From a virus: a stretch of 64,000 nucleotides of DNA. A model generated the notes under the pieces. The model was given only the letters and a program-made list of their open reading frames with translations, ran no database searches and was not told the origin of the DNA. The stretch lies in the IMG/VR virus record IMGVR_UViG_3300045988_176028; one strand, given 5' to 3'. Shown here piece after piece: positions 1 to 64,000 of the stretch (position 1 is the first letter of the stretch; each line of letters starts with the position of its first letter). Position numbers and translations under genes: made by a program.

Positions 1-118
1 GTAATGCGGCCACAAACGGGTGGGCGAAGTGAGTGTCAGAAGTAAAGTATTTGGTCATTGTCTTTTCCTTAAAAAAGATAAGGAGATAGGATTGGCCCCT
101 ATCCCCTAGAATTACGAA

Positions 119-538
119 CTACTTGATGGGAACAGGAACAGCCAACAGCTCATTATTGGCGTTCTGCACGAGAATTTCCGGCGAGTGGAACCGCTTTGCC
201 CAGTGGTCGAACTGTTCCTCTGTAAGACCGGTGTCCTCTCCGCTTTCGGGGTCGAACCCTGAGATGAAGAACGTGCCCGCCATCATTTCCACGATTTGCG
301 AACCGGCCCTGTTATCGAGGTCGTATGCCCTGATTGCACGGTTGAGGCTCCAACTGCCGAGTTTGCCTTCCTCGTTGCAGTAGATGGTGGCTCCGTTTTT
401 GAGGCCGTATGGTTCGATGTAACCGCCTACCTCATGCTGTTTCGCTTCGAGGGTGTTGGGGATGGTTTTGCGAATGGGTTTATCGTCCTGCTTGATGACG
501 AGGATTTCGATGGTTTCCTGCCTGTCGCTCATTTTCAC
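119..538 (-). CDS. DUF3846-like protein (plasmid/phage accessory family)
   Basis: 139-aa ORF. The pattern LEAKQHEVGGYIEPY...IYCNEEGKL...LNRA...AGTFFISG...LTEEQ matches the DUF3846 family as I remember it. AGGAG RBS present. Conserved promoter motif at 549-571. Confidence 0.65.
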   Translation of the reverse strand: MKMSDRQETIEILVIKQDDKPIRKTIPNTLEAKQHEVGGYIEPYGLKNGATIYCNEEGKLGSWSLNRAIRAYDLDNRAGSQIVEMMAGTFFISGFDPESGEDTGLTEEQFDHWAKRFHSPEILVQNANNELLAVPVPIK

Positions 539-548
539 TCCTAGCTTG

Positions 549-571
549 TTTGTGTGAACGATTCCACTATA
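549..571 (-). promoter_or_regulatory. conserved promoter/operator motif, copy P1
   Basis: Gene-sense TATAGTGGAATCGTTCACACAAA, 11 nt upstream of the ATG at 538. Confidence 0.6.
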
Positions 572-1010
572 TCACATCGTGAGAAAGAAGCAAAATCCCG
601 CAAAACCATAAAACACAAACGCCCCTCAATGCCGTGGAAAATACAAAAACCTCCAACAAACGAAAGGGGCAAAACGTTGAAAACCAAAGAATTCAAGGAA
701 GTAACCGTCTGCGAGGACGAAAGCGAAGCATACGAATACTGAAACCACCATTCCGACCCGAACCCATACGATTGTTGCAACCTACACAAAACAGGTGTCC
801 CGCCATTAGGTGACAGTAATAGATTTAGAAAGACAGAAGCCAACTGACAAAAAGAAAGAGTCCGGCTGGTGCTCAAAATCCGCAAAACACCTACCGGACT
901 CTTCTTAGAGGGTAATCTATTCCAAGGTTCGATACTTATATGTGGGACTAACTGTTCCAAGAGTTAGAACCGGCGAACATGGCAATCATTACCGCCATTC
1001 GTTTCCTTGT

Positions 1011-2102
1011 TCAGCTTATCTTCGTGATACCGACAAGATGATTGCCATTCCCGTTGCAAGTCTGCATCCAGTCACCGGAGTCGGGAGCATACTGGGCACC
1101 CTGAACGCTCTGTCCGTTAACCCGATAGGTGGAGCCGTTCATGGTGAACGTCTGACCCGCTTGCAGATTGTTAATCCACGCGCCACCCGTATTGTTGTGT
1201 TGCGCATACACGTGGCCGTTGCCATAGTTCAAGTCCACGATGCCGCCGCCGTCAACCGCGCCTTGGCAGTGGTCTGCGGCAGAAGTCAAATTGCAGGACA
1301 TGGAACTGTAGTAGCCGCGCGGAGTGGACTGGATTGGAGTGTAGGAACCATAGTTGGAACGGGTAGTCGCATAGTTTCCGTTCGTAGTGTCGGACGCCTG
1401 AGAATAGGACGCCGCCACTACGCTCTGCTGACGTTCCTGTCCGATACGGGACTGACGTGCGTTCATATCGTCGGACACCTTGTTAATCAGCTTGTCCAAT
1501 TCGGACACGTCCACGCTCATGGTTTTCACGTCCGTGGATTCCATCAGATACTTGGCCTTCTCCAACAGGTCAGACAGTTTATCGCGATTGTTTTCATCGT
1601 CCACGTTGCCGTTGGATGATTCCAAAATTCTCTTACCCTTATCAACCATATCGGCAAGCTTCTTCCTCATATCATTAAGCTTGTGGGAGGCGATGGCGGT
1701 ATCCACAGATTTGGCCGTCCGGTCGATGGAACGGATAAGAGAGTGAATGCGATTATTGGACTCGACCGTCTTGTCGGTCAGGGATGAAACGGTGAAGACA
1801 GTAGCCTTCTCTTTTTGCGACATGTGGATTTTAGTCGCTTCCGTTAATTGGGATTGCAATGCCTCACGGGCAATACGGGTAGCGTCATCATCGTCACGAG
1901 TGACAATGGTCTTGTTTTGAACGTTTTCCGTATCCTGTTTCAAACGTGCAGTCAGAGTGACTGTATGGTTCAATGCCGTCTCATATTCTTTCCGATTCTG
2001 CATGAACTCATTGGCGGTAGCCGTGTTGGCGGGAATAAGAACCATTGCGATAACCAGTGAGATGAACATGATGGTTCTCATGGTCTTGGTGTTGGTTTTC
2101 AA
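1011..2102 (-). CDS. secreted coiled-coil protein with Cys-containing C-terminal domain, function unknown
   Basis: 363-aa ORF. N-terminal signal-peptide-like segment (MKTNTKTMRTIMFISLVIAMVLIPANTATA), a long charged helical middle, and a Gly/Asn-rich C-terminal domain with a His...TC arrangement. Confidence 0.55.
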   Translation of the reverse strand: MKTNTKTMRTIMFISLVIAMVLIPANTATANEFMQNRKEYETALNHTVTLTARLKQDTENVQNKTIVTRDDDDATRIAREALQSQLTEATKIHMSQKEKATVFTVSSLTDKTVESNNRIHSLIRSIDRTAKSVDTAIASHKLNDMRKKLADMVDKGKRILESSNGNVDDENNRDKLSDLLEKAKYLMESTDVKTMSVDVSELDKLINKVSDDMNARQSRIGQERQQSVVAASYSQASDTTNGNYATTRSNYGSYTPIQSTPRGYYSSMSCNLTSAADHCQGAVDGGGIVDLNYGNGHVYAQHNNTGGAWINNLQAGQTFTMNGSTYRVNGQSVQGAQYAPDSGDWMQTCNGNGNHLVGITKIS

Positions 2103-2162
2103 TTTTTTGCTTTCTTTTTCTTTTTGATTTGGTTTCTTTTTGTGGAATATGTTTTTAAGGCT

Positions 2163-2417
2163 TTAACCTAGGAAAGCCATTTCGTCGGCTAGTTCGTCTT
2201 CGCCTTTTTCTCTGAGTAGGTTTGCCACACCATATCGTTGATTCCAACAACGCACTATGGTGTCCGCTTTTATGTTGGGCGCTCCCCAGACGGTTGGTAG
2301 GATGGAACATTCGTCCGGCTTGTGGCTGATGCCGTAGCATGTTCCGTTTACGGTATTGTCATAGACGAGTCGAACCGGCTTACCGCAGAATGGGCATGGG
2401 GCTAGATGGAAACTCAA
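2163..2417 (-). CDS. Lar-family restriction-alleviation-like zinc-ribbon protein
   Basis: 84-aa ORF with a TTG start 7 nt after AGGAG. N-terminal APCPFCGK...V...Y and later CWNQR match the Lar family layout (CPFCG ... WN.R). Confidence 0.55.
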   Translation of the reverse strand: MSFHLAPCPFCGKPVRLVYDNTVNGTCYGISHKPDECSILPTVWGAPNIKADTIVRCWNQRYGVANLLREKGEDELADEMAFLG

Positions 2418-2517
2418 AGAAGCTCTCCTAATATCTCTTCGATTGGGATGTCTTCTTCCACGTCGATAGTCTTATACAAGGAACGTAGAAATAAGGCAGT
2501 ATTCCAATTTAGGTTTC

Positions 2518-2541
2518 TTTCGTGTGGACACTTCTAGTATA
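2518..2541 (-). promoter_or_regulatory. conserved promoter/operator motif, copy P2
   Basis: Gene-sense TATACTAGAAGTGTCCACACGAAA, about 100 nt upstream of the Lar-like gene. Confidence 0.5.
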
Positions 2542-2696
2542 ACACGTCTTTGGTTTAGTTTTACCGCACCTAGTTCCACTCTGCCGTTGCATGTCGATTA
2601 GTCGAAATACTTCCTCCTCATCCAAATCGACCCAACGCCCGTCGAACGGACTTTGATAGAACTCGTTTTGCGGCAGTGGACGAATCTCACCATCTT

Positions 2697-3287
2697 TCAA
2701 ACGGATTCCTCCCTCTGTTTTCGACATTCACGGAAGACGCGCAGAAGAATCCGCGTAGCCGCCTGTTCCGGAGTCAAACCCTTCAAGTCCAATACCGGAA
2801 TAATGGTGGAACCAACATTCACATGCAGTCCGCCGATAATGCCGTAACAGTAGTCATTATAGGTTCTTAATTCGGCATGGACTCCACGGTACGGCATGGA
2901 AATGTTTTCCACGTCCCCGTTGCAATCCCAGTGGGACCCGCCATGCCGTTCTATCAAATCCAACAATGCGTCTTTGACCTGCGAGCCGAACGTGGAAGCC
3001 GAATATGTGATTTTAGGCGTCACATAGTTCATGCATCCGCAGTTCGGACAAGGATACGGCTGCTGTTGCCCGATTGTTCCACCGTACAGCCGGGTGATAG
3101 GAGTGGAACAGTATCCGCAATCCAGCCTGCCGTTGATAACCATTTTGATACTAACTCCTCTATTCGGTTCCATATTTTTTTTGACGGCTTCACTCGGCGG
3201 CATTCCCGCATATTCGAATACAGGAAGCCCCTCATGGTTGACGTTCACATGCAATCCGTCAGTCCTTCTTCTGTAATCTTTTTGCAC
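2697..3287 (-). CDS. hypothetical zinc-ribbon protein
   Basis: 196-aa ORF with CGYC...CPNCGC. Contains an internal duplicated GLHVNVN / GGLHVNVG segment. Overlaps the stop of the upstream gene, so operon-like. Confidence 0.45.
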   Translation of the reverse strand: MQKDYRRRTDGLHVNVNHEGLPVFEYAGMPPSEAVKKNMEPNRGVSIKMVINGRLDCGYCSTPITRLYGGTIGQQQPYPCPNCGCMNYVTPKITYSASTFGSQVKDALLDLIERHGGSHWDCNGDVENISMPYRGVHAELRTYNDYCYGIIGGLHVNVGSTIIPVLDLKGLTPEQAATRILLRVFRECRKQREESV

Positions 3288-3849
3288 GTCGTTCTTCGGG
3301 AGTGCCGAAACGCTTGTAGTAGCATTCCTTGGAGCAGATGTCGTAGGCTTTCATGCCGGAATAGTAGGGGTATTTTCGACCGCATTCGGCACATGTTCTG
3401 GTGGCCGTAGCCATCATGTTTTTGGCGAAGGCGATGCCCTCCGGAGTTCCAGTTGCGATATACTTGTCACCGCGCTTGACGTAGGTGACGCACCCGTAGT
3501 GGCGGAGCCGTTCCATGCTGGCTTTGGCTGTAGGCTGGGAGACGTAGTTCCAGCCGTATCCTTTGCGGGAGATTTCCTCAAGAATGTTGAACATGTCGTA
3601 TTGGAGGTACTTGCGTTCAGGCTTGTACTGTCCGACATGTGTTTCAACGAACTCGCTGATAGCATCCATGTCGGGGATGAACCAGTCTCCGATGGTGGAG
3701 TAGTGTTCGATTCTTCCGAAGTCTTTCCGGACTAGGGATTCGAGGATTTTCTTGGTTTGCTCCAAGAGGATTCGACTGTTGTCTTCCCGCTTGTCGCGGG
3801 ATGAAATGAATTCCAAGAGACTGTATTCGTCTGCTGTGATGTTGTTCAT
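3259..3849 (-). CDS. hypothetical protein with C-terminal CxxC zinc ribbon
   Basis: Start chosen at the internal ATG 3849 (MNNITADEY...) because GGAG and promoter motif P3 lie just upstream. The longer ORF, which starts at 3969, would begin upstream of the promoter motif. Confidence 0.5.
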   Translation of the reverse strand: MNNITADEYSLLEFISSRDKREDNSRILLEQTKKILESLVRKDFGRIEHYSTIGDWFIPDMDAISEFVETHVGQYKPERKYLQYDMFNILEEISRKGYGWNYVSQPTAKASMERLRHYGCVTYVKRGDKYIATGTPEGIAFAKNMMATATRTCAECGRKYPYYSGMKAYDICSKECYYKRFGTPEERRAKRLQKKD

Positions 3850-3871
3850 GTTCGTCTCCTTTATGAAAGAT

Positions 3872-3894
3872 TTTGTGTGAACAGTTCCAGTATA
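3872..3894 (-). promoter_or_regulatory. conserved promoter/operator motif, copy P3
   Basis: Gene-sense TATACTGGAACTGTTCACACAAA, 23 nt upstream of the ATG at 3849. Confidence 0.6.
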
Positions 3895-4084
3895 GTGCAT
3901 GTTGGCTGAAATGCAAAAAACAAAAAGCCCCAACCCTCCTATCAGGAAGGTCAGGGCTTCTAATCTCAAAGAGATATCAGTCGTCGTTGCGGCGGACAGA
4001 ACGCTTCACTCCAATGAAACCGACACCCATCATTCACAGCCTTCGCCGCCGCCAATCGTCTTATCGACACACGCACGAACGCTT

Positions 4085-5842
4085 TTACAGGGCGAGTATG
4101 GTGACACGCGGATACGGCCTTGCCTTCAACGCGCCGCGGTCGCCCGCGTTGAACCGTTTCATCATCTCCCCGTACCGGTCGGACAGCGCACCCCTCACCG
4201 GCATGTCCACGTGCTCAAGGGAGACGCAGTTGGAGAACATGGCCGGCCCCCTGTCGTCCATCTCTACGTCGGAGGGAAGCTCCAGATTGGAGATGTCCAG
4301 CCTGCGAAGCCGCTCGCAATGCATGAACATGCGATTGATGTCCTTGACCTGCGGCAGCCGCAGTTCCGACAGGTCCAGTTCGGTAATCCGATTCCCCCAC
4401 GAGGCGAACATCTCACGGGCGACCTCCGCGCCGCTCACATCCAATCCGGGCACCTTCAGGCTCGTCACGTCGGGGCCAAGTCGGAACAGACGCTCGCAGT
4501 CCTTCGCGTCCGGGGCCTTCAGGTTGACGATTTCAACGTCCCCGAAGCCCGAATTGTTGAACATCCATGCCAGACTGACGGTCTTCGACATGTCCAGATT
4601 CGTGAAGTCCACCCGGCGCAATGCCCACATGTCCTCGAAGAAGACGCTCATGTCCTCCGGTGCCTTGGAACCCGGCACGAAGCGGATTCCCTCAATCCTG
4701 TTACGGTTGCCTATGTCCGCCCATTTCGGATTGTGGGCAAGCGTGCGCGGTTCGGGGCATCCGTCGCGCCAGTCGAAGGTAAGCACGTAGGTAAGAGCAC
4801 CCGGACGATAGTTCAGCTTCCAGCCGTCCCCTTGGGCTATGAGACTGTTGTCACGATAATGGTTGACGAACCCTCCGGGAAGAGTGCTCCCCTTTGTCTT
4901 CGTGTTCTCGAAGAACATGCTCCCCGCCCCGTAGGCTTGACCGAAATCCACTCGACGGACATTGCTATTATGGGAACGGAGACTCTGCACGCTCGCTCCG
5001 CTTACTGTCGCGTCGGACATCACCGTCTTGTTCAGGAATGCCCTGTCCATCGTCGCGCCGGTCAGATTCACCTTCCGCAGGTCGATGCCTCCCATGTTGG
5101 CTCCGGTCAAATCGGCTCCGGCAAGGTTCACGCGCTCCATGTTCGTGCATTCGAAGACGGCGTTTCGTAGTATCGCATCCGACATGTCTGCCCCGTTGAA
5201 TTGGAACCAGCTTACCTTGGCACGGCTGAAGTCGGCTTCGCGCAGGTCGGCGTTCTCCAGATAGACGGGACGCCCCGCTTTCAGCGTCCCAAGGAACCTC
5301 ATGCGCCGCATGTCGGCGTCGCGGAAAACGGTGTGGCCTAGAGGGGTGCCTGAGTCGATTAGCGAACCCCTCAAATCAGCCCCCGACATGTCTACGTCGC
5401 AAAGGTCAACGCCGGAGAAGTCGAGGTATCGCAGGTCAAGCCCACTCAGGTCACGGCCGCGAAGAACGTTCCCCAAGCGGTAAAGCTCGGTTTCCACGAC
5501 GACGCCCGGACTCGGCCTGCCGACGCGCATGTATCGCGTCAGCCTGATGTCTTCCGGCAGGCCGCGTCCATCGTCCCGGATGTCGGGTGCGTACAGGCGG
5601 ATACCAAGCCCCAGCTTCGTCCCATCGGGGATGCGGCCAATGACCTTGTCGGCGTTCTTTCCGTCGTTCGCAAAAAGTTCCACCAGACGTTGTGCCGTCC
5701 GTCGCACGTTTTCCACGATGCCGGGGGTTTCCGCCCATTCGACCAGCGAAGGCAGTGTTTGGTCGGTGATTTCCCTGTCGGAGAGGTCTCCGTATTCTCT
5801 CACGGAGACTTCCATCGTCTCCGTTCCGTCTGTGATTCTCAT
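4085..5842 (-). CDS. pentapeptide-repeat / BspA-type (DUF285-like) leucine-rich-repeat fusion protein
   Basis: Start at ATG 5842 (MRITDG...), after AAAGGAGAG. The central part has long runs of A(D/N)LxG-type pentapeptide repeats (GADLRGS, NADLREADFSRAKV, GADLTGANMGGIDLRKVNLTGATM). The C-terminal part has repeats of the MF..C..L..LD(L/I)S.L type. Confidence 0.7.
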   Translation of the reverse strand: MRITDGTETMEVSVREYGDLSDREITDQTLPSLVEWAETPGIVENVRRTAQRLVELFANDGKNADKVIGRIPDGTKLGLGIRLYAPDIRDDGRGLPEDIRLTRYMRVGRPSPGVVVETELYRLGNVLRGRDLSGLDLRYLDFSGVDLCDVDMSGADLRGSLIDSGTPLGHTVFRDADMRRMRFLGTLKAGRPVYLENADLREADFSRAKVSWFQFNGADMSDAILRNAVFECTNMERVNLAGADLTGANMGGIDLRKVNLTGATMDRAFLNKTVMSDATVSGASVQSLRSHNSNVRRVDFGQAYGAGSMFFENTKTKGSTLPGGFVNHYRDNSLIAQGDGWKLNYRPGALTYVLTFDWRDGCPEPRTLAHNPKWADIGNRNRIEGIRFVPGSKAPEDMSVFFEDMWALRRVDFTNLDMSKTVSLAWMFNNSGFGDVEIVNLKAPDAKDCERLFRLGPDVTSLKVPGLDVSGAEVAREMFASWGNRITELDLSELRLPQVKDINRMFMHCERLRRLDISNLELPSDVEMDDRGPAMFSNCVSLEHVDMPVRGALSDRYGEMMKRFNAGDRGALKARPYPRVTILAL

Positions 5843-5916
5843 GTTCTCTCCTTTTAGCGTTTCTCTAGCACGTCCGGTAAGCCGTCCGAGCAGGATGGGT
5901 TTGCCGACTGATTGAT

Positions 5917-5939
5917 TTTGTGTAGACAATCCCAGTATA
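5917..5939 (-). promoter_or_regulatory. conserved promoter/operator motif, copy P4
   Basis: Gene-sense TATACTGGGATTGTCTACACAAA, 75 nt upstream of the ATG at 5842. Confidence 0.55.
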
Positions 5940-6053
5940 GATGTTTTTGGAAGAATCGTCAAAAACTATAACGCCAAGCAGACTACAGATACAGAAACCC
6001 CGGCCAACTAATCAAAAGAAAGGAAGGCCGGGGTCTCTAAGGTCAAAAGCCCA

Positions 6054-8717
6054 TCAGGCGTCATTCCGACTGATGGAACGCTCCACTCCAACGAAGCCAA
6101 CACCCATCATCAGAGCGACGATGGACACTGCGGCGATACCCGCCACATCCACGCCGGTGGCGGCAAGATTATCCTCGCCAGTGGCCGTGACGGTCTTATT
6201 GTCGGCGTCCACCTTATATGTGGTGGTCTTATGAGCCTTCTTATCGGCGGTCTCGACCTTGGACTCGTTCTTCTTCGCGGAAATGGTAGCGACCGTCTGC
6301 GAGGAACCATTATCCTTGCCGGTATCGGTCTTGCCAGTGTCCCCCTTGGAAGTTCCAGTGGATGTCGAACCGTTTGGCTTGTCCGAATCATCCGGAGTGG
6401 AAGGCTTGGAAGAATCATCATCGACCGAGAAACCGGGGTCGACGATATCACCCTCGCCCGGCTTGGTGGCGATGCCGTCAAGAGCGTTCTTCGCATCCGT
6501 CAGAGCGGCCTCGGTCTGCTTCTTGTCGGCCTTGGCCTTGTCCAGCTTCGCGTTCGCGTCGGCCAGCGTCTTGTCGGCGTCGGCCTTAGCGGCCTTGGCC
6601 TTGCCCAAGTTGGCTTGAGCGGTCTTCTGCTCGTCCTGCGCCTTGGACAACGTCTTCTCCGCTTCCGTCAGCTTCTTCTGGGCTTCGGCCAGCTTCGCGT
6701 TCGCGTCGGTGTATCCGTCCAGCTTGGCTTGGGCTTCCTTGACCTGCTTCTTGGCTTCGTCCACTGCGGCCTGAGCCTTGTCCACGTTCGACTGGGCGGT
6801 CTTCACCTGCTGGTTCGCGGAGTCGAATTCGCTCTGGGCTTTCTTGGTAGTGGACTGCTTCTGCTCGTACACGGTCTGCTTCGCGTCGGCCTCGTCCTTC
6901 GCCTGAGCGTAGGTGCTATCGGCGGTCTTACCGGCCTTGACTGCGGCATTGTATGCGTCGAGAGCCTTCTGGTAGGCTTCGTCCTTGGCCTTGGCGGTCT
7001 TGGCCGCTTCGCCGGCGGTCTGCTGTGCGGACTGCGCGCGTTCCTGTAGTTCGGCAAGCTCCTGCTGGGCCTGTTGCGCGGCCTTCTTCGCCTCGTTCGC
7101 CTTGTCGAGAGCCTTCTGGTACGTGTCGGCGGCGGAGTCCAGCGCGTTCTTGTAGGAGAGAATCTGCTGACGGTACTCGTCCACGGAAACGCCACTGGTG
7201 TACAGGTATTTCTGGCTGAAGTTCTGTGCGGCGGTCAGCGAACCTGTGATTGCGAAACCGGTGGTGTCGCAATCCGGGTCGATGATGTTCAGATAGTGTC
7301 CGGTCTGCTCGTAGATGTCCGGATACTTCATGTAGATTTCCACGGCGGTCATGTTGCGCAGTTCAGGATTCTTCTCCGCATACTGGTCGAACACGGCCTT
7401 CTCTTCCGTATACCAGCCGTCATACGGGTTCTCGTAACCCCAAGCGAGGTTCTGGGAGGTTCCAGTGAACACGTGCCCAGTATTCTGAGAATACGTATTG
7501 TAGTCGGCGGCAAGCTGCGCGTCGGCGGTGTCCGCATCGTTGACCGTCCACTCCCGCAGTCCGAGGCTACGGCGAATCTCATTGCCCTTGTCAATCATGT
7601 CGAGAGCATCGAGCATGTTCTGCAAGCTGGTTGCGGAGTTTTCCTCACCAATCTTCACCCAATCCTCGTTCTGATACTTGACGAGCTGGTCGAGGGCGAA
7701 CTGGGTGTCCTCGTTCTTGTAACTGGAGGCAAGCTTCCACTGGTAGAAGCCGATGGAGCCGGACGCCAGCTGCTTGTCCGCGTTGTCGGCGGCGGCTTTC
7801 TTCGAATCCGCGTCGGCTTGAGCGGTGTTGGCGGCCGTGTTCTTCGCGTCCGCGTCCTTCTGCTTCTCGCTGATGCCGTTCTTCGCGTCCGAAGCGTTCT
7901 TGTCGGCGGTGGTCTGCGCGGTGTCGGCGTCGTTCTTCGCGGCTAACGCGGCTTCGAGTTCGGCCTTGAGCTGGCTGATGGTCTTCTGGGATTCGTCGGA
8001 CTTGGCCTTGGCGTCCGAAGCGTTCTTGTCGGCCTTGTCCTTGTCGGATTTGGCGGCGGCTTCGTCCTTCTGAGCGGCGGTCAGACTATCGGCCTTCTTC
8101 TGGGCTTCCTGCTGGGCCTTCTTAACCTGCTGGTTGGCGGATTCCAACTGCTTGGTGGTCTGGTCGAGCTGGCTGTTCGCGTCGGAGAGCGCCTGTTGGG
8201 CTTTCTTCTGGTTTTCCGGATTGGTGGCTTCGCTGGCGTTCTGCCGTGCCTGATTCAGATTCGTCTGAGCCTGATTGACGGTGGTCTGCGCGTTCTGAAC
8301 CTGCTGATTGGCGGCGTCCAGAGTGGTCTGGGCGTTGTCCACCTGAGTCTGGGTCTGGTTGACGGTGGTCTGCGCGCTGTCAACGTTGGTCTGTGCCTGA
8401 TTCAGGTTTGTCTGTGCCTGATTGTCGTTGGCTTGGGCTTCGTCCACCTTGGCCTGTCCGTCGGACACGGGGTCTGACTGTGCGGGGGTCGTGGTGGCCG
8501 TAATGGTATTGTCCGGCGTAGTGGCGGTCTGGGAGGTTGCCTGTGTGGCCTGTGCCACGGTGTCCTGAGTCTGGGATACCGCGTTCTGCGCCTGTTCGAT
8601 AGCGCCGTTCACGTCCGGCTGGATATTGTTGCCGTCATCCGCGAACGCGGTGGCCGGTGCGGCGAGTGTCGCAACCGCCACGGTCGTGGCGATGAGCGTC
8701 TTCTTGACGTTTGCCAA
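6054..8717 (-). CDS. cell-wall-anchored (LAATG) coiled-coil surface protein with central CAP/SCP-like domain
   Basis: 887 aa, TTG start after AAAGGAGA. Signal peptide present. Very long Ala/Gln/Lys/Asp coiled-coil repeats. Central segment ...LGL..W...D....A.......GH......NLAWGY...GHYLNIIDP..TTGFA resembles a CAP domain. C-terminus is LAATG plus a hydrophobic helix plus a basic tail, i.e. a sortase signal. Confidence 0.8.
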   Translation of the reverse strand: MANVKKTLIATTVAVATLAAPATAFADDGNNIQPDVNGAIEQAQNAVSQTQDTVAQATQATSQTATTPDNTITATTTPAQSDPVSDGQAKVDEAQANDNQAQTNLNQAQTNVDSAQTTVNQTQTQVDNAQTTLDAANQQVQNAQTTVNQAQTNLNQARQNASEATNPENQKKAQQALSDANSQLDQTTKQLESANQQVKKAQQEAQKKADSLTAAQKDEAAAKSDKDKADKNASDAKAKSDESQKTISQLKAELEAALAAKNDADTAQTTADKNASDAKNGISEKQKDADAKNTAANTAQADADSKKAAADNADKQLASGSIGFYQWKLASSYKNEDTQFALDQLVKYQNEDWVKIGEENSATSLQNMLDALDMIDKGNEIRRSLGLREWTVNDADTADAQLAADYNTYSQNTGHVFTGTSQNLAWGYENPYDGWYTEEKAVFDQYAEKNPELRNMTAVEIYMKYPDIYEQTGHYLNIIDPDCDTTGFAITGSLTAAQNFSQKYLYTSGVSVDEYRQQILSYKNALDSAADTYQKALDKANEAKKAAQQAQQELAELQERAQSAQQTAGEAAKTAKAKDEAYQKALDAYNAAVKAGKTADSTYAQAKDEADAKQTVYEQKQSTTKKAQSEFDSANQQVKTAQSNVDKAQAAVDEAKKQVKEAQAKLDGYTDANAKLAEAQKKLTEAEKTLSKAQDEQKTAQANLGKAKAAKADADKTLADANAKLDKAKADKKQTEAALTDAKNALDGIATKPGEGDIVDPGFSVDDDSSKPSTPDDSDKPNGSTSTGTSKGDTGKTDTGKDNGSSQTVATISAKKNESKVETADKKAHKTTTYKVDADNKTVTATGEDNLAATGVDVAGIAAVSIVALMMGVGFVGVERSISRNDA

Positions 8718-8829
8718 GATTATCTCCTTTGTTTGGTTTCTTTTCCACGTGTGGGGTGGACATTATATTATTTTATATTATCCCCCTTATTGAGGGTTCA
8801 TCCAACTCGCAAGGAAAACCCAAACGAGA

Positions 8830-10156
8830 GGAAAAGCGCCGTGACATTCTCCCCCCGCCTGTGGAGGCGGGGGCTTCCTGCTCAAGAACCCCAGTGGGTT
8901 CAGTATCGACAGGCTATCCCCACATGCCCTGTGGTTCGCACGATTTATGAGTCGTGCTACTCGATGATTCTCATTGCCTCATCCCGAATGTTTCGGGCGG
9001 CGTTCACGTCACGGTCATGCAACACTCCGCATGATGGGCACGCCCATTCGCGGATACTTAAATCCTTGACCAGAGGATTCTTGCAACCGCAGTCGTGGCA
9101 TAGTTGGCTGGATGGATACCATTTGTCCACATGAACCAACTGTTTGCCTTGACGGGCGAGCTTGTATTCCAACATGGTGCAGAACATGCCATACCCGTTG
9201 TCCGACGTGCTTTTAGCCAAACCTTTTCTGGCTTTGCGACCATTGGGGAGATAATGTCCCGGATGTTCGTAGTCTGGTTTCGGCTTGGGTTTCTTCATCA
9301 TGCTTTTCATGTTCAGAGTCTCCACGCCGACCATATCGTATGATGCGACAATCCTGTTGGCTTTCTTACGCTGGTAGTCGCGTCTCTGATTGGAGGTCTT
9401 CTCATACAGTCGGCCGACCCGCTTGCACTGTTTACGCCAGTTGGCGGAACCTTTGACCATATGGGAGAGCTTGCGTTGCTCTCTGGCGAGCTTGTCCTGC
9501 ATTTTCCGATAGTATCCCGGATATTCGGCGTGCTCCCCGTCACTGGAAACATACAGGCCGTGAGACGCGTAGTCCAATCCGACAGTCTTCACCGGCTTCA
9601 CTTTTTCGGGTATTTGGGTCTCGTACTCGAAAAGGATTGTCGCGGTGTATCTTCCGGAAGGGCAATGCTCCACGGTGACGGATTTCAGTTTCCAATCGTC
9701 GGGGATGTGCTTGTGTTGGCGTACCGCCAACCATCCGAGCTTGGGTAGTTTCAACCTCCTTGTCTTGTCATCCAATCTGATGTTGCCGTGGGACAGATTC
9801 GTCGTGTATGTCTTCCTGCCCCGACGTTTCGACTTGTATTTCGGAAAACCTGTTTTCCTGTCCTCGAAGAACCTCTTGTACGCCTTCTCCAATGCGAGTT
9901 GCGCGTTGCAAAGAGCGAAGCCATCCACCTCGCGCAGGAACGGATACGTGTCCTTGTACAAGGCTGGGGTGGGATAGCATGACTCCCAAGTGGTCTGATA
10001 GTGGGCGATGCGGGTTTCGAGCATGAGGTTGTATACGAACCTGACGCAACCGATGGTACGGTTTATCCGCCGTGCCTGTTCTTCGGTGGGGTAGGCGCGG
10101 AATCTGACCGCCGTATGGGCTTTCATACTTATGCCAGTCCTTTCTCGCTTTGGCTT
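8830..10156 (-). mobile_element. IS200/IS605-family element carrying only tnpB (IS1341-like); boundaries approximate
   Basis: The tnpB ORF is followed downstream by a structured region containing the GC hairpin CCCCGCC-TGTGGA-GGCGGGG (8851-8870). No tnpA is present. The ends are not defined by eye. Confidence 0.4.
8957..10126 (-). CDS. tnpB: TnpB (IS200/IS605 OrfB, RNA-guided RuvC-like nuclease family)
   Basis: 389 aa. N-terminus FRAYPTEEQ...I..T.GC.RFVYN is typical of OrfB. C-terminal zinc finger CHDCGC...CPSCG followed by DRDVNAARNI. Confidence 0.85.
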   Translation of the reverse strand: MKAHTAVRFRAYPTEEQARRINRTIGCVRFVYNLMLETRIAHYQTTWESCYPTPALYKDTYPFLREVDGFALCNAQLALEKAYKRFFEDRKTGFPKYKSKRRGRKTYTTNLSHGNIRLDDKTRRLKLPKLGWLAVRQHKHIPDDWKLKSVTVEHCPSGRYTATILFEYETQIPEKVKPVKTVGLDYASHGLYVSSDGEHAEYPGYYRKMQDKLAREQRKLSHMVKGSANWRKQCKRVGRLYEKTSNQRRDYQRKKANRIVASYDMVGVETLNMKSMMKKPKPKPDYEHPGHYLPNGRKARKGLAKSTSDNGYGMFCTMLEYKLARQGKQLVHVDKWYPSSQLCHDCGCKNPLVKDLSIREWACPSCGVLHDRDVNAARNIRDEAMRIIE

Positions 10157-10615
10157 TCAGAAGATATCCTCAACCAAAGAAGTCAACGACTTGCTTGTCT
10201 GGTTCAACTCCCAGAAGCCACGTTCAAATTTCTTGGCCAATTCCATGACCTGTTCGACCTTGTCGAGAAGTATCTTGGCGGACTTGTCAACAGCCTTGAA
10301 AGTGGTGATAGGCACACCATCCCGATACATGGGGATTCGGGCAGTCTCCGTGGGGATTCCAGCCGCGCTTCCATTGTCTCCAGCGTATTGCAGTGAGAGA
10401 TTGTAAGTGAGAGAGAAAGTAGCCTCCTTGACGTATCCTTCTTCGCCCCACATGCATAAGGTCATCTTCCAAGAGCGAGAGAAGGAACGTTCGGGATTGC
10501 AGACATGGCTTTTCGTCCAAACGTACTTGCCTTCCTTGGTGTTCCTTTGAAGGTAGGAAAGGTTTTCTCGGTCATTCCTTTTTTCGAACTCTTCGAGAGT
10601 GGTCTGCTTGTTCAT
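10157..10615 (-). CDS. hypothetical protein
   Basis: 152-aa ORF with promoter motif P5 28 nt upstream. Confidence 0.5.
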   Translation of the reverse strand: MNKQTTLEEFEKRNDRENLSYLQRNTKEGKYVWTKSHVCNPERSFSRSWKMTLCMWGEEGYVKEATFSLTYNLSLQYAGDNGSAAGIPTETARIPMYRDGVPITTFKAVDKSAKILLDKVEQVMELAKKFERGFWELNQTSKSLTSLVEDIF

Positions 10616-10642
10616 GGGTTTGCTCCTTTTTGATTTTCTGTT

Positions 10643-10665
10643 TTTGTGTGAACGATTTCAGTATA
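10643..10665 (-). promoter_or_regulatory. conserved promoter/operator motif, copy P5
   Basis: Gene-sense TATACTGAAATCGTTCACACAAA. Confidence 0.6.
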
Positions 10666-10685
10666 GCATAAAACCTTGGAGCAAA

Positions 10686-11363
10686 TCAACCCAAAGAAGC
10701 CAACTCCACCTCAATCCCTGCCAACTCCTCCAACAAACGCTTACGACGAGCCAACAACAGTCGTTTCCTGCGGACGCCATCGAAAACAGGCTGACCGGAA
10801 GCCACATCATGGGAGTTCACCATATTCCTGCCGGTGGGACTCCCATCTCGATTGTTCCCCAACATGGTCAAATCAGCCACGGTCAGCGAACCATTCCGAA
10901 AACTGAACCCGTTCTCGAACATCACATGTTCAAGCCGTGCGATGTTCAACGCTCCGAACTGGGGAACCGTGGTTCCACTACCGTATTTGATACGACGGGA
11001 TTCACGCAGTCGGGCAAGATAATGCAGAAACTGGGCCAAAGTCAGTTTGGTTAGTTTAGCCAACGAGCCGACGCCAATCGAATACAGTCGAATACGGAAA
11101 TCGGCATCCACTACTCCCTCACGATATAAGACGGAATCCTCCACCGGTCGAAAATCCATTTCGTTCTTCCGTAGACGGTTTCCGACGATACGGGCGCTGT
11201 CGGAGCCAAAGGAACCGACGAACTGCTCTTCGGTCAACGAGGTAATATCCCCGATGATGCGGAGTTTCCTTTTCATCTTGTTGACTCGGAACTTGTCACA
11301 GATTTGACCCCGCGCGTTGGTGAAGAGTTTTTCTATCGGGTCTAGGACGGTTAGCTCGCTCAT
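10686..11363 (-). CDS. hypothetical protein (second gene of the Cys-rich operon)
   Basis: 225-aa ORF, 70 nt downstream of the Cys-rich gene with no motif between them. Two LT..QF-type segments weakly resemble helix-hairpin-helix modules. Confidence 0.45.
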   Translation of the reverse strand: MSELTVLDPIEKLFTNARGQICDKFRVNKMKRKLRIIGDITSLTEEQFVGSFGSDSARIVGNRLRKNEMDFRPVEDSVLYREGVVDADFRIRLYSIGVGSLAKLTKLTLAQFLHYLARLRESRRIKYGSGTTVPQFGALNIARLEHVMFENGFSFRNGSLTVADLTMLGNNRDGSPTGRNMVNSHDVASGQPVFDGVRRKRLLLARRKRLLEELAGIEVELASLG

Positions 11364-11432
11364 GGTTCTTCTTCTCTCGTTTTTTGCATGCGGTAGAGGG
11401 TTCCAAGATTGCGGCCGGAATCCTCTTTAATA

Positions 11433-12032
11433 TCACAGATTCGCACTGTCGATGTTGTCGGCAAGGCAATCAGACAATCGGGCGTTTCCGCCTTGGGTCA
11501 GACGATAATGCTTGAGGAATCTGATTGCATCGTTGACTGTTACCAGTTGAGATGGCTTTGCGTAGTCCTTGTCCAGCGTGCGTTCCAATTCGCAGGTCTT
11601 GCATTCTCCTGCATCTCCAAGGCAGTCCTTGCAGAGTGTGCTACCACAGGTGTCGCACGTGTGCCTACAGGTTTTGTCGATGTATTTGCCGCAGTGTTCG
11701 CAACGTTTCCAGCAGTGGGCGCATTCCAAGGTGCCCTCGCAGTCTTCGCAGCTTGCGGCGTCATCGTCGCAGCAGTATGCGTCGCACTTGTCGCAGGAGT
11801 TCAGGCAATCTTTGCAGAACGTGTTGCCGCAGATGTTGCATCGTTCCGCGTATTTGTCGCAGACGATGTTGTCGCACTTGTAGCACAGGTGGCAGTGGTC
11901 GCAGCAGAAGACGCCTTCGCAGTTGGAGCACTGGTATAGGCAGTCTTCGCAATAGTTTTTGTGGCAGTGGTCGCAGGTGCCGTTGGCTATTGGATTGTTG
12001 AGGACGCAGTAGGAGCATTCGCAGTTGCTCAT
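11433..12032 (-). CDS. extremely cysteine-rich (multi-CxxC) protein, function unknown
   Basis: Start at ATG 12032 (MSNCECSYC...), after AAGGAGAAAAA. About 45 Cys in the first ~150 aa, arranged as repeated CxxC / CxxCxxxC units. The last ~45 aa are Cys-free. Confidence 0.6.
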   Translation of the reverse strand: MSNCECSYCVLNNPIANGTCDHCHKNYCEDCLYQCSNCEGVFCCDHCHLCYKCDNIVCDKYAERCNICGNTFCKDCLNSCDKCDAYCCDDDAASCEDCEGTLECAHCWKRCEHCGKYIDKTCRHTCDTCGSTLCKDCLGDAGECKTCELERTLDKDYAKPSQLVTVNDAIRFLKHYRLTQGGNARLSDCLADNIDSANL

Positions 12033-12067
12033 TTTTTCTCCTTGTTGGGTGTGGATTTCGACCCTTG

Positions 12068-12090
12068 TTTGTGTGGACGATTCCAGCATA
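12068..12090 (-). promoter_or_regulatory. conserved promoter/operator motif, copy P6
   Basis: Gene-sense TATGCTGGAATCGTCCACACAAA, 36 nt upstream of the ATG at 12032. Divergent from cas9. Confidence 0.55.
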
Positions 12091-12141
12091 CCACATAAAT
12101 AAGAGAATTAAGACAGCATGCCAAACAAGTCCCATCAATGA

Positions 12142-12168
12142 TATATATTGGACATGTCCACAAATAAA
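12142..12168 (+). promoter_or_regulatory. palindromic variant of the motif, plus-strand copy upstream of tracrRNA candidate and cas9
   Basis: TATATATTGGACATGTCCACAAATAAAA. It shares TTGGACATGTCCACA-ATAAAA with the copy at 58084-58108. The core TGGACATGTCCA is a perfect palindrome. Confidence 0.5.
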
Positions 12169-12242
12169 AAACCAAGCGCTGTTCGAAAAACGGAAACGAC
12201 ACGCCGGGGTTGCCAGAAGAACACTGTGTGTTATAGTGGGAA

Positions 12243-12331
12243 CCACGGCATATAGTTTAAACAAGTCCGGTGACAGACCGGAATTGACCGTAGAGCGGCG
12301 ATAGGACGCAAGTCCCAATCGCCGCTTTTTT
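12243..12331 (+). ncRNA. tracrRNA candidate A (anti-repeat + nexus-like hairpin + intrinsic terminator)
   Basis: CCACGGCATATAGTTTAAAC pairs over 17 positions (15 Watson-Crick, 2 G:U, 1 bulge) with the 5' end of the repeat read from the minus strand. It is followed by AAGTCCGG-TGACAGA-CCGGAATT, resembling the AAGGC..GUCCG nexus. The hairpin GAGCGGCGAT...ATCGCCGC plus TTTTTT ends at 12331, 30 nt before cas9. Confidence 0.5.
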
Positions 12332-12360
12332 AATGCAGTGCGGAAAGAGAACAACAGACC

Positions 12361-15300
12361 TTGACCGCAAAAACCAATATCCGCTATCGCGTGGGAGCTG
12401 ACGTAGGACTCAACAGTCTAGGATTCTCGGCAATCCAACTCGACGCCAACGGCAACCCAATCACACTACTCAAAACCCTCAGCTACATTCACGACGGCGG
12501 AGTAGACCCAACCCAAAACAAGTCCGGCACCACCCGCAAGGCCATGGCCGGAATCGCCCGACGTACCCGCAACATGCGCAAACGCCGCCGCCACCGTCTC
12601 AACCAACTCGACCGTCAGCTCTACCAACTGGGATATCCGGTGGACGAAGTGCCGGAAAGCGAACACGGACTCTACGAATACTGGAACGTCCGTTCCGCAT
12701 TGGCGACCGCCTACGTCCCCGACAAGGACAAGCGTGACCGGATGATGGTCATGGCTATCCGACATATCGCACGCCATCGCGGTTGGCGCAACTCCTATAG
12801 TCGGGTCGAAACCCTGTTCGAGGACGTGGAGCCGTCCGACCAGTACAAGGATTTGAAACAGCGAGTGGAGACCCGTCTTGGAATGAAACTAGACGAGGAT
12901 ATGACCCCGGCGCAACTCGTCGCATTGACGCTTTCAGACCGTGATGAGAACTTCATGAGGGTTCGTACCAGCACAAAATACGGTGAGGGTGTTCTGCCAA
13001 GCCGTCTCATGCAGTCCGACAATGCGCGTGAACTCCGACGCATCTTCACCGTCCAGCAAGTGCCCGAGGACGTTTGGAAGCCCATCCTGCGTACCGTGTT
13101 CCACTGCGCATCCCCCAAGGGTTCCGCAGAGAAGCATGTCGGAACAGACCCGCTCGACCAGACCCAGAAGAGAGCGTTGAAGGCCAGCATCGCCTTCCAG
13201 AAGTACCGTATCCTCAACGTCATCACCAACCTGCGTATCCGACGCAAAGGCGAAGCATCCCGACCGTTGACCGTCAACGAGAAACAGGATGTATACGAAC
13301 TGCTCACCACCGCCAAGGAAGACTTGGAATGGTTGGACGTGTGCGCCGTGCTTGACATCGAACGCAACGAACTCAAAGGCGTCGGCACCCTCACCCATGA
13401 CGGGGAGGAAAGAATCGGTAACAAGCCACCCGTCTTGGACACTGTCATCCGACTCCACGGCATCAAAAACACCAAGCTCCGCAAGATGATGGACGCATGG
13501 TGGAACACGGCCACCGAGACCGAACAGGCCGCGATGATTCGACTCCTGTCCAACACGGTTGACTTGGACAAGGTGCGCGACCTCATCGAATACGCCTCCC
13601 CCATCGAATTCATCGACGGGTTGGACGAAGACCTGCTCACCCCGTTGGACTCCATCAGTCTTCCAGTCGGACGTGCCGCCTACTCCGAAAAAACCCTCAC
13701 CCGACTGTCCAAACGCATGTTGGAAACGGAAGATGATTTGCATTATGCGATTCGCCACGAGTTCAACGTGCCCGCAGACTGGAAGCTTCCGGTTCCACCT
13801 GTTCAGGAGCCGACCGGCAATCCTGCCGTTGACCGAGTGTTGAAAGCGTTCAACCGTTTCCTCAGCCAGTGCGAACAACAGTATGGCATTCCGGAAAGCA
13901 TCGCCATCGAAACCACGAAGGAATCGTTCTCGTCCATCGCGTTCGGACGCACGCTCGACTATGAGCGCCGTCAACGTCGGGACAAGGACAATCAGACGCG
14001 TGCCGCAATCCGTGAGGATATGAGGAAGCAACTGTCCAACGGCGGAAGCTTCAAAGTCCACGACTACGACATTCGCCGTTGGGAAATCGTCCAATCGCAG
14101 AACAACACATGCCTGTACTGTGGTGCGACCAGTCCACGATTCAGTTTCGATAAGTCGGAACTCGACCATATCGTTCCCCGTCGTGGTGTCGGTTCGGACA
14201 GCAAACGCACCAACATGGCCGCAGTATGCCCCGAATGCAATGCCAACAAGTCGAACATTCCGTTCGCCGTCTGGGTGCATTCCGACTATGCGAAAGCGCA
14301 CGGCATCACCATGAATGATGTCATCGCACGAGTGAACCAGCTGATGTTCCCACCATCCATGAACCGCAAGCAGGTCAGTCAGGTGAAAAAGGCCATCATC
14401 AGCCGACTCAAGCAGACCGAACAGGACGAGCCGTTGGACAATCGTTCCATCGAATCCGTGGGCTGGATGGCCGACGAACTCCACCGCCGACTCGATGGAC
14501 GATACGCCAACAAAACGGTGAAAGTGTCCACGTTCCCCGGCTCCATCACCTATGAGGCGCGACGCGCTTCCGGCATCGACGGGCAAATCCACTTCATCGG
14601 CGCACAGTGGAAGACCCGACTCGACCGCCGACACCATGCGGTTGACGCTTCGGTCATCGCCATGATGAACCAGAGTGTCGCTCTCCGTCTTGCCGAACGC
14701 CACTATCTACGCGAATCCCAACGCCTGTGCGGGACCCCGTTCGGACAGGCGGACTGGAAGCAGTATCCGAATGAGAACACTCCCGGCTACGACCAATACC
14801 AGCAATGGAGCGGACAGATGAAGAATCTGCTCCACCTGTTGAACAAGGGTTTGGACGAGGACACCATTCCGGTCGTTCGGAGCCGCCGCCTCCGCTTGGG
14901 CAACAGCACGGCGCATGATGCGACGGTGAAACCGTTGCAATACGTGCGACTGGGAGACGCCATGCCGACCAGTCTCATCGACCATGCGCTCACCCCGCAA
15001 GTGTGGAAGGCATTGACCGGATTGTCGGATTATGACCCTCAGAATGGTCTGCCCGCTAATCCGAAACGTGTCATCACAGCCTTGGGTGAAGTATGCCATG
15101 CGAAGGATGAAATCGGTTTCCTTCCGGGCAACAATGCCCAATTGTTCGTCAACGGTGGAGCCGCCGATATTGGCGGAACCATCCATCATGCCCGTATCTA
15201 CCGTTGCGAACAGGTGTTGAAGAACGGGAAACGCAAGACGTTCTATGGCATGGTGCGCGTGTTCCAATGCGATTTGATGAAACGCAGGAAGAACACCGAC

Positions 15301-15687
15301 CTGTTCCGAACCCCGTTACATCCCGCCGACGTGTCCATCCGGTATGCGGACGGCAAGGTCAGGGACGCCATCCGACAGGGACACGCAACCTGCATCGCAC
15401 GACTCACCGTCAACGATGAAATCAAGTTGACACCTGAGATGATGAGGGACATGTGTCCTGAATATGCGAACATGTTCCACACAGATTCCGGCGTCGAACG
15501 ACGATTCATCGTGGCCGGCTTCCCCTCCCCTATCCAGTTCAGACTAGTTCCCTCCGTCATTGCAGAAGAAGGATTAAGTAAGATGGTTGAACAAGGTTTG
15601 GAGGTTCCCCCCAAGGTCGAGAAGATGTTCAAACTGCACACCTTCGTTCCAGTGGTCAATAAGATTGGACATGTTTTAGAGCAGTAA
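12361..15687 (+). CDS. cas9: Cas9, type II-C (actinobacterial-size, 1108 aa)
   Basis: RuvC-I motif YRVGADVGLNSLGFSAI. Arg-rich bridge helix GIARRTRNMRKRRRHR. HNH motif ELDHIVPR...CPECNANKSN. RuvC-III motif RRHHAVDASVIAM. Followed directly by cas1 and cas2, with no csn2 or cas4. Confidence 0.95.
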   Translation: MTAKTNIRYRVGADVGLNSLGFSAIQLDANGNPITLLKTLSYIHDGGVDPTQNKSGTTRKAMAGIARRTRNMRKRRRHRLNQLDRQLYQLGYPVDEVPESEHGLYEYWNVRSALATAYVPDKDKRDRMMVMAIRHIARHRGWRNSYSRVETLFEDVEPSDQYKDLKQRVETRLGMKLDEDMTPAQLVALTLSDRDENFMRVRTSTKYGEGVLPSRLMQSDNARELRRIFTVQQVPEDVWKPILRTVFHCASPKGSAEKHVGTDPLDQTQKRALKASIAFQKYRILNVITNLRIRRKGEASRPLTVNEKQDVYELLTTAKEDLEWLDVCAVLDIERNELKGVGTLTHDGEERIGNKPPVLDTVIRLHGIKNTKLRKMMDAWWNTATETEQAAMIRLLSNTVDLDKVRDLIEYASPIEFIDGLDEDLLTPLDSISLPVGRAAYSEKTLTRLSKRMLETEDDLHYAIRHEFNVPADWKLPVPPVQEPTGNPAVDRVLKAFNRFLSQCEQQYGIPESIAIETTKESFSSIAFGRTLDYERRQRRDKDNQTRAAIREDMRKQLSNGGSFKVHDYDIRRWEIVQSQNNTCLYCGATSPRFSFDKSELDHIVPRRGVGSDSKRTNMAAVCPECNANKSNIPFAVWVHSDYAKAHGITMNDVIARVNQLMFPPSMNRKQVSQVKKAIISRLKQTEQDEPLDNRSIESVGWMADELHRRLDGRYANKTVKVSTFPGSITYEARRASGIDGQIHFIGAQWKTRLDRRHHAVDASVIAMMNQSVALRLAERHYLRESQRLCGTPFGQADWKQYPNENTPGYDQYQQWSGQMKNLLHLLNKGLDEDTIPVVRSRRLRLGNSTAHDATVKPLQYVRLGDAMPTSLIDHALTPQVWKALTGLSDYDPQNGLPANPKRVITALGEVCHAKDEIGFLPGNNAQLFVNGGAADIGGTIHHARIYRCEQVLKNGKRKTFYGMVRVFQCDLMKRRKNTDLFRTPLHPADVSIRYADGKVRDAIRQGHATCIARLTVNDEIKLTPEMMRDMCPEYANMFHTDSGVERRFIVAGFPSPIQFRLVPSVIAEEGLSKMVEQGLEVPPKVEKMFKLHTFVPVVNKIGHVLEQ

Positions 15688-15708
15688 CCACCGCTTCTAA
15701 TCGTTTCT

Positions 15709-15766
15709 AAAAAGGAAAGGGTCTACCAAAAACCATCTAAGGTTATCAGTAGACCCTTTCCTTTTT
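15709..15766. terminator. strong inverted repeat between cas9 and cas1 (terminator/attenuator-like)
   Basis: AAAAAGGAAAGGGTCTAC ... GTAGACCCTTTCCTTTTT: an 18-bp perfect stem with a 22-nt loop and a T-run, placed directly before the cas1 RBS AGGAGG. Confidence 0.6.
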
Positions 15767-15777
15767 AGGAGGTTGAT

Positions 15778-16668
15778 ATGGCAAAAGGGTGGCGAGTCAT
15801 CGACTGCACCGCAATGACCGGCAGACTGACCTACAAGCGCGGACAACTCGTCGTGGAACACCACGATACGGAGACGCGGATACCGTTGGCCGATACGGCG
15901 GTGCTGCTGCTCGGTATACAAACAACCGTCTCCACAGCACTATTGCAGCAATTGGCGGTCTTCGACGTGGAAGTGCTCATCTGCCAATGGAATCAGACAC
16001 CAATCGCGGCAATGCAATCATGGAACAAACCCAACACCCGTTCCGCCGCCCGTCAGAACGCACAACAGGAAATGAGCCTACCGGCAAGAAAAGCCGCATG
16101 GCAGAAAATCATACGAGCGAAAATACTAGGACAATCCCACGTACTCGACAAACTCAACTTGGACGGAGGGGAACTCTTAAGAAGTCTAGCCGTCCAAGTC
16201 CACTCCGGCGACCCGAACAACATCGAAGGACAGGCGGCACGCGAATACTGGCATCACATGTTCTCTGAAGAACAATTCCGCCGATTCCCCGGATATGGCG
16301 AAGGGCACAACGCTCAACTCGATTACGCGTACACGGTACTGCGTGGATTCCTGATTAAGTCCATCTGCACAGCGGGACTCTCCCCCACCATCGGCATACA
16401 TCACCATTCAGCCAGCAACTATTTCTGTCTGGCAGACGATTTGATAGAACCGTTCCGACCGGCCATCGACTACCAGATAAGCCAACTACCGGACGGACCG
16501 TTGGACTCGGAAATGAAACAGCAGATAGTGCTGTCCGTCAACAGCCAATTCAACCCAAAAGAACTAACCATCCCATCACTGGTGGACGAATTTTGTGGAC
16601 AATACGCGCAATACTGCGAAGGCTGGCTGGACAAACTACCCGTCCCCGTCTTCGGAAAAAGGCGCTAA
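15778..16668 (+). CDS. cas1: Cas1 integrase
   Basis: 296 aa. Motifs NIEGQAAREYW, NAQLDYAYTVLRG and GIHH....N.F.LADDLIEPFRPAID are typical of type II Cas1. Confidence 0.92.
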   Translation: MAKGWRVIDCTAMTGRLTYKRGQLVVEHHDTETRIPLADTAVLLLGIQTTVSTALLQQLAVFDVEVLICQWNQTPIAAMQSWNKPNTRSAARQNAQQEMSLPARKAAWQKIIRAKILGQSHVLDKLNLDGGELLRSLAVQVHSGDPNNIEGQAAREYWHHMFSEEQFRRFPGYGEGHNAQLDYAYTVLRGFLIKSICTAGLSPTIGIHHHSASNYFCLADDLIEPFRPAIDYQISQLPDGPLDSEMKQQIVLSVNSQFNPKELTIPSLVDEFCGQYAQYCEGWLDKLPVPVFGKRR

Positions 16669-16670
16669 AA

Positions 16671-17012
16671 ATGAAGAGAGATAAGGATAACGGCATGTGG
16701 ACGCTGGTCATGTACGACCTACCCATTACAACGAGAGAGGATGCGGGAGCCGCGAACAGATTCAACCATCTACTCTCTGATTTAGGTTTCGTTCGAGTGC
16801 AATATTCCGTCTATGCAAGATATACCCCCACCCAATCAGGCGGTCGTTCTGCGTTAAAGTATATTCAAGCCGGACTACCTCCCCACGGCAACGTGCGAGT
16901 ACTCTGCGTAACGGACAATCAATGGTCTGATTCACTGAAGTACATCGATAAAAAACAGCAGACCACAGACGAACAGCCGGGGTTACTGACGCTTTTTGAC
17001 GACGAAGAATAG
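16671..17012 (+). CDS. cas2: Cas2
   Basis: ATG is 2 nt after the cas1 stop. MWTLVMYDLP...RF...L...GF.RVQYSVY matches the Cas2 ferredoxin-fold N-terminus. An alternative start at 16695 is possible. Confidence 0.85.
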   Translation: MKRDKDNGMWTLVMYDLPITTREDAGAANRFNHLLSDLGFVRVQYSVYARYTPTQSGGRSALKYIQAGLPPHGNVRVLCVTDNQWSDSLKYIDKKQQTTDEQPGLLTLFDDEE

Positions 17013-17033
17013 TTTAAAAACGTTGATATGAAG

Positions 17034-17066
17034 CCTTTTGCCCAAACTCGTAGTTTGAGCAAAAGG
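17034..17066. repeat. 15-nt inverted partial repeat forming a hairpin with the first CRISPR repeat
   Basis: CCTTTTGCCCAAACT-cgt-AGTTTGAGCAAAAGG. The single non-Watson-Crick position is a G:U pair only in minus-strand RNA. The left arm is the exact complement of the repeat variant at 17501. Confidence 0.6.
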
Positions 17067-17716
17067 TAATACGACATATATTCAAACCTGTTCGCCATAT
17101 GCTATCGTAAGAGTGAGTTTGAGCAAAAGGTAATACGACATATATTCAAACTGATGTCGCACGCGGATTAACGCTCTGGAGTTTGAGCAAAAGGTAATAC
17201 GACATATATTCAAACCACAAGCACACTGAATGTACGTCGTTGAAGTTTGAGCAAAAGGTAATACGACATATATTCAAACTTCAAAAATGGCTATTTTCCA
17301 ACGTTTTAGTTTGAGCAAAAGGTAATACGACATATATTCAAACTGTCCAGTGATTTCCCTCTCCTCACCGGAGTTTGAGCAAAAGGTAATACGACATATA
17401 TTCAAACTAAAAATGAAAGGATTGAAGAAAACATAAGTTTGATTAAAAGGCAATACAACATATATTCAAACCAAAACGGGAACAGGCATTGAACGGTGGG
17501 AGTTTGGGCAAAAGGTAATACGACATACATTCAAACTGCGAGTTTCCCTTCAGTGTGATTAAAAGGCAATACGACATATATTCAAACTGAAGCATTCAGT
17601 GCTTACGCGTCCGAAAAGTTTGAGCAAAAGGCAATACGACATATATTCAAATCAGGCTGCATATTTTCGTCAAAATCGACAAGTATAAATAAGGAAAATA
17701 CGACATATATTCAAAC
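17052..17716. CRISPR. CRISPR array: 11 repeats of 36 bp, 10 spacers
   Basis: Consensus AGTTTGAGCAAAAGGTAATACGACATATATTCAAAC. Repeats start at 17052, 17116, 17180, 17244, 17308, 17372, 17436, 17501, 17552, 17617 and 17681. Spacers are 28-29 nt, except a 15-nt spacer at 17537-17551. Repeats 7-11 carry substitutions and the last is degenerate in its first 18 nt. The pairing logic suggests crRNAs are read from the minus strand. Confidence 0.95.
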
Positions 17717-17847
17717 AAAAATTCAAACAAAATACCTAACAAAGAATAAGCCGGTGTTTCGCCACTCCCACCGGCGAGGAGCTGTTCACACAAAGACGCG
17801 GAGTAGGAGAAGGGTGGAGAGAAAAACACCCGTAGACTCCGCTTTTT
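17681..17847 (+). ncRNA. degenerate terminal repeat plus structured tail (alternative tracrRNA candidate B, or array trailer)
   Basis: The last 20 nt of the repeat are retained exactly (AATACGACATATATTCAAAC). They are followed by an A-rich linker, the hairpin GCCGGTG...CACCGGC, a GCTGTTCACACAAAG motif fragment, and the terminator hairpin GCGGAGT...ACTCCGC plus TTTTT (17798-17847). Confidence 0.3.
17798..17847 (+). terminator. intrinsic terminator downstream of the CRISPR array
   Basis: GCGGAGT-(loop with inner stem GGGTG/CACCC)-ACTCCGC followed by TTTTTG. Confidence 0.6.
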
Positions 17848-18053
17848 GTTTGGCGTTTGACATGGCTTGGTTGTTTCCCATCAGTGAGTTCATGTCGTGA
17901 ACACTGGCATGTATGCGTGAGTCAAGAGGGTGCAAGGCATACGGCTTGCTGACAGTCCTTCATGGATTTCAGGATTGTCGTCCATCGCGCATGTGAGAGT
18001 CATGCCATGGATTGTCCCACGAGCTTTAGGGGTATAAAAAGTGTGGGACTTTG

Positions 18054-18125
18054 TGCGGGAGACGAGATTCGAACTCGCGATACTTGCTTGGAGGGCAAGG
18101 GTGATGACCTTTTCACTACTCCCGC
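18054..18125 (-). tRNA. tRNA-Gly (anticodon UCC), non-canonical C33
   Basis: Hand-folded cloverleaf. Acceptor GCGGGAG/CTCCCGC, T-arm GCGAG-TTCGAAT-CTCGT, anticodon arm CTTGC-CCTCCAA-GCAAG. CCA is not encoded. Confidence 0.7.
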
Positions 18126-18244
18126 AATAGGAGGGGATGGATTGTGTTTGCGGGCTGGAAAGCACTACATGCAGAGAAAAAATGTTTACGACCATTCCAA
18201 ACTATTATGGGATGGAAGACTCGCAATCAGAAACCCATTCCCAG

Positions 18245-18332
18245 CGGAGTCGGAGGGATTCGAACCCTCGAACCGTATGAAACGGTTAACACCTTAGCAG
18301 GGTGCCCCTATCGGCCACTCAGGCACGACTCC
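18245..18332 (-). tRNA. tRNA-Ser (anticodon GCU), long variable arm
   Basis: Acceptor GGAGTCG/CGACTCC, anticodon loop CTGCTAA, variable arm AACCGTTTCATACGGTT, T-arm GAGGG-TTCGAAT-CCCTC. Confidence 0.8.
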
Positions 18333-18371
18333 GAAGTTTCGACACGCCAAAAACAGCCGGTCGAAACTTAG

Positions 18372-18442
18372 CTCCCCATGATGGACTCGAACCACCTCTA
18401 AAGGTTCCAAAGACCCGTGTGCTGCCATTACACTAATGGGGA
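18372..18442 (-). tRNA. tRNA-Gln (anticodon UUG)
   Basis: U1:A72 with G73 discriminator, as in bacterial tRNA-Gln. Anticodon loop CTTTGGA, T-arm GGTGG-TTCGAGT-CCATC. One mismatch at the top of the anticodon stem. Confidence 0.7.
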
Positions 18443-18474
18443 ATGTGCAGACCGTTTTGACGGCCCGCGAATAA

Positions 18475-19320
18475 TTATTTGGATTTTGAAATCAGCTTGT
18501 CAATGTCCGCGCCCAACTGCCTTAACTGGGCGAAAGAGTTGGCGACGTTGTTTTGCGCCGTTTCCTCTCTCTGCTGAGCGGCTTCCATCAGCTTCTTGCT
18601 GTTCGCATCCAATTCGGCGGCATGCTGTTCAGCCTTCTTGGTTCGGAGGTCGATTTCCTGTGACGCCTTGTCCAAACGGTTGACTGCGTCAGCTTCCGCC
18701 TTGCTGATAATCTGTTCGGCTTGTTTCTTGGCCGCGTCCAACTGGATGGCAACCTTATCGTCGGTTTCCTTTTTCAGTTTGGCGCATTCCTGTTCAAGCT
18801 TCTGCTTCTTATCCTGTGCGGCGGTCATCATCTGTCTGGTGGTTTCCGTCGCGGAGTCGAGCCGCTTCTGGGATTCATCCTTGGCCTGTTGGAGAATCTG
18901 TTCGGCTTGCGTGCGGGCCTGTTCCAGCTCCTCACGTTTCTTCGACTCGTAAGTGTTTTTCAACGTTTGGAATTCTTTGCCGAGGCTGGTGCCTAATTCC
19001 TGCATCGGGTTTTCCGACGCTTGACGGGCGTCCTGCAAGTCGGCGTTCAACCGTTCAATCTGCTGGCGGAGGGATTCAGCTTCCTGCTCCCGTTTGCCGA
19101 GTTCGGATTGACGCTTGTCCAAGACCATGTTTTTTTCCGTTAACTGGCGTTGCAGATTCCAAATCTGTGTTTCCAACCCGTTCACGTACTGTTCAACGGA
19201 ATCCTTGCGATAACCGTTGAATCCGGTGGGGAGGTTGAGTGGTTGTACCTGTGGCTGGGTCATTCCTTCCACGGTGAGAGCGTGGGAGGAGATGACCCGT
19301 GTTTCATCAGACATGGTCAT
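18475..19320 (-). CDS. DivIVA-domain coiled-coil protein
   Basis: Start at ATG 19320 (MTMSDETRV...). N-terminal LPTGFNGYRKDSVEQYVNGLETQI matches the DivIVA signature F...RGY....V..F. The rest is a long heptad coiled coil. The longer ORF, which starts at 19713, runs over three tRNA genes and is rejected. Confidence 0.7.
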   Translation of the reverse strand: MTMSDETRVISSHALTVEGMTQPQVQPLNLPTGFNGYRKDSVEQYVNGLETQIWNLQRQLTEKNMVLDKRQSELGKREQEAESLRQQIERLNADLQDARQASENPMQELGTSLGKEFQTLKNTYESKKREELEQARTQAEQILQQAKDESQKRLDSATETTRQMMTAAQDKKQKLEQECAKLKKETDDKVAIQLDAAKKQAEQIISKAEADAVNRLDKASQEIDLRTKKAEQHAAELDANSKKLMEAAQQREETAQNNVANSFAQLRQLGADIDKLISKSK

Positions 19321-19355
19321 TTTGAGTTCCTTCTTTTCTGGTTGAAAAACACGAG

Positions 19356-19428
19356 AGCCTAGAGCGGGGGTCGAACCCGCGACCTTCTGTTCCGGAGACA
19401 GACGCTCTATCCACTGAGCTATCAAGGC
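19356..19428 (-). tRNA. tRNA-Arg (anticodon CCG)
   Basis: D-arm GCTC-AGTGGATA-GAGC, anticodon arm TCTGT-CTCCGGA-ACAGA, T-arm GCGGG-TTCGACC-CCCGC. One U:U mismatch in the acceptor stem. Confidence 0.75.
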
Positions 19429-19485
19429 GATGGGGCGAAACCTATGGGGAATCGCCACTGTAAAGGAAGAACCATTCATGGTTCG

Positions 19486-19568
19486 TGCTTCGGGAGGGAA
19501 TCGAACCCTCACGTCAATATGACAAAGCTTTTTGAGAGCTTCGCGTTTACCTGTTTCGCCACCGAAGC
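19486..19568 (-). tRNA. tRNA-Leu (anticodon CAA), long variable arm
   Basis: Acceptor GCTTCGG/CCGAAGC, anticodon arm AAGCT-CTCAAAA-AGCTT, variable arm GTCATATTGAC, T-arm GAGGG-TTCGATT-CCCTC. Confidence 0.8.
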
Positions 19569-19686
19569 GGGATGAGCCTCCGCAGAGGCTCAGCAGACCG
19601 TTCCCGCGACTGGGCGGGTCGGCTGAAAACTGGAACCGCCATGAGACGGCTCCGAAGCCTTCTCGAACAACCTGTAAGAGAAGTAG

Positions 19687-19757
19687 TATGTCACGCTGGA
19701 ATCGAACCAACATCTACGGTTTTGGAGACCGTGGCTCTACCGTTGAGCTAGTGACAT
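19687..19757 (-). tRNA. tRNA-Trp (anticodon CCA)
   Basis: Acceptor ATGTCAC/GTGACAT, anticodon arm ACGGT-CTCCAAA-ACCGT, T-arm GTTGG-TTCGATT-CCAGC. Confidence 0.75.
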
Positions 19758-20022
19758 ATGGGGTGGGCTACCAACGTAGACGCCACCCTCTCGTTGTCCT
19801 GTAGTTAGCGTCCAAGTCCAACTCGATAGACGCGGCATGGCGGGTTGGATTTTACCGCCAACGGCAAGGTCGTGGGCTGCTAAGTACCCCGTTTCACCGT
19901 TCTTCCCCTTCGGTCATCAACCACCTGATTAAGGCAGGGAAACTCTTATCCTCCACAAGACCATGTAGGATTATTCGAGCAATGCCATCAGTTTCACGGA
20001 CAGCTACCTCCATGAAACCTAG

Positions 20023-20096
20023 CACCCAAGGTTGGAGTCGAACCAACGACGTCCGGTTTAGGAAACCGGCGCTCTATTCCGCTGAGCTACAAGGGT
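20023..20096 (-). tRNA. tRNA-Arg (anticodon CCU), acceptor stem with two U:U mismatches
   Basis: D-arm GCTC-AGCGGAATA-GAGC, anticodon arm CCGGT-TTCCTAA-ACCGG, T-arm GTTGG-TTCGACT-CCAAC. Acceptor ACCCTTG/CTTGGGT pairs at only 5 of 7 positions. Confidence 0.6.
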
Positions 20097-20316
20097 GTAT
20101 GTCTCCGTTCCGCGAGGACACCCGCAACGCGTCTTCCGGATTGGAGTCATTCACATCAGCCGTTCGCTACTTACCATTGTTGCGGGGCAATGGCTTTCTC
20201 TAATGGGATGATGGTGTTTTACGCGCATTCCACGCGGACGCTTTTAATTGCCCATCCAATACGACGAGCCACAGGATTACACTCCCGATTTCCCGCAGTT
20301 ACGCCAACTGCGGTCG

Positions 20317-20389
20317 TGCCCCCCGTGGGATTCGAACCCACAACCCACGACTTAAAAGGACGCTGCTCTAACCATTGAGCTAGAGGGGC
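20317..20389 (-). tRNA. tRNA-Lys (anticodon UUU)
   Basis: Acceptor GCCCCTC/GGGGGGC, D-arm GCTC-AATGGTTA-GAGC, anticodon loop CTTTTAA, T-arm GTGGG-TTCGAAT-CCCAC. One mismatch in the anticodon stem. Confidence 0.75.
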
Positions 20390-20459
20390 GGAACAGGAGG
20401 TGAAGGAACGAAAACCCACCTCCCGCTTGGATTAGTTAAAGGAGAACCATCAAGGTTCG

Positions 20460-20543
20460 TGCTCCGAGAGAGATTTGAACTCTCACACCTTTTCAGGTAA
20501 AGCATTTTGGGTGCTTCGCGTCTACCGATTTCGCCATCAGAGC
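20460..20543 (-). tRNA. second tRNA-Leu-like gene (anticodon CAA), non-canonical C33, long variable arm
   Basis: Acceptor GCTCTGA/TCGGAGC, anticodon arm AAGCA-CCCAAAA-TGCTT, variable arm ACCTGAAAAGGT, T-arm GAGAG-TTCAAAT-CTCTC. Confidence 0.65.
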
Positions 20544-20808
20544 GTCGCGCGATTGAGGGACGTGCGTTTTCGTTCTTACAGAACGACCCATTGATTTTCG
20601 TACCACCCTCCCCGCTTACAAATCAACAAAAGTCAGAGATTGGAGGAAACTGATTTTTTGTTTACAAAGTTTTTCCTTCAAGTTTGGAGAGTCTGTTTTG
20701 CAGGAGTCGCTTAGCACGCACATCAGTTTCCTCTATTTAGAGTTTGGATAAAAGCCCGTAAGGCAATTATCCAAACATTGTTTTGAATACGGTATGCATT
20801 CAAAATCG

Positions 20809-21177
20809 TGGAGCCGGAGGGAATCGAACCCTCGTCCTTGAAAACGTTGATGATGTTTTCTACATGTTTAGCCATCTCATTTATATATGTTGAAAGTTCC
20901 AGTCGAAGAGGCACCCCGGAACAGTTTTGCAACTCAGTCATGAAACGATGAACAGTTGCCGTTCACCGAGTTTTTGCTGTCCTTTCTTTTTCAGAATCGC
21001 CTTACAGCAAATCAGTGACCCTGTTCTTCCTTCACCGTGTTTCAGGCGGCGAGCTGGAAGTTACGCGAAGAATTCGTCTTGGCGTTTATTGTTTGACATG
21101 GATTGATGACGGTTGTCCACGTCAGCCTCCGACATGCTTGCATTATCTTGATTTTCAAGTCGAAACCTGTCGGCCCC
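20809..21177 (-). ncRNA. ssrA: tmRNA (ssrA)
   Basis: 5' end GGGGCCGACAGGTTTCGAC. 3' end GGACGAGGGTTCGATTCCCTCCGGCTCCA. The acceptor stem GGGGCCG/CGGCTCC carries the G3:U70 alanine identity pair. Internal tag frame GCC AAG ACG AAT TCT TCG CGT AAC TTC CAG CTC GCC GCC TGA encodes AKTNSSRNFQLAA plus stop. About 369 nt. Confidence 0.85.
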
Positions 21178-21228
21178 AAAATGCCGTCTTCCTTCCGGTT
21201 TTCCGTCCGAGCTTCCCATAGGTGTGGT

Positions 21229-21318
21229 TCAGAACCAATAGAATGGTTGGCTGGGATTTCCAGCCGGAAGGTTGACAGCGGTTTTGCCTGTCATGGTTTT
21301 GTCTTCAAGCGTTTTCAT
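21229..21318 (-). CDS. possible 29-aa micro-ORF upstream of ssrA
   Basis: AGGAGAAGC-ATG; MKTLEDKTMTGKTAVNLPAGNPSQPFYWF; stop 52 nt before the tmRNA 5' end. No other support. Confidence 0.2.
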   Translation of the reverse strand: MKTLEDKTMTGKTAVNLPAGNPSQPFYWF

Positions 21319-21620
21319 GCTTCTCCTAGAACTTCCAATTGAACTGGTTTTCTGGTTTTGGATAGGCGTGATAGTTCCTGAAGATTCGACCATGATGGGC
21401 AAGTCTTCATATCGAACATGATTTGATGGGCTTTAAGTCCTATCGAACCATGTTTCCTTATCTCTATTCATTTTTCAAACGGGCGGCAACATTCAGGGAG
21501 TGTTCCTTACTGGGTAAGGTCTTTACCCCGGTTGCCTTGGTGACTGTTCCAGTAGCGGGCTGGATATGAGAAGCGGTCTTCTCACAGTCTGTTCGCGCGT
21601 GATGTTTTTATTGAACCTCG

Positions 21621-21643
21621 TTTGTGTGAACACTGCCAGTATA
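21621..21643 (-). promoter_or_regulatory. conserved promoter/operator motif, copy P7 (points toward ssrA and the tRNA cluster)
   Basis: Gene-sense TATACTGGCAGTGTTCACACAAA. There is no ORF of 60 aa or more downstream before ssrA. Confidence 0.55.
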
Positions 21644-21773
21644 GCAGTTCTAGGAAACGTGTCAAATCAGAAACGAAAAACAAGGTTTTCCAAGGCGTGT
21701 CGCCCTCAAAAACCTTCCACACCAGCCTTGGAAACTTGGACAACAACGTCGCTCACAGGCTACACTCCCCTAC

Positions 21774-22046
21774 ATGCAGTCCAAGCAAATACGAGAAGCA
21801 ACCACAGTCGCATATATAGAAGACCAGCTCAAGTCGGAAGACCCCACTCTCATACAGTCGGCCACGGGGAATCTAGCCAGACTGTATGGAATGACCACGC
21901 TCTCCCAACTGACCGGTTTGGCGAGGCCATCCCTCTACCGAAGCCTATGCGGTCAAGGAAACCCATCCTTCCAAACCATGTGCAGGGTATTGGACGCCAT
22001 GGGGTACACAGTCACGGTGAAGCGTAAGGAGACGGAACATGAGTGA
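21774..22046 (+). CDS. HigA/addiction-module-antidote-like HTH protein (no toxin partner seen)
   Basis: 90 aa. ...LARLYGMTTLSQLTGLARPSLYRSLCGQGNPSFQTMCRVLDAMGYTVTV matches the antidote-family pattern (G..R..LY+.L...GNP.F.T...VL.A.G). Overlaps the repA start in ATGAGTGA. Confidence 0.55.
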   Translation: MQSKQIREATTVAYIEDQLKSEDPTLIQSATGNLARLYGMTTLSQLTGLARPSLYRSLCGQGNPSFQTMCRVLDAMGYTVTVKRKETEHE

Positions 22047-23094
22047 CAGGCAAGTGGAACAGAACGCTCTAGACATTGACATACCCGGCATGGAGTTGGA
22101 TGTTCGACGGGTCAACCTGTTGGACGATATAGAAGCCCGCGAGCCGAACAGTATGGAAATATGGTATGGGCATTCCATTCTCACCGCCACACTGTTTCCA
22201 CCAGCCCAACCGTCCGATGATGTGGATTTCGTCAGCAAGTCGAACGGACGGTTGGAATACATGCTTGAAGCTGGCGTGACGGGTGATGGGGATGATAGGA
22301 AACGCCGGTTCCCGTTCGGCAAATATCCGAGACTGTTGATGGCTTGGATGGCTAAGCAGATTCGTGCGGCGAAAGGCCATAAGACGAGGAATGTTGACCC
22401 GGAGACGAAGACCATCACCATTCCAAGCATCTACCAGTTGTGTGAGGAAATGGGATTGCCGCATGGCGGGCGTACCGCGAAGAGCGTGCAGGAACAGTTG
22501 GAACTGTTGTTGGCTTGCCGTATCAGTATTCGCGCGTCCGGCACGGGCAAGGGGTTGAATGTGAGGGATACGGCCTATCTGCCTATCGTTCAGGCCGTGC
22601 GCATTATCAATGATGAGAAGAATGTGGGCTATTCCGGTGCCACGTTCCGTCTGACCGATGAAGTGTATGAACGGTTGAGTCGTGAGTCGGCTCCGTTCGA
22701 TACGAGAGTGTCCACTTACCTTTTGAAAGGCAGGTCGGTCATGCCTTACGACATTTACATTTGGCTGACTGGCAGTATGAAGAATCTTCGCCGTGACCTT
22801 CCGGTGAGTTGGGATTGGCTGTATGAACGGTTCGGAGACCAGATTGCGGTCAAGAAGTCTTTTCGGCGCATGTTCCGTCAATCGTTGGAGAAGGTCAAGA
22901 AGGTGTATCCGGGGTTGAATGTTGAGTGTCCAACGTATGAGGATTACATTATTCTGCATCCGAGTCCCACGTCGGTTCCTACCCGTGCTGTCCGTGAGGT
23001 TGAGGTGGGTGCTAATGGGGATGTGTTCGAGGTGGCTTTGCATTCGTTGCAATCGGTTCAACGGAAAGGTGTACGAAAGGCCACGTCAGATTGA
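22039..23094 (+). CDS. repA: RepA-family plasmid replication initiator (paralog 1)
   Basis: 351 aa. KYPRLLMAWM..., ...YDIYIWLTGSM......VSWDWLYERFG......FRRMFRQSLEKVKKVYPGL follows the RepA C-terminal-domain pattern shared with the two genes at 54.4-56.3 kb. An iteron field starts at its 3' end. Confidence 0.7.
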   Translation: MSDRQVEQNALDIDIPGMELDVRRVNLLDDIEAREPNSMEIWYGHSILTATLFPPAQPSDDVDFVSKSNGRLEYMLEAGVTGDGDDRKRRFPFGKYPRLLMAWMAKQIRAAKGHKTRNVDPETKTITIPSIYQLCEEMGLPHGGRTAKSVQEQLELLLACRISIRASGTGKGLNVRDTAYLPIVQAVRIINDEKNVGYSGATFRLTDEVYERLSRESAPFDTRVSTYLLKGRSVMPYDIYIWLTGSMKNLRRDLPVSWDWLYERFGDQIAVKKSFRRMFRQSLEKVKKVYPGLNVECPTYEDYIILHPSPTSVPTRAVREVEVGANGDVFEVALHSLQSVQRKGVRKATSD

Positions 23095-23519
23095 GTTGAC
23101 CGTGGCCTTTCGGACACCTTGGAGAGTATTGGTGTCTGAAAGGCCATGTGTGGGCGGGTGTCTGCGTGGCTTTTCGGACACCTTTCGCATGGCTTTTCAA
23201 ACACCTCCCAACGGGTTGAACGGTTTCTCGACGTGGCCTTTCACGCACCCTCGTATACGCTACGGATTGCACGCGCCTTTCCAGCTTTAATTTATCCACT
23301 AGTTTTTCGTTGGAATTTCAACCATTCCACACGCTTATCCACATTTCCACAGGCAGAACGTCAAACATTCCGTGGACTAACAGGCACCTTTAGTGGCGTT
23401 TCAAACACCATGACGATTATGAATCATGCCGGACATGGACTATCAAACACCATCAGCATGGACTATCGAACACCCTTTTATGGGGTTTCCGACACCTTTC
23501 CGTGGACTAACAGGCACCT
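23063..23519. repeat. iteron field (about 12 copies of an ~18-bp unit), putative oriV 1
   Basis: Unit is approximately (C/G)RTGGCNTTTC(G/A)(G/A)ACACC. Examples: GTGGCCTTTCGGACACC 23102, GTGGCTTTTCGGACACC 23166, ATGGCTTTTCAAACACC 23189, GTGGCCTTTCACGCACC 23233, GTGGCGTTTCAAACACC 23393, GGACTATCAAACACC 23447, GGACTATCGAACACC 23460, GGGGTTTCCGACACC 23482. Inverted copies at 23063-23087 and 23131-23148. CGTGGACTAACAGGCACCT occurs twice (23371, 23501). Confidence 0.7.
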
Positions 23520-23606
23520 CGCATGGTAGAAAAACCGTTACGGGAGTAAGGCTCAACCGGCATGGTTATATATTATATGCTCATAGTTTCTTATAGTTTC
23601 TTATCA

Positions 23607-23711
23607 GGGGACCCTCGAACCGCCGAAGCGACACTTCGGTAGGCGGGGAACAAGTCCCTTCAGGAAACCCTTGCCGCGAGACAAGGGAATCCCCCGGCTT
23701 CGGCCGTGGGG
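23607..23711 (+). other. GC-rich multi-hairpin element next to oriV 1 (possible structured RNA or DNA element)
   Basis: GGGGA...TCCCC closes two hairpins (CCGCCGAAG..CTTCGG.AGGCGG and CCCTTG-CCGCGAGA-CAAGGG), followed by CGGC-TTCG-GCCG. Preceded by an AT-rich stretch and the tandem repeat ATAGTTTCTT x2. Confidence 0.3.
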
Positions 23712-23771
23712 AGGAAGTCAAAGTTCCGGTTTTCCGAGCCAAGGAATCAACCGGTGCGAAATACTGGAAAC

Positions 23772-24281
23772 ATGAGACTCCTATACAAAATCACAAGCTT
23801 ATATCGCAAAGCCCGTTGGCTCATGTGGCTGGCTGGAATGTTGCCCACCACGCTCATTCCCCTGCTGGGTTACGGAATGCACGCTTTGAACATCGCAAAG
23901 GATAGGCAGGAGTTGGCGACAGATAATCCGGAGCTTGCTTCGGAGGAGACGACTGGCTCCCTATTTGATTGGATGACCGGCGAGACGGTGGGAAGAATCA
24001 TTGGAATCATTACGATTCTTGGCATTATTTTCATCCTACTGTTGATTATATTGCAAATCTTCTCGTTCATTGGTGCCCGAACGTCAGTATCCGGAACAGA
24101 CCATGACACGGCCACCAAGGAGGCCAACCGTAGGCAAGCAGACTTGGGCGAAATGGACGTGGAGCCGAATGATGGGGACGTGGCCTTTCAAACACCTTCC
24201 CAATCGAAGCCAAAAAGGAAAGGCAAGCCGAAACCGGCTCCCGCCACTGAGGGCAACGAGGATGACTGGTTCATCGACTAG
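23772..24281 (+). CDS. hypothetical membrane protein
   Basis: Two predicted TM helices (WLMWLAGMLPTTLIPLLGYG and IIGIITILGIIFILLLIILQIF) and a Lys/Pro-rich tail. The start is uncertain; the ORF track begins at 23706. Confidence 0.4.
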   Translation: MRLLYKITSLYRKARWLMWLAGMLPTTLIPLLGYGMHALNIAKDRQELATDNPELASEETTGSLFDWMTGETVGRIIGIITILGIIFILLLIILQIFSFIGARTSVSGTDHDTATKEANRRQADLGEMDVEPNDGDVAFQTPSQSKPKRKGKPKPAPATEGNEDDWFID

Positions 24282-24326
24282 TCTGAATGGTGTTTAAAAA
24301 GCCACGCGCCGACCGGCTCGTGCGGA

Positions 24327-24869
24327 CTATTTTCCTAGTTCGCTGAGCTTGGTCGGCGCTTTCTTATGTTTGAGCGGCAACGGTTTCCCGTCCGTCTGAT
24401 TATAGACGCAGTAGTTGCCGTTGTCGGTTTTGTGGATTACCACGTTGACCTGCCGGTTGTCCTTCGTGTAGACGGAGCATTCGGCGTCCACACCGTTCTC
24501 GATGTCCTTCATTGAGTCCACGGTGTATTCGCCCCGTCTCGCGGAATGTATTATCCCTTTGGTTGTTGGGATACTACTGTCTGTATCGGAGTACTCCTTG
24601 TGTGTGCAGTTGATGCTGGACAGTCCGTACACGTATTCCAAGCTTTGGTTGAGGGACGGGGCTTTCGGCATTTTCACCGTGGTCGCGGTGACGAACGAGA
24701 GGAAGAACACGAGAACGGAAACAGTCGAAACCAGTGTCCGACCCTTGTTCACAGCGAAAGCGCCGACAACAAGAGCAATGACACTAACGATAATGAGAGA
24801 ACTGATAATAAAATCGCCCGTACTCGCTTGGTCGGCAACCTCCTGCCAAGCGGAGAAATCCGCTGTCAC
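24327..24869 (-). CDS. two-TM membrane protein with small extracytoplasmic domain (paralog of 30368-30811)
   Basis: 180 aa. Same layout as the 147-aa protein at 30368-30811: short N-terminus with F..W, two TM helices, a beta-rich Cys-containing domain, and a KAP(T/S)K tail. Confidence 0.5.
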   Translation of the reverse strand: MTADFSAWQEVADQASTGDFIISSLIIVSVIALVVGAFAVNKGRTLVSTVSVLVFFLSFVTATTVKMPKAPSLNQSLEYVYGLSSINCTHKEYSDTDSSIPTTKGIIHSARRGEYTVDSMKDIENGVDAECSVYTKDNRQVNVVIHKTDNGNYCVYNQTDGKPLPLKHKKAPTKLSELGK

Positions 24870-25645
24870 TTCTGAACCTTTTCCAGTCGGGTGGACAGTT
24901 CCGCCAATCCGTCGATGATTTTATTCTCCTCCACGGTTTTCCTCCCACCGGCTCGACCGTCACGGAAGCGTTTCTCGCACTCGCCCATACCCCTGCGGAT
25001 ATCCTCATTGGTGATGCCATAGGCGATAGCGAACGTTCCCAACGCTTCCACCACGTCGCAATACTCTTCGACCAACCGACTGTAAATCCGCTTGTCGGAA
25101 GTGCCGTCGGCAACCCAATCCATTCCCACTGCGGCGAGTTCAGCAGACTCCTCCAACAGTTTCCGCCCCTGCCGGTCGGATGGTTCCGCATATTCCGGAG
25201 CGAATGTTCTGACGGTGCCAAGACTAGCCAACCCGTGTTCAGTCATTTCCACGCCACGCCCGATGAACTTGTAGCCGGGATTCTGTTCGCAATAGTCGCG
25301 CACGTCACGCAACCATTGGATAGCATTGGGGATACTCCCCCAGCGGATGACCTTCCCCGTGTTGTCGAGGAAGTATTTCTGTTCCAATTCGTTGATGGAT
25401 TTTTTTTCGATTTCATCCAACGCTTCGTCAATAATGTCCTTGACCACGATGGCGGACTTGCCGTGCAGGTCTGTGGTGGGGCGCACATGGAACGCTTGGA
25501 AGAAATCGGAATAGTTGAAGGTCGGATTACAGGAAGTGCCTACCATATCCAAATTTTCCAGTCCACGGTCTTGCCAATCGCAAGCGACCATGAACACCAT
25601 ATCGTCCGGAATGTCGGAACGGACTATCGCAATATCGTAACTCAA
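24866..25645 (-). CDS. hypothetical protein with MazG-like NTP-pyrophosphohydrolase C-terminal domain
   Basis: 259 aa. The C-terminal LLEESAELAA....D.......LVEEYCDVVEALGTFAIAYGI resembles the EExxE...E..D helix pair of MazG-like proteins. The N-terminal ~150 aa have no recognisable family. Confidence 0.45.
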   Translation of the reverse strand: MSYDIAIVRSDIPDDMVFMVACDWQDRGLENLDMVGTSCNPTFNYSDFFQAFHVRPTTDLHGKSAIVVKDIIDEALDEIEKKSINELEQKYFLDNTGKVIRWGSIPNAIQWLRDVRDYCEQNPGYKFIGRGVEMTEHGLASLGTVRTFAPEYAEPSDRQGRKLLEESAELAAVGMDWVADGTSDKRIYSRLVEEYCDVVEALGTFAIAYGITNEDIRRGMGECEKRFRDGRAGGRKTVEENKIIDGLAELSTRLEKVQK

Positions 25646-25941
25646 ATCGCACCTATTCTTTCAAAGAGTGCCCAACAGAACATGATAAAAAGGATTGTCG
25701 CCATGATGATGAACGCCACCATCAGGGCGACGGCCAAATGATAAAGGAACCGCCAGCCGTAGATTCGTACTCCCAGCCAACGTTTCTGCCCCGAAGTGTA
25801 GGAGTGTTCCAAAAACGCTTTTTCCAAGAGCGTGACGGAACGGTCGAACAATACCGCCATCGTGTGCGACATGAGCACACCGGCTATACAACCTATGCTC
25901 AATACCAGTCGGACGAGTATGCCAGCCATGATTCCATTCAT
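25642..25941 (-). CDS. hypothetical membrane protein
   Basis: Internal ATG start at 25941 (MNGIMAGILV...). Three hydrophobic helices. 4-nt overlap with the upstream gene. Confidence 0.4.
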   Translation of the reverse strand: MNGIMAGILVRLVLSIGCIAGVLMSHTMAVLFDRSVTLLEKAFLEHSYTSGQKRWLGVRIYGWRFLYHLAVALMVAFIIMATILFIMFCWALFERIGAI

Positions 25942-26204
25942 TCCTCTAAGTTCAGTACCGCCAGCTCGCAATCCAATCGTCGGGCAATGTCCAGTTTGGT
26001 ACCGGAGAGTCGGAATTGCGTGCCGACGGCGGTTCCGTTTCGATACTTTTGGGCGACCATATTCGACTGGATGTGAATGATGTTCCGTGCATGCTTGTAA
26101 CGCCACACGTTGCCTCCACCATCACTGTCGAGGTTCATTCTCATGTTACGGTAGAAGTCCACGTTGTCGTACAGGTCTCGGGGGGTTAACGGGTCAGTCT
26201 GCAT
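25938..26204 (-). CDS. hypothetical protein
   Basis: 88-aa ORF in an operon context with overlapping stop/start codons. Confidence 0.4.
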   Translation of the reverse strand: MQTDPLTPRDLYDNVDFYRNMRMNLDSDGGGNVWRYKHARNIIHIQSNMVAQKYRNGTAVGTQFRLSGTKLDIARRLDCELAVLNLEE

Positions 26205-26391
26205 CGAGCATTTCCTTCCACTTTTCCAATTCGTTCAAATCGATAGAGAATTGTTTATGTTCGGTGCAGTCGGAAAAGTCGATGGTCAGATACGGTTTTC
26301 CACGGAAAGTGTCACTGGACACGATGACGGTGTCACTGCCCAGTCCGCCCTTCTCATGTAACAGTTTGTAATATTTTTTATCCGGAACCAT
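26194..26391 (-). CDS. hypothetical protein
   Basis: 65-aa ORF in an operon context. Confidence 0.4.
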   Translation of the reverse strand: MVPDKKYYKLLHEKGGLGSDTVIVSSDTFRGKPYLTIDFSDCTEHKQFSIDLNELEKWKEMLDAD

Positions 26392-26415
26392 CGGCTTTCC
26401 CTTTCTAATATCAGG

Positions 26416-26646
26416 TCAGGAGAGTTTGACCAGAATTCCGTAAGCGATGATGAGAACGAACCAGACGACAGCCGCCACTACCGTCCAACGGTTCAGGTTC
26501 TTTTCCGCCACGCCCGAGCTTCCCGCCGAACCTGTCAACGATTCAGCGAAATTCGAGAAACCGCCTCCCTCGCCTTTGTGCATGAGAATGAGGGGAACGA
26601 GCATGAGACTCAACACGGCGATGAATCCAAGAAGGATATGTTTCAT
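26416..26646 (-). CDS. secG: SecG-like preprotein translocase subunit (paralog on accessory DNA)
   Basis: Start at ATG 26646 after AAGGAG. 76 aa. MKHILLGFIAVLSLMLVPLILMHKGEGGGFSNF.....GSAGSSGVAEKNLNRWTVVAAVVWFVLIIAYGILVK matches the actinobacterial SecG layout (TM - H.KGGG.S..F - GS..V.EKNL.R.T - TM). Confidence 0.75.
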   Translation of the reverse strand: MKHILLGFIAVLSLMLVPLILMHKGEGGGFSNFAESLTGSAGSSGVAEKNLNRWTVVAAVVWFVLIIAYGILVKLS

Positions 26647-26648
26647 AA

Positions 26649-27065
26649 TTACTGCTCCTTTGTTTTGTTGTAGAAGACCAGACTTTTCCATCCGCTCGCA
26701 AGCCGCCAATGTTCGCCCGGCAACCGCATAAGCAACGGTTGCAGGATGCCTTCGACGATGAGCTGGTCTAGTGACCCGTGTACGGCGACCGTCCGTCCTC
26801 GCACGATGGTGCCGTCCACGGTGACGGCCTTGACCATGCGGCTGTCCAAAACCTTCGGTTCGACGTTCTCCCAGTCGAGGTCGGCGGGCTGGTCTTCCTG
26901 CGAGTCCAAGGCGGCTTTAGCGAGACGGCGGAACGAGTCATGTATCGCGTCCATCTGCCCGTCCCACAAGTCTCGTATCTGTTCTTCGCTCGGATTGAAG
27001 TCGGCCCAGTTGGTTTGCGCGGCGAAGACCGCAATTGCGGTTTTTTCGATGCGTTCATCCGGCAT
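26649..27065 (-). CDS. hypothetical protein
   Basis: 138-aa acidic ORF between the secE-like and secG-like genes. Confidence 0.45.
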   Translation of the reverse strand: MPDERIEKTAIAVFAAQTNWADFNPSEEQIRDLWDGQMDAIHDSFRRLAKAALDSQEDQPADLDWENVEPKVLDSRMVKAVTVDGTIVRGRTVAVHGSLDQLIVEGILQPLLMRLPGEHWRLASGWKSLVFYNKTKEQ

Positions 27066-27327
27066 AGAATTTTCCTTCCTTACTGCAATCCAACACCTGC
27101 AATGCGCTCACATGGTCGGCTTCCTCCAATAGGCCGGACGGGGCTTTCATGATGATGGGCACCATGACTCCCATGTAGACGCCTATCGCCCCACCGGGAG
27201 CTATGATGATGGTTCCGTCCACGACGGTGCCGTTGTCGAATCGGGCGATGACGCGTTGCCCTTCGAGTTCGGTCGTTGTGGCATGCCGCCAGTCCACGGG
27301 ATTGTAGACGATGCCTTCGCCGCCCAT
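27055..27327 (-). CDS. hypothetical protein
   Basis: Internal ATG at 27327 overlaps the secE-like stop (ATGA). 90 aa. Confidence 0.4.
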   Translation of the reverse strand: MGGEGIVYNPVDWRHATTTELEGQRVIARFDNGTVVDGTIIIAPGGAIGVYMGVMVPIIMKAPSGLLEEADHVSALQVLDCSKEGKFYAG

Positions 27328-27578
27328 CAGCCGAACACCCACAATGTCAGCTTGCCCAGTCCGAAGTCCATTCCTGAGACAAGCGCCATGAGCAGCAGCA
27401 CGAAGATTCCGGACGCGACGCACCAGCCCGCCCATTCGCGGACGGTGGGCGTGACTACCTTGCGGATTTCGGCCACAACCTGTTTGACGAAACGGATGAC
27501 GCCGAGGAATCCTTGACCGATTCTGACGAACGGATTGTTTTTCCCATCGGCAATGACGGGCGTGGCTTTCTCAACCAT
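27327..27578 (-). CDS. secE: SecE-like preprotein translocase subunit (paralog on accessory DNA)
   Basis: 83 aa. RFVKQVVAEIRKVVTPTVREWAGWCVASGIFVLLLMALVSGMDFGL matches the SecE signature (F...V..E(L/I)RKV.WPT..E + TM + D), with Trp replaced by Thr in the WPT position. Confidence 0.7.
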   Translation of the reverse strand: MVEKATPVIADGKNNPFVRIGQGFLGVIRFVKQVVAEIRKVVTPTVREWAGWCVASGIFVLLLMALVSGMDFGLGKLTLWVFG

Positions 27579-27789
27579 AGATTTCCTTCCATTGAATCAG
27601 ACCGTCGATAATTTTCGCGGCGGTTCGATTGTCCAAATATTTCTTATTCAAGTCTTCCTTATAGCGGACTACGGGAGGGCAGTTTTCGAGGTTTTTCACG
27701 TTATTAAGGTCGGACTGGTCGGTGAGTTTGAGAATTAGTCGAATCTGAGCTTCCGTGGCCTTGCGTTTCTGTCCCGCGTAAATCATCAT
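27571..27789 (-). CDS. hypothetical protein
   Basis: 72-aa ORF in an operon context. Confidence 0.4.
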   Translation of the reverse strand: MMIYAGQKRKATEAQIRLILKLTDQSDLNNVKNLENCPPVVRYKEDLNKKYLDNRTAAKIIDGLIQWKEIYG

Positions 27790-28271
27790 TGCTCTCCCCG
27801 GCCAGAGTGGTGGACGTTTGTCGTTCGGAAGTGTTCCGATAACAGGTCTTTCGTGTTTTTTCTTAATTGGGCTGACGCGAGTTCCTGCACTTGAGAGACC
27901 GCTATCACATAGTCGGTCAGCTGGCTGGCGAATTCCTTATCATGATGGCGTCGAGCCAGTTCGCAGACAGCGTCGATTGCCGAAGTGTGGAAAATGTCCG
28001 ATACTGGTTCGATGTAGTCACCGTCTGCCATGAGGGCACGGTATTCGAATCGGTTTCCGCAGTTGATTTCCCGAACCATGCCGTAGTCCTTACCGTCAAC
28101 CACGACTTGATAGTCTTTAGTTTTGCTGGAGGATTGCGTGTAGCAGGGGAAGTTGATGGCAGACAGTGTTGCCGAATACTGGTCTTGTACCATCGCCAGT
28201 TCTTCGTCCACCCAGCCGAGTGAACGTAGTTGGATGGGGTTTGCCGGTTTTTTGGGGTTTTGTTTTTCCAA
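27786..28271 (-). CDS. hypothetical protein (first gene of the secE/secG-containing operon)
   Basis: 161-aa ORF with promoter motif P8 21 nt upstream. Confidence 0.5.
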   Translation of the reverse strand: MEKQNPKKPANPIQLRSLGWVDEELAMVQDQYSATLSAINFPCYTQSSSKTKDYQVVVDGKDYGMVREINCGNRFEYRALMADGDYIEPVSDIFHTSAIDAVCELARRHHDKEFASQLTDYVIAVSQVQELASAQLRKNTKDLLSEHFRTTNVHHSGRGEQ

Positions 28272-28291
28272 GCTTTCCTCCCAAAGACTGC

Positions 28292-28315
28292 TTATGTGTG
28301 GACTTATCCAGTATA
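28292..28315 (-). promoter_or_regulatory. conserved promoter/operator motif, copy P8
   Basis: Gene-sense TATACTGGATAAGTCCACACATAA. Confidence 0.55.
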
Positions 28316-28346
28316 GCAGAGTTTTCTTCGGAAGGAAAGCCGACGT

Positions 28347-28610
28347 TCAGGCGAGAATGTTCAACGACTTGAAAAGCGTGTCCGCCAGATGATTGCCTCC
28401 ACCGTTGAGGCAAACCACCACATATTGGGGCAGGTTCACGAAATTCAGGCTTTCCACACGTAGACCATCCTCGGTCTTTTCCATACGGTATTCCAATTCG
28501 CCGTCGATGGTGGTTCCGCTTACGGTGATGGCGATAGCCCTTTTACCGGCCAGTTCCTCGATAGGCTTGTCCATCCAATCGGAAATGGTCTCGTGTACGT
28601 CAGTATGCAT
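28347..28610 (-). CDS. hypothetical protein
   Basis: Start at ATG 28610 after GGAGGA. 87 aa. Confidence 0.4.
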   Translation of the reverse strand: MHTDVHETISDWMDKPIEELAGKRAIAITVSGTTIDGELEYRMEKTEDGLRVESLNFVNLPQYVVVCLNGGGNHLADTLFKSLNILA

Positions 28611-28626
28611 ATAATCCTCCAAGACT

Positions 28627-29184
28627 CTACTTATTACTCGCGTCCGCGAACAGTATGGCACTGCCTTCATTATGAAGCTTGTCCGCTTGGCGTTTGATAT
28701 CGCTCGTCGTATACCAGAAAGTGAATTCGGTCGGGTCGGTTCCGGTAATCAATTCCTCAACCATGTTGATTCCCCAAGATGGAATGGTGTCGTATACGCG
28801 GTACAAGTCAAGTTTCTTCACATCCTTGTCCACGATGCCGCCGACGTGGATGCCGTGGGGCGCATCCCCCAACGGATGATAGTCAGCGAGCACGCTGATG
28901 GCGTGTGCGACTTCGTCCCGAATCTCCTCAAGGGTTTCCAATTTCAGTGGACATTCCTCGCTGAACAGTGGAAGGTAATGTTCTTGGGCGAGCCAGAATG
29001 GGAACTCCTCCAAATCGTACTTGTCCATGTCGTGACGACTCAACGGCTTCTCATAGTCGATGATTGCGGTGAGCTTGCCGGTCGGGTCAGCCAGTGGACG
29101 CTCGTGAATGGAGATGAGTTTTTCGTCGGGATACTGATGGTCGTATAGCGACTTGGTGTAGGCGTATGAGTATTTTTTGGTCAA
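28627..29184 (-). CDS. hypothetical protein
   Basis: 185-aa ORF with a TTG start. Promoter motif P9 lies 20 nt upstream. Confidence 0.45.
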   Translation of the reverse strand: MTKKYSYAYTKSLYDHQYPDEKLISIHERPLADPTGKLTAIIDYEKPLSRHDMDKYDLEEFPFWLAQEHYLPLFSEECPLKLETLEEIRDEVAHAISVLADYHPLGDAPHGIHVGGIVDKDVKKLDLYRVYDTIPSWGINMVEELITGTDPTEFTFWYTTSDIKRQADKLHNEGSAILFADASNK

Positions 29185-29203
29185 CGATTGTCCTTCACTC
29201 TTG

Positions 29204-29227
29204 TATGATGTGAATGTTTCCAGTATA
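29204..29227 (-). promoter_or_regulatory. conserved promoter/operator motif, copy P9
   Basis: Gene-sense TATACTGGAAACATTCACATCATA. Confidence 0.5.
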
Positions 29228-29247
29228 GCAGAGGGAACGGTGAAACG

Positions 29248-29529
29248 TCAGCGGTCAGTGACCTTGACTTTGTTATACGCAAGAATCGACTCGAACAGTC
29301 GGAGTGGATTGCGGGAGTCCAGCTTGTACTGATGGTGATTCCTCGCGGTTTCCGTTTCGAGGAATCGTCCGCTCTCGGACGGCTCTTCCACAATCATGGG
29401 AACCCAACGCCATTTCTCACGGCCTTTGCTGTTCTCCCAGACGATTTCCCCGTTTTCCAATACCCGCTTGTAGGCGGTCTTGTCGGGGAATGACGAGTCT
29501 ATTCGTGCGACTAGATTCAATCGGCTCAT
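29248..29529 (-). CDS. hypothetical protein
   Basis: 93-aa ORF. ATGA overlap with the upstream small ORF. Confidence 0.4.
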   Translation of the reverse strand: MSRLNLVARIDSSFPDKTAYKRVLENGEIVWENSKGREKWRWVPMIVEEPSESGRFLETETARNHHQYKLDSRNPLRLFESILAYNKVKVTDR

Positions 29530-29681
29530 GGTTTAATTCCTTCTTCTCTCAGTTCTTCATAGTCTTGCGGCGTGAGGAAAAGCCAAGCTCCACAGTAGGG
29601 ACACTTGACCCTATTGGCATCGACGGTGTTCTTGCAATACCAGCAGGTGACGTACCATCCGTTTACATATCGGTTTTGCAT
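29526..29681 (-). CDS. 51-aa zinc-ribbon protein (below the ORF-track cutoff)
   Basis: GGAGCAACA-ATG; MQNRYVNGWYVTCWYCKNTVDANRVKCPYCGAWLFLTPQDYEELREEGIKP, with a CxxC...CxxC pair. Confidence 0.35.
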   Translation of the reverse strand: MQNRYVNGWYVTCWYCKNTVDANRVKCPYCGAWLFLTPQDYEELREEGIKP

Positions 29682-29842
29682 TGTTGCTCCTTTTTCTTGA
29701 AATCAGAAGACAGTGGTCTTCTAATTTTCGCAAAGAAGTCGATGACTTCGATAAGATAGAGGAACATTTCAAGCAGGACAAAGAAAACGAATCCCAGTAC
29801 GTCAAAAGTCCAGTTTTTCAGTTTTTTGAATATGTTGGACAT
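29663..29842 (-). CDS. 59-aa membrane protein
   Basis: Start at ATG 29842 after GGAGAG. One TM helix (FDVLGFVFFVLLEMFLYLI). Promoter motif P10 lies 21 nt upstream. Confidence 0.35.
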   Translation of the reverse strand: MSNIFKKLKNWTFDVLGFVFFVLLEMFLYLIEVIDFFAKIRRPLSSDFKKKEQQCKTDM

Positions 29843-29862
29843 TGCTCTCCTTGTCTTAATAG

Positions 29863-29885
29863 ATTGTGTGAACAACCCCAGTATA
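29863..29885 (-). promoter_or_regulatory. conserved promoter/operator motif, copy P10
   Basis: Gene-sense TATACTGGGGTTGTTCACACAAT. Confidence 0.55.
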
Positions 29886-29958
29886 ACCAAAAAAAGCAAG
29901 ACTGGCAATCACGCCAAAAACCGGAAAACAAACAGGCTAATCGTATCTTCAGGCAACA

Positions 29959-30189
29959 TCAGCGGATTACTTTCTCGCTCTGATTTGGCACTTCCAACGG
30001 CATAGAACCCGAATATCCCAACTGTTCCTCGCAGTGTGCGATGACGGCTTGCAACGCGAACCGTTCCCCTACAAGAAAATTCTCGTCCGAAGCGGTGGGA
30101 ATCATCTCGTTGATTCGGGCTATCTGTTCCTTGCACCAGTCTATGGTGTCATGCAGGGTTTTGTCTTTCTGAGTGACGTTCACCGCCAT
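29959..30189 (-). CDS. hypothetical protein
   Basis: 76-aa ORF. Confidence 0.35.
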   Translation of the reverse strand: MAVNVTQKDKTLHDTIDWCKEQIARINEMIPTASDENFLVGERFALQAVIAHCEEQLGYSGSMPLEVPNQSEKVIR

Positions 30190-30367
30190 CTTGTTTTCCT
30201 TTCTTCTGTTAACGGGGCTAAAATCGACTTTTTGTTGAAAATGACCCCGTTAACTTTCATTTTTCTGACGATAGGGGTCAATGTCGGCGTTTTCGACCAT
30301 GCGTCCGTAGTCTTGACAACGGCACATGGATTGGATTTTTCGCATGTACTTTGGGTCTGCCATTGAT

Positions 30368-30811
30368 TCAGTCCTTCTTGGACGGGGCTTTCGTCAAGAC
30401 CGGCTTGACCAGATTCCCTTGAGAATCGTACACTCTGACGGTGTTCTTCTCCGAGTCGCCTACCACGGTGATGACCTGCCTCTTACGACCATGATTGGAG
30501 TAAGCCACGCACGGGGTGTCTCCGTCCCGCACGTCACCAACCCCTTTGCATTGTACGGATTCGTACCCGTAGGATGTAGCCAATGCTTCCTCGAAGGTCG
30601 GGTGCTGGGTCTTCTCCGCTCCCAGCGTCATAATCAACGCCACTACACTGATAATGCATCCTACTTCTAACAGTCCGCCTACGATTTTCTTAATCTTTTT
30701 ATCGTTAAATAAAAAGATAATTCCGGAAATGAAGGTCACTGTTATAACCAAGGTAAGAAACGCCGCAAAAAGAGCGAAAGGGTCTTGACTCCACTCGTTG
30801 AAATCTACCAT
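30368..30811 (-). CDS. two-TM membrane protein with small extracytoplasmic domain (paralog of 24327-24869)
   Basis: 147 aa with the same architecture as 24327-24869. Confidence 0.5.
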   Translation of the reverse strand: MVDFNEWSQDPFALFAAFLTLVITVTFISGIIFLFNDKKIKKIVGGLLEVGCIISVVALIMTLGAEKTQHPTFEEALATSYGYESVQCKGVGDVRDGDTPCVAYSNHGRKRQVITVVGDSEKNTVRVYDSQGNLVKPVLTKAPSKKD

Positions 30812-30817
30812 GTTTTA

Positions 30818-31198
30818 CTACTCCTTCTGATTTTGGTTTTGTTGAGGTGGAACCACTTCCAATCGGAAGGTTCTCTTGACGTTTGCCTTAATCTTGTATC
30901 TGCCGTTCTTGTCGGTGACGCTTCTGGCGGGATTGCCGACACTATCTTTGTAGGGAGTGCCATCGTCATGGACGACCGTGACCGTCACGTTGGGAACGGG
31001 ATTGCCCTGCCAGTCGGTGACGGTGGCCTCTAAGGTGATTGACCGTCCCCAGATTTCGGTTTTCAACCGATTGAGTCCATTTGTCAATGGTGGTGCGACG
31101 ATTAGTCCGATAACGCTTAATGCCACGACCAGTTGAGCTAGGCTCAAAACCAGTCGTGTCCAGAGTAGGATACCGTCGGTTCTATCATTTTCGTTCAC
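30818..31198 (-). CDS. membrane-anchored protein with carboxypeptidase-regulatory/Cna-B-like beta domain
   Basis: 126 aa. One TM helix, then ...VTD.QGNPVPNVTVTVVHDDGT........TDKNGRYKI. Confidence 0.45.
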   Translation of the reverse strand: MNENDRTDGILLWTRLVLSLAQLVVALSVIGLIVAPPLTNGLNRLKTEIWGRSITLEATVTDWQGNPVPNVTVTVVHDDGTPYKDSVGNPARSVTDKNGRYKIKANVKRTFRLEVVPPQQNQNQKE

Positions 31199-31683
31199 TT
31201 CCGGCCTGTCCTGCTCAACTCGAAACCGTCGAGATACAACTGGAACAGGCTCACATATTGGCCGTCTTCTATATCATCCTCCGGTTTTGCGTACAGTTGA
31301 GTGTTCAGAACCGCGACCGGCAGACCGGTATGCTCCTCCTGTTCGATGTGGAAGGGTATTTCCTCCTGACCGTGAGCGTTCTCGCGGACTGCCACACCGT
31401 AATCACCCACCTGTGGTTGGGTGGATGAACTGCTATCGTCAATATCCTCATAGGTGAGATAGAACGGCAGAAGCAGTGGATTGGGAACATTCTTCAACGG
31501 GATAAATTCTATACCGGCCTGTTGGGAGTGCTGTTGGCAGACGCCACTGTAACTGTCCCCTTCACCGTAATCCGGCCAGTGGCGGATTGCCACGATGGGT
31601 TTACTGCACGGGTATATTTGACCGTCCGAGTCAACCATGGTTTGGGCGCAACCTACGTCAATGAGTTCCTTAAGATTCAACAT
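31195..31683 (-). CDS. hypothetical acidic protein
   Basis: Start at internal ATG 31683 (MLNLKELID...). The longer 276-aa reading overlaps the upstream gene in another frame and has an Arg/His-rich, unprotein-like composition. Confidence 0.45.
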   Translation of the reverse strand: MLNLKELIDVGCAQTMVDSDGQIYPCSKPIVAIRHWPDYGEGDSYSGVCQQHSQQAGIEFIPLKNVPNPLLLPFYLTYEDIDDSSSSTQPQVGDYGVAVRENAHGQEEIPFHIEQEEHTGLPVAVLNTQLYAKPEDDIEDGQYVSLFQLYLDGFELSRTGRK

Positions 31684-32060
31684 GATTCGTCTTCTTCCAA
31701 GAGTTTTTCGCAGATGTGAATTATGTCGCCGTAGGAATTGTGGCCTCCTTGTTCGTCGGGTGACGGTGACTCGTCTGGGGAGGTGAGGTTCCGTATCATA
31801 CGGTTGTAGCGGAGTTCTTTTTTCTTCTTGTTCGCATAGTCGATGATTTCCATGAGTGCGGCTGTCCGACTGTCTGTGGTCGGTTGGACTCCATACTGTT
31901 TGACGCGGGCGATGGTGAATTCGTAGGCTGTGGTGAGGCCGTCGTAGAAAGTGTATTTTTCCAGCAGTTCCCCGTCCGGGGTTTCGGAATCTTTGACGGC
32001 TTTGTCCCATTGTTGTTCCAACCATGATATGAGGTCGGTTTCTGGTTCTGACTGACTCAT
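31677..32060 (-). CDS. hypothetical protein
   Basis: 127-aa ORF. Promoter motif P11 lies 27 nt upstream. Confidence 0.45.
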   Translation of the reverse strand: MSQSEPETDLISWLEQQWDKAVKDSETPDGELLEKYTFYDGLTTAYEFTIARVKQYGVQPTTDSRTAALMEIIDYANKKKKELRYNRMIRNLTSPDESPSPDEQGGHNSYGDIIHICEKLLEEDESC

Positions 32061-32086
32061 GTAGTGGTTCCTTTTTATGCGAATGC

Positions 32087-32111
32087 TTTATGTGTGGACA
32101 TCCCCACTATA
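32087..32111 (-). promoter_or_regulatory. conserved promoter/operator motif, copy P11
   Basis: Gene-sense TATAGTGGGGATGTCCACACATAAA. Confidence 0.5.
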
Positions 32112-32135
32112 CCACAATCAGTTGAGTGACCCTAA

Positions 32136-32489
32136 TCAGATGATATCATCCAAAGACTCGAACACGTCCTCCAAAAACTCCAATTCCAGTTTCTTCTCCG
32201 AAGCGTCTCGACCATTCTTCTCGTCGGCACGAATCACAGACTCCAACACCTGACGTTTCAAATTCAAACGGTCGTAGACGGCCTCACCCAACTGTCGGCG
32301 CGAATCGACGGGATACCTTCTGTTCAGAACATCCCTCACCTGTTCCGACACGTCATCATCCGGCAAGCCGATGAACACTCCCCCACGGTCGTTGAACTGG
32401 AAGGATGGGAGCGGGTCGTATTCACTGTCCCGCGAGAAAACCAGACCGTATTCGTCGTTACCGTTATCCTCGAAATCGACGTTCAACAT
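32136..32489 (-). CDS. hypothetical acidic protein
   Basis: Start at internal ATG 32489 (MLNVDFEDNG...). 117 aa. Confidence 0.4.
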   Translation of the reverse strand: MLNVDFEDNGNDEYGLVFSRDSEYDPLPSFQFNDRGGVFIGLPDDDVSEQVRDVLNRRYPVDSRRQLGEAVYDRLNLKRQVLESVIRADEKNGRDASEKKLELEFLEDVFESLDDII

Positions 32490-32511
32490 TATCTTGTGCT
32501 TCTTTTGTTTT

Positions 32512-32697
32512 TCAGTCCGTGTTGCTGTCGGAAATGTAATACACCGTCTCATTGTCGGTCATTTTGCGGCCTTCTATGAGATAACTCGCGCCGCAAGCGC
32601 AGTTAACATGTCCCACCACATCGGAAGTCCAGTGTATGTCCAGAACATTCAATATCTTGCCGCACTTGGAACAATGCCATTCACCCGCCATCCTCAT
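32512..32697 (-). CDS. 61-aa zinc-ribbon protein
   Basis: CSKCG...CACG pattern. Confidence 0.35.
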   Translation of the reverse strand: MRMAGEWHCSKCGKILNVLDIHWTSDVVGHVNCACGASYLIEGRKMTDNETVYYISDSNTD

Positions 32698-32702
32698 TCT
32701 CC

Positions 32703-33329
32703 TTATCTCCTAAAGTCGCTAGGTAGAGCCAAGTTCTTGACTCTGCTTGTATATCCGACTGCCGCGCGTCCTTCGTCGGTCAGCTCGTCATACAAATCGT
32801 CCATCCAGTATTTGCGTTTCAGCAATCCCATTCCTTGCAGACGCTTGCTCAATTCCTCCGGTTGAACAATCATGAGAGGACGATGATGGGAAAGCGTGTT
32901 GAAGTCCTCCTCACTCAACAGCATGGGCACATCGTCGTTTTGGATGGCGTCACGAAGTTTTTCGGCCTGACTTGAATATCCATCAGCCCTTTTGACCAGA
33001 TTGTCCGGCATGGGAGTATCATCCCCGCTAAGCTTCTTCCAACCGTCGCGCACGTCCTCGGCTTTCCGCTCGTACTGGTTGGCAAGACGGCGTATCAGTT
33101 CGTGGCGGAACTCTTTGTAGAAAACAGTCTCAAAAACATTATCTTTCTCGCCAGCCCAAATGGTGAAACGGAACCCTTTCTTATCGTATTCGAGTCCTCC
33201 GCCGAACTCTCCGAAGTGGAATTCCGGCATTCCATCATCTCGCTCGTCCAATACGGCTTCGACACCCATCGAATTCAGTTCGTGTTCCAAATCGCGCAGG
33301 TCGGATAGCAGTTGTTCAAGGTCAAGCAT
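32703..33329 (-). CDS. hypothetical protein
   Basis: 208-aa ORF. Confidence 0.45.
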   Translation of the reverse strand: MLDLEQLLSDLRDLEHELNSMGVEAVLDERDDGMPEFHFGEFGGGLEYDKKGFRFTIWAGEKDNVFETVFYKEFRHELIRRLANQYERKAEDVRDGWKKLSGDDTPMPDNLVKRADGYSSQAEKLRDAIQNDDVPMLLSEEDFNTLSHHRPLMIVQPEELSKRLQGMGLLKRKYWMDDLYDELTDEGRAAVGYTSRVKNLALPSDFRR

Positions 33330-33394
33330 GGTTCACCACTTCCTTGCGTAGGATTCCATGATGTCCGCGTCGAATTGGGTCGATGAGCTTAATA

Positions 33395-33616
33395 TCATCC
33401 GTTACCATAGATTTTTCCTCCCTCGTCTTTGATGCCTTTTTCGACCAGACTGACAATCGCATACAGGTCGATGCTGCCGTGTTCGCCCACATGGACGATG
33501 CCGGTGTCCTTATCGACCGTTGCCGTCTCGTATAGTCCGTCGCTGAGCCAGCCGCGTTCATTGTTAGCGTCTTCACAGAGCAGTTCCACCGCTCGTTTGT
33601 TCGGAAAATATTCCAT
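33395..33616 (-). CDS. hypothetical protein
   Basis: 73-aa ORF. The competing frame 33322-33834 has an Arg/Cys/Trp-rich composition and is less plausible. Confidence 0.35.
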   Translation of the reverse strand: MEYFPNKRAVELLCEDANNERGWLSDGLYETATVDKDTGIVHVGEHGSIDLYAIVSLVEKGIKDEGGKIYGNG

Positions 33617-33625
33617 CTCAACCCC

Positions 33626-34180
33626 TTAGTCCTTGTCCAGTTGCCACACGTCGGCCAGCATGTGCAATGCGGTCTGACGGCGCGTCTCATACGGACTGCC
33701 AAGCTTCTCACACAGCAGCCATCCTTTGAACACGGACACCGGGTCGCGTTCGGGGTATTTGTTGAAGTACTCGCAAACATGCATGTACCGTTCGGCCATA
33801 TCATCGGTGTCCTTCGCCATCTGTTCGTCGCCAATCGTGTTCCGCCACCATTCAGCGGTCTTGTCGAACTGGTCTTTCAGCCACATGAGCCGGTCGGTGC
33901 GCGGCATGGGCGCGGCCAGCAGACGGGCCAGTTCTGCCAATGCCTGTTCCTCACCCATGTCGGACGTATTGAGGACGGTGTTATCCTCGGCTAGCTCGTA
34001 CTGCGTGCGGACGATGCGGATAGTGTCGCGGTCGGGAAGGTTGACGGTAATCTCGTATCGTGCTTGGGGGTCGTACGCGGTGATGCGTCCGAATTGGCGG
34101 TCGTTGACCACATGCCAGTCCGGCAGTGTGTGTGCAACGGTGTTGAGGCCGTTACGTGTTTTCATTTTTGTCAGTTCCAT
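33626..34180 (-). CDS. hypothetical protein
   Basis: 184-aa ORF. Confidence 0.45.
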   Translation of the reverse strand: MELTKMKTRNGLNTVAHTLPDWHVVNDRQFGRITAYDPQARYEITVNLPDRDTIRIVRTQYELAEDNTVLNTSDMGEEQALAELARLLAAPMPRTDRLMWLKDQFDKTAEWWRNTIGDEQMAKDTDDMAERYMHVCEYFNKYPERDPVSVFKGWLLCEKLGSPYETRRQTALHMLADVWQLDKD

Positions 34181-34515
34181 TCCTTCGGGGCGACGACAAT
34201 CCAGCCGTTTGACAGCGGGTATACTTCGCAGGGTTCGTCCGAGTCCAAATCGTCGTCCAACGGGTTCCAGTCTTCGAGACCGTCGTGGGCGATTTCGTCG
34301 TTGAGTGCCCCGCTGTGGATGCGTTCGGTTTCGACGTGGACATCCTCTGAGGGGAGGAATAGGAACGAGAATGGTTCGAGCATTGGTTCGAAAAGATACG
34401 GCAGTCCGTCCTTGGCTCCCCAGTTGGCGACCATGTTCATGTGTCGTCCGTCATCCGTTTCCACGAGGATTATTCCCGATTCCTGTCCAGTGAGGTCGTG
34501 CAGGTTGATGGTCAT
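34171..34515 (-). CDS. hypothetical acidic protein
   Basis: Start at ATG 34515 after AAGGAGAAAAA. 114 aa. Promoter motif P12 lies 22 nt upstream. Confidence 0.45.
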   Translation of the reverse strand: MTINLHDLTGQESGIILVETDDGRHMNMVANWGAKDGLPYLFEPMLEPFSFLFLPSEDVHVETERIHSGALNDEIAHDGLEDWNPLDDDLDSDEPCEVYPLSNGWIVVAPKEWN

Positions 34516-34536
34516 GTTTTTCTCCTTGGATTTAAC

Positions 34537-34561
34537 TTTTTGTGCGAACAACTCCAGTATA
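34537..34561 (-). promoter_or_regulatory. conserved promoter/operator motif, copy P12
   Basis: Gene-sense TATACTGGAGTTGTTCGCACAAAAA. Confidence 0.55.
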
Positions 34562-34627
34562 ACCCACAAAAACAGGATTGTCAAACGGAAAGACAAGCAA
34601 GGTTCCCCACCCTAGAAAATGACGAAA

Positions 34628-34666
34628 ACAAAAAAGGGAACTTGTACGTTTCCTGTACAAGTTCCC
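34628..34666 (-). terminator. intrinsic terminator after 34679-35254
   Basis: Minus-strand GGGAACTTGTAC-AGGAAAC-GTACAAGTTCCC followed by TTTTTTGTTTT. Confidence 0.65.
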
Positions 34667-34678
34667 TCAATTAGGAAA

Positions 34679-35254
34679 TCAATCCCAGTTGCACATGAAG
34701 TAGCCATTGGGGTCGATACCATCGACAAGATGGGCAGTGGCGCAATCATTCACGGTGAACATAGGGCGGGGCTTCACGTCATAATCACCCCTGATGCGTT
34801 TGTTTTTCAACTCCTCCCCCACGAAGCAGTTCTTGACGGGAACCACACGCCCACCCTGCGGGGAGCAGGTGGCACCATCCACGACCTTGTAGGCGAGCTT
34901 GCGGACGTTGACGCTTTTGCCGGTCTTGCTGACCTTGGTTACTTGATAGAAGTCCACGAGGGTCATGCTGTAACCCCAAGAGCTGACAAAGATGTCCCCC
35001 ACATGCACTTCCACGTCGGTGGTGGAGGTCTGTGGCTTGCGGCGTTCCTCTTCGGTGCCGTTGATGCGGAAGTTCTCACGAGTGAGCCAAGGGTAGGTCT
35101 TGATGGCCTTGTCGATGAAGTTCTCGACGCCCTTCATGGTTCGCCAGTGCTTGCGTCCGCTGAGGTAATTGCGGCTAGTGATGTTGAGGAAGTCGTTGGT
35201 GACGTCCACCCAACGATTGGTGTGTTTGCTGATTTGGACTTCAAGGCTGAGCAT
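34679..35254 (-). CDS. hypothetical protein, paralog family MLSLE (copy 1)
   Basis: Start at ATG 35254. 191 aa. Shares MLSLE.., W(R/K)TM(K/R)G(V/L)ENF..K, (E/R)(N/D)F(R/K)I.G.E, VGD(I/V).. and ..Y(Q/E)V(T/V)KVS..GK(S/T)V..R.L with 36747-37274. Confidence 0.55.
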   Translation of the reverse strand: MLSLEVQISKHTNRWVDVTNDFLNITSRNYLSGRKHWRTMKGVENFIDKAIKTYPWLTRENFRINGTEEERRKPQTSTTDVEVHVGDIFVSSWGYSMTLVDFYQVTKVSKTGKSVNVRKLAYKVVDGATCSPQGGRVVPVKNCFVGEELKNKRIRGDYDVKPRPMFTVNDCATAHLVDGIDPNGYFMCNWD

Positions 35255-35292
35255 TTTTGTCTCCTTTATGTGTGGTGGGTTTTCAACCCCTG

Positions 35293-35315
35293 TTTGTGTG
35301 AACAATTCCAGTATA
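35293..35315 (-). promoter_or_regulatory. conserved promoter/operator motif, copy P13
   Basis: Gene-sense TATACTGGAATTGTTCACACAAA (consensus copy). Confidence 0.6.
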
Positions 35316-35394
35316 AGCTATGTTTAAACAAAAGTCAACCCAGAAAAACAGGGGCACAGTTCACCCAAGCAGACCATGACCCAGAGCCTAAAAC

Positions 35395-35706
35395 TCACCG
35401 ACCAGCCAAGGCGATGGAACGAACCATGGAGTCCAGACTTTCGCCTCCCAACGATTTGGTCACATAGTAGCTGTCGTTGTCGAGGTCAAGCCAATAGACG
35501 ACCTCGTTCTTGTCCTTATGGTACTCAGAGAAGATATAGCGTTCATCCGGCTCGCTTTTTGGAGACGATTCCTTATGCTCGTCGTAGACGTGCTTCCAGT
35601 GCTCTTTCGTCAGCTTATTATGTCGAATACACAGCAGAGCGGTGTCATCATCGCTCCAGAATTCCAGTTCGACATCAAACGGCTGGATGGTGTCGCTGAT
35701 ATTCAT
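35395..35706 (-). CDS. hypothetical protein
   Basis: Start at ATG 35706 after AGGAGAAC. 103 aa. Confidence 0.45.
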   Translation of the reverse strand: MNISDTIQPFDVELEFWSDDDTALLCIRHNKLTKEHWKHVYDEHKESSPKSEPDERYIFSEYHKDKNEVVYWLDLDNDSYYVTKSLGGESLDSMVRSIALAGR

Positions 35707-35742
35707 AGGGGTTCTCCTTTTTTGCTTGGCTTGTTCGGCCTT

Positions 35743-35765
35743 TTTGTGTGAACAATTCCAGTATA
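35743..35765 (-). promoter_or_regulatory. conserved promoter/operator motif, copy P14
   Basis: Gene-sense TATACTGGAATTGTTCACACAAA. Confidence 0.6.
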
Positions 35766-35832
35766 CCACATGATTGGATGAAAAACAAAGGCGACCAGTC
35801 CTAAAAGACCGTCACCCTAAAAAGCCTCTCAA

Positions 35833-36414
35833 TCAGTCATGAAAATCGACAAACCAGACACGAGCGGAAGAATCATTCCCCAGCCTCTCAAACAGAGCAT
35901 CCCTTGACACGGGGAACCACACCCCACCTTCGTAACCGTCATTGTCGCAGACAACGCTCACATTGCAGTCCAACAGCTCTCTGACCTCGGAATCACCGTC
36001 GCTGTAACGTTCTTTGAGTTCGCCGCAGGTGATTCCCTGAAGCCCGCCTACCATTTCCTCCCAACGACCGCCGAACTCATACCAGTCGTAGAACGAATCG
36101 TCGTTGAAAGTAGATACCACATCGCCGTCTTCGTTCAGACTGTACCCACAGTATTCGGCATAGGCTTCGAGCGCTTCTTCATCATTCAATGCCAGTCGGC
36201 GTTCCGCTTTCCCGAAGGCTTCGCTCGTTCTGTCGTGCTGGTTTTCGCCCTCGCGTTCAATTAGACGCCTGTCGTTCTCTCGATTGTCCTTCAGGAATTC
36301 GTCCCGCGTGTAGAGGACGTATTCCTCGACTTCCTCGTATTCGCTGTATGGGTCGATGATGGCTTCGGCTTCGCTGGTGTTGTTGCCTCCGATGACTGCG
36401 CCTAGGAAGTGCAT
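35833..36414 (-). CDS. hypothetical highly acidic protein
   Basis: Start at ATG 36414 after AAGGAGAAAAA. 193 aa, strongly Asp/Glu-rich, with a YDWYEFGGRW motif. Confidence 0.45.
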   Translation of the reverse strand: MHFLGAVIGGNNTSEAEAIIDPYSEYEEVEEYVLYTRDEFLKDNRENDRRLIEREGENQHDRTSEAFGKAERRLALNDEEALEAYAEYCGYSLNEDGDVVSTFNDDSFYDWYEFGGRWEEMVGGLQGITCGELKERYSDGDSEVRELLDCNVSVVCDNDGYEGGVWFPVSRDALFERLGNDSSARVWFVDFHD

Positions 36415-36454
36415 TTTTTCTCCTTGTTTTTTGGTGGGGTCGTCAAACCTTTTG

Positions 36455-36477
36455 TTTGTGTGAACAATTCCAGTATA
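36455..36477 (-). promoter_or_regulatory. conserved promoter/operator motif, copy P15
   Basis: Gene-sense TATACTGGAATTGTTCACACAAA. Confidence 0.6.
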
Positions 36478-36694
36478 CATCATAGAAAAGGAAAACGCGC
36501 CAGCATAACAAAAGAGATAGAAAGGCATGATTGCCGCCATTGTTAAAAGCCGTCGGGAACGGTTTCCATGCTTTCGGGAAAAACGTTTGTGTTTCCGTTC
36601 GTTCTGACGTGGTTGCCACGGTATCGTGGTTCAGAAAAAATGTATGGTAGCACCCAAAAAGACAAGGTTTTCAGATAGCTTTCCCCAAAACAAC

Positions 36695-36741
36695 AAAAAA
36701 GCCGGAAGCTTGAGGTTTTTTCCTTTGGTTTCCGGCTTTTT
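36695..36741. terminator. bidirectional intrinsic terminator
   Basis: AAAAAAGCCGGAA ... TTCCGGCTTTTTC, directly after the stop of 36747-37274. Confidence 0.6.
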
Positions 36742-36746
36742 CTGTT

Positions 36747-37274
36747 TTAGTCGTTGTGGTCTTCCATTGACCCGTAGACTGCTTCTTTCATATCCATTGG
36801 GTGCGCGTATTCGTAGGTGCTGATTTTCACGTAGGGTTCGCCGTCATTGTCTACGAGGACGCGATGGCTGTCAGGTTTGCCCGCGAACCGGTTTTCGCTG
36901 GTCACGTCGGGGTAGACGGTGCATCCGGCGATGTCGTTGGGGCTTCCATCATAATTCTTGCGGAGTGGGCGGATTTGCACGGTCTTGCCACTGGGGCTGA
37001 CCTTGACCACTTCGTAGTAGCTGTTGAGAATCATGTCGTAGCCGTAGACGGAGTGGAGCACGTCTCCCACTTTGAGGGTTCCCACCGCCTTGGTGTTGTC
37101 CTTGCGGGATTCTTCGCCTTTGATTTTGAAGTCTTCGAGCGTGTAACCGTTATAATCCATGACTTTTTGGCGGAAGTTTTCAAGCCCACGCATGGTCTTC
37201 CAAGTACGACGGTAGGTGCCTTGGTAGGTGCGTTCGCCTTGGCTGTTCTTAGTCCAAAGTTCAAGGCTGAGCAT
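36747..37274 (-). CDS. hypothetical protein, paralog family MLSLE (copy 2)
   Basis: 175 aa. See 34679-35254. Confidence 0.55.
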   Translation of the reverse strand: MLSLELWTKNSQGERTYQGTYRRTWKTMRGLENFRQKVMDYNGYTLEDFKIKGEESRKDNTKAVGTLKVGDVLHSVYGYDMILNSYYEVVKVSPSGKTVQIRPLRKNYDGSPNDIAGCTVYPDVTSENRFAGKPDSHRVLVDNDGEPYVKISTYEYAHPMDMKEAVYGSMEDHND

Positions 37275-37304
37275 TTTGGTTCTCCTTTTTGTTTGCAGTC
37301 TTCG

Positions 37305-37327
37305 CTTGTGTGAACAATTCCAGTATA
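37305..37327 (-). promoter_or_regulatory. conserved promoter/operator motif, copy P16
   Basis: Gene-sense TATACTGGAATTGTTCACACAAG. Confidence 0.6.
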
Positions 37328-37393
37328 CCTCATGCGAGAACAGCCAAAAAACGGTGAGTCGGAACTTTTCAATTATGATTCAGCCACAAGGGT

Positions 37394-37744
37394 TTAGAAA
37401 TCTTTTCTTCTCGCCCTCAAATAGGACTTAATCGTTTTACGGGGTACTTCTCTGTTAGAAAACAGCACGTCGTGACTGTTAAGTCTGACTAACACCAAAG
37501 AGACCACATCGTTGTCCACGTAGTAAATCAGTAATAGGTCTGATTCCACGTGCAATTCGCGGAAACCTTTCCAATCACCGGTCAGCTCGTGGTCGGAATA
37601 CTTGGTTTTGAGTAGGTCAACATCGTTTTCGATAAGAGCTTGAAGAGGTTCGCGAATCTTGTTAATGTCGTAATGCTTCTTTTTCAGCCGTTTGATGTCA
37701 TTGTCGAACGGCTGAATGGTTTCCAACGTTCGTTTACAAAGCAT
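37394..37744 (-). CDS. YafQ/RelE-family type II toxin (mRNA interferase)
   Basis: 116 aa. F.NDIKRLKKK..D..K....L..L........KY.DHELTGDWKGFRELHVESDLLLIY.......L.LVRLNSHDVLF follows the YafQ pattern. Confidence 0.75.
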   Translation of the reverse strand: MLCKRTLETIQPFDNDIKRLKKKHYDINKIREPLQALIENDVDLLKTKYSDHELTGDWKGFRELHVESDLLLIYYVDNDVVSLVLVRLNSHDVLFSNREVPRKTIKSYLRARRKDF

Positions 37745-38024
37745 TGAGATAATCCATCATGTCGTTTACGTTTTGGGAAGAGTGGGTGTACTCATGATTC
37801 AACGCCTGACGGCGAGCCTCCTCATTGCGCAATGCTTCCACTTCGCATTCAAGCTCACGGAAATGCCTGTAATCATGCTCGTTCAGTATGAAATAGGTTG
37901 GCCGATTGTTTTTCATGACTGTGACCGGAGAATCGTCTGCCACTTTTGAAAACTCCGCGCTTGCGGTTCCTCTTCCAAAACGACTGATGGGAACCATTGT
38001 CTCCACCGGTATTGTCAACTGCAT
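37734..38024 (-). CDS. Phd/YefM-like antitoxin
   Basis: Start at ATG 38024. 96 aa. N-terminus ...ISRFGRGTASAEFSKVADDSPVTVMKNNRPTYFILNEHDY has the Phd/YefM layout. 11-nt overlap with the toxin gene. Confidence 0.6.
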   Translation of the reverse strand: MQLTIPVETMVPISRFGRGTASAEFSKVADDSPVTVMKNNRPTYFILNEHDYRHFRELECEVEALRNEEARRQALNHEYTHSSQNVNDMMDYLNAL

Positions 38025-38157
38025 TTTTCCTCCCTTATGTTTGCATGTAAAAATACATGCTATCACATGAGGTGGCTAAAAATCTCAGCAAAAACAAAAA
38101 GGCTGGACGGGGAGCCGTAATGTTCCCTATCCAGCCTTTTCACTTATCTGCCGTAAC

Positions 38158-41100
38158 CTACTTCTTGTGGCGTGCGGTCACGGTCGTGTTTCCGCGACAG
38201 TGGGCGAGCATCAATCCCATTCCCACGAGTGTGAACAGAATGACCGTCATGATAGGCGTGTTCACACCGGTTTGGGCGAGTTGGCGAATCGTCTTCACGA
38301 TGGCCGGTGTCGCCGGTGGAATGTACGAGTTGGTGAACTCAGGTTGGGTTCCAGTGGTTGTGACCATGCTGGGGGTTGTGGTCGGATTGTTCTCATCCTC
38401 ACCGGCATCCCCGTCGGTCTTGTCGGCCTTAGCGGTCGGCATGACGGGCATGGTGCTGGAATCCTTCGCCGTATCGTCCGTCGGGTCGTATTGGACTTTG
38501 GCGGTCAGGTTGCCTTGCAGGTTGTCGCTTACGGTGACGGTCACGTGATGTTCCGTCTTGTCGTAGGTGACGTTCTTCTCGCCGGTGTTCTTCTCGCGAA
38601 TCACATACCGGTATTCACCGCAATCATCCACTCCATCATTGTCTCTACCGTAGGTGAGCGGCTTGAACTGGATGTTGCCCTGCTTGTCGTTCTTCTCACT
38701 GTCGATGACATTGCCCTTGTCGTCCACAAGTTCGAACTCGAATTCGTAGGCTTGCAGTTCACGTCCGGTCAGATTCTTCTTGGCCGACAGTTCGACCAAC
38801 ACGTCTTCCGGCTGGTACGTGTTCTGGAAGAGGATGCTCTTTTCGCTGGCTTTGCCGTTGGAGTAGGCGACGCTGGCGGCGAGCTTGTGGCTCTTCGTGT
38901 CCTCGGTGACGGTGATGGTGACGGTGTGGCTGGTGGTGTCGTAGGCGACGCCGCCCAATGTTCCGTCCTGTTCGTCAACCGTGTACGTGTACACGCCGGT
39001 CTTGTCGAACGTGAGCTTGTCGAATTCGAGGGTCCCGTCGCCTTCGCGTGCAGTTACCTTGTCGGATTGCGCGTCGCGTGGAACGCGGGCGAACTGTTTG
39101 GCTTGGAGCAGGTTGCCGTTGGAATCCTTCAATTCGGCGGAGAATTCGTTGTCGTTCAGGTCACGTCCGGTCAGATGTTTGGCCGCTTCGAGTCGCACGC
39201 TAACCGGTGTCGGAGTATACGTGTTGTCAAATCGGATGTCATTGGTCTGACGGTCGGCGGTGGCAGCGAGCATGCCGTCTTGGTCGGTGACGGTGACGGT
39301 CACATCGTATTCCTGAGTGGAGTAGCCGATGGTCTTGTCCGTTCCGGCGAGTTCCTTCACGTGATACGTGTATACGCCGGGCATGGTGTAGACCATTTGA
39401 CCGAATGTGAAACCGCTTCCCTTGTTGGACACGGTTTGCGTTCCGTTTTGGCTTCCGACTGGCATTGGCATGTCGTTCATGCTGATGGCGTTGCCGTCCG
39501 CGTCGCGTGCGGATACCGCGTTCAACTGGAACTTGAATTCACCGTCCTGCGGAACGCGGCTGGTTGCCGTATCCGTGTTGACGATGTTTTTCACGCCGCT
39601 GATAGAGTATCCGACGTTCTTCGGACTGTAATGGTTGGTGAACGTGATGTTCTTGCCGTTAGCGCCGGTGGTCGGGGTGACGGTCTTGGATACGACGGTC
39701 AGCTTGCCCGTATGGTCAACATCCTTGACCACGTAGGTGATGGTCGCAACCGTCCCGTCCTTCGTGACGCCCGGAACGGTCGTATCCTGCTCCGACATGG
39801 TGAACACGTAGGTGCCTACGAGCGGGAACGACAGTTGGTCGAATCGGATGTTGCCCTGCCGGTCGTTCCGTTTCGTCTGGTCGGCGTTCGACACGTTGGC
39901 GGGCGCGGACTGTTGTTGGAGCGTGAATGCGAAGTCTTCGCCCTTGAGCGTGTACTTGTTGCCCTTGGGGGAGGTCATCTTCTTCACTGCGGTCGGATTG
40001 TCCGTGGCGGGTTGGGCATGGTACGTGTTGGTGAATTCCGGAATGTTGGTTCCGTTATCATACTTCACGTCGGCCAACAGTTGGCCTTCGCCATTGTCGG
40101 TGACGGTGACTTTCACATGATGTTTCGTAGCATCATAGGTGACGCCGCCCCTGTCGCCGTGGACTTCGCTGAGCGTGTAGTCGTACACTCCCGTCTTCTT
40201 GTAGGAGATGGTGTCGAACAGGATGTTGCCCTGCTGGTCGTTGGTTTTCACCGTTCCAGCCTGACCGCCTGTCTTGTCCTCGACGCATTTGAACTCGTAT
40301 TGTCCGGCTTGCAGTTGGATGCCTGTATGGTCGGGGTCGTTGAGGGTCTTGTGCGCACGGAATTGTACGCTGACCGGCTTCGCCTGATACGTGTTCGTGA
40401 ACGTGGTCGGATAGGCCGCGTTCGTTCTGGTTTGGGCTTTCAACTGTCCGGTCAAATCGTCGGTGACGGTGATTTGCCACATTCCCATGTGGGAATCGTA
40501 GTTGACGCCGCCCGCCGACTGGCGGACTTCACGCACCGTGTAGGTGAACGTGCGGGTTTTGGCACCGTTCAACTGTTGGGCGGTGAACGTCAACGGTTGG
40601 AAGCTGATGTTTCCGTTTTGGTCGGCGTTCACGGTTTGCAACGGCTTGCCTACCGCCTGCTCGTTGTCGAACAGTTGGAATTGGAAGTCGGTGAGTTTCG
40701 CATGGCTGGCGTTCTTGTTGTCGAACGTCTTGTGTGCGGTGAGGCTCACGGTCACGTCCTTCGGCTGATACGTGTTGTGGAAGACCGGGGTCTTGTTCGT
40801 ATTGTCGTAAGAGGTGGAGGTTTTCAACTGTCCGTAACCGTTGTCGGTGACGTTGACGTGCATGGCGTGGACGGTCTGGTCGTAGGTGATGCCTTTGAAC
40901 TGTCCCGTCTTTTCCACGATACGGTAATCGTGTTCACCTACCGTATTGTAGGCGAGCTTGTCGAAGGTTAAGGTTCCGTCCGCATTGTTGGTCTTGGATT
41001 GGATGGTCTTGCCATTCTTGTCCTGCAATTCGAATGTGAACTCGTTGGCGTTCAACAGGCGGAGCGTGTGCTTCGGATTGTCGATTACCTTGCTGGCTTT

Positions 41101-44100
41101 CGGCGTGACGGACACAGGCTGGCTGGAATACGAGTTGACGAACTGGCCGTTGTCAATGGTCTTGCCATTCTTCATGGAGATGGCCGGATTGATGAGCGAG
41201 GCTTTCAACTGTCCACTGTTATCGTCGGTGACGGTCACAGTCCATACGGCGTAATGGTCGTCATATTTGACGCCCGCCGCACCCGTGTTGCGTTCACGAA
41301 CCGAATAAGAGAAGGTGTCCTTGTCTTTGCCGTTCAGCTTCGCCTTGGTGAACAGGAGCGGAGAGAACTCCACTTTGCCGTCCGCGCTGGCGTTCACGGT
41401 TTGGATAGGAGTTCCGGTCGCCTTGTCGTTCGCATACAGGTCGAATTGGAAGTCGGTAATCTTGGTGGCCGACTGGTCTGCGTTCGTGAACAGTTTGCTT
41501 GCCACGATACGGGCTTGCGTATCCTTCGGAGCATACGTGTTCGTGAACTGGACGGTGTCGGATTGAATTCCATTATTGGACACGTTGGCCGTGACATGAC
41601 GGTCGAACGTGTTCAAATCGTCGGTGACGGTGACGGTCAGTATCCAAACACGGTCATCATACGTGACTCCAGCATTGTCTCCCTTGCGTTCCTTCACCTC
41701 ATACTGGTAAGTGCCTTCCTGAGTGAACGCGCCGGTGTTAATTCTGACTGTCTGGGTCTTGTTGTCGGTGAACGCGATGGAGGATGGCACCGCGCTCTTC
41801 GGAGCATTGTTCAACGGGGTGATGTCCGCGACATACTTGTCTTTTTCAGTCCAAGCGCCGTTCGGACGACCGTTCAACACTTTGACCGCTTTGACGGCGA
41901 CCGGAACCGTGGGCATGACCATGCCGTAAATGCCGTGGTCTTCGTTCAGGTCTTCGTAGATGGCGGCAGTCATCTTGTTCAATGCGGGGAAATCCTTTAA
42001 TGGGATTACTCCGGCAATCATGTTGCCGTCCGCATCATCCTCCTCATCACTATCGGAATCGGTCGCCTCGCTGGCGTCCTTCGCGTTTTTGACGGTCGTA
42101 TGATGCCCGTGCCATGTAATGCCGGTTTTCGGCGTGAACCTGAGCTTGTAGCCGCTACCGGCTGGAATGGAACCTATCTCGTAGCGTCCGTTCTTGTCGG
42201 TCAGAGTGGCGCAGGGTTTGCCGTCCACACTGGTGACGGTCTTACCCTTCTTGTCCAAGAGGGTCACGGTCACGTCGGAGAGAAGACGGTCCGAATCCTG
42301 TCGGATGCCATCATGATTGACGTCGAACCATGCGACACCGTTGACCTTGCGCTCGACTATCTGGGTCAGGGCGTCAACCTTGTTGTCACCGTCAGCCCAC
42401 CGGTTCATGTACACGTCGCCCGCACTATTATTGGTGGGTTTGATGCCCAGTGTGAAGTCGTAGCGGGCGTTGGCGGGAAGGCTGGGCGACGTGAACGCCC
42501 ATGCCACCGGCTGGTCACAGCCGTCGGGGATGACGACCTTGCCGGTCGTCGCATCCACTTTCGCTTCCGTCCACTGTTCGACCTGTTCGCGGGTTATCTT
42601 CGTCGCATCCACGTTCCGCCACTTCGGGTCGGTGGTGAAGTAGACTTTGACGCCGCTCATGCTCGCGCCCGCACCGGCCTTGACCGACAGTCCTGTCAAT
42701 GTGTATTCGCCGTGATAGTCGGACTGTCCCAACCCCTTGTAGGGCATGATGTCAACCGCATACGGGGCGGGTTTCGCGTCACGGCTGAAGTTGCCCAGCA
42801 TATTCACGAATCCAAGATTCGACTGGGTCTCGTTCAACAGGGTCTTCGCACGGGTCGCAAGACTGGACGCGTGCGTACGCGACACGCGGATGGTGTAGGC
42901 GGCGGTCTGACCGTAGGCGGCGGACGGGGTGCCCATCCACCGTTTCGACCTGATTTCCGTGTTCACCGTATACTGCTGGTTGTTCTTCGCGTCCGTCTCC
43001 GGGTCGGACGGCTCTCCGATGGTGGTGGAGAATCTGACGAGCGTGTCCGTCCCGTCCGCCTTCACTCCGTTGACCGTGTACTCCAATGTGGTTGTTCCGT
43101 CCTTGTTTGGGGTGACGGTCGGCGTGACGGGCGTGCCGCCGGTGACAACGCCCTGCGTTTGTCCTGAATCAGTGTCCTTGTATTCTCCGCCCACGGTCGA
43201 TGAGCCGTCCGTGTAGGTCAGACCCTTGGGCAGTGTGACCTTGATGTGGTAGTCGGTCAGATAGTCGCCGCCGGTGCTGCTGTCGCCGGTCTTGGCGGTC
43301 GCGTTTATCACCCAGTCGGCGTGACGCTGTTCCTTGTCCAAATCGTAGATGGTCTTCGACACGGTGTTGGCCGTGTCTTTCTGGCTGGTGTGGATGCCGA
43401 TTGCCGGACGTTCGCCCACGACGTACAGGGTGTCGCCCTTGTTGTTTCCGCCGGTGTCGCCGCCCTGATATACGCCGTCGTCGCTGAACGTGGCCTTCAG
43501 ATAGGTTTTGCCGTCGTAGTGGAGGCTGGGCTTGCCTAGTTGTTTGACGAGGCTCGTGTAGTCGTCGCCGGTGATGGAGCGCGCGTATGCCGTCCACGTG
43601 GTCAAATCGTCCTCAATGTCGAGGTTGGCTTTCTTGGCGAGGTCGTTGCGTGTCCAGTAGTCAACCTGTCCGGTGGTCTGCGCCGTCCTGCCTGCGGTCT
43701 TGTCGTTGACCTGCATGGGGAGCGTGGCGCCGACGCTGATACGTGAATCGTATGACGTGTTGGCGGTATCCCATACGCGTGTGTCGATTATCTGCGCGGC
43801 GAGTACTTTGCCATGCTTGGCAGCCTGAGCGTATGTCGGATACCAGTCGAAATCATCATAGTCGGCCTTGGCTTGCGCGGTGTCGGTGGAGAAGTTGACG
43901 CCGTTGGGCAATACGCCCCATATGACGGGTTCCATGCCGTCATTGGTGCGGGTGTCCGACCACCAGAAGCGCGCGCCCCACGTGCTGTAGCTGTCGTGGA
44001 CGGTGTATGGTTGGTCGGGATTGTCGCTTGCGGACAACGGGGTGAGGATGTCGGGGTCCCATTTGACCAAGTGGACGCCGAGCACCCTGCCGTTGCCGGT

Positions 44101-45990
44101 CGAATTCAGTTTGTTTTCGGCTGCGGTGACGATGCCGAACTTGGTGTTTTCCAACACTCGGTCGGAACCTTTGTATCTTTCCGCGTCCTGCCAGCGTCCG
44201 GTGGTCGCGTTGTCGCAACGTCCGACGGTGCGGGTGGATGCGTTCGTGTAGTACATGCTCTGGATGAATGCTCCGGGCAGTCTTACTGTCCAGTTGCCTG
44301 ATGCCAAGTCGTCGTCGGCGACCGATTGGTTCGTGTTCGTATCGGACGTGTCGAGCGTCATGCCGGATACGCTGGTGGCCGACAGTGCGGTATCGGTGAT
44401 GGTCACGTTGCCGGTCTGGTCTTTGCCATAATACTGGGCGGCGGTCTTGCCGTCCGTGGTGGCGGTGGGGAGGATGAACGTGAACTCGTCCACGTGCAGT
44501 GCGGCTACCTGCTGTTGGGTGAGGGAGCCGTCCATGTATGCGGTGGAGCATTTGCCGAATGAGGTGTACTGTCCGGCGTTGGCGCACGGGTAGTTCAACG
44601 TGTCGTAGCCGGTGAAGCTTACGTTGACGGTGGTGCCTTTGTCGGTAATGGTGCCGTCGTCGTAGACGGTGGTTCCGTCGTTGACGGACTCCTTATCCAC
44701 GGTGATGGAGCTGGGGAAACTACCATTGTGGTCGAACGAGTCGCGCTTCCTGTTGTGAGTGCTCTTTCCGTTCCACTTATAAGTGGTGGTTTGGTGGATT
44801 CTGTCCCAAAGTATCGGCTGCCATTGCTTTTCACCCGCATGCTTCGCATGCTTGTCGTCGTCGTCCTGAAACACGCTGGACACGTTCAGCTTGTAGCCGA
44901 TGCTTCCGGTGGGCACTTCGATGCCCTTCAACCCCTTCGACCTGTCCTTCCAACGCATCGCGGTACGGACGAGCACATGCAGTTGGCGTCCCTGAATCTT
45001 GCCTTTGCCTTTGTTTGGCGCGGTAGCGTCACCCGTATTGAAATCGTAGGTGCCGCCGCCCGTAATTTGGTATTGCAGGCTTATGTTCAGGTTGAGTTTC
45101 GCGCTTACGGTCACGTCCTTTGGCGTGTCCGACATTGCCTTGTGTGTTCCGGTGTCGGTGGGATTGTTCTTATTCCATGCTGTCCACGCCTGTACGGTCG
45201 GGCGGAATTTGTATCCGTGTGGCGCGGCTTTGACTTTGACCGCGAGCTGGATGGCGCTGGTGCCGGGGTTGACGGTCGGACTGTTGGAAGTCGGCTCCAA
45301 CAGGCGATAGCAGGTGTACACTTGCGTCTTCACACCGTTGATGGTTTCGGTCGTGAGTTTCGGCTGATAGCCGGGAGTCTGGTCTACCCAACCCATTTGG
45401 TCGGTGTCGAACGTGACCTTATCCGCCGGATAAGGCAGTTCGAAATGGAAGCCGACACGGGTACGCTTGTAATAGTCCATGGTCGAATCCGGGGTGACGG
45501 TGTAATCGTAGTCGTAGATTACATCATCGAACGAGCGGACTATATCATTGCTCGCGTCCTTATCGTCGCCACGCTCATTGTCATTGTCGAATGGTGCGGT
45601 TCCAGTGACTCGGTCGGTTAGTTTGAGTTTCGACACGTATGCGGTGTCCGTGTCGAGCATGTCATGAATGGTAACGTCTTTAGCATCTTCCGGAGCGGAT
45701 TGCGCTCGGATACTAGTGTCGGCGTGAACGTCCGACTGTGTTTGACTGTCAGCATTACTACTGCCGGTAATGTCTGACTGGGTGTTGCCACTATTAGTGT
45801 CGGCGTTCCCACTATTACTGGTGTCGGCTTGGACTTGCGTGGACGAATCCACCGTCAAATCGTCAGCCAAAGCGGTAGACGCGGACAATGCGCCACCACC
45901 GAACATTGTCGCCGTAGCCAAGATAAGCGCGGCAACCTTTCTCAGGCCGGGTTTCATAACCTTGAGCTTCCCTTCTGGAGAGTGTGTCAT
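38158..45990 (-). CDS. giant LAxTG-anchored adhesin with about 10 pilin-isopeptide (FctA/Spy0128-like) repeat domains and an SdrD-B-like domain
   Basis: 2610 aa. Signal peptide (the true start may be the second Met, MKPGLRK..., at 45957). Repeated ~110-aa modules (F.F.L.....G......N...G...F..L.F...G.Y.Y.V.E.....GV.YD......V.VTD...G.L) ending in F(T/Q)NTY.PK. VAWFDVNHDGIRQ...TDKNGRYEI resembles an SdrD B-type domain. The C-terminus is LAQTG plus a TM helix plus a basic tail. Confidence 0.9.
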   Translation of the reverse strand: MTHSPEGKLKVMKPGLRKVAALILATATMFGGGALSASTALADDLTVDSSTQVQADTSNSGNADTNSGNTQSDITGSSNADSQTQSDVHADTSIRAQSAPEDAKDVTIHDMLDTDTAYVSKLKLTDRVTGTAPFDNDNERGDDKDASNDIVRSFDDVIYDYDYTVTPDSTMDYYKRTRVGFHFELPYPADKVTFDTDQMGWVDQTPGYQPKLTTETINGVKTQVYTCYRLLEPTSNSPTVNPGTSAIQLAVKVKAAPHGYKFRPTVQAWTAWNKNNPTDTGTHKAMSDTPKDVTVSAKLNLNISLQYQITGGGTYDFNTGDATAPNKGKGKIQGRQLHVLVRTAMRWKDRSKGLKGIEVPTGSIGYKLNVSSVFQDDDDKHAKHAGEKQWQPILWDRIHQTTTYKWNGKSTHNRKRDSFDHNGSFPSSITVDKESVNDGTTVYDDGTITDKGTTVNVSFTGYDTLNYPCANAGQYTSFGKCSTAYMDGSLTQQQVAALHVDEFTFILPTATTDGKTAAQYYGKDQTGNVTITDTALSATSVSGMTLDTSDTNTNQSVADDDLASGNWTVRLPGAFIQSMYYTNASTRTVGRCDNATTGRWQDAERYKGSDRVLENTKFGIVTAAENKLNSTGNGRVLGVHLVKWDPDILTPLSASDNPDQPYTVHDSYSTWGARFWWSDTRTNDGMEPVIWGVLPNGVNFSTDTAQAKADYDDFDWYPTYAQAAKHGKVLAAQIIDTRVWDTANTSYDSRISVGATLPMQVNDKTAGRTAQTTGQVDYWTRNDLAKKANLDIEDDLTTWTAYARSITGDDYTSLVKQLGKPSLHYDGKTYLKATFSDDGVYQGGDTGGNNKGDTLYVVGERPAIGIHTSQKDTANTVSKTIYDLDKEQRHADWVINATAKTGDSSTGGDYLTDYHIKVTLPKGLTYTDGSSTVGGEYKDTDSGQTQGVVTGGTPVTPTVTPNKDGTTTLEYTVNGVKADGTDTLVRFSTTIGEPSDPETDAKNNQQYTVNTEIRSKRWMGTPSAAYGQTAAYTIRVSRTHASSLATRAKTLLNETQSNLGFVNMLGNFSRDAKPAPYAVDIMPYKGLGQSDYHGEYTLTGLSVKAGAGASMSGVKVYFTTDPKWRNVDATKITREQVEQWTEAKVDATTGKVVIPDGCDQPVAWAFTSPSLPANARYDFTLGIKPTNNSAGDVYMNRWADGDNKVDALTQIVERKVNGVAWFDVNHDGIRQDSDRLLSDVTVTLLDKKGKTVTSVDGKPCATLTDKNGRYEIGSIPAGSGYKLRFTPKTGITWHGHHTTVKNAKDASEATDSDSDEEDDADGNMIAGVIPLKDFPALNKMTAAIYEDLNEDHGIYGMVMPTVPVAVKAVKVLNGRPNGAWTEKDKYVADITPLNNAPKSAVPSSIAFTDNKTQTVRINTGAFTQEGTYQYEVKERKGDNAGVTYDDRVWILTVTVTDDLNTFDRHVTANVSNNGIQSDTVQFTNTYAPKDTQARIVASKLFTNADQSATKITDFQFDLYANDKATGTPIQTVNASADGKVEFSPLLFTKAKLNGKDKDTFSYSVRERNTGAAGVKYDDHYAVWTVTVTDDNSGQLKASLINPAISMKNGKTIDNGQFVNSYSSQPVSVTPKASKVIDNPKHTLRLLNANEFTFELQDKNGKTIQSKTNNADGTLTFDKLAYNTVGEHDYRIVEKTGQFKGITYDQTVHAMHVNVTDNGYGQLKTSTSYDNTNKTPVFHNTYQPKDVTVSLTAHKTFDNKNASHAKLTDFQFQLFDNEQAVGKPLQTVNADQNGNISFQPLTFTAQQLNGAKTRTFTYTVREVRQSAGGVNYDSHMGMWQITVTDDLTGQLKAQTRTNAAYPTTFTNTYQAKPVSVQFRAHKTLNDPDHTGIQLQAGQYEFKCVEDKTGGQAGTVKTNDQQGNILFDTISYKKTGVYDYTLSEVHGDRGGVTYDATKHHVKVTVTDNGEGQLLADVKYDNGTNIPEFTNTYHAQPATDNPTAVKKMTSPKGNKYTLKGEDFAFTLQQQSAPANVSNADQTKRNDRQGNIRFDQLSFPLVGTYVFTMSEQDTTVPGVTKDGTVATITYVVKDVDHTGKLTVVSKTVTPTTGANGKNITFTNHYSPKNVGYSISGVKNIVNTDTATSRVPQDGEFKFQLNAVSARDADGNAISMNDMPMPVGSQNGTQTVSNKGSGFTFGQMVYTMPGVYTYHVKELAGTDKTIGYSTQEYDVTVTVTDQDGMLAATADRQTNDIRFDNTYTPTPVSVRLEAAKHLTGRDLNDNEFSAELKDSNGNLLQAKQFARVPRDAQSDKVTAREGDGTLEFDKLTFDKTGVYTYTVDEQDGTLGGVAYDTTSHTVTITVTEDTKSHKLAASVAYSNGKASEKSILFQNTYQPEDVLVELSAKKNLTGRELQAYEFEFELVDDKGNVIDSEKNDKQGNIQFKPLTYGRDNDGVDDCGEYRYVIREKNTGEKNVTYDKTEHHVTVTVSDNLQGNLTAKVQYDPTDDTAKDSSTMPVMPTAKADKTDGDAGEDENNPTTTPSMVTTTGTQPEFTNSYIPPATPAIVKTIRQLAQTGVNTPIMTVILFTLVGMGLMLAHCRGNTTVTARHKK

Positions 45991-46200
45991 GAAAACGGGA
46001 GAAGGGCTGAAAAGAAGCCCCCCCCCCGCGCGTTTTTTGATTGTTCAGTTATAAGTATGGAAAGCTGGTCTCAAGTACGGTTTGCAGGAGAGTTCCCAAG
46101 GCCAGCCTTCCGATTTTTGCCCGCTCCGACCATGCTTCTTCCAATCTTTGGCAACTGGTTGAAGCATGGTTTCATGTCGGGGAGGGCAAGGCTTTATCTG

Positions 46201-49200
46201 TTATTCGGCTTTATGGGCCGGTTTCTTCTTGTCCGGGTCGGATTCGGTTTCGGTCTCGGCATTGGATTGACCGTCGGAGGATTCTTCGGTCTGGCTTGCG
46301 GTCTTACGTTTGCCAAGCTTCTTGACGGCCATGGCCAACAGTCCGCCGACTGCGGCGAGCACGATGATGACCAGTCCGATGATTCCGGTGTTCACGCCGG
46401 TCTGCGCGAGGTCGCTTACGCCAGCGGTTCCAGCGCCTCCGAACAGTTTCTTGGTGACGTGAACCTTGTAATCCTTGGACACGAGTCCATCTCCGGATGT
46501 GACGGTGAGTGTCGCATCGGCACCATTCTTGTTGATGGTGATGCTCATTCCCGAATCCTTGTCGTATTGACCTACGACCGTCCACTTGTCGGGATTGTCC
46601 ACAGCCACTTCGTAGGAGGTTTTGTTCGGGTCGAATCCGTTAATGAGCTTGCCGTCCACGGAGATGCCGGTGAGTTCCGCCTTGTGGGTGGCGGCGGTGA
46701 TGTAGGTGACGGTGTAGTCATGTTGGGTGAACGTATTGCCGTCCGGAGAGAGCACGCTGACCGTATACGTGTAGGTCATGCCCTTGTGGGAACTGGACAC
46801 TACGGCGCTTTGGCCAACCTTCGTCTCATAGGAGAAGGTGCCGCCTTCCGGAATGTCGAATTTGTCGGATGTGACGGGCACATACTTGCCGTCCTTGCCA
46901 ACGTAACCGACGGATGCGAGACTCGTGTCAGTCTGAGAGTCTGGTGTCTTGACCGGAGACTGTTCCACCGGCTCCTTCGGCTGGAATTCGGTGACGGCGG
47001 TTTTGACAGGACGGGTTACGGTCACACTGTAGGTGCGGCTTGCTCCCGTGGCGGTGTCGGTGACTGTCCATTCCTGTCGGTTGGATTGTGCGCTTTGGGT
47101 CACGTTTCCGGCTTTGACGGTTACTCCTGCCGGGGCTTCCGGTAGCAGGTAGGCGCTGGTGTTCGCGTCTTTCAATGCGACCACATAGTCGAGCCTGTTC
47201 GGATTCCAATTGTCGATGAGCGTGCCTTTTTCGGCTTTGCCGGTGAGATTCACGTAGATGCCGTTGAGTTTGGCGGGACTGTCCGGTTGGATGTCGGAGG
47301 TTTGGAAGTTGACTCGTACCGTGTAGTCCACGCCGTTCACGTTGACTGTGATGATTCGGCTGGTGCCGTCAACACTCAGTTTCGGACGGGATACTTCCGC
47401 GTCGAGACCATGTTCGGCGGAGAGGGAGAAGGAGTCCTTCGCGTCGGAGGCGGGAAGGTCAACGACTTTCTGATGGTTCTCATCAAAGTCCGTCTTATTG
47501 ATTTCGTAACTCTTGGACTTGCCGTCGGAGGAAGTCTGGGTGAGCGTCATCTTCGTGAAGTTCTTATCCTCGGGACGAACGTCTCGGGTTCCCACCGTGT
47601 AGGCTTGTTCAATCTTGTTGCCGTGTCCGTCATCGACGGTCACGGTTCCCTCTGCTGTTCCGGAGAGCACGACGATATTATGCTCGTTGTCGGCACCCAC
47701 CATGGTCTTGGGAGTGGATTCCCATTTGACGGTGGCTTTGTCCTTGTTGGACAGTGTGACCTCATGGTAGGAAGGACTGTTGTCCTTGTCGGACAGGCCC
47801 GTTGCGGAATATCCGGCGTGATAGGAACCATCTTCGTACTTGCTGAAAGGAGTCCCCTTATCGGTGCCATTGTTCAACGTGATTTCCTCGCCAATCGAAT
47901 ATTCGAATGGTACGGTGATGTCGAACTGCGGCAAGCCTTTATCCGGGTTCGCGTCGGCATGGTAGACGGCTGTGCCGGATACGATTGCTGTGCCGAGCTT
48001 ATCGCCCGAAGTGATGTGTTGTTCCCTGAAGGTCGGTTCAATCGTAAACTTGGTGTTGTCGTCTTCGTTCAGTGAGCCGATGGTCACGGTGGTCGGACGG
48101 ACGTTCACGGTCGGAGTGGTGAGGGACTGGTTACCACCCGCGTTCGGAAGATTTATGAGCGGAATCTGCTTATCTCCAACCTGCGCGTACCAAGTGTTGG
48201 TACGTGAATAATCTCCCAAGTTGACGGTCATATGCCAGATTTTGGTTTGTTCGGTCTGAACGTCCGTGTACTCGTAGTTGCCTGTGGCGACGCCGGTTGC
48301 GGATGTCACGTGAGTGGCGTTGTCCACGCTGACGTTCCATGCGATGTTCAGGCTTTTGCCGTTGGACAGTTTGACTGTCTTGACCTCATTGCCGTCCTTG
48401 TCAACGACCTTGCGGTCTTTGCTCACATGATAGGACTTGTTGGCGGGCACATTGGCTACGGCTTCCACGGTTCCGTCCGGGTTTTCTCCGGATACGGTGA
48501 ACTGGGTGCCGTCGGCCAGAGTGATGTTCTCACCCGTGGAATATTTGAACTGGATGGAAACGTCGAACGCCGGATTGCCGTTCTTAGCGCCGACATGGTA
48601 GACGGCTGTGCCGGTCACGTCCACTTTGGCGAACGTGCCGTTGGCTGTGAGGCGTACGTCCTTCAGGTCGCCGTGGTTCAACGTGAACGTGTCGTCGGAG
48701 TCGTTCGTACGCACGGTGATACGTCCCGGAACCTTGTCGGACGGTTCGCTGGCCGTGTAGGATTGGTCGCCGGTTTCCGGATTGTTCGTGAACTGGAACG
48801 TCTTCCCTTCTACCTCACCGCTCCAAGTGTCGGTACGGGAGTAGGATTGGTTGACTTGAATCGTCCACTCGTATTCGGCTTTGGTTTCCGGGTCGATGGT
48901 CTTGTACTTCTGGTTGACGGTTCCCACGACGGTGGTCACATGGGTTTTGGAGTCAGTGGTCTTAGACCATGTGATTGGCAGTTCTGTGCCGTCGGACAGT
49001 TTCAGGCTGGTGATTTCCCTGCCGTCCTTGCCGACGACCTTGCCCGCCTTGTTGACGGTGTAGTCCTTGTTCGCGTAGTCCAACACGGCGGTCCTGCCGT
49101 TCTGTCGGATGGTGAACGGGGTGCCGTCCTTCAAGGTGACTTCCTTGCCGTAATCCTTCGTATAGTTCACGGTCGCGGCGAATTCGGGGAGGATTCCTCC

Positions 49201-50217
49201 TGCTTCCTTGGAGTATCCGGCTGTGCCGGTCTCGTGAATCATGCCGAGTTTGCCCGCGCCGGTGGTGGCTCCCGGCGTGATGGTCGGATTGGTGAGGGTC
49301 ACGTTGCTGCCGTTGCTGCCGGTAACTTCCAGTCGTTGAGGAATGGTGTTGCCGGTCATGGACGCGAGCTGTTTTCCATCCTCGTCGGATGTGGTGAATG
49401 GGATGTCGTTGCCCTCATAGTTAGTTGACCAGCTGGCGGTGTTGGATGCGGTCACGCTCGTGTGCGTGTTCCAACCGTAGGCGTCGATTCGGGTTCCGCT
49501 GTCCCAGTTGAAGTCCATGATTTCGACTCTGGCGGTCGCGGTTCCGGTTTTGGTGACGGTGTAGCCGTTCCTGTAATCGTATGTGGGTTTCGACCAGTCG
49601 ATTGCGGCTGTGGTGCCGTCCGACAGGCGGACGGTGTTTTCGGACGGATTGCCGTCCTTGTCCAAGGTCACGCCGTTCAGTGTGGCGTTCGCGGTGTTGG
49701 TGTCGCCTTGCACGACGAACTTCGTCCCGTTCTTTAGGGTGACTTCCTTGCCGTAGGTTTCGTCCACGTTCACGGTCAGTGTGACCTTGCGGCTTACGGT
49801 GTCAGACTCATCGAATGTGCCATTGTAGGTGACGGTGCCGGTCAGATGGCTGACGCCGACTTTACTGTGGTCGATGTTGAGGGTCGGGGTTTCAGCAGAC
49901 AATGCGATAGGCTTGTCCTCGCCGTCAAGCGTGGCGGTGGCGGCTTCCAACGGGTCGCCGTCGTACTTGTCGATGGTGGCCGTATAGTTGCCGTCGCCGT
50001 CCTTCTCGTAGGTGACGGTCTGCTTTCCGTAGGTGGTTTGGAGTTTACGGCTTGTCGTGGTGGTCTCGCCGCCGGAAGTGGATAGCGGGGTCGTCGTATT
50101 GGCGTCGTCAACGGCCAACGCCGTCACAGCTCCCGTTCCCATGGAGCCGACGGCCATCACGGCAGCAAGACCCACGCCACCGATTTTCTTGGCGGCATTG
50201 TTCCAATTGTCACTCAT
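46201..50217 (-). CDS. LAxTG-anchored repetitive surface protein with cadherin-like beta-sandwich domains
   Basis: 1338 aa. Signal peptide present. Five to six ~130-aa repeats (...YGKEVTLK(N/D)GT.F.V...). The C-terminal segments LNGIYVN....NW.PNRLDYVV and LTGISVDGK.INGFDPNKTSYEV are typical of cadherin-like beta-sandwich domains. Ends with LAQTG plus a TM helix plus a Lys-rich tail. Confidence 0.88.
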   Translation of the reverse strand: MSDNWNNAAKKIGGVGLAAVMAVGSMGTGAVTALAVDDANTTTPLSTSGGETTTTSRKLQTTYGKQTVTYEKDGDGNYTATIDKYDGDPLEAATATLDGEDKPIALSAETPTLNIDHSKVGVSHLTGTVTYNGTFDESDTVSRKVTLTVNVDETYGKEVTLKNGTKFVVQGDTNTANATLNGVTLDKDGNPSENTVRLSDGTTAAIDWSKPTYDYRNGYTVTKTGTATARVEIMDFNWDSGTRIDAYGWNTHTSVTASNTASWSTNYEGNDIPFTTSDEDGKQLASMTGNTIPQRLEVTGSNGSNVTLTNPTITPGATTGAGKLGMIHETGTAGYSKEAGGILPEFAATVNYTKDYGKEVTLKDGTPFTIRQNGRTAVLDYANKDYTVNKAGKVVGKDGREITSLKLSDGTELPITWSKTTDSKTHVTTVVGTVNQKYKTIDPETKAEYEWTIQVNQSYSRTDTWSGEVEGKTFQFTNNPETGDQSYTASEPSDKVPGRITVRTNDSDDTFTLNHGDLKDVRLTANGTFAKVDVTGTAVYHVGAKNGNPAFDVSIQFKYSTGENITLADGTQFTVSGENPDGTVEAVANVPANKSYHVSKDRKVVDKDGNEVKTVKLSNGKSLNIAWNVSVDNATHVTSATGVATGNYEYTDVQTEQTKIWHMTVNLGDYSRTNTWYAQVGDKQIPLINLPNAGGNQSLTTPTVNVRPTTVTIGSLNEDDNTKFTIEPTFREQHITSGDKLGTAIVSGTAVYHADANPDKGLPQFDITVPFEYSIGEEITLNNGTDKGTPFSKYEDGSYHAGYSATGLSDKDNSPSYHEVTLSNKDKATVKWESTPKTMVGADNEHNIVVLSGTAEGTVTVDDGHGNKIEQAYTVGTRDVRPEDKNFTKMTLTQTSSDGKSKSYEINKTDFDENHQKVVDLPASDAKDSFSLSAEHGLDAEVSRPKLSVDGTSRIITVNVNGVDYTVRVNFQTSDIQPDSPAKLNGIYVNLTGKAEKGTLIDNWNPNRLDYVVALKDANTSAYLLPEAPAGVTVKAGNVTQSAQSNRQEWTVTDTATGASRTYSVTVTRPVKTAVTEFQPKEPVEQSPVKTPDSQTDTSLASVGYVGKDGKYVPVTSDKFDIPEGGTFSYETKVGQSAVVSSSHKGMTYTYTVSVLSPDGNTFTQHDYTVTYITAATHKAELTGISVDGKLINGFDPNKTSYEVAVDNPDKWTVVGQYDKDSGMSITINKNGADATLTVTSGDGLVSKDYKVHVTKKLFGGAGTAGVSDLAQTGVNTGIIGLVIIVLAAVGGLLAMAVKKLGKRKTASQTEESSDGQSNAETETESDPDKKKPAHKAE

Positions 50218-50394
50218 TCAATGTCCTATCCGAAATGTGAAACGTTTCCTTTGCGGATTTCGTCTACCACCTTAGCGGACATGTATGCCGTCAACCTCGT
50301 ATAGGTGGGAAAATACCTTGAAAAAAATTTCAGGGTGGACGGTATCCAGACTTTTGCCGGATTGTCCACCCCGAAAAAATCGTTTTGGGAAATG

Positions 50395-51840
50395 TCATGC
50401 CCTCTGGGGAAGGTTCGCTTTAAGCAGGGGTTCGGTGTCGGTGTGGTGTCCGCGCTTGTTGTACCAAGACACGACGCTCATGCCGCTGGCCTTGTCGCGT
50501 AGGGTGATGCCGTACTGTCCCTCATGCTTGCCGGTGCCGACATGCACGGCTTGGGCGGGTACCGGATTGTTCTGGTGCGAATAGTTGAACATGCTACGGA
50601 ATCCGTCGGCGTCGTTCGCCTCGTATCCGACACGGGAACCGTATCCGTCGTAAAGGGTGTTGGTATGCTCTCCGCGAACCGCGAAGGACACTTCCTTGTC
50701 CTGATGGCGCATTTCGATGCTGTCCTGTGGAATGTTCATGTTGCCGGTCTTACGGCGCATGAGCTTGGCGGCGCTTTCGCTGTCCACCGGATGATAGTAG
50801 TTGGATGCGGCTTTGTTTCGACGGTCTGCGACTTTCGACTTGTAGTCCGCGTACTCCTTGTCGCTGCTGAACTCGCCACGGGCCTTCTCGACCTCGGTGC
50901 CTTTGTTGTTCATTTCGATGGTTCCCCAAGAGGTCACATGGTCTCCACTGGTCTTATTGCGGTAGAACTCCTTGCGGAAGTGCAGGGCGTTCTGCGGATG
51001 GCCGTTCGCCTGTTTGCCGGTACCGGCGCTGATGGCGCATTGCACGTCGTCCAGTCCTTCGGCTTGCATGGCGCGGGTCATTCGGGTCAAATCGTCGCCC
51101 GGAACGATAGCCATTGGGGAGCCACCCTCATTATGCGGGCGGGGGGCACGTTTCAGAAGACCGGTCTTCGAGTCTCGCTTCAAGGCTGGTGCGACGTGCG
51201 TCTTGCCTTCCTTGTCCATGTAGACGAACACTTCTGCGGAACGCGCGTCGGCATTGTTCAGACCAAGCTTATTCTCGTAGTAGTGGCGGGCTTTGACCTC
51301 CGCCTCCGCGAAGTCCTTCGGGTCGATGTGGTACACCTTCGCGTTCTCGCCTTCGAACGCGGCACGGTTGACCTGCTCGTTCGTTCGGGCGTTCAGGGTG
51401 TCGTACACCTTACCGTCCTTACGCCCCTCCAATTGTGCGGCACGACCGCCGAAACTGGTCTCGTCCAACGGCAGGTTCTCGCTGACCGGCTGGAACTTGT
51501 TTCCACGACACATGCTCAACGTGTGTTCCGGGGCCTCACGGTCATGGTTGATGACTCCGAAGCAGGTGTTGCCGGTGGACGCAATGGCGAGCTGTTCGCC
51601 GTCCTCGGTGCCGGTGATATGCACTCGTTCGTGAACCTCATGGTTTTTGAGCGTGCTGAAATTACGTCCGCTCGCGCCGACGTGCATCATCTCATAGCCG
51701 CTGGGCATTTGGGAGAGATTGTTCTTGTAGTACTTGCGCACGTTGCCGCGACGGTCAACGTACTCATGCCAGCCGACAGTCAAACCCCATTCAGTCCACT
51801 GTCCGATGGGGTTTCGCGGCTGTGCCGGATTGTAGGCCAT
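50395..51840 (-). CDS. hypothetical protein, 481 aa
   Basis: Long ORF with normal composition. N-terminal NPAQPRNPIGQW motif. No family recognised. Confidence 0.55.
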   Translation of the reverse strand: MAYNPAQPRNPIGQWTEWGLTVGWHEYVDRRGNVRKYYKNNLSQMPSGYEMMHVGASGRNFSTLKNHEVHERVHITGTEDGEQLAIASTGNTCFGVINHDREAPEHTLSMCRGNKFQPVSENLPLDETSFGGRAAQLEGRKDGKVYDTLNARTNEQVNRAAFEGENAKVYHIDPKDFAEAEVKARHYYENKLGLNNADARSAEVFVYMDKEGKTHVAPALKRDSKTGLLKRAPRPHNEGGSPMAIVPGDDLTRMTRAMQAEGLDDVQCAISAGTGKQANGHPQNALHFRKEFYRNKTSGDHVTSWGTIEMNNKGTEVEKARGEFSSDKEYADYKSKVADRRNKAASNYYHPVDSESAAKLMRRKTGNMNIPQDSIEMRHQDKEVSFAVRGEHTNTLYDGYGSRVGYEANDADGFRSMFNYSHQNNPVPAQAVHVGTGKHEGQYGITLRDKASGMSVVSWYNKRGHHTDTEPLLKANLPQRA

Positions 51841-51884
51841 GTCTTGTCCTTCCTCGACCTGATTCCTCCCCGAACGGGAGGTTT

Positions 51885-51907
51885 TTCCAACATCAGATTC
51901 CAGTCTA
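51885..51907 (-). promoter_or_regulatory. degenerate copy of the motif (P17)
   Basis: Gene-sense TAGACTGGAATCTGATGTTGGAA. Only the -10-like part and GGAAT are conserved. Confidence 0.35.
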
Positions 51908-51944
51908 CAATCCTCAAGGTCTATAAAAGGCGAAAGAAGGTAAT

Positions 51945-52238
51945 CTACCGGTTTTTCTTACGCTTCGACTTCTTGGGAAAATGGTCGGAAACGTGGACGA
52001 ACACGGTTTCAGCGAACACGCCCACATCCTTGGTGAGAATCCTCAAACCCTTCCACAGCAATCGTCCCCACGTCTCCCCCAATATCCAGAAGCCTACTAT
52101 CAGGCCGAAAAGGGACAGGATGGATTCACGAATGTCCAGTCTGCCATCTGCGGGAACGTCGAACGACATGTAGATGACGGTCGCAAACAGGATACTCGCC
52201 CCGAGCAGGGTCTTGCCCAATACGCTTTTCCAACTCAT
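51945..52238 (-). CDS. hypothetical membrane protein
   Basis: 97 aa, two TM helices, Lys-rich tail. Confidence 0.4.
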   Translation of the reverse strand: MSWKSVLGKTLLGASILFATVIYMSFDVPADGRLDIRESILSLFGLIVGFWILGETWGRLLWKGLRILTKDVGVFAETVFVHVSDHFPKKSKRKKNR

Positions 52239-53269
52239 TTCAACCTCCGGTCGTGTTCCTCCCAGCTCGCGTCCGCTGAATCCGCTATCGCTTCCAACAT
52301 TTGGAACCCGTCCGGCACGGGGAACACGAGCAGTCTGACCAAATGCCGTCCGCCATGGTTCAGATTCTTAGACCGGACGAACGCCACGCCCTTGCAATAG
52401 TTCGACGTGGTGCCATGCCATGCGCCGACGTTCGTTCCCGCTTTCAGAATCGCGTTCACGCTTTCTGCGGTATTGTCCGGGTCGGCCTGCGCCACGCCAT
52501 ACGGGTAGGCGATGCTGGCGATGACGATGTACTTGCCGTACCCGCAGTAGGGTTGGCGTTTCCAACACTCCTCCGCGTAGGCGATGAGCTGTGAGCCGAC
52601 CTTCTCACGCACGCCCAACGTGTTGCCCCTACCCCACGTGGTCGCCTTGCGTTGACCATGCTGGCGGGCTTTCAAATCCGAATCCGTGTAATTGCTGGTA
52701 ATCCAGATTTTGTCCGGCACGCTGAACTTCACCTCATAGCCGTCACACCATGCGGGACGCTCCCCCACGGGAATGTTCCTCCACATGCCGACCACGCTCG
52801 ACGCCAATCCGCCCGTAATCTGATACTGCGGGTTCTCGTCGGAAATCGGAATGATGAGAATGTCCAGCAGATAACAGCCGGAAGGCGCTTCGATGGGCGA
52901 TTGCAGGTAGATGGTCGAATGCCGGTGCAGACTATCATCATCGTCCCACAGGCGCACGTCGGAACCGGCGTCGATTATCGGCTTCACGGTTTCGGCGGCT
53001 CGTGCTGGGAACACGTTCCCGCCGTGGGGTGCCGACACCGTGACCACGGCCAGAAACCGTTCCACCTTCCACGCCTGTTTCATCGTTTTCAGATTCCGCC
53101 ACTTGTCTTTCGCATACCGACGGATTCTCGCACGCCGTAAGGCACGCGTCTTTTCGGTCTGCACGGTGTCGGTGCCGCTCCACCATTCGACGGGGATGGT
53201 GATGGTCAGACGGTATCCGCCGCGTTTAACCGCTACGGTTTGACGAACCATGACGCTCCTCCGAACCAT
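52235..53269 (-). CDS. hypothetical protein with two RusA-like (Holliday-junction-resolvase-like) modules
   Basis: 344 aa. Two segments, ...VVTVSAPHGGNVFPARAAETVKPIIDAGSDVRLWDDDDS and ...IVIASIAYPYG.AQADPDNTAESVNAILKAGTNVGAW, resemble the RusA core (D.DN..K...DA....G...DD). The start is uncertain (alternative Met at 53251). Confidence 0.35.
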   Translation of the reverse strand: MVRRSVMVRQTVAVKRGGYRLTITIPVEWWSGTDTVQTEKTRALRRARIRRYAKDKWRNLKTMKQAWKVERFLAVVTVSAPHGGNVFPARAAETVKPIIDAGSDVRLWDDDDSLHRHSTIYLQSPIEAPSGCYLLDILIIPISDENPQYQITGGLASSVVGMWRNIPVGERPAWCDGYEVKFSVPDKIWITSNYTDSDLKARQHGQRKATTWGRGNTLGVREKVGSQLIAYAEECWKRQPYCGYGKYIVIASIAYPYGVAQADPDNTAESVNAILKAGTNVGAWHGTTSNYCKGVAFVRSKNLNHGGRHLVRLLVFPVPDGFQMLEAIADSADASWEEHDRRLK

Positions 53270-53418
53270 GACGATTCTCCGAACGGACGGTGGCTGCCGG
53301 ACTCATGCACGCCCAGACAGTGCTGGCACATGGTCTCCCCGTCGTATGGGGTTTTCCTGACGCCGCAGCGGACGCAACGGCTGGTTCCCTTGTCGGTCGG
53401 ATGCAGTGTGAATCTCAT
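53233..53418 (-). CDS. 61-aa zinc-ribbon protein
   Basis: CVRCG...CQHC pattern. Overlaps the annotated start of the downstream gene. Confidence 0.3.
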   Translation of the reverse strand: MRFTLHPTDKGTSRCVRCGVRKTPYDGETMCQHCLGVHESGSHRPFGESSWFGGASWFVKP

Positions 53419-53690
53419 TTTCGGCTCCCCATCTCCAATGCGCTGATATCGGCTTTTAGAAGGTCGATGATGTCCTTACGGGTATGGTTGGTCTCGATTT
53501 TGCCGGAAACCCCGTGAAGGGCCTTTAAAGCGACGATACGGTCATGTTCGGCAAGCCACTCATCGTAATCCTTTTCGTCTGCGGGAAGACCGGTCTGAAC
53601 GTAGGCACCATCGCAATACCGGCCACGAACGGTCTCATCATCAAGAGGCCGAACCGGCGAACCAGTCGGAAGCGCGATAGGCAAAAGCAT
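53415..53690 (-). CDS. hypothetical protein
   Basis: 91-aa ORF. Degenerate motif copy P18 lies 22 nt upstream. Confidence 0.4.
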   Translation of the reverse strand: MLLPIALPTGSPVRPLDDETVRGRYCDGAYVQTGLPADEKDYDEWLAEHDRIVALKALHGVSGKIETNHTRKDIIDLLKADISALEMGSRK

Positions 53691-53711
53691 GTTTTCTCTT
53701 TTCCGCTAGCC

Positions 53712-53732
53712 AATGTGGACTAATCCAGTCTA
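53712..53732 (-). promoter_or_regulatory. degenerate copy of the motif (P18)
   Basis: Gene-sense TAGACTGGATTAGTCCACATT. Closest to copy P8. Confidence 0.4.
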
Positions 53733-53999
53733 ACGGAAACAACATTGGAAGAATCTGAAAAGCACGGAAATACGACGAAGAGAAAAAACAGCGAAACGGG
53801 AGGGGCGGGCTTTTTCTTCTTTAGGGAACCCGGGGTAAAGGATTCTCGCTTGTTAACGGTTCACACGGTTTCAGATTTTATCCGGTTTTCTTAAGCAATG
53901 AGAAAAGCCAGTGAGCGGTAATCTAAGTTAAGGATTAACCCGTCTCCATTCCCCGACATAGGGGGGTCACGTCTGTTGGCCTCTACCCAGCAAAAGCAT

Positions 54000-54100
54000 T
54001 TTTCCTATATTTTTTGCTTTTTCAAATTTTTTAAAATTTGAGCCCATATATATTATGTATTAGTTATGTATGTTATGTATATTTATGGGGATGCCTGAAA
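54000..54100. other. AT-rich stretch with short direct repeats (candidate DNA-unwinding element of oriV 2)
   Basis: TTTTCCTATATTTTTTGCTTTTTCAAATTTTTTAAAATTT..., then TTATGTAT repeated three times. Confidence 0.45.
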
Positions 54101-54134
54101 GCCCTTGTGGCAGTAAGGCTGAGAGACTGTTCTT

Positions 54135-54258
54135 ATATTCAAATTGTGAACTTTTCATATTCAAATTGTGAACTTTCATATCTAAATCATAAACTTTTAT
54201 ATTCAAATCATAAGTCAAAAATAGGCAAAAAATGTTTTTCCATACTCAAATTGTGAAC
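54135..54258 (+). repeat. iteron set of oriV 2 (5 copies, 21-22-bp phasing)
   Basis: ATATTCAAATTGTGAAC at 54135 and 54157, ATATCTAAATCATAAAC at 54178, ATATTCAAATCATAAGT at 54199, ATACTCAAATTGTGAAC at 54242. Lies 140 nt upstream of the repA paralog. Confidence 0.7.
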
Positions 54259-54395
54259 AATAGGGTGCTGTAGACAGTGTTGTTGAAAACCTCATAAAAT
54301 ACAGCCCACAGCCTACAATAAAGAAAAAGAGAACCCCTCTGCAATAGGCAGAACAGGGGGGTTCGCTAAAAACCAGAGTAAAAGGAAGTGGTTTC

Positions 54396-55304
54396 ATGTC
54401 CAATGATACACCAGCCGTCAACAAAAAAGACATCAGCTATTCCCCTAGCCTCATGTCGCAGATTGCCATGTTCCCTCTCAAGAACCCCGGTGACGTCCGA
54501 TTCGTGGAAAGGACGAACGGATGCGTGTCCGTGGCGGTAATGCAATCGATGTGGGGTTGGACATATGGGAAGATACCCCGCCTATTTCTGATTTATACTC
54601 GTTCTTTGGTGCAAACAGGCTCCGACAAAGTGGATATGGAGCACCATATCGTCAAGATAGATAAGTCTTTCCACTTATTCTGTGAACAGGTTGGATTGGC
54701 GGCTGGAACCAGTGTCAAAGATGTCGAACAGTCTCTTCTTTGCTTATCCGGAACGACTTTCACGATTTCCCTAATCGGCAAAAGTCCTAATGGGAGACAT
54801 TTCATAGAGGGGCGTAACCTACGTCTTGTGAGTCAATTCCATCTGCGTTTCAATAACTCCAAGTTCGACTATCCGGGTTTTAAAGATGATGGAGACCCGT
54901 CTTCTTATATCCAGTTCTCTGAGGAGATGTGGAGTATGTTCACTGACAATCCGGTGCCGTTGAACAAGAGAATCACCTTCGAGCTTGGCAAGTCGGCTAG
55001 AGCATTGGATATCTACCAGTGGCTTGCCTATAGAGCTTATGGGTTGAAGAAGCCTTTGTTTGTTCCATGGCAGTCTCTCAAGGCTCAATTCGACATATCG
55101 GATACGCCCATGTATTCATTTAAACAAAAGTTCAGTAGAGCCTTAAACAAGGTATGTAAGGCTTGGCCTGAAATCAAAGTCATATGCGGGAAAAACGGGC
55201 TAACCTTATACCCCTGCAAGAGTTCTCTGGACTCCGAGGAACCAGTCCAAAAGACTCCCCAACCGGTGAAGCCAAGGCAGGTGGAACTAAACCCGTTTGC
55301 CTAA
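54396..55304 (+). CDS. repA: RepA-family plasmid replication initiator (paralog 2)
   Basis: 302 aa. YGKIPRLFLIY and RALDIYQWLAYRAYGLKKPLFVPWQSLKAQFDISDTPMYSFKQKFSRALNKV match the RepA C-terminal-domain pattern. Confidence 0.75.
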   Translation: MSNDTPAVNKKDISYSPSLMSQIAMFPLKNPGDVRFVERTNGCVSVAVMQSMWGWTYGKIPRLFLIYTRSLVQTGSDKVDMEHHIVKIDKSFHLFCEQVGLAAGTSVKDVEQSLLCLSGTTFTISLIGKSPNGRHFIEGRNLRLVSQFHLRFNNSKFDYPGFKDDGDPSSYIQFSEEMWSMFTDNPVPLNKRITFELGKSARALDIYQWLAYRAYGLKKPLFVPWQSLKAQFDISDTPMYSFKQKFSRALNKVCKAWPEIKVICGKNGLTLYPCKSSLDSEEPVQKTPQPVKPRQVELNPFA

Positions 55305-55400
55305 TCCAGCCTTCTCAATGAGTAGAAACGTATTCTCCTGTTTTCTATCGTCGGGCTTACACGTGGCAAACCGTTAATTAGTTAAGAAAAGAGCGGTCAT

Positions 55401-56291
55401 ATGATTGACAATAGCAACGAAGGCTACCTTCTGAAAGTTGCCGACAATCTGAAACTTATACCCATCGCTGGCGTCTTCCCTATAGAGAATACGGGAGCTG
55501 AGTTCTTTGAGAAAAGGAACGGAACGGTCACGGTCAATATTGCCCCGGAAAGAGGAAAGTGGGCTTATGGGAAGATTCCTAGGCTTATTCTTCTCTACTT
55601 GAGTTCTTTAATCATGGAAAGGTCTGAGAAAGTCGATTTCGACAAAAAGACTATAGTCTTTAACGAATCATTCCGTTCTTTTTGCAAGCACTCTGGCCTA
55701 ACATATTACGGCGGTTTGGCCGAAAAAGTAGACGAGATGCTGAATCGTATACTGAATACGACTATCCAGTTTAGGGGCCGGTTCGACGCGAAGGAAGAAC
55801 GAATACTGGCCGTGGGAAACTATCGGATTTTCGATTACGGAGAATTCCACTTTCACGACGTGGACACTTCTCGGAAAACATATATCAGATTATCTGACTT
55901 GCTGTGGCGGATTCTTACGGAGAATTGCGTCCCCTTGAACAGAGGTATCGCCGCCCAATTAGGACGTTCCCCCAGAGCTTTGGATATCTACCAGTGGCTT
56001 GCCTATCGAACATATGCCCTGAAAAAGCCCGTCGTCGTTTCTTGGGAGAATCTTCGGAGTCAGTTCGATTCAGCGGATACGCCGATGTACTCTTTCAGAC
56101 GGAGGTTTTGCCGGTCGTTGGAGAAGGTGTCGGACGCGTGGCCGGAGCTGGCGACTTCCGTTGGGGAAAAAGGATTGACGCTCTATCCCAGCAGAAGCTC
56201 CCTCACTTCGGGAAAAGGAAAGGAAAAGGCTTTCGGACAGGGGGCCGTCTCTTCCGCAAAGGAGTCCGCCATGACGGAAAACCCGTTCTAA
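55401..56291 (+). CDS. repA: RepA-family plasmid replication initiator (paralog 3, tandem to paralog 2)
   Basis: 296 aa. YGKIPRLILLY and RALDIYQWLAYRTYALKKPVVVSWENLRSQFDSADTPMYSFRRRFCRSLEKV are clearly paralogous to 54396-55304. Confidence 0.75.
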   Translation: MIDNSNEGYLLKVADNLKLIPIAGVFPIENTGAEFFEKRNGTVTVNIAPERGKWAYGKIPRLILLYLSSLIMERSEKVDFDKKTIVFNESFRSFCKHSGLTYYGGLAEKVDEMLNRILNTTIQFRGRFDAKEERILAVGNYRIFDYGEFHFHDVDTSRKTYIRLSDLLWRILTENCVPLNRGIAAQLGRSPRALDIYQWLAYRTYALKKPVVVSWENLRSQFDSADTPMYSFRRRFCRSLEKVSDAWPELATSVGEKGLTLYPSRSSLTSGKGKEKAFGQGAVSSAKESAMTENPF

Positions 56292-56292
56292 C

Positions 56293-56334
56293 AAAAAGCT
56301 TGGGGCACCGGTTTTTCGATGCCCCAAGCTTTTT
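56293..56334. terminator. bidirectional intrinsic terminator
   Basis: AAAAAGCTTGGGGCA-(12 nt)-TGCCCCAAGCTTTTT, between convergent genes. Confidence 0.7.
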
Positions 56335-56357
56335 GTTGGGAAACGGAGGGGAAAGAG

Positions 56358-57272
56358 CTATGCGACAACGTCGTTGTACATGGCGAAGTTTTGCGCGTCG
56401 GCCATATCCCATGCTGTGAATTCGACTTCCTTCAAGGACTTGTCGTATCCGCAGTTTCGGAGCGCGTAGCGTGCCGCCGCGTCGATGCCTTTGCCGTAGT
56501 GCCCGTCGGCTTCCGCCTTGTCACGGAGTTCGGCAATGCCATGCAAGGCCGCGCTGATAGCCATTCCGGCCATTTTCGTCACGTCATTGTCCGCGCTGAT
56601 GGAGAACGGTTGCCAATCGCATGCGCCGCTTTTCTCGAACACCCAGAATTGCATAGCCACAGGCTTGCGTCTGGTGCGTTGGAATGCTTCCGCCGGACAG
56701 TTCGCAACCGCCTGACGGTAGAACGACGCCTGAATGTGATAACCGTATTCGATGACATGCTTGTGGAAGTCCGTGGCGCTGGCACTGCTCGCGGTCTTCA
56801 AATCCACGAGATAGTCAACGCCGGTCGGAATCAAATCCGGCTTGGCTTTCAATCCCAAGCCGGTATCGTCATCCGTCCACACGATGCACTGTTCGCATGT
56901 GCCTTTGCCGATAAGGTCGTACATGTCGGGACGGGAGTCGATGATGTTCTGCTTCATGCGTTTGAGCAACTGCATATCCTTGTAGGATACGACGATGTTG
57001 TCCATCGCCTCTTGCGCTTCACGCCATGCTTTGTTGGCTTTGTTTTGGAAGGTCTGCCCCTCGTCAAGGCATACGACCTCGCTCGTGTTCAACAGGTAGG
57101 CGTGGAATGCGGTTCCGAACTTCATCGCGTCAGTCGGCGTATGGTCGCCCAACAGTCGGTCGTAAGCCCATTCCTTCGGATTTTTCAGGAACGCTTTCAA
57201 CTGGCTCTGGTCGAGCGCGTCCATGGCGAAGTATTCCTCGTCGGTCGCGTCGATGATTTTCGCTTGGCTCAT
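56358..57272 (-). CDS. PD-(D/E)XK-family recombination exonuclease (RecE/Cas4-like fold)
   Basis: 304 aa. GTAFHAYLL ... KAKPDLIP.GVDYLVDLKTA ... YGYHIQASFYRQA matches the G..H / D...(D/E).K / Y..Q..Y layout of phage/plasmid PD-(D/E)XK nucleases. Confidence 0.6.
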   Translation of the reverse strand: MSQAKIIDATDEEYFAMDALDQSQLKAFLKNPKEWAYDRLLGDHTPTDAMKFGTAFHAYLLNTSEVVCLDEGQTFQNKANKAWREAQEAMDNIVVSYKDMQLLKRMKQNIIDSRPDMYDLIGKGTCEQCIVWTDDDTGLGLKAKPDLIPTGVDYLVDLKTASSASATDFHKHVIEYGYHIQASFYRQAVANCPAEAFQRTRRKPVAMQFWVFEKSGACDWQPFSISADNDVTKMAGMAISAALHGIAELRDKAEADGHYGKGIDAAARYALRNCGYDKSLKEVEFTAWDMADAQNFAMYNDVVA

Positions 57273-57278
57273 GGAGGA

Positions 57279-57941
57279 TTACTCCTCTTCGTCTCCGGTG
57301 ATGGAAGTGTCTTCGCCTCGCGCTTCGGCGTCGGCCTTGACCGCGTCTTCGTCGGGCAGATGCACTTCGACCTTGTTGGTTTCGGCGTTCTGGAAGATAA
57401 CAGGCTCCTCATAGTCGATGGGTTCGCCGGTCTGCGGGTCGAACTCCGGCTGGAGCTTCATGTTGTCAACGTAGTTGTAGGGGTTTCCATCGGCTTCGGC
57501 CTGTGCCCGGTCGATTTCCTCCCACGCGTCCTGCCATGCGGCGTACTCCTCCGCATAACCCGGATATGGTTCGATGTGGCGAATCTCCCAGTCGAGGAAT
57601 TGTTTATCGGTGATGGGCTGGGATGGTTCGAAACTGTTGGTCAGAGAGTCCGGAATCGGAACCGTGTATGATGCTCGGTTCCTTTCCTCCTCCTCGTCGG
57701 TCATCGGTTCGTCGAATACTACTTCGGAGTGGCCGTAATCGGTTGCCATTTTGGTCTTCTTTCTGATTTGCGCGGACATTTCCAAATATTGGACGGTTTC
57801 CAACCACATGCCGTGTGGCATTTCAAGTGGGTTTTTCTCCCACCGTTTATATGTGCTTGTTGACACGTCCAGTACTTCGGCTGTTTCAGCCTGTGTTTTT
57901 CCCGCTTGTATTCGAAGGTTGCGTAATGAGATGTTTCCCAT
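57279..57941 (-). CDS. XRE-family HTH protein with acidic C-terminal half
   Basis: 220 aa. N-terminal LRNLRIQAGKTQAETAEVLDVSTSTYKRWEKN is a classic Cro/CI-type HTH. Confidence 0.65.
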   Translation of the reverse strand: MGNISLRNLRIQAGKTQAETAEVLDVSTSTYKRWEKNPLEMPHGMWLETVQYLEMSAQIRKKTKMATDYGHSEVVFDEPMTDEEEERNRASYTVPIPDSLTNSFEPSQPITDKQFLDWEIRHIEPYPGYAEEYAAWQDAWEEIDRAQAEADGNPYNYVDNMKLQPEFDPQTGEPIDYEEPVIFQNAETNKVEVHLPDEDAVKADAEARGEDTSITGDEEE

Positions 57942-57964
57942 TTTTTAGACAACTCCTTTCCTAC

Positions 57965-57983
57965 AAGTTTCAACCCAACTATA
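57965..57983 (-). promoter_or_regulatory. degenerate copy of the motif (P19)
   Basis: Gene-sense TATAGTTGGGTTGAAACTT, 24 nt upstream of the HTH gene. Weak match. Confidence 0.3.
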
Positions 57984-58083
57984 GCATTGGTTCACTTTTG
58001 AGCCAAATCGTATGATTGAGTATGCTGATAATCGTTGAAATTCAAGGGGACACGCTTGATTTCACAATAGTTCAAATATGACC

Positions 58084-58108
58084 TATACTTGGACATGTCC
58101 ACATAAAA
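58084..58108 (+). promoter_or_regulatory. palindromic variant of the motif, plus-strand copy upstream of the SSB-like gene
   Basis: TATACTTGGACATGTCCACATAAAA. Shares a 15-nt identical core with 12142-12168. Confidence 0.5.
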
Positions 58109-58221
58109 GAACTGACTTCCTCCACTCATGTCAGAGCATGTTCAAACTGTTTCCCGAATGGAAAAGGTTCATGCCTGATATTGGTGTGAGAGGAAAACGA
58201 AAATAAAGGAGAAAGCCAAAA

Positions 58222-59343
58222 ATGGCAGAGCAAGAGCAGTCCGCGTCAGTGCCGTCCACGCTCGACGTGTTCCTCCCCCATATCACTCTTGGACGTTGCT
58301 CCCTCTTCGAGCCTTACGTTTTCAAGCAGAGCGACGATGACAAGAACAAGGACAAGACTCCAAGCAAGCCGTCCTACATGTTCCGTGCGATTCTCGACAA
58401 GCGTCGTGACAGTGCTATCATCAAGAAGATTTCCGGCTATCAGAACGCATATATCGAAGAGCTGAAAGCCAAGCGCATGTTCGACAAGCGTGCCGCAATC
58501 CACTTCGCCCTCGTTGACTGCGATAGTGAGGAAGTCGAGGACAAGGACACCGGCGAACTGGTAATCATGTCCGAACGTGATTCCTCGCTGAGGGGCAAGT
58601 ACATGCTTTCCGCCAAGTCTCGCGCAACCGAACCGCCGAGCGTAGGCTGGGTCGATGACAAGAACATCCTCCACCCCATGCCGAAACATTTCATCGTGAA
58701 CGAGGAAGACCCCGATTCCGTTGAAGAGTACGAACGCCGACTCGACTTCTGGAAAGACAAGGTGTATGCGGGACAGTATGCGAGTGCCGTGCTTCGTCTT
58801 TCCGGCTGGCATCAGGCCAAGATTGGTCAGGGTGTGACCGGTCGAATCAAGAGCGTTGTCATTATCGGCGGTGGTACTCCGGCTGGCATCATGTCCCTTG
58901 AGGATGCTTTCACCGAAGAGCAGATTGCTGAAATGGTCGCATGGCGTGACCAGATGGTGCCGGATTACGAGTCGGGCGACGACCCGTGGAACAAGCGTGT
59001 CAAGCTTCGTTCCAGTTCTGACGTTGACGATTATGCTGAGGATGACGATGTGGAGGAAGAGGAGACTCCGAAGCCGCGTCGCAAGGCGAAGCCGGTCAAG
59101 CCGGTCGAACCGGAACCGGAAGAAGAGGACGACTACGAGTATGAGGAGGAGGCTCCGAAGCCGCGTCGTAAGACCAAGCCCGCCCGTAAGGTGAAGCCGG
59201 TCGAACCGGAAGAGGAATACGACGGCGTGGAGGAAGAGGAGGTTCCCGCTCCCCGACCGCGTAAGACCCGTAAGCCTGTCAAGGAAACGGTCGAAGACGA
59301 TTACGACTCCGACTTTGACGAGGGTGCGGACACCGAATGGTGA
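58222..59343 (+). CDS. gp2.5/DUF2815-like single-stranded-DNA-binding protein with repetitive basic/acidic C-terminal tail
   Basis: 373 aa. N-terminal ...ITLGRCSLFEPYVF.......SKPSYMFRAILDKRRDSAIIKKI follows the DUF2815 pattern (V.LS....FEP ... KYS..L.I.K.D). The C-terminus has three PKPRRK.KP.K(P)VEPE-type repeats and ends in an acidic tail with a terminal aromatic residue (DSDFDEGADTEW), as in T7 gp2.5-type SSBs. Confidence 0.5.
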   Translation: MAEQEQSASVPSTLDVFLPHITLGRCSLFEPYVFKQSDDDKNKDKTPSKPSYMFRAILDKRRDSAIIKKISGYQNAYIEELKAKRMFDKRAAIHFALVDCDSEEVEDKDTGELVIMSERDSSLRGKYMLSAKSRATEPPSVGWVDDKNILHPMPKHFIVNEEDPDSVEEYERRLDFWKDKVYAGQYASAVLRLSGWHQAKIGQGVTGRIKSVVIIGGGTPAGIMSLEDAFTEEQIAEMVAWRDQMVPDYESGDDPWNKRVKLRSSSDVDDYAEDDDVEEEETPKPRRKAKPVKPVEPEPEEEDDYEYEEEAPKPRRKTKPARKVKPVEPEEEYDGVEEEEVPAPRPRKTRKPVKETVEDDYDSDFDEGADTEW

Positions 59344-59355
59344 TTGACTGATTCT

Positions 59356-59408
59356 AAAGAGTTATCCCAACCTACAAGTTTCTGTTGTAGGTTGGGATAA
59401 CTCTTTTT
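59356..59408. terminator. bidirectional intrinsic terminator
   Basis: AAAGAGTTATCCCAACCTACA-(9 nt)-TGTAGGTTGGGATAACTCTTT plus TT. 21-bp perfect stem between convergent genes. Confidence 0.75.
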
Positions 59409-59411
59409 AGG

Positions 59412-62096
59412 CTAGAACATCACGCCGCTGTTGCCGTCACCACCGGTGGACGGTTGCGACGGTGTAGCCGGTGTGGATGGAGTCGATGGTGTGGACGGGG
59501 TTGACGGCGTGGACTGCTGTTGCCTTGGAGCCGTATACTGCCGTTGCGGCGTATACGTGTACGTGTATTGCCGTTGCGGCGTGTAAGTCGGCTGGGACTG
59601 CTGTTGCTGTTGGGCCTGCTGATTTTTGGCCTCCTCCTCGGCTTTCTTCTTATCCTCTTCCGCCTTCTTCGCATTATCCGCGTCGGTCTTGGCCTTGCTG
59701 ACCTTGCCCACCACATCTTGCAGACTGGACACCGCCTTGTTGGCGTCGGCCACATTGTCAGCCGTCACCTGCGTATCTTTCCACTGTTTGACGAGACTGT
59801 TCATGGTCTTCTTATCCGACGAATCCGGAGCGTCGCCAAGTTTTCCGGCTTGGTCGATGAGACTCTTCAACTTATTGGACACGTCCACGCTCTTCGACTG
59901 CAACGCCTTCCGATACGCGTTGTCGGTCGCCTTGTATTGAGCGTTCAACGCCTTCATTTTCTTGCCGATTGCCGCTTCGGTCATCGGATTTCCTTCCGTG
60001 GCCTTGCTGAGCTTGTCACACTCCCCCAGCGTGGTCTTGTCGTCCTTCACGAGACTGTTCTTGATTTCCTTAATCAGGTCTTTCGCGTCGGCCACACGCT
60101 TGTCCCAATTGTTTTGGGCTTTCGTGAGCGAATCCTGCTTCTTTTGGATTTCAACCTGCCGGGCCTTCTCGGCTTGGGCGTGAGTGTATGTCGAATAAGC
60201 GTAATAGCCACCACCGCATAGAAGCGCGATACCGGCCAGAATCACCACGACCATGATAATGATTTTACGGATTCTGCCACCATCGCCTTCACCGTCGGTG
60301 GTGTTTTCGGCTTCGGCATCATCCGCATAATCCGGCAGTTCGCCGTCGAATTGTTGCGGCGGAAAACCGGAGGACTGTTCTACGGGCGTACTGTCGAACT
60401 GGTTTGCCTGTATACTGTCATCCCAGAAACCGTCATCCTCCTGTTGTGGCGCGGATTGTTGTTGCTGGGGTGCCGACTGTTCCTGACCGTTGGAACCATC
60501 CTCCCACCATTGGCCTTCACCATGGTCGTTGAAGATGCTGTTTCGACGGTAGAAGTCATCATCCGGCTGGTTGGACTGTTCGCCGTTCTGCTGGTTCGCC
60601 GGTTCGGTGTCGGATTGGCTCACCGGCGTATTGTCGTACTGGTTTTCCTGTCCGCCGTCGAATGGGCTTGCCTGTCCGCCGTCATCCGGTTCAGGCTGTT
60701 GGGCTGGAATCTCATCTCCCCAAATATCATCGTAGGCTACCGGAGCGGCGTTCTGTCCATACGGCGAATTGTCGTCACTGCTCCCCCATATATCCGGCTC
60801 GTTGGACGGCTGGCTTTCCGGCATACCGTTCAACTGGTTTGCTGTTTCGCCTGTGGGATTGTCTCCCCAAATATCCTGCTCACCGTCCGACTGGATTGCC
60901 TGTCCGCTGTCCGACTGTTGAACCGGCTGAACGTCGGATTCATCTCCCCAGAAGTCTTGTTCGCTGGCCTGCCTGTCCGCCGTTTCACCATTCGACTGTT
61001 GGACTTGCCTGCCTGTGGGATTGTCTCCCCAGATATCCTGTTCGCCGTTCTGTTGGAACGCCTGAACGTCATCGGACTGTTGTTCAGGCATACTGGTCTG
61101 CTGTTGCGCCGGTTCGCCGGTATTCCAGAAATCATCATTTGACTGGTTTGCCGTTTCGCCGTTCGACTGTTGCGCCTGACCGTCGGCATACTGTTGTTCC
61201 GGCGAATCAACACTCCAAATATCCGCTTGACTGTCCTGCTGGCTGGCCGGATAATCGGCTTGTTGCGGTTCCGCCTGTTGTGGCATGTCATCCATCCGCC
61301 AGATGGAATCCTGTTCCGCCTGTCCAACGTTCTGCCTGTCCGCCGTTTCGCTGTTCTGTCGCCCATCCGGATTGACGGTATTCTGTCCTACCGTGGAGGC
61401 ATCGGACTGTTCCCGCATGTTCCACATGGAGAACGGGTCTATGTCATCTTCAGACTGCTGGTTTCCCGCTACACCGGTTTGCTGTTCTGCCGGTTCGCCG
61501 TAAAACTGTTGTTCCTGCTGGAAAGCTGACTGCTCTTCCGTTCCAACAGCCGACTGTCCGACCGGCTCACCGTAGTATTGCTCAGCCGGTACGCCGTTTT
61601 CGACGGGGGACTGTCCGACCGGCATACCGGAATCCTGTTCAACCGTTTCGCCTGTATCGGACGATGGGGAACCCCACGGGTCTTCCAACAGACTGTCGAT
61701 ATCGATGGAATCCTCATCGACCGTACCATCATTCTGCTGGCTGACCGGTTTCACATCGACCGGCTCCACCGGTTGACTGTTGAAACGTGGAGGCGGCGTT
61801 GTGGAGGACTGGTTTTCACTATCGGACGGTACGGCGTCATTCCGTTCCGCCTGTCCACCGTTCCGCCTGTTCGACGTACCATCATCGTTCCGGGAAGACG
61901 ATTCTCCACTCGACTGCTTCGCCGTCGCACTGTTTTTCTTCCTCACAGTCGAAGAGGTGTTCCGCTTCGCCGGAGACTTCTTTTTCCTGCCCGCCGGTTT
62001 AGCGGCGGACTGCTCCACCGGCATGTCGGACATGTCCATCAAAAGAGACTCATCCAACCGGTTGTTGCCAATCAGAAAATCATCCTGCTCAGACAT
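59412..62096 (-). CDS. large low-complexity membrane protein (Gln/Asp/Glu-rich tandem repeats, one TM helix, coiled coil, Pro/Thr/Ser tail)
   Basis: 894 aa. Repeats of the (D/E)(I/F)WGD.....Q.....NGE(T/Q)A(D/N)(R/Q) type. TM segment IIIMVVVILAGIALLCGGGYYAY. C-terminal TYTPQRQY repeats and TPSTPSTPSTPS. Lies next to the FtsK-like translocase gene. Confidence 0.65.
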   Translation of the reverse strand: MSEQDDFLIGNNRLDESLLMDMSDMPVEQSAAKPAGRKKKSPAKRNTSSTVRKKNSATAKQSSGESSSRNDDGTSNRRNGGQAERNDAVPSDSENQSSTTPPPRFNSQPVEPVDVKPVSQQNDGTVDEDSIDIDSLLEDPWGSPSSDTGETVEQDSGMPVGQSPVENGVPAEQYYGEPVGQSAVGTEEQSAFQQEQQFYGEPAEQQTGVAGNQQSEDDIDPFSMWNMREQSDASTVGQNTVNPDGRQNSETADRQNVGQAEQDSIWRMDDMPQQAEPQQADYPASQQDSQADIWSVDSPEQQYADGQAQQSNGETANQSNDDFWNTGEPAQQQTSMPEQQSDDVQAFQQNGEQDIWGDNPTGRQVQQSNGETADRQASEQDFWGDESDVQPVQQSDSGQAIQSDGEQDIWGDNPTGETANQLNGMPESQPSNEPDIWGSSDDNSPYGQNAAPVAYDDIWGDEIPAQQPEPDDGGQASPFDGGQENQYDNTPVSQSDTEPANQQNGEQSNQPDDDFYRRNSIFNDHGEGQWWEDGSNGQEQSAPQQQQSAPQQEDDGFWDDSIQANQFDSTPVEQSSGFPPQQFDGELPDYADDAEAENTTDGEGDGGRIRKIIIMVVVILAGIALLCGGGYYAYSTYTHAQAEKARQVEIQKKQDSLTKAQNNWDKRVADAKDLIKEIKNSLVKDDKTTLGECDKLSKATEGNPMTEAAIGKKMKALNAQYKATDNAYRKALQSKSVDVSNKLKSLIDQAGKLGDAPDSSDKKTMNSLVKQWKDTQVTADNVADANKAVSSLQDVVGKVSKAKTDADNAKKAEEDKKKAEEEAKNQQAQQQQQSQPTYTPQRQYTYTYTPQRQYTAPRQQQSTPSTPSTPSTPSTPATPSQPSTGGDGNSGVMF

Positions 62097-62131
62097 CTGC
62101 GAAACACCTCCAGACTATGATGGTCGGACTC

Positions 62132-63979
62132 TTACAAGCCCTGCTGTGCGGACTCTTTGGCAAGACTACGAGCGGCGGCTACCGCGCTCACGTGGGGCAC
62201 GTCAACTCCAGCCGCATACAGTTTGCTCGCATGAGCTGCGGCGGCGGCACCTTTCAACGGTTCGTCCCGGTCTGCCACGTCACGACCGTCTTCACCGAAT
62301 CCGCCTTCGGTCTCCAACCGGCTGGGGGAGTGGCTGTCATCCTCGTACATGGCACCGTCGTCGGGTTTTTCTGCGGCGGCGGGCACGGCCACGATGATGT
62401 CATCCCATGACCAGTGACCGGCCTCATCATTGCCTTTCGGGGGATTGTTCTCCAACATGTGCTCGCGAAGGATATCGCTCCAGCTTTTCCCATGCTTGTG
62501 GTCGTCCTCGTAGAAGCCCTTGTAAACGCAAGCCTCCTGACCGACAAGCTCGGCTATGCCGCAACCACGGGACACTCCAGCCTCGATAAGATAACTCGGC
62601 ACAGTTGGAGCGTTCTTCGCATCATTCAGCACGGTGCCACGAACGGTATCGTTGACCTTGTCGCCCAACAGAATCTTCGACGGAAGATTGGTCCGGACAC
62701 TCGGGTCAAGACCATTCTGGCTGGTTGCGGACTGGGCCGCATACATGAAGAAGATACCGCTGAAACGAACCGTCTGGCAGATTTTCAGCAACGCCATATA
62801 ATTCATCGCACGGATACCCTTCTCGTATTCGGCTTTGATACGGGTCGGATTATCCTTCGACAATCCCGGCGGAACGGTCAACGGTGCCGCCCATTGCGCA
62901 ATCTCATCGCACACCAACAGAATCGGCGGATACTGTTTACGGACTGCCTCCGGCAGACCCCACCAATTCTCCTTGCCATACTGGTTGATGACATTCGCAC
63001 GAACCGTGCTCAAGTCCAGAATGTGTTGCAAGGTGGCCGCGCAGGATTCCATGCTGTCGCAACCCCAACCATGGTCGATGACCCACGGACGGCACCATTT
63101 GAAATCGACGCTCTTGTACTTGTCGTCGCATACCGCGAGTTGGCATCCGGCTGATACTGCGGCATATACAAGACAGTTGATGACCACACTCTTACCGCCA
63201 TTGGAAGCGCCCGCGACCAGCACTCCGGACGCGTCCTTCCAATCGTTGTACAACAGGTCACCGGTCTCACGTCCACGGTCGGGAAGCTTCATACCAAAGT
63301 AGGCGTGGCGCAAATCGCTTTTCTTCCAGAACTCCTTCGGCGGATTGATGACCGCAGGGAAGGTCGGCGGCACTCCCGGATACACGGTGATGACACCGTT
63401 CTCGGCATCAGCCTTGAAGAACCAGCCTTCACCGCCGATAATCTCAACGGTCTCCTGAATCTTCGTATCATGCTTGGAAGGACGATACGTGGCCGCATTG
63501 CCTTTGATACGGATTTTCCAACCACCCTCAGCGGTCGGCGTCAGACGAATAAGCCACGGATACTTCTGCAAGCCCAACGCCTCAGCGAACTGTTGGCGAA
63601 TCGAAATGGTCTTATCGTCCATCAACTGCAACAGCACGACGCTCTTGGAACTGGTGCGCGGAATGAAATCGATTACCTTCCATGTCATGCCCGGCACATG
63701 TTTGATGGTCGGGTCTGTACTGTTGGCATAATTCAGTTCGATACGGGCGACGGTATCCTTCTGACGGGCTTCGCCCATACAGTCGGCGGCGTCGATTTCA
63801 TCACCGTGTGCCATACCCTCCGTGAGAAGCTTCTGCATCTCCTTATCGTCGGTAGACATAGCCATCGGAGCGATGTAGGCGTAGAGTCCGTCCGGGCTGA
63901 TGCTGTCAATGAGATAGCCTTCATATTTTTCAGGCTGGCGTGCGGCCTTCTCCTGAATTTTTCGGGTCAGACGCATCAT
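62132..63979 (-). CDS. FtsK/SpoIIIE-family DNA translocase (conjugative-transfer type)
   Basis: 615 aa. Walker A VLVAGASNGGKSVV, Walker B PPILLVCDEIAQW. Size and context fit plasmid transfer ATPases of Gram-positive bacteria. Confidence 0.8.
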   Translation of the reverse strand: MMRLTRKIQEKAARQPEKYEGYLIDSISPDGLYAYIAPMAMSTDDKEMQKLLTEGMAHGDEIDAADCMGEARQKDTVARIELNYANSTDPTIKHVPGMTWKVIDFIPRTSSKSVVLLQLMDDKTISIRQQFAEALGLQKYPWLIRLTPTAEGGWKIRIKGNAATYRPSKHDTKIQETVEIIGGEGWFFKADAENGVITVYPGVPPTFPAVINPPKEFWKKSDLRHAYFGMKLPDRGRETGDLLYNDWKDASGVLVAGASNGGKSVVINCLVYAAVSAGCQLAVCDDKYKSVDFKWCRPWVIDHGWGCDSMESCAATLQHILDLSTVRANVINQYGKENWWGLPEAVRKQYPPILLVCDEIAQWAAPLTVPPGLSKDNPTRIKAEYEKGIRAMNYMALLKICQTVRFSGIFFMYAAQSATSQNGLDPSVRTNLPSKILLGDKVNDTVRGTVLNDAKNAPTVPSYLIEAGVSRGCGIAELVGQEACVYKGFYEDDHKHGKSWSDILREHMLENNPPKGNDEAGHWSWDDIIVAVPAAAEKPDDGAMYEDDSHSPSRLETEGGFGEDGRDVADRDEPLKGAAAAAHASKLYAAGVDVPHVSAVAAARSLAKESAQQGL

Positions 63980-64000
63980 ATCGTCGGGATTGTGCGCGTC

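Follow-up and report, generated by a model that had tools for sequence, protein, structure and literature searches.

A megaplasmid of ~220 kb, very common in gut Bifidobacterium, carries its own copies of secE and secG – two genes that textbooks count as single-copy members of the bacterial core – and in its family a diverged secE–secG pair is a stable backbone feature. Our preferred reading, which we hold with roughly even confidence, is that these are functional plasmid-borne paralogues, part of the backbone of a Bifidobacterium megaplasmid superfamily (pMP7017 included), and that they serve general Sec capacity rather than a dedicated pathway. The pair was found in a 64,000-nucleotide stretch of DNA (IMG/VR record IMGVR_UViG_3300045988_176028), called the window below, whose relevant features are collected in Table 1.

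Table 1. Positions of the secE–secG operon and of related features in the window
Feature	Position	Strand	Basis or remark
887-aa surface protein: signal peptide, LAATG at residue 851	6054..8717	-	
RepA_C replication protein adjoining the operon	22039..23094	+	Pfam RepA_C; 53–56% identical to RepA of pMP7017 and B. longum megaplasmids
Distal operon genes: 65, 88, 95 (2–3 TM), 259 and 180 aa (2 TM)	24327..26391	-	gene calls and TM scan
secG paralogue, 76 aa: two TM helices, Gly-rich loop, rare K25E	26416..26646	-	Pfam and TIGR00810 profile matches
138-aa gene between secE and secG; soluble, no TM	26649..27065	-	lineage-specific
90-aa gene between secE and secG; one weak hydrophobic stretch; no family match	27055..27327	-	absent in L056, L058, L059 and L076
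secE paralogue, 83 aa: amphipathic region, KVVTPT hinge, one C-terminal TM helix	27327..27578	-	Pfam and TIGR00964 profile matches
71-aa soluble protein; stop overlaps secE start	27571..27786	-	60–66% identical to L058 and L059 counterparts
First operon gene, 161 aa, TTG start, no TM segment	27786..28271	-	gene call, profile searches, TM scan
Promoter-like site: extended -10 (TGCTATACT), then plasmid-specific box GGATAAGTCCACACATAA	28292..28318	-	directly upstream of the operon's first gene
2610-aa surface protein: signal peptide, 9 FctA isopeptide domains, LAQTG at residue 2571	38158..45990	-	candidate Sec substrate
1338-aa surface protein: signal peptide, LAQTG at residue 1270, then TM and long charged tail	46201..50217	-	

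Diverged SecE and SecG on a Bifidobacterium megaplasmid

Both genes lie on the minus strand exactly where the original prediction had placed them, and both products score above the Pfam and TIGRFAM cutoffs. SecE reaches 43.5 bits against Pfam SecE (PF00584; gathering cutoff 22.7), covering positions 1–55 of the 55 in the model, and 40.0 bits against TIGR00964 (cutoff 27.55), with a single hydrophobic segment at residues 48–66 in a transmembrane scan. SecG reaches 54.9 bits against Pfam SecG (PF03840; cutoff 29.2) and 55.5 bits against TIGR00810 (cutoff 30.85), and has two hydrophobic segments. Across plasmid and chromosomal copies, 22 alignment columns of SecE and 16 of SecG are invariant, and the SecE transmembrane segment, LLLMALV(S/T)GMDFGLGKLTLW, is nearly identical. 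The SecE hinge, RKVVTPT, is the same in the plasmid copy and in chromosomal Bifidobacterium SecE. A Thr in place of a conserved Trp had been singled out as a deviation of the plasmid protein, but KVVTPT is common to chromosomal SecE throughout the genus; as a sign of neofunctionalisation the substitution is rejected, the change being genus-wide. SecG had been described as matching its actinobacterial relatives almost motif for motif, and the family assignment and loop motifs (HKGKGGG...GVAEKNLNRWT) do align; the HKGEGGG quoted in support, however, is a rare K25E (Lys to Glu) allele of the otherwise near-invariant HKGKGGG loop, found on only 5 contigs, while loci L001–L008 keep Lys.

Overall, the plasmid proteins have diverged from the host copies by ~36–45%, and the differences cluster in the cytoplasmic helix and hinge of SecE and in the cytoplasmic loop of SecG: chromosomal "xKELFFW" reads "VREWAGW" in plasmid SecE, and the SecG loop reads "LSDMFGGGLTQNAG" in host copies and "FSN-FAESLTGSAG" in plasmid copies. 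Set against chromosomal copies in a phylogeny, plasmid SecE separates as its own clade (bootstrap 95/100); for SecG, clade support is 92/100. Because of the SecE clade, and because plasmid SecE is ~64% identical to chromosomal SecE compared with ~73% among plasmids, secE was probably captured once, long ago, by the plasmid family. Selection on plasmid secE is purifying yet relaxed, with dN/dS of 0.30–0.41 against 0.05–0.23 for chromosomal secE. For plasmid secG, dN/dS is 0.08–0.43, and close alleles show 9–11 synonymous differences but only 0–1 nonsynonymous.

Chromosomal secE sits in the canonical cluster tRNA-Trp–secE–nusG–rplK–rplA, with nusG downstream in 43 of 44 loci; no plasmid locus has this arrangement, and no nusG occurs within the window. 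The lack of a housekeeping context is what is expected of a paralogue, and bears on orthology rather than on membership of the SecE family. A scan of GTDB species representatives with SecE returned chromosomal copies only, all beside nusG, and no plasmid hosts; these copies served as controls, several of their contigs lying in MAGs with labels other than Bifidobacterium.

That these copies are additional ones and sit on an extrachromosomal element, as had been proposed, is borne out by three RepA_C genes in the window, by the absence of nusG beside plasmid secE and by the size of the carrier: the exact SecE protein recurs on many metagenome contigs of 205–230 kb, is listed by 3040 assembly-collection blocks and lies on at least 1000 contigs. 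With a RepA_C gene beside the operon, the element can be placed as a plasmid related to pMP7017. The megaplasmid is attributed to Bifidobacterium adolescentis and relatives; the NCBI names of the same proteins point to B. adolescentis and "MULTISPECIES Bifidobacterium".

pMP7017 (from B. breve JCM 7017; NZ_KM406416.1) and the B. longum megaplasmids share with the window plasmid the order and strand of secE and secG, their position near a RepA_C gene, the promoter-box regulon described below and a cargo of giant sortase-anchored proteins, a tRNA array, CRISPR–Cas and TnpB elements; their secE and secG are already so labelled in RefSeq. Three papers on the pMP7017 family, the 2015 discovery paper not among them, leave these Sec genes unmentioned. 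Family traits found in the window plasmid are the relatedness of RepA, the 13 copies of the promoter box, nine tRNAs and an FtsK/SpoIIIE conjugation module, represented by FtsK_SpoIIIE and a cell-wall hydrolase immediately past the window end. Relatives of pMP7017 have, however, been defined by at least 70% identity of backbone proteins (PMC10832533), and the values here (53–56% for RepA, 56–59% for SecE and SecG) fall below that threshold, which makes the window plasmid a distinct lineage – a sister lineage, distantly related to pMP7017, with a different main host. It also differs in carrying a type II Cas9 instead of type I-E, and two extra genes between secE and secG. Megablast of the window DNA against PLSDB gave no match, and neither PLSDB nor the phage collections hold near-identical DNA; the lineage is missing from those collections.

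The operon and its promoter box

In all 21 plasmid loci examined, from lineages 56–76% identical to each other, secE is followed by secG on one strand, with a gap of 19 to 2227 bp. The two are adjacent in L056, L058, L059 and L076; adjacency is the ancestral state, and the two genes between them here are lineage-specific insertions. The 71-aa gene upstream of secE is kept in three lineages and is found neither in L056 nor in pMP7017, whose gene at that place is unrelated. A conserved Sec module comprising the intervening genes and the 71-aa gene was considered and rejected, the universal part being the secE–secG pair only.

An element-specific promoter copy had been noticed upstream of the operon, and the box proves strongly enriched: the window has 13 matches to the pattern TATACT..GT[TC]CACA, where shuffled sequences would give 0.04. 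The copy ahead of the operon (28318–28292) reads TGCTATACTGGATAAGTCCACACATAA. A 34-bp regulon motif has been published for pMP7017 (PMC10832533), to which the window box is orthologous, so that the motif is already known. Downstream, Shine–Dalgarno sequences precede the starts of secE (GGAAGGA) and secG (AAGGAG), and both starts overlap or abut the preceding stop codon, which makes translational coupling to the neighbouring genes plausible.

The several small membrane proteins ascribed to the transcript are only partly in evidence: the 95-aa and 180-aa products clearly qualify, the 90-aa product shows a single weak hydrophobic stretch and the 138-aa product none. A MazG-like protein had also been read into the operon. 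The 259-aa product in question has a near-invariant EExxE motif, yet no sequence match in Pfam, NCBIfam or PDB. Its AF2 model (pLDDT 67) has no Foldseek match at E <= 1e-3; the match of best probability, to the MazG-like enzyme DR2231, involves the C-terminal helices only (E ~1), a non-significant hint of a possible MazG-like C-terminus.

SecY and comparable plasmid systems

A channel-forming partner was sought on the plasmid itself. SecY is absent from the window and from pMP7017 by tblastn; the scanned ORFs of the window include neither SecY nor a trigger factor or sortase, and 10 kb beyond one window end hold the conjugation module and no Sec gene. Three conserved-motif SecY scans of IMG/VR, with coverage up to ~93% of the plasmid, matched B. 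longum-type contigs and no window-type contigs, so that we infer secY to be missing from the ~221-kb lineage of the window. On pMP7017, and in ~119 kb of a B. longum plasmid, no SecA2, SecY2 or Asp-like genes are annotated; the pMP7017 annotation has no SecA of any kind. Four B. longum sister plasmids, by contrast, do carry secY. It is 88–91% identical to housekeeping SecY, scores 404.6 bits against TIGR00967 and stays under the SecY2 cutoffs; it is near-canonical, not a specialised channel.

Translocon genes outside the ribosomal-protein context also occur on Micrococcaceae megaplasmids of 375–440 kb (pACHL01, NC_011879.1; Arthrobacter, Paenarthrobacter), which encode SecY, SecE and SecG in full, secG and secY being adjacent and secE ~39 kb off. 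Their SecG is 38–49% identical to that of the window and branches outside all Bifidobacterium copies, which indicates independent acquisition. The finding of secY on the four B. longum sister plasmids, and of secY, secG and secE on the Micrococcaceae megaplasmids, is new here; both argue that these plasmids are under selection for carrying working translocon parts.

The Hodor conjugative megaplasmids offer a parallel in cargo (bioRxiv 2026, PMC12934698). These, too, are gut megaplasmids with their own Sec subunits alongside sortases and giant secreted proteins, and export of the latter via the plasmid-encoded Sec has been proposed. They are nevertheless unrelated to the window plasmid (>300 kb, Rep_3 replicon, Bacillota-like) and hold a complete SecY–SecG–SecE operon with trigger factor and sortase B, adjoining the giant genes. 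The window does not contain such a module: it has SecE and SecG only, with no SecY or trigger factor found, and the pair lies apart from the adhesin genes. Together with secY on the B. longum and Micrococcaceae plasmids, the Hodor report suggests that large conjugative plasmids of Gram-positive bacteria which display giant surface proteins have repeatedly adopted the strategy of carrying translocon parts.

Streptococcal and staphylococcal accessory Sec systems likewise have extra SecE- and SecG-like small subunits, Asp4 and Asp5, which partner SecY2 in large-adhesin export (PMC5076819). The profile matches of the plasmid proteins, however, are to canonical SecE and SecG rather than to Asp4 and Asp5. 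Neither a second, highly divergent SecY2 with SecA2 alongside the small subunits nor the other hallmarks of these systems – Asp1–3, glycosyltransferases and serine-rich glycoproteins with unusually long (~90-aa) signal peptides – were found here.

What the pair may do

The homology of the two proteins, their plasmid location and conserved pairing, purifying selection and the promoter and coupling signals can all be seen directly; for how the genes are expressed, how their products assemble with SecY and what this does to export, we infer the following course. The genes would be transcribed within the 11-gene operon from the promoter with the plasmid regulon box and translated by coupling to their neighbours. 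Their products would enter the membrane and join SecY: host SecY in the window lineage, and in the B. longum lineage possibly also the plasmid-borne, near-canonical one. General translocon capacity would thereby be secured, raised or modestly tuned for a load comprising sortase-anchored giant adhesins, the conjugation machinery and many small membrane proteins. In E. coli, SecE protects SecY from degradation by FtsH, and SecG boosts SecA-driven translocation. Without extra SecY, channels would be added only if the host otherwise produces surplus SecY that is then degraded. A tmRNA and nine tRNAs are encoded on the plasmid as well, which fits a general strategy of bringing one's own aids to expression and export; for this plasmid family, a supporting role of tRNAs has been proposed earlier (PMC5758520).

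Divergence of ~36–45%, together with a dN/dS 2–3 times that of chromosomal secE, means that the plasmid copies may have a function other than simple supplementation. One possibility, to which we give a low probability, well below that of capacity support, is subunit swapping: the diverged SecE and SecG would take the place of their host counterparts on host SecY, giving hybrid translocons with altered cytoplasmic faces that bias export towards the plasmid's surface and conjugation proteins or otherwise alter host surface biology. Plasmids would then control the composition of the translocon in a dominant gut genus. A mere capacity supplement would be a neat but incremental finding; hybrid channels with new properties would be a new way in which plasmids manipulate their hosts. 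Bifidobacterium is an experimentally tractable case, since pMP7017 conjugates into B. breve UCC2003, and the plasmids offer a natural test system in a probiotic genus for how the dosage or identity of SecE and SecG affects secretion capacity, plasmid cost, adhesion and conjugation.

The original prediction went further and proposed that the pair remodels host SecYEG specifically for oversized LAxTG adhesins, much as accessory SecA2/SecY2 systems do – a reading that we now regard as unlikely, general translocon-capacity support being the more likely of the two. The surface proteins of 887, 1338 and 2610 aa do have the N-terminal signal peptides and LAATG or LAQTG anchors attributed to them, with domains of FctA or SdrD type. 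The expected co-occurrence in related replicons was also observed: giant, signal-peptide-bearing, sortase-anchored proteins accompany secE–secG in the window, on pMP7017 (2080, 1734 and 2111 aa, with two sortases) and on a B. longum plasmid (a 2564-aa FctA protein), and the secE of L056 has a sortase gene 2.2 kb upstream. Precedents exist in Asp4 and Asp5 and, independently, in Hodor, whose Sec genes, trigger factor and sortase B stand beside proteins of >7300 aa and ~2642 aa (PMC12934698). The Bifidobacterium plasmids concerned, however, form a single family with a common ancestor, so that their co-occurrences provide no independent evidence; the link is no more than co-residence on related plasmids sharing ancestry. 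The pair is at least 10 kb from every adhesin gene in the window and at least 50 kb on pMP7017, in separate transcription units, and the signal peptides of the three proteins are ordinary (~27–44 aa predicted). No SecA2, SecY2, Asp1–3, glycosyltransferase cluster or trigger factor was seen, and the SecY of the sister plasmids is near-identical to the housekeeping protein. Moreover, the housekeeping Sec of other Gram-positives exports very large proteins.

More doubtful still is a role of the plasmid subunits as modulators or competitors that displace host SecE and SecG and change gating or the binding of SecA, ribosome or YidC, whether in order to re-programme the host surface, to exclude rival elements or to protect the channel from a targeting agent. 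The concentration of divergence in the cytoplasm-facing parts of both proteins and a dN/dS above that of chromosomal secE would suit such a role, and carriage of pMP7017 alters the expression of host surface-structure genes, albeit as a transcriptional effect (PMC10832533). Yet the pair has no linked toxin, immunity or exclusion genes, both proteins keep the canonical motifs, and sister plasmids that have gained a normal secY point to supplementation more than to interference.

The notion that the two genes are neutral hitch-hikers, or captured host genes decaying without function on the plasmid, is very improbable: relaxed constraint relative to chromosomal secE and the rare K25E allele might speak for it, but the frames are intact, the pair is retained at every locus across deeply diverged lineages, dN/dS lies far below 1, synonymous differences prevail among close secG alleles and the exact SecE protein is widespread in the assembly collections. 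A chromosomal location, with these two as the only SecE and SecG of the organism, can practically be dismissed, with no supporting point found and the RepA_C genes, the relatedness of RepA to that of pMP7017, the contig size class of ~205–230 kb and the absence of nusG, rplK and rplA beside secE all against it, as is a G+C content of ~50–55% in the window compared with ~60% in bifidobacterial chromosomes (PMC5758520).

SecE and SecG outside the chromosomal cluster

Profile searches identify the 83-aa and 76-aa products – originally predicted to be SecE and SecG – as members of these families, above both the Pfam and the TIGRFAM cutoffs; the nine remaining products of the operon match no family in Pfam or NCBIfam. 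All genes of the locus lie on the minus strand and, as had also been claimed, secE and secG are tightly linked to their neighbours: the start codon of secE (ATG) falls within the last bases of the 71-aa gene ahead of it, its stop has one base in common with the following start, and the secG ATG lies 2 nt downstream of the preceding stop, with a Shine-Dalgarno sequence ahead of both the secE and the secG start codons.

That these are paralogs rather than a host's sole copies is borne out by their surroundings. Chromosomal Bifidobacterium secE sits in the canonical tRNA-Trp–secE–nusG–rplK–rplA cluster, and nusG lies directly downstream of it in 43 of the 44 chromosomal loci fetched (the exception being a 552-bp contig); no nusG adjoins secE in the window or in any plasmid locus fetched. 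The Thr in place of the conserved Trp, once taken as a mark of the paralog, proved otherwise, as all chromosomal Bifidobacterium SecE proteins have this Thr (RKVVTPT). Chromosomal Bifidobacterium secE–nusG contigs also occur in GTDB MAGs labelled Dysosmobacter, Senegalimassilia, Acidaminococcaceae, Anaerovoracaceae and Parabacteroides (L015–L018, L023, L051), labels that likely reflect binning contamination.

Features of the window and of related plasmids
Feature	Record	Position	Strand	Details
secE paralog, 83 aa	window	27327-27578	minus	Pfam SecE, whole model, 43.5 bits (gathering cutoff 22.7); TIGR00964 40.0 bits (cutoff 27.55)
secG paralog, 76 aa	window	26416-26646	minus	Pfam SecG 54.9 bits (cutoff 29.2); TIGR00810 55.5 bits (cutoff 30.85)
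SecG Glu codon	window	26569-26571	minus	codon 26 (residue 25, initiator Met uncounted)
Putative operon	window	28271-24327	minus	
Extended -10 element, then box	window	28318-28292	minus	TGCTATACTGGATAAGTCCACACATAA
1338-aa protein	window	46201-50217		LAQTG at residue 1270, then TM segment and charged tail of ~40 aa
RepA_C paralogs	window	22039-23094; 54396-55304; 55401-56291		
Nine-tRNA array and tmRNA region	window	18053-21177	minus	
tmRNA	window	20806-21177	minus	Rfam 118.7 bits; tag AKTNSSRNFQLAA; adjoins tRNA array
Type II CRISPR-Cas locus	window	12361-17537		Cas9 (1108 aa), Cas1, Cas2; array of ~7-8 repeats of 36 nt at 17052-17537
Plasmid secY	NZ_CP143940.1	79767-81137 (L082 8983-10353)		also NZ_CP065398.1, NZ_CP065396.1, NZ_CP146883.1
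Cell-envelope paralogs	NZ_CP143940.1	91572-92843; 94316-94546; 113256-114080		FemA/FemB-family peptidoglycan bridge enzyme and two DivIVA-domain proteins
Third inserted gene, 226 aa	L006	10514-11194		radical-SAM-like, Pfam 29.0 bits (cutoff 29.5)

The operon is preceded by a promoter box (short form TATACT..GTTCACAC), and the window has 13 matches to the pattern TATACT(5-9 nt)GT[TC][CT]ACA[CT], of which 12 are minus-strand matches, against 0.04 in shuffles. The proposed element-specific promoter copy is real, but known before: its box is the orthologue of a 34-bp motif, AWAYATGYTATACTGAATATGTCCACATAAAAWA, present in 19 copies on pMP7017 (the B. breve JCM 7017 megaplasmid), with promoters predicted to drive 56 genes (PMC10832533). 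The window lineage has a copy ahead of its secE operon, as do the plasmid-family loci L059, L075 and L078; none was found near secE in L056 and L076.

Conservation and descent of the pair

Both genes are carried, and labelled as such in RefSeq, by pMP7017 and by each of the five B. longum megaplasmids of PLSDB. In 21 of 21 plasmid loci, a set including lineages whose SecE is only 56–76% identical to that of the window, the two genes share a strand and secE comes first. The gap between them varies: 19 bp in L056 and L076 and about 30 bp in L058 and L059, all four without an intervening gene; 185 bp with one 69-aa gene in the pMP7017 type; 684 bp with two genes in the window type; 1354 bp in L006 and similar loci, where a third gene is present; and 2227 bp in L075. 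This variation shows that adjacency was the ancestral state and that the window's 90-aa and 138-aa genes are insertions at a permissive spot; with no gene between secE and secG in the four compact loci, a conserved part for these two genes in the Sec pair is ruled out. The interval is an insertion hot spot, its third gene – found in otherwise near-identical plasmids (L006, L068, L073, L074) – encoding a radical-SAM-like protein that scores just below the Pfam cutoff. The upstream 71-aa gene is common to only two further lineages.

SecE identity averages 86% among chromosomal copies across the genus and 73% among plasmid copies, with about 64% between plasmid and chromosomal proteins. The plasmid copies form one clade (neighbour-joining bootstrap 95/100), which suggests that secE was captured once, long ago, from a bifidobacterial chromosome. 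Plasmid-specific changes fall in the cytoplasmic helix and hinge of SecE, where "GLFIKQ...xKELFFW" becomes "GRFV(K/R)Q...VREWAGW". SecG of the window, L056, L058 and L059 lineages likewise groups in one clade (92/100) and shares a characteristic loop, "GGGFSN-FAESLTGSAG"; in the window, Glu replaces the near-invariant Lys of the HKGKGGG loop, a rare allele found in only five contigs of the collection, Lys being the common plasmid allele. The SecG of pMP7017 is nearer to chromosomal SecG (69–75% identity), which hints at slower divergence or replacement.

The dN/dS ratio is 0.30–0.41 for plasmid secE, 0.05–0.23 for chromosomal secE and 0.08–0.43 for plasmid secG, and the secG alleles of near-identical plasmids show 9–11 synonymous and 0–1 nonsynonymous differences; these values show selection on the plasmid genes that is purifying but relaxed. 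The DNA of secE is the same in 11 of 11 copies (the window and its close relatives L001–L010), whereas secG, at a distance of 700 bp, occurs in four allelic forms that are up to 11 synonymous changes apart, which suggests recombination mosaicism inside the operon.

SecY, surface proteins and the putative role of the extra subunits

SecY was found neither in the window nor on pMP7017, whose feature table has no entry for SecA, YidC, signal peptidase or trigger factor. Unlike pMP7017, four B. longum megaplasmids of its family unexpectedly have secY, about 30 kb from secE–secG and adjoining a WhiB gene. Its product is a canonical SecY (404.6 bits with TIGR00967, and under the SecY2 cutoffs), 88–91% identical to chromosomal Bifidobacterium SecY, and together with secE and secG it would make up a complete plasmid-borne SecYEG. 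A scan of IMG/VR for the SecY motifs GVMPYIT, L[VI]MWM[GA]E and YGGFIPG matched B. longum-type contigs and none of the window type (the largest of 204.7 kb); the window lineage is probably without secY, and its SecE and SecG alone imply putative hybrid complexes with host SecY. One of the B. longum plasmids, NZ_CP143940.1, also encodes cell-envelope paralogs, with one DivIVA gene two genes upstream of secE.

Micrococcaceae megaplasmids of 375–440 kb – pACHL01 (NC_011879.1; L064, L065) and the Arthrobacter/Paenarthrobacter plasmids NZ_CP099467.1 (L066), NZ_CP104273.1 and NZ_CP053545.1 – carry adjacent secG–secY, with secE also on pACHL01 (about 39 kb away) and NZ_CP053545.1. Their SecGs branch outside all Bifidobacterium copies, and their Sec genes appear to have been acquired independently.

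In the most likely account, of which we infer every step beyond recognition of the transcription signals, the operon would be transcribed from the box-containing promoter, SecE and SecG would be produced by coupled translation, and both would enter the membrane and bind SecY. In E. coli, SecE keeps FtsH from degrading SecY, and SecG stimulates the translocation that SecA drives, so extra subunits could stabilise more channels, or keep channels efficient amid many plasmid-made exported and membrane proteins. Such supplementation of capacity fits better than a specialised route with the near-housekeeping secY of the sister plasmids and with the plasmid's own tRNAs and tmRNA. The divergence of the subunits' cytoplasmic faces would also allow for altered behaviour.

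The original prediction went further, proposing that the paralogs remodel host SecYEG for the export of giant LAxTG adhesins. Its observation stands – the plasmid secE–secG pair is real, conserved and testable – and its interpretation is borne out in part. The co-occurrence with giant proteins in the window, pMP7017 and the B. longum plasmid holds as well. Three large window proteins each combine a signal peptide with an LAATG or LAQTG sorting signal (the 1338-aa protein with an unusually long charged tail, where a few basic residues are usual), pMP7017 and the B. longum plasmid encode proteins of 1700–2560 aa of InlB-repeat or FctA type, and pMP7017 has two sortases. However, this co-occurrence falls inside a single family, the large-protein genes do not adjoin secE–secG, their signal peptides are of an ordinary kind and no accessory Sec components were found; the evidence found gives no support to an adhesin-dedicated mechanism.

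Novelty is partly pre-empted by the RefSeq annotation and by the unrelated Hodor plasmids, for which the concept of plasmid Sec genes with giant proteins was published in 2026, and which have a full SecY–SecG–SecE operon (PMC12934698) in contrast to the SecE and SecG of the window lineage. The accessory Sec system offers functional analogues in Asp4 and Asp5 (PMC5076819). The Bifidobacterium case is a variant: a SecE–SecG-only pair, anciently resident on a highly prevalent plasmid lineage. No mention of secE or secG was found in the pMP7017-family papers examined.

The plasmid lineage and its other genes

The identical SecE protein is recorded in 3040 assembly-collection blocks, and many of the contigs that carry it are 205–230 kb long, with conserved gene order. 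NCBI names identical proteins "MULTISPECIES Bifidobacterium" or B. adolescentis, and close SecG variants B. pseudocatenulatum and B. catenulatum. The window's RepA is 53–56% identical to that of pMP7017 and five B. longum megaplasmids, and megablast of the window against PLSDB and the phage collection gave no match; together, these data mark the plasmid as a sister lineage to the pMP7017 family whose principal host is another one.

The window has three RepA_C paralogs, two in tandem; for pMP7017, RepB alone was shown to act as functional initiator (PMC8313286). Conjugation functions (an FtsK/SpoIIIE protein and a multi-domain cell-wall hydrolase) lie 10 kb past the window's high end. tRNA arrays were already known from the pMP7017 family; no mention of a plasmid tmRNA was found in the literature examined on it. 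The window also has a TnpB gene, and its CRISPR-Cas locus is of type II, whereas that of pMP7017-type plasmids is of type I-E. Contigs of this conjugative megaplasmid family (L067–L081; e.g. IMGVR_UViG_3300045988_178845, 204.7 kb) are catalogued in IMG/VR as viral genomes.
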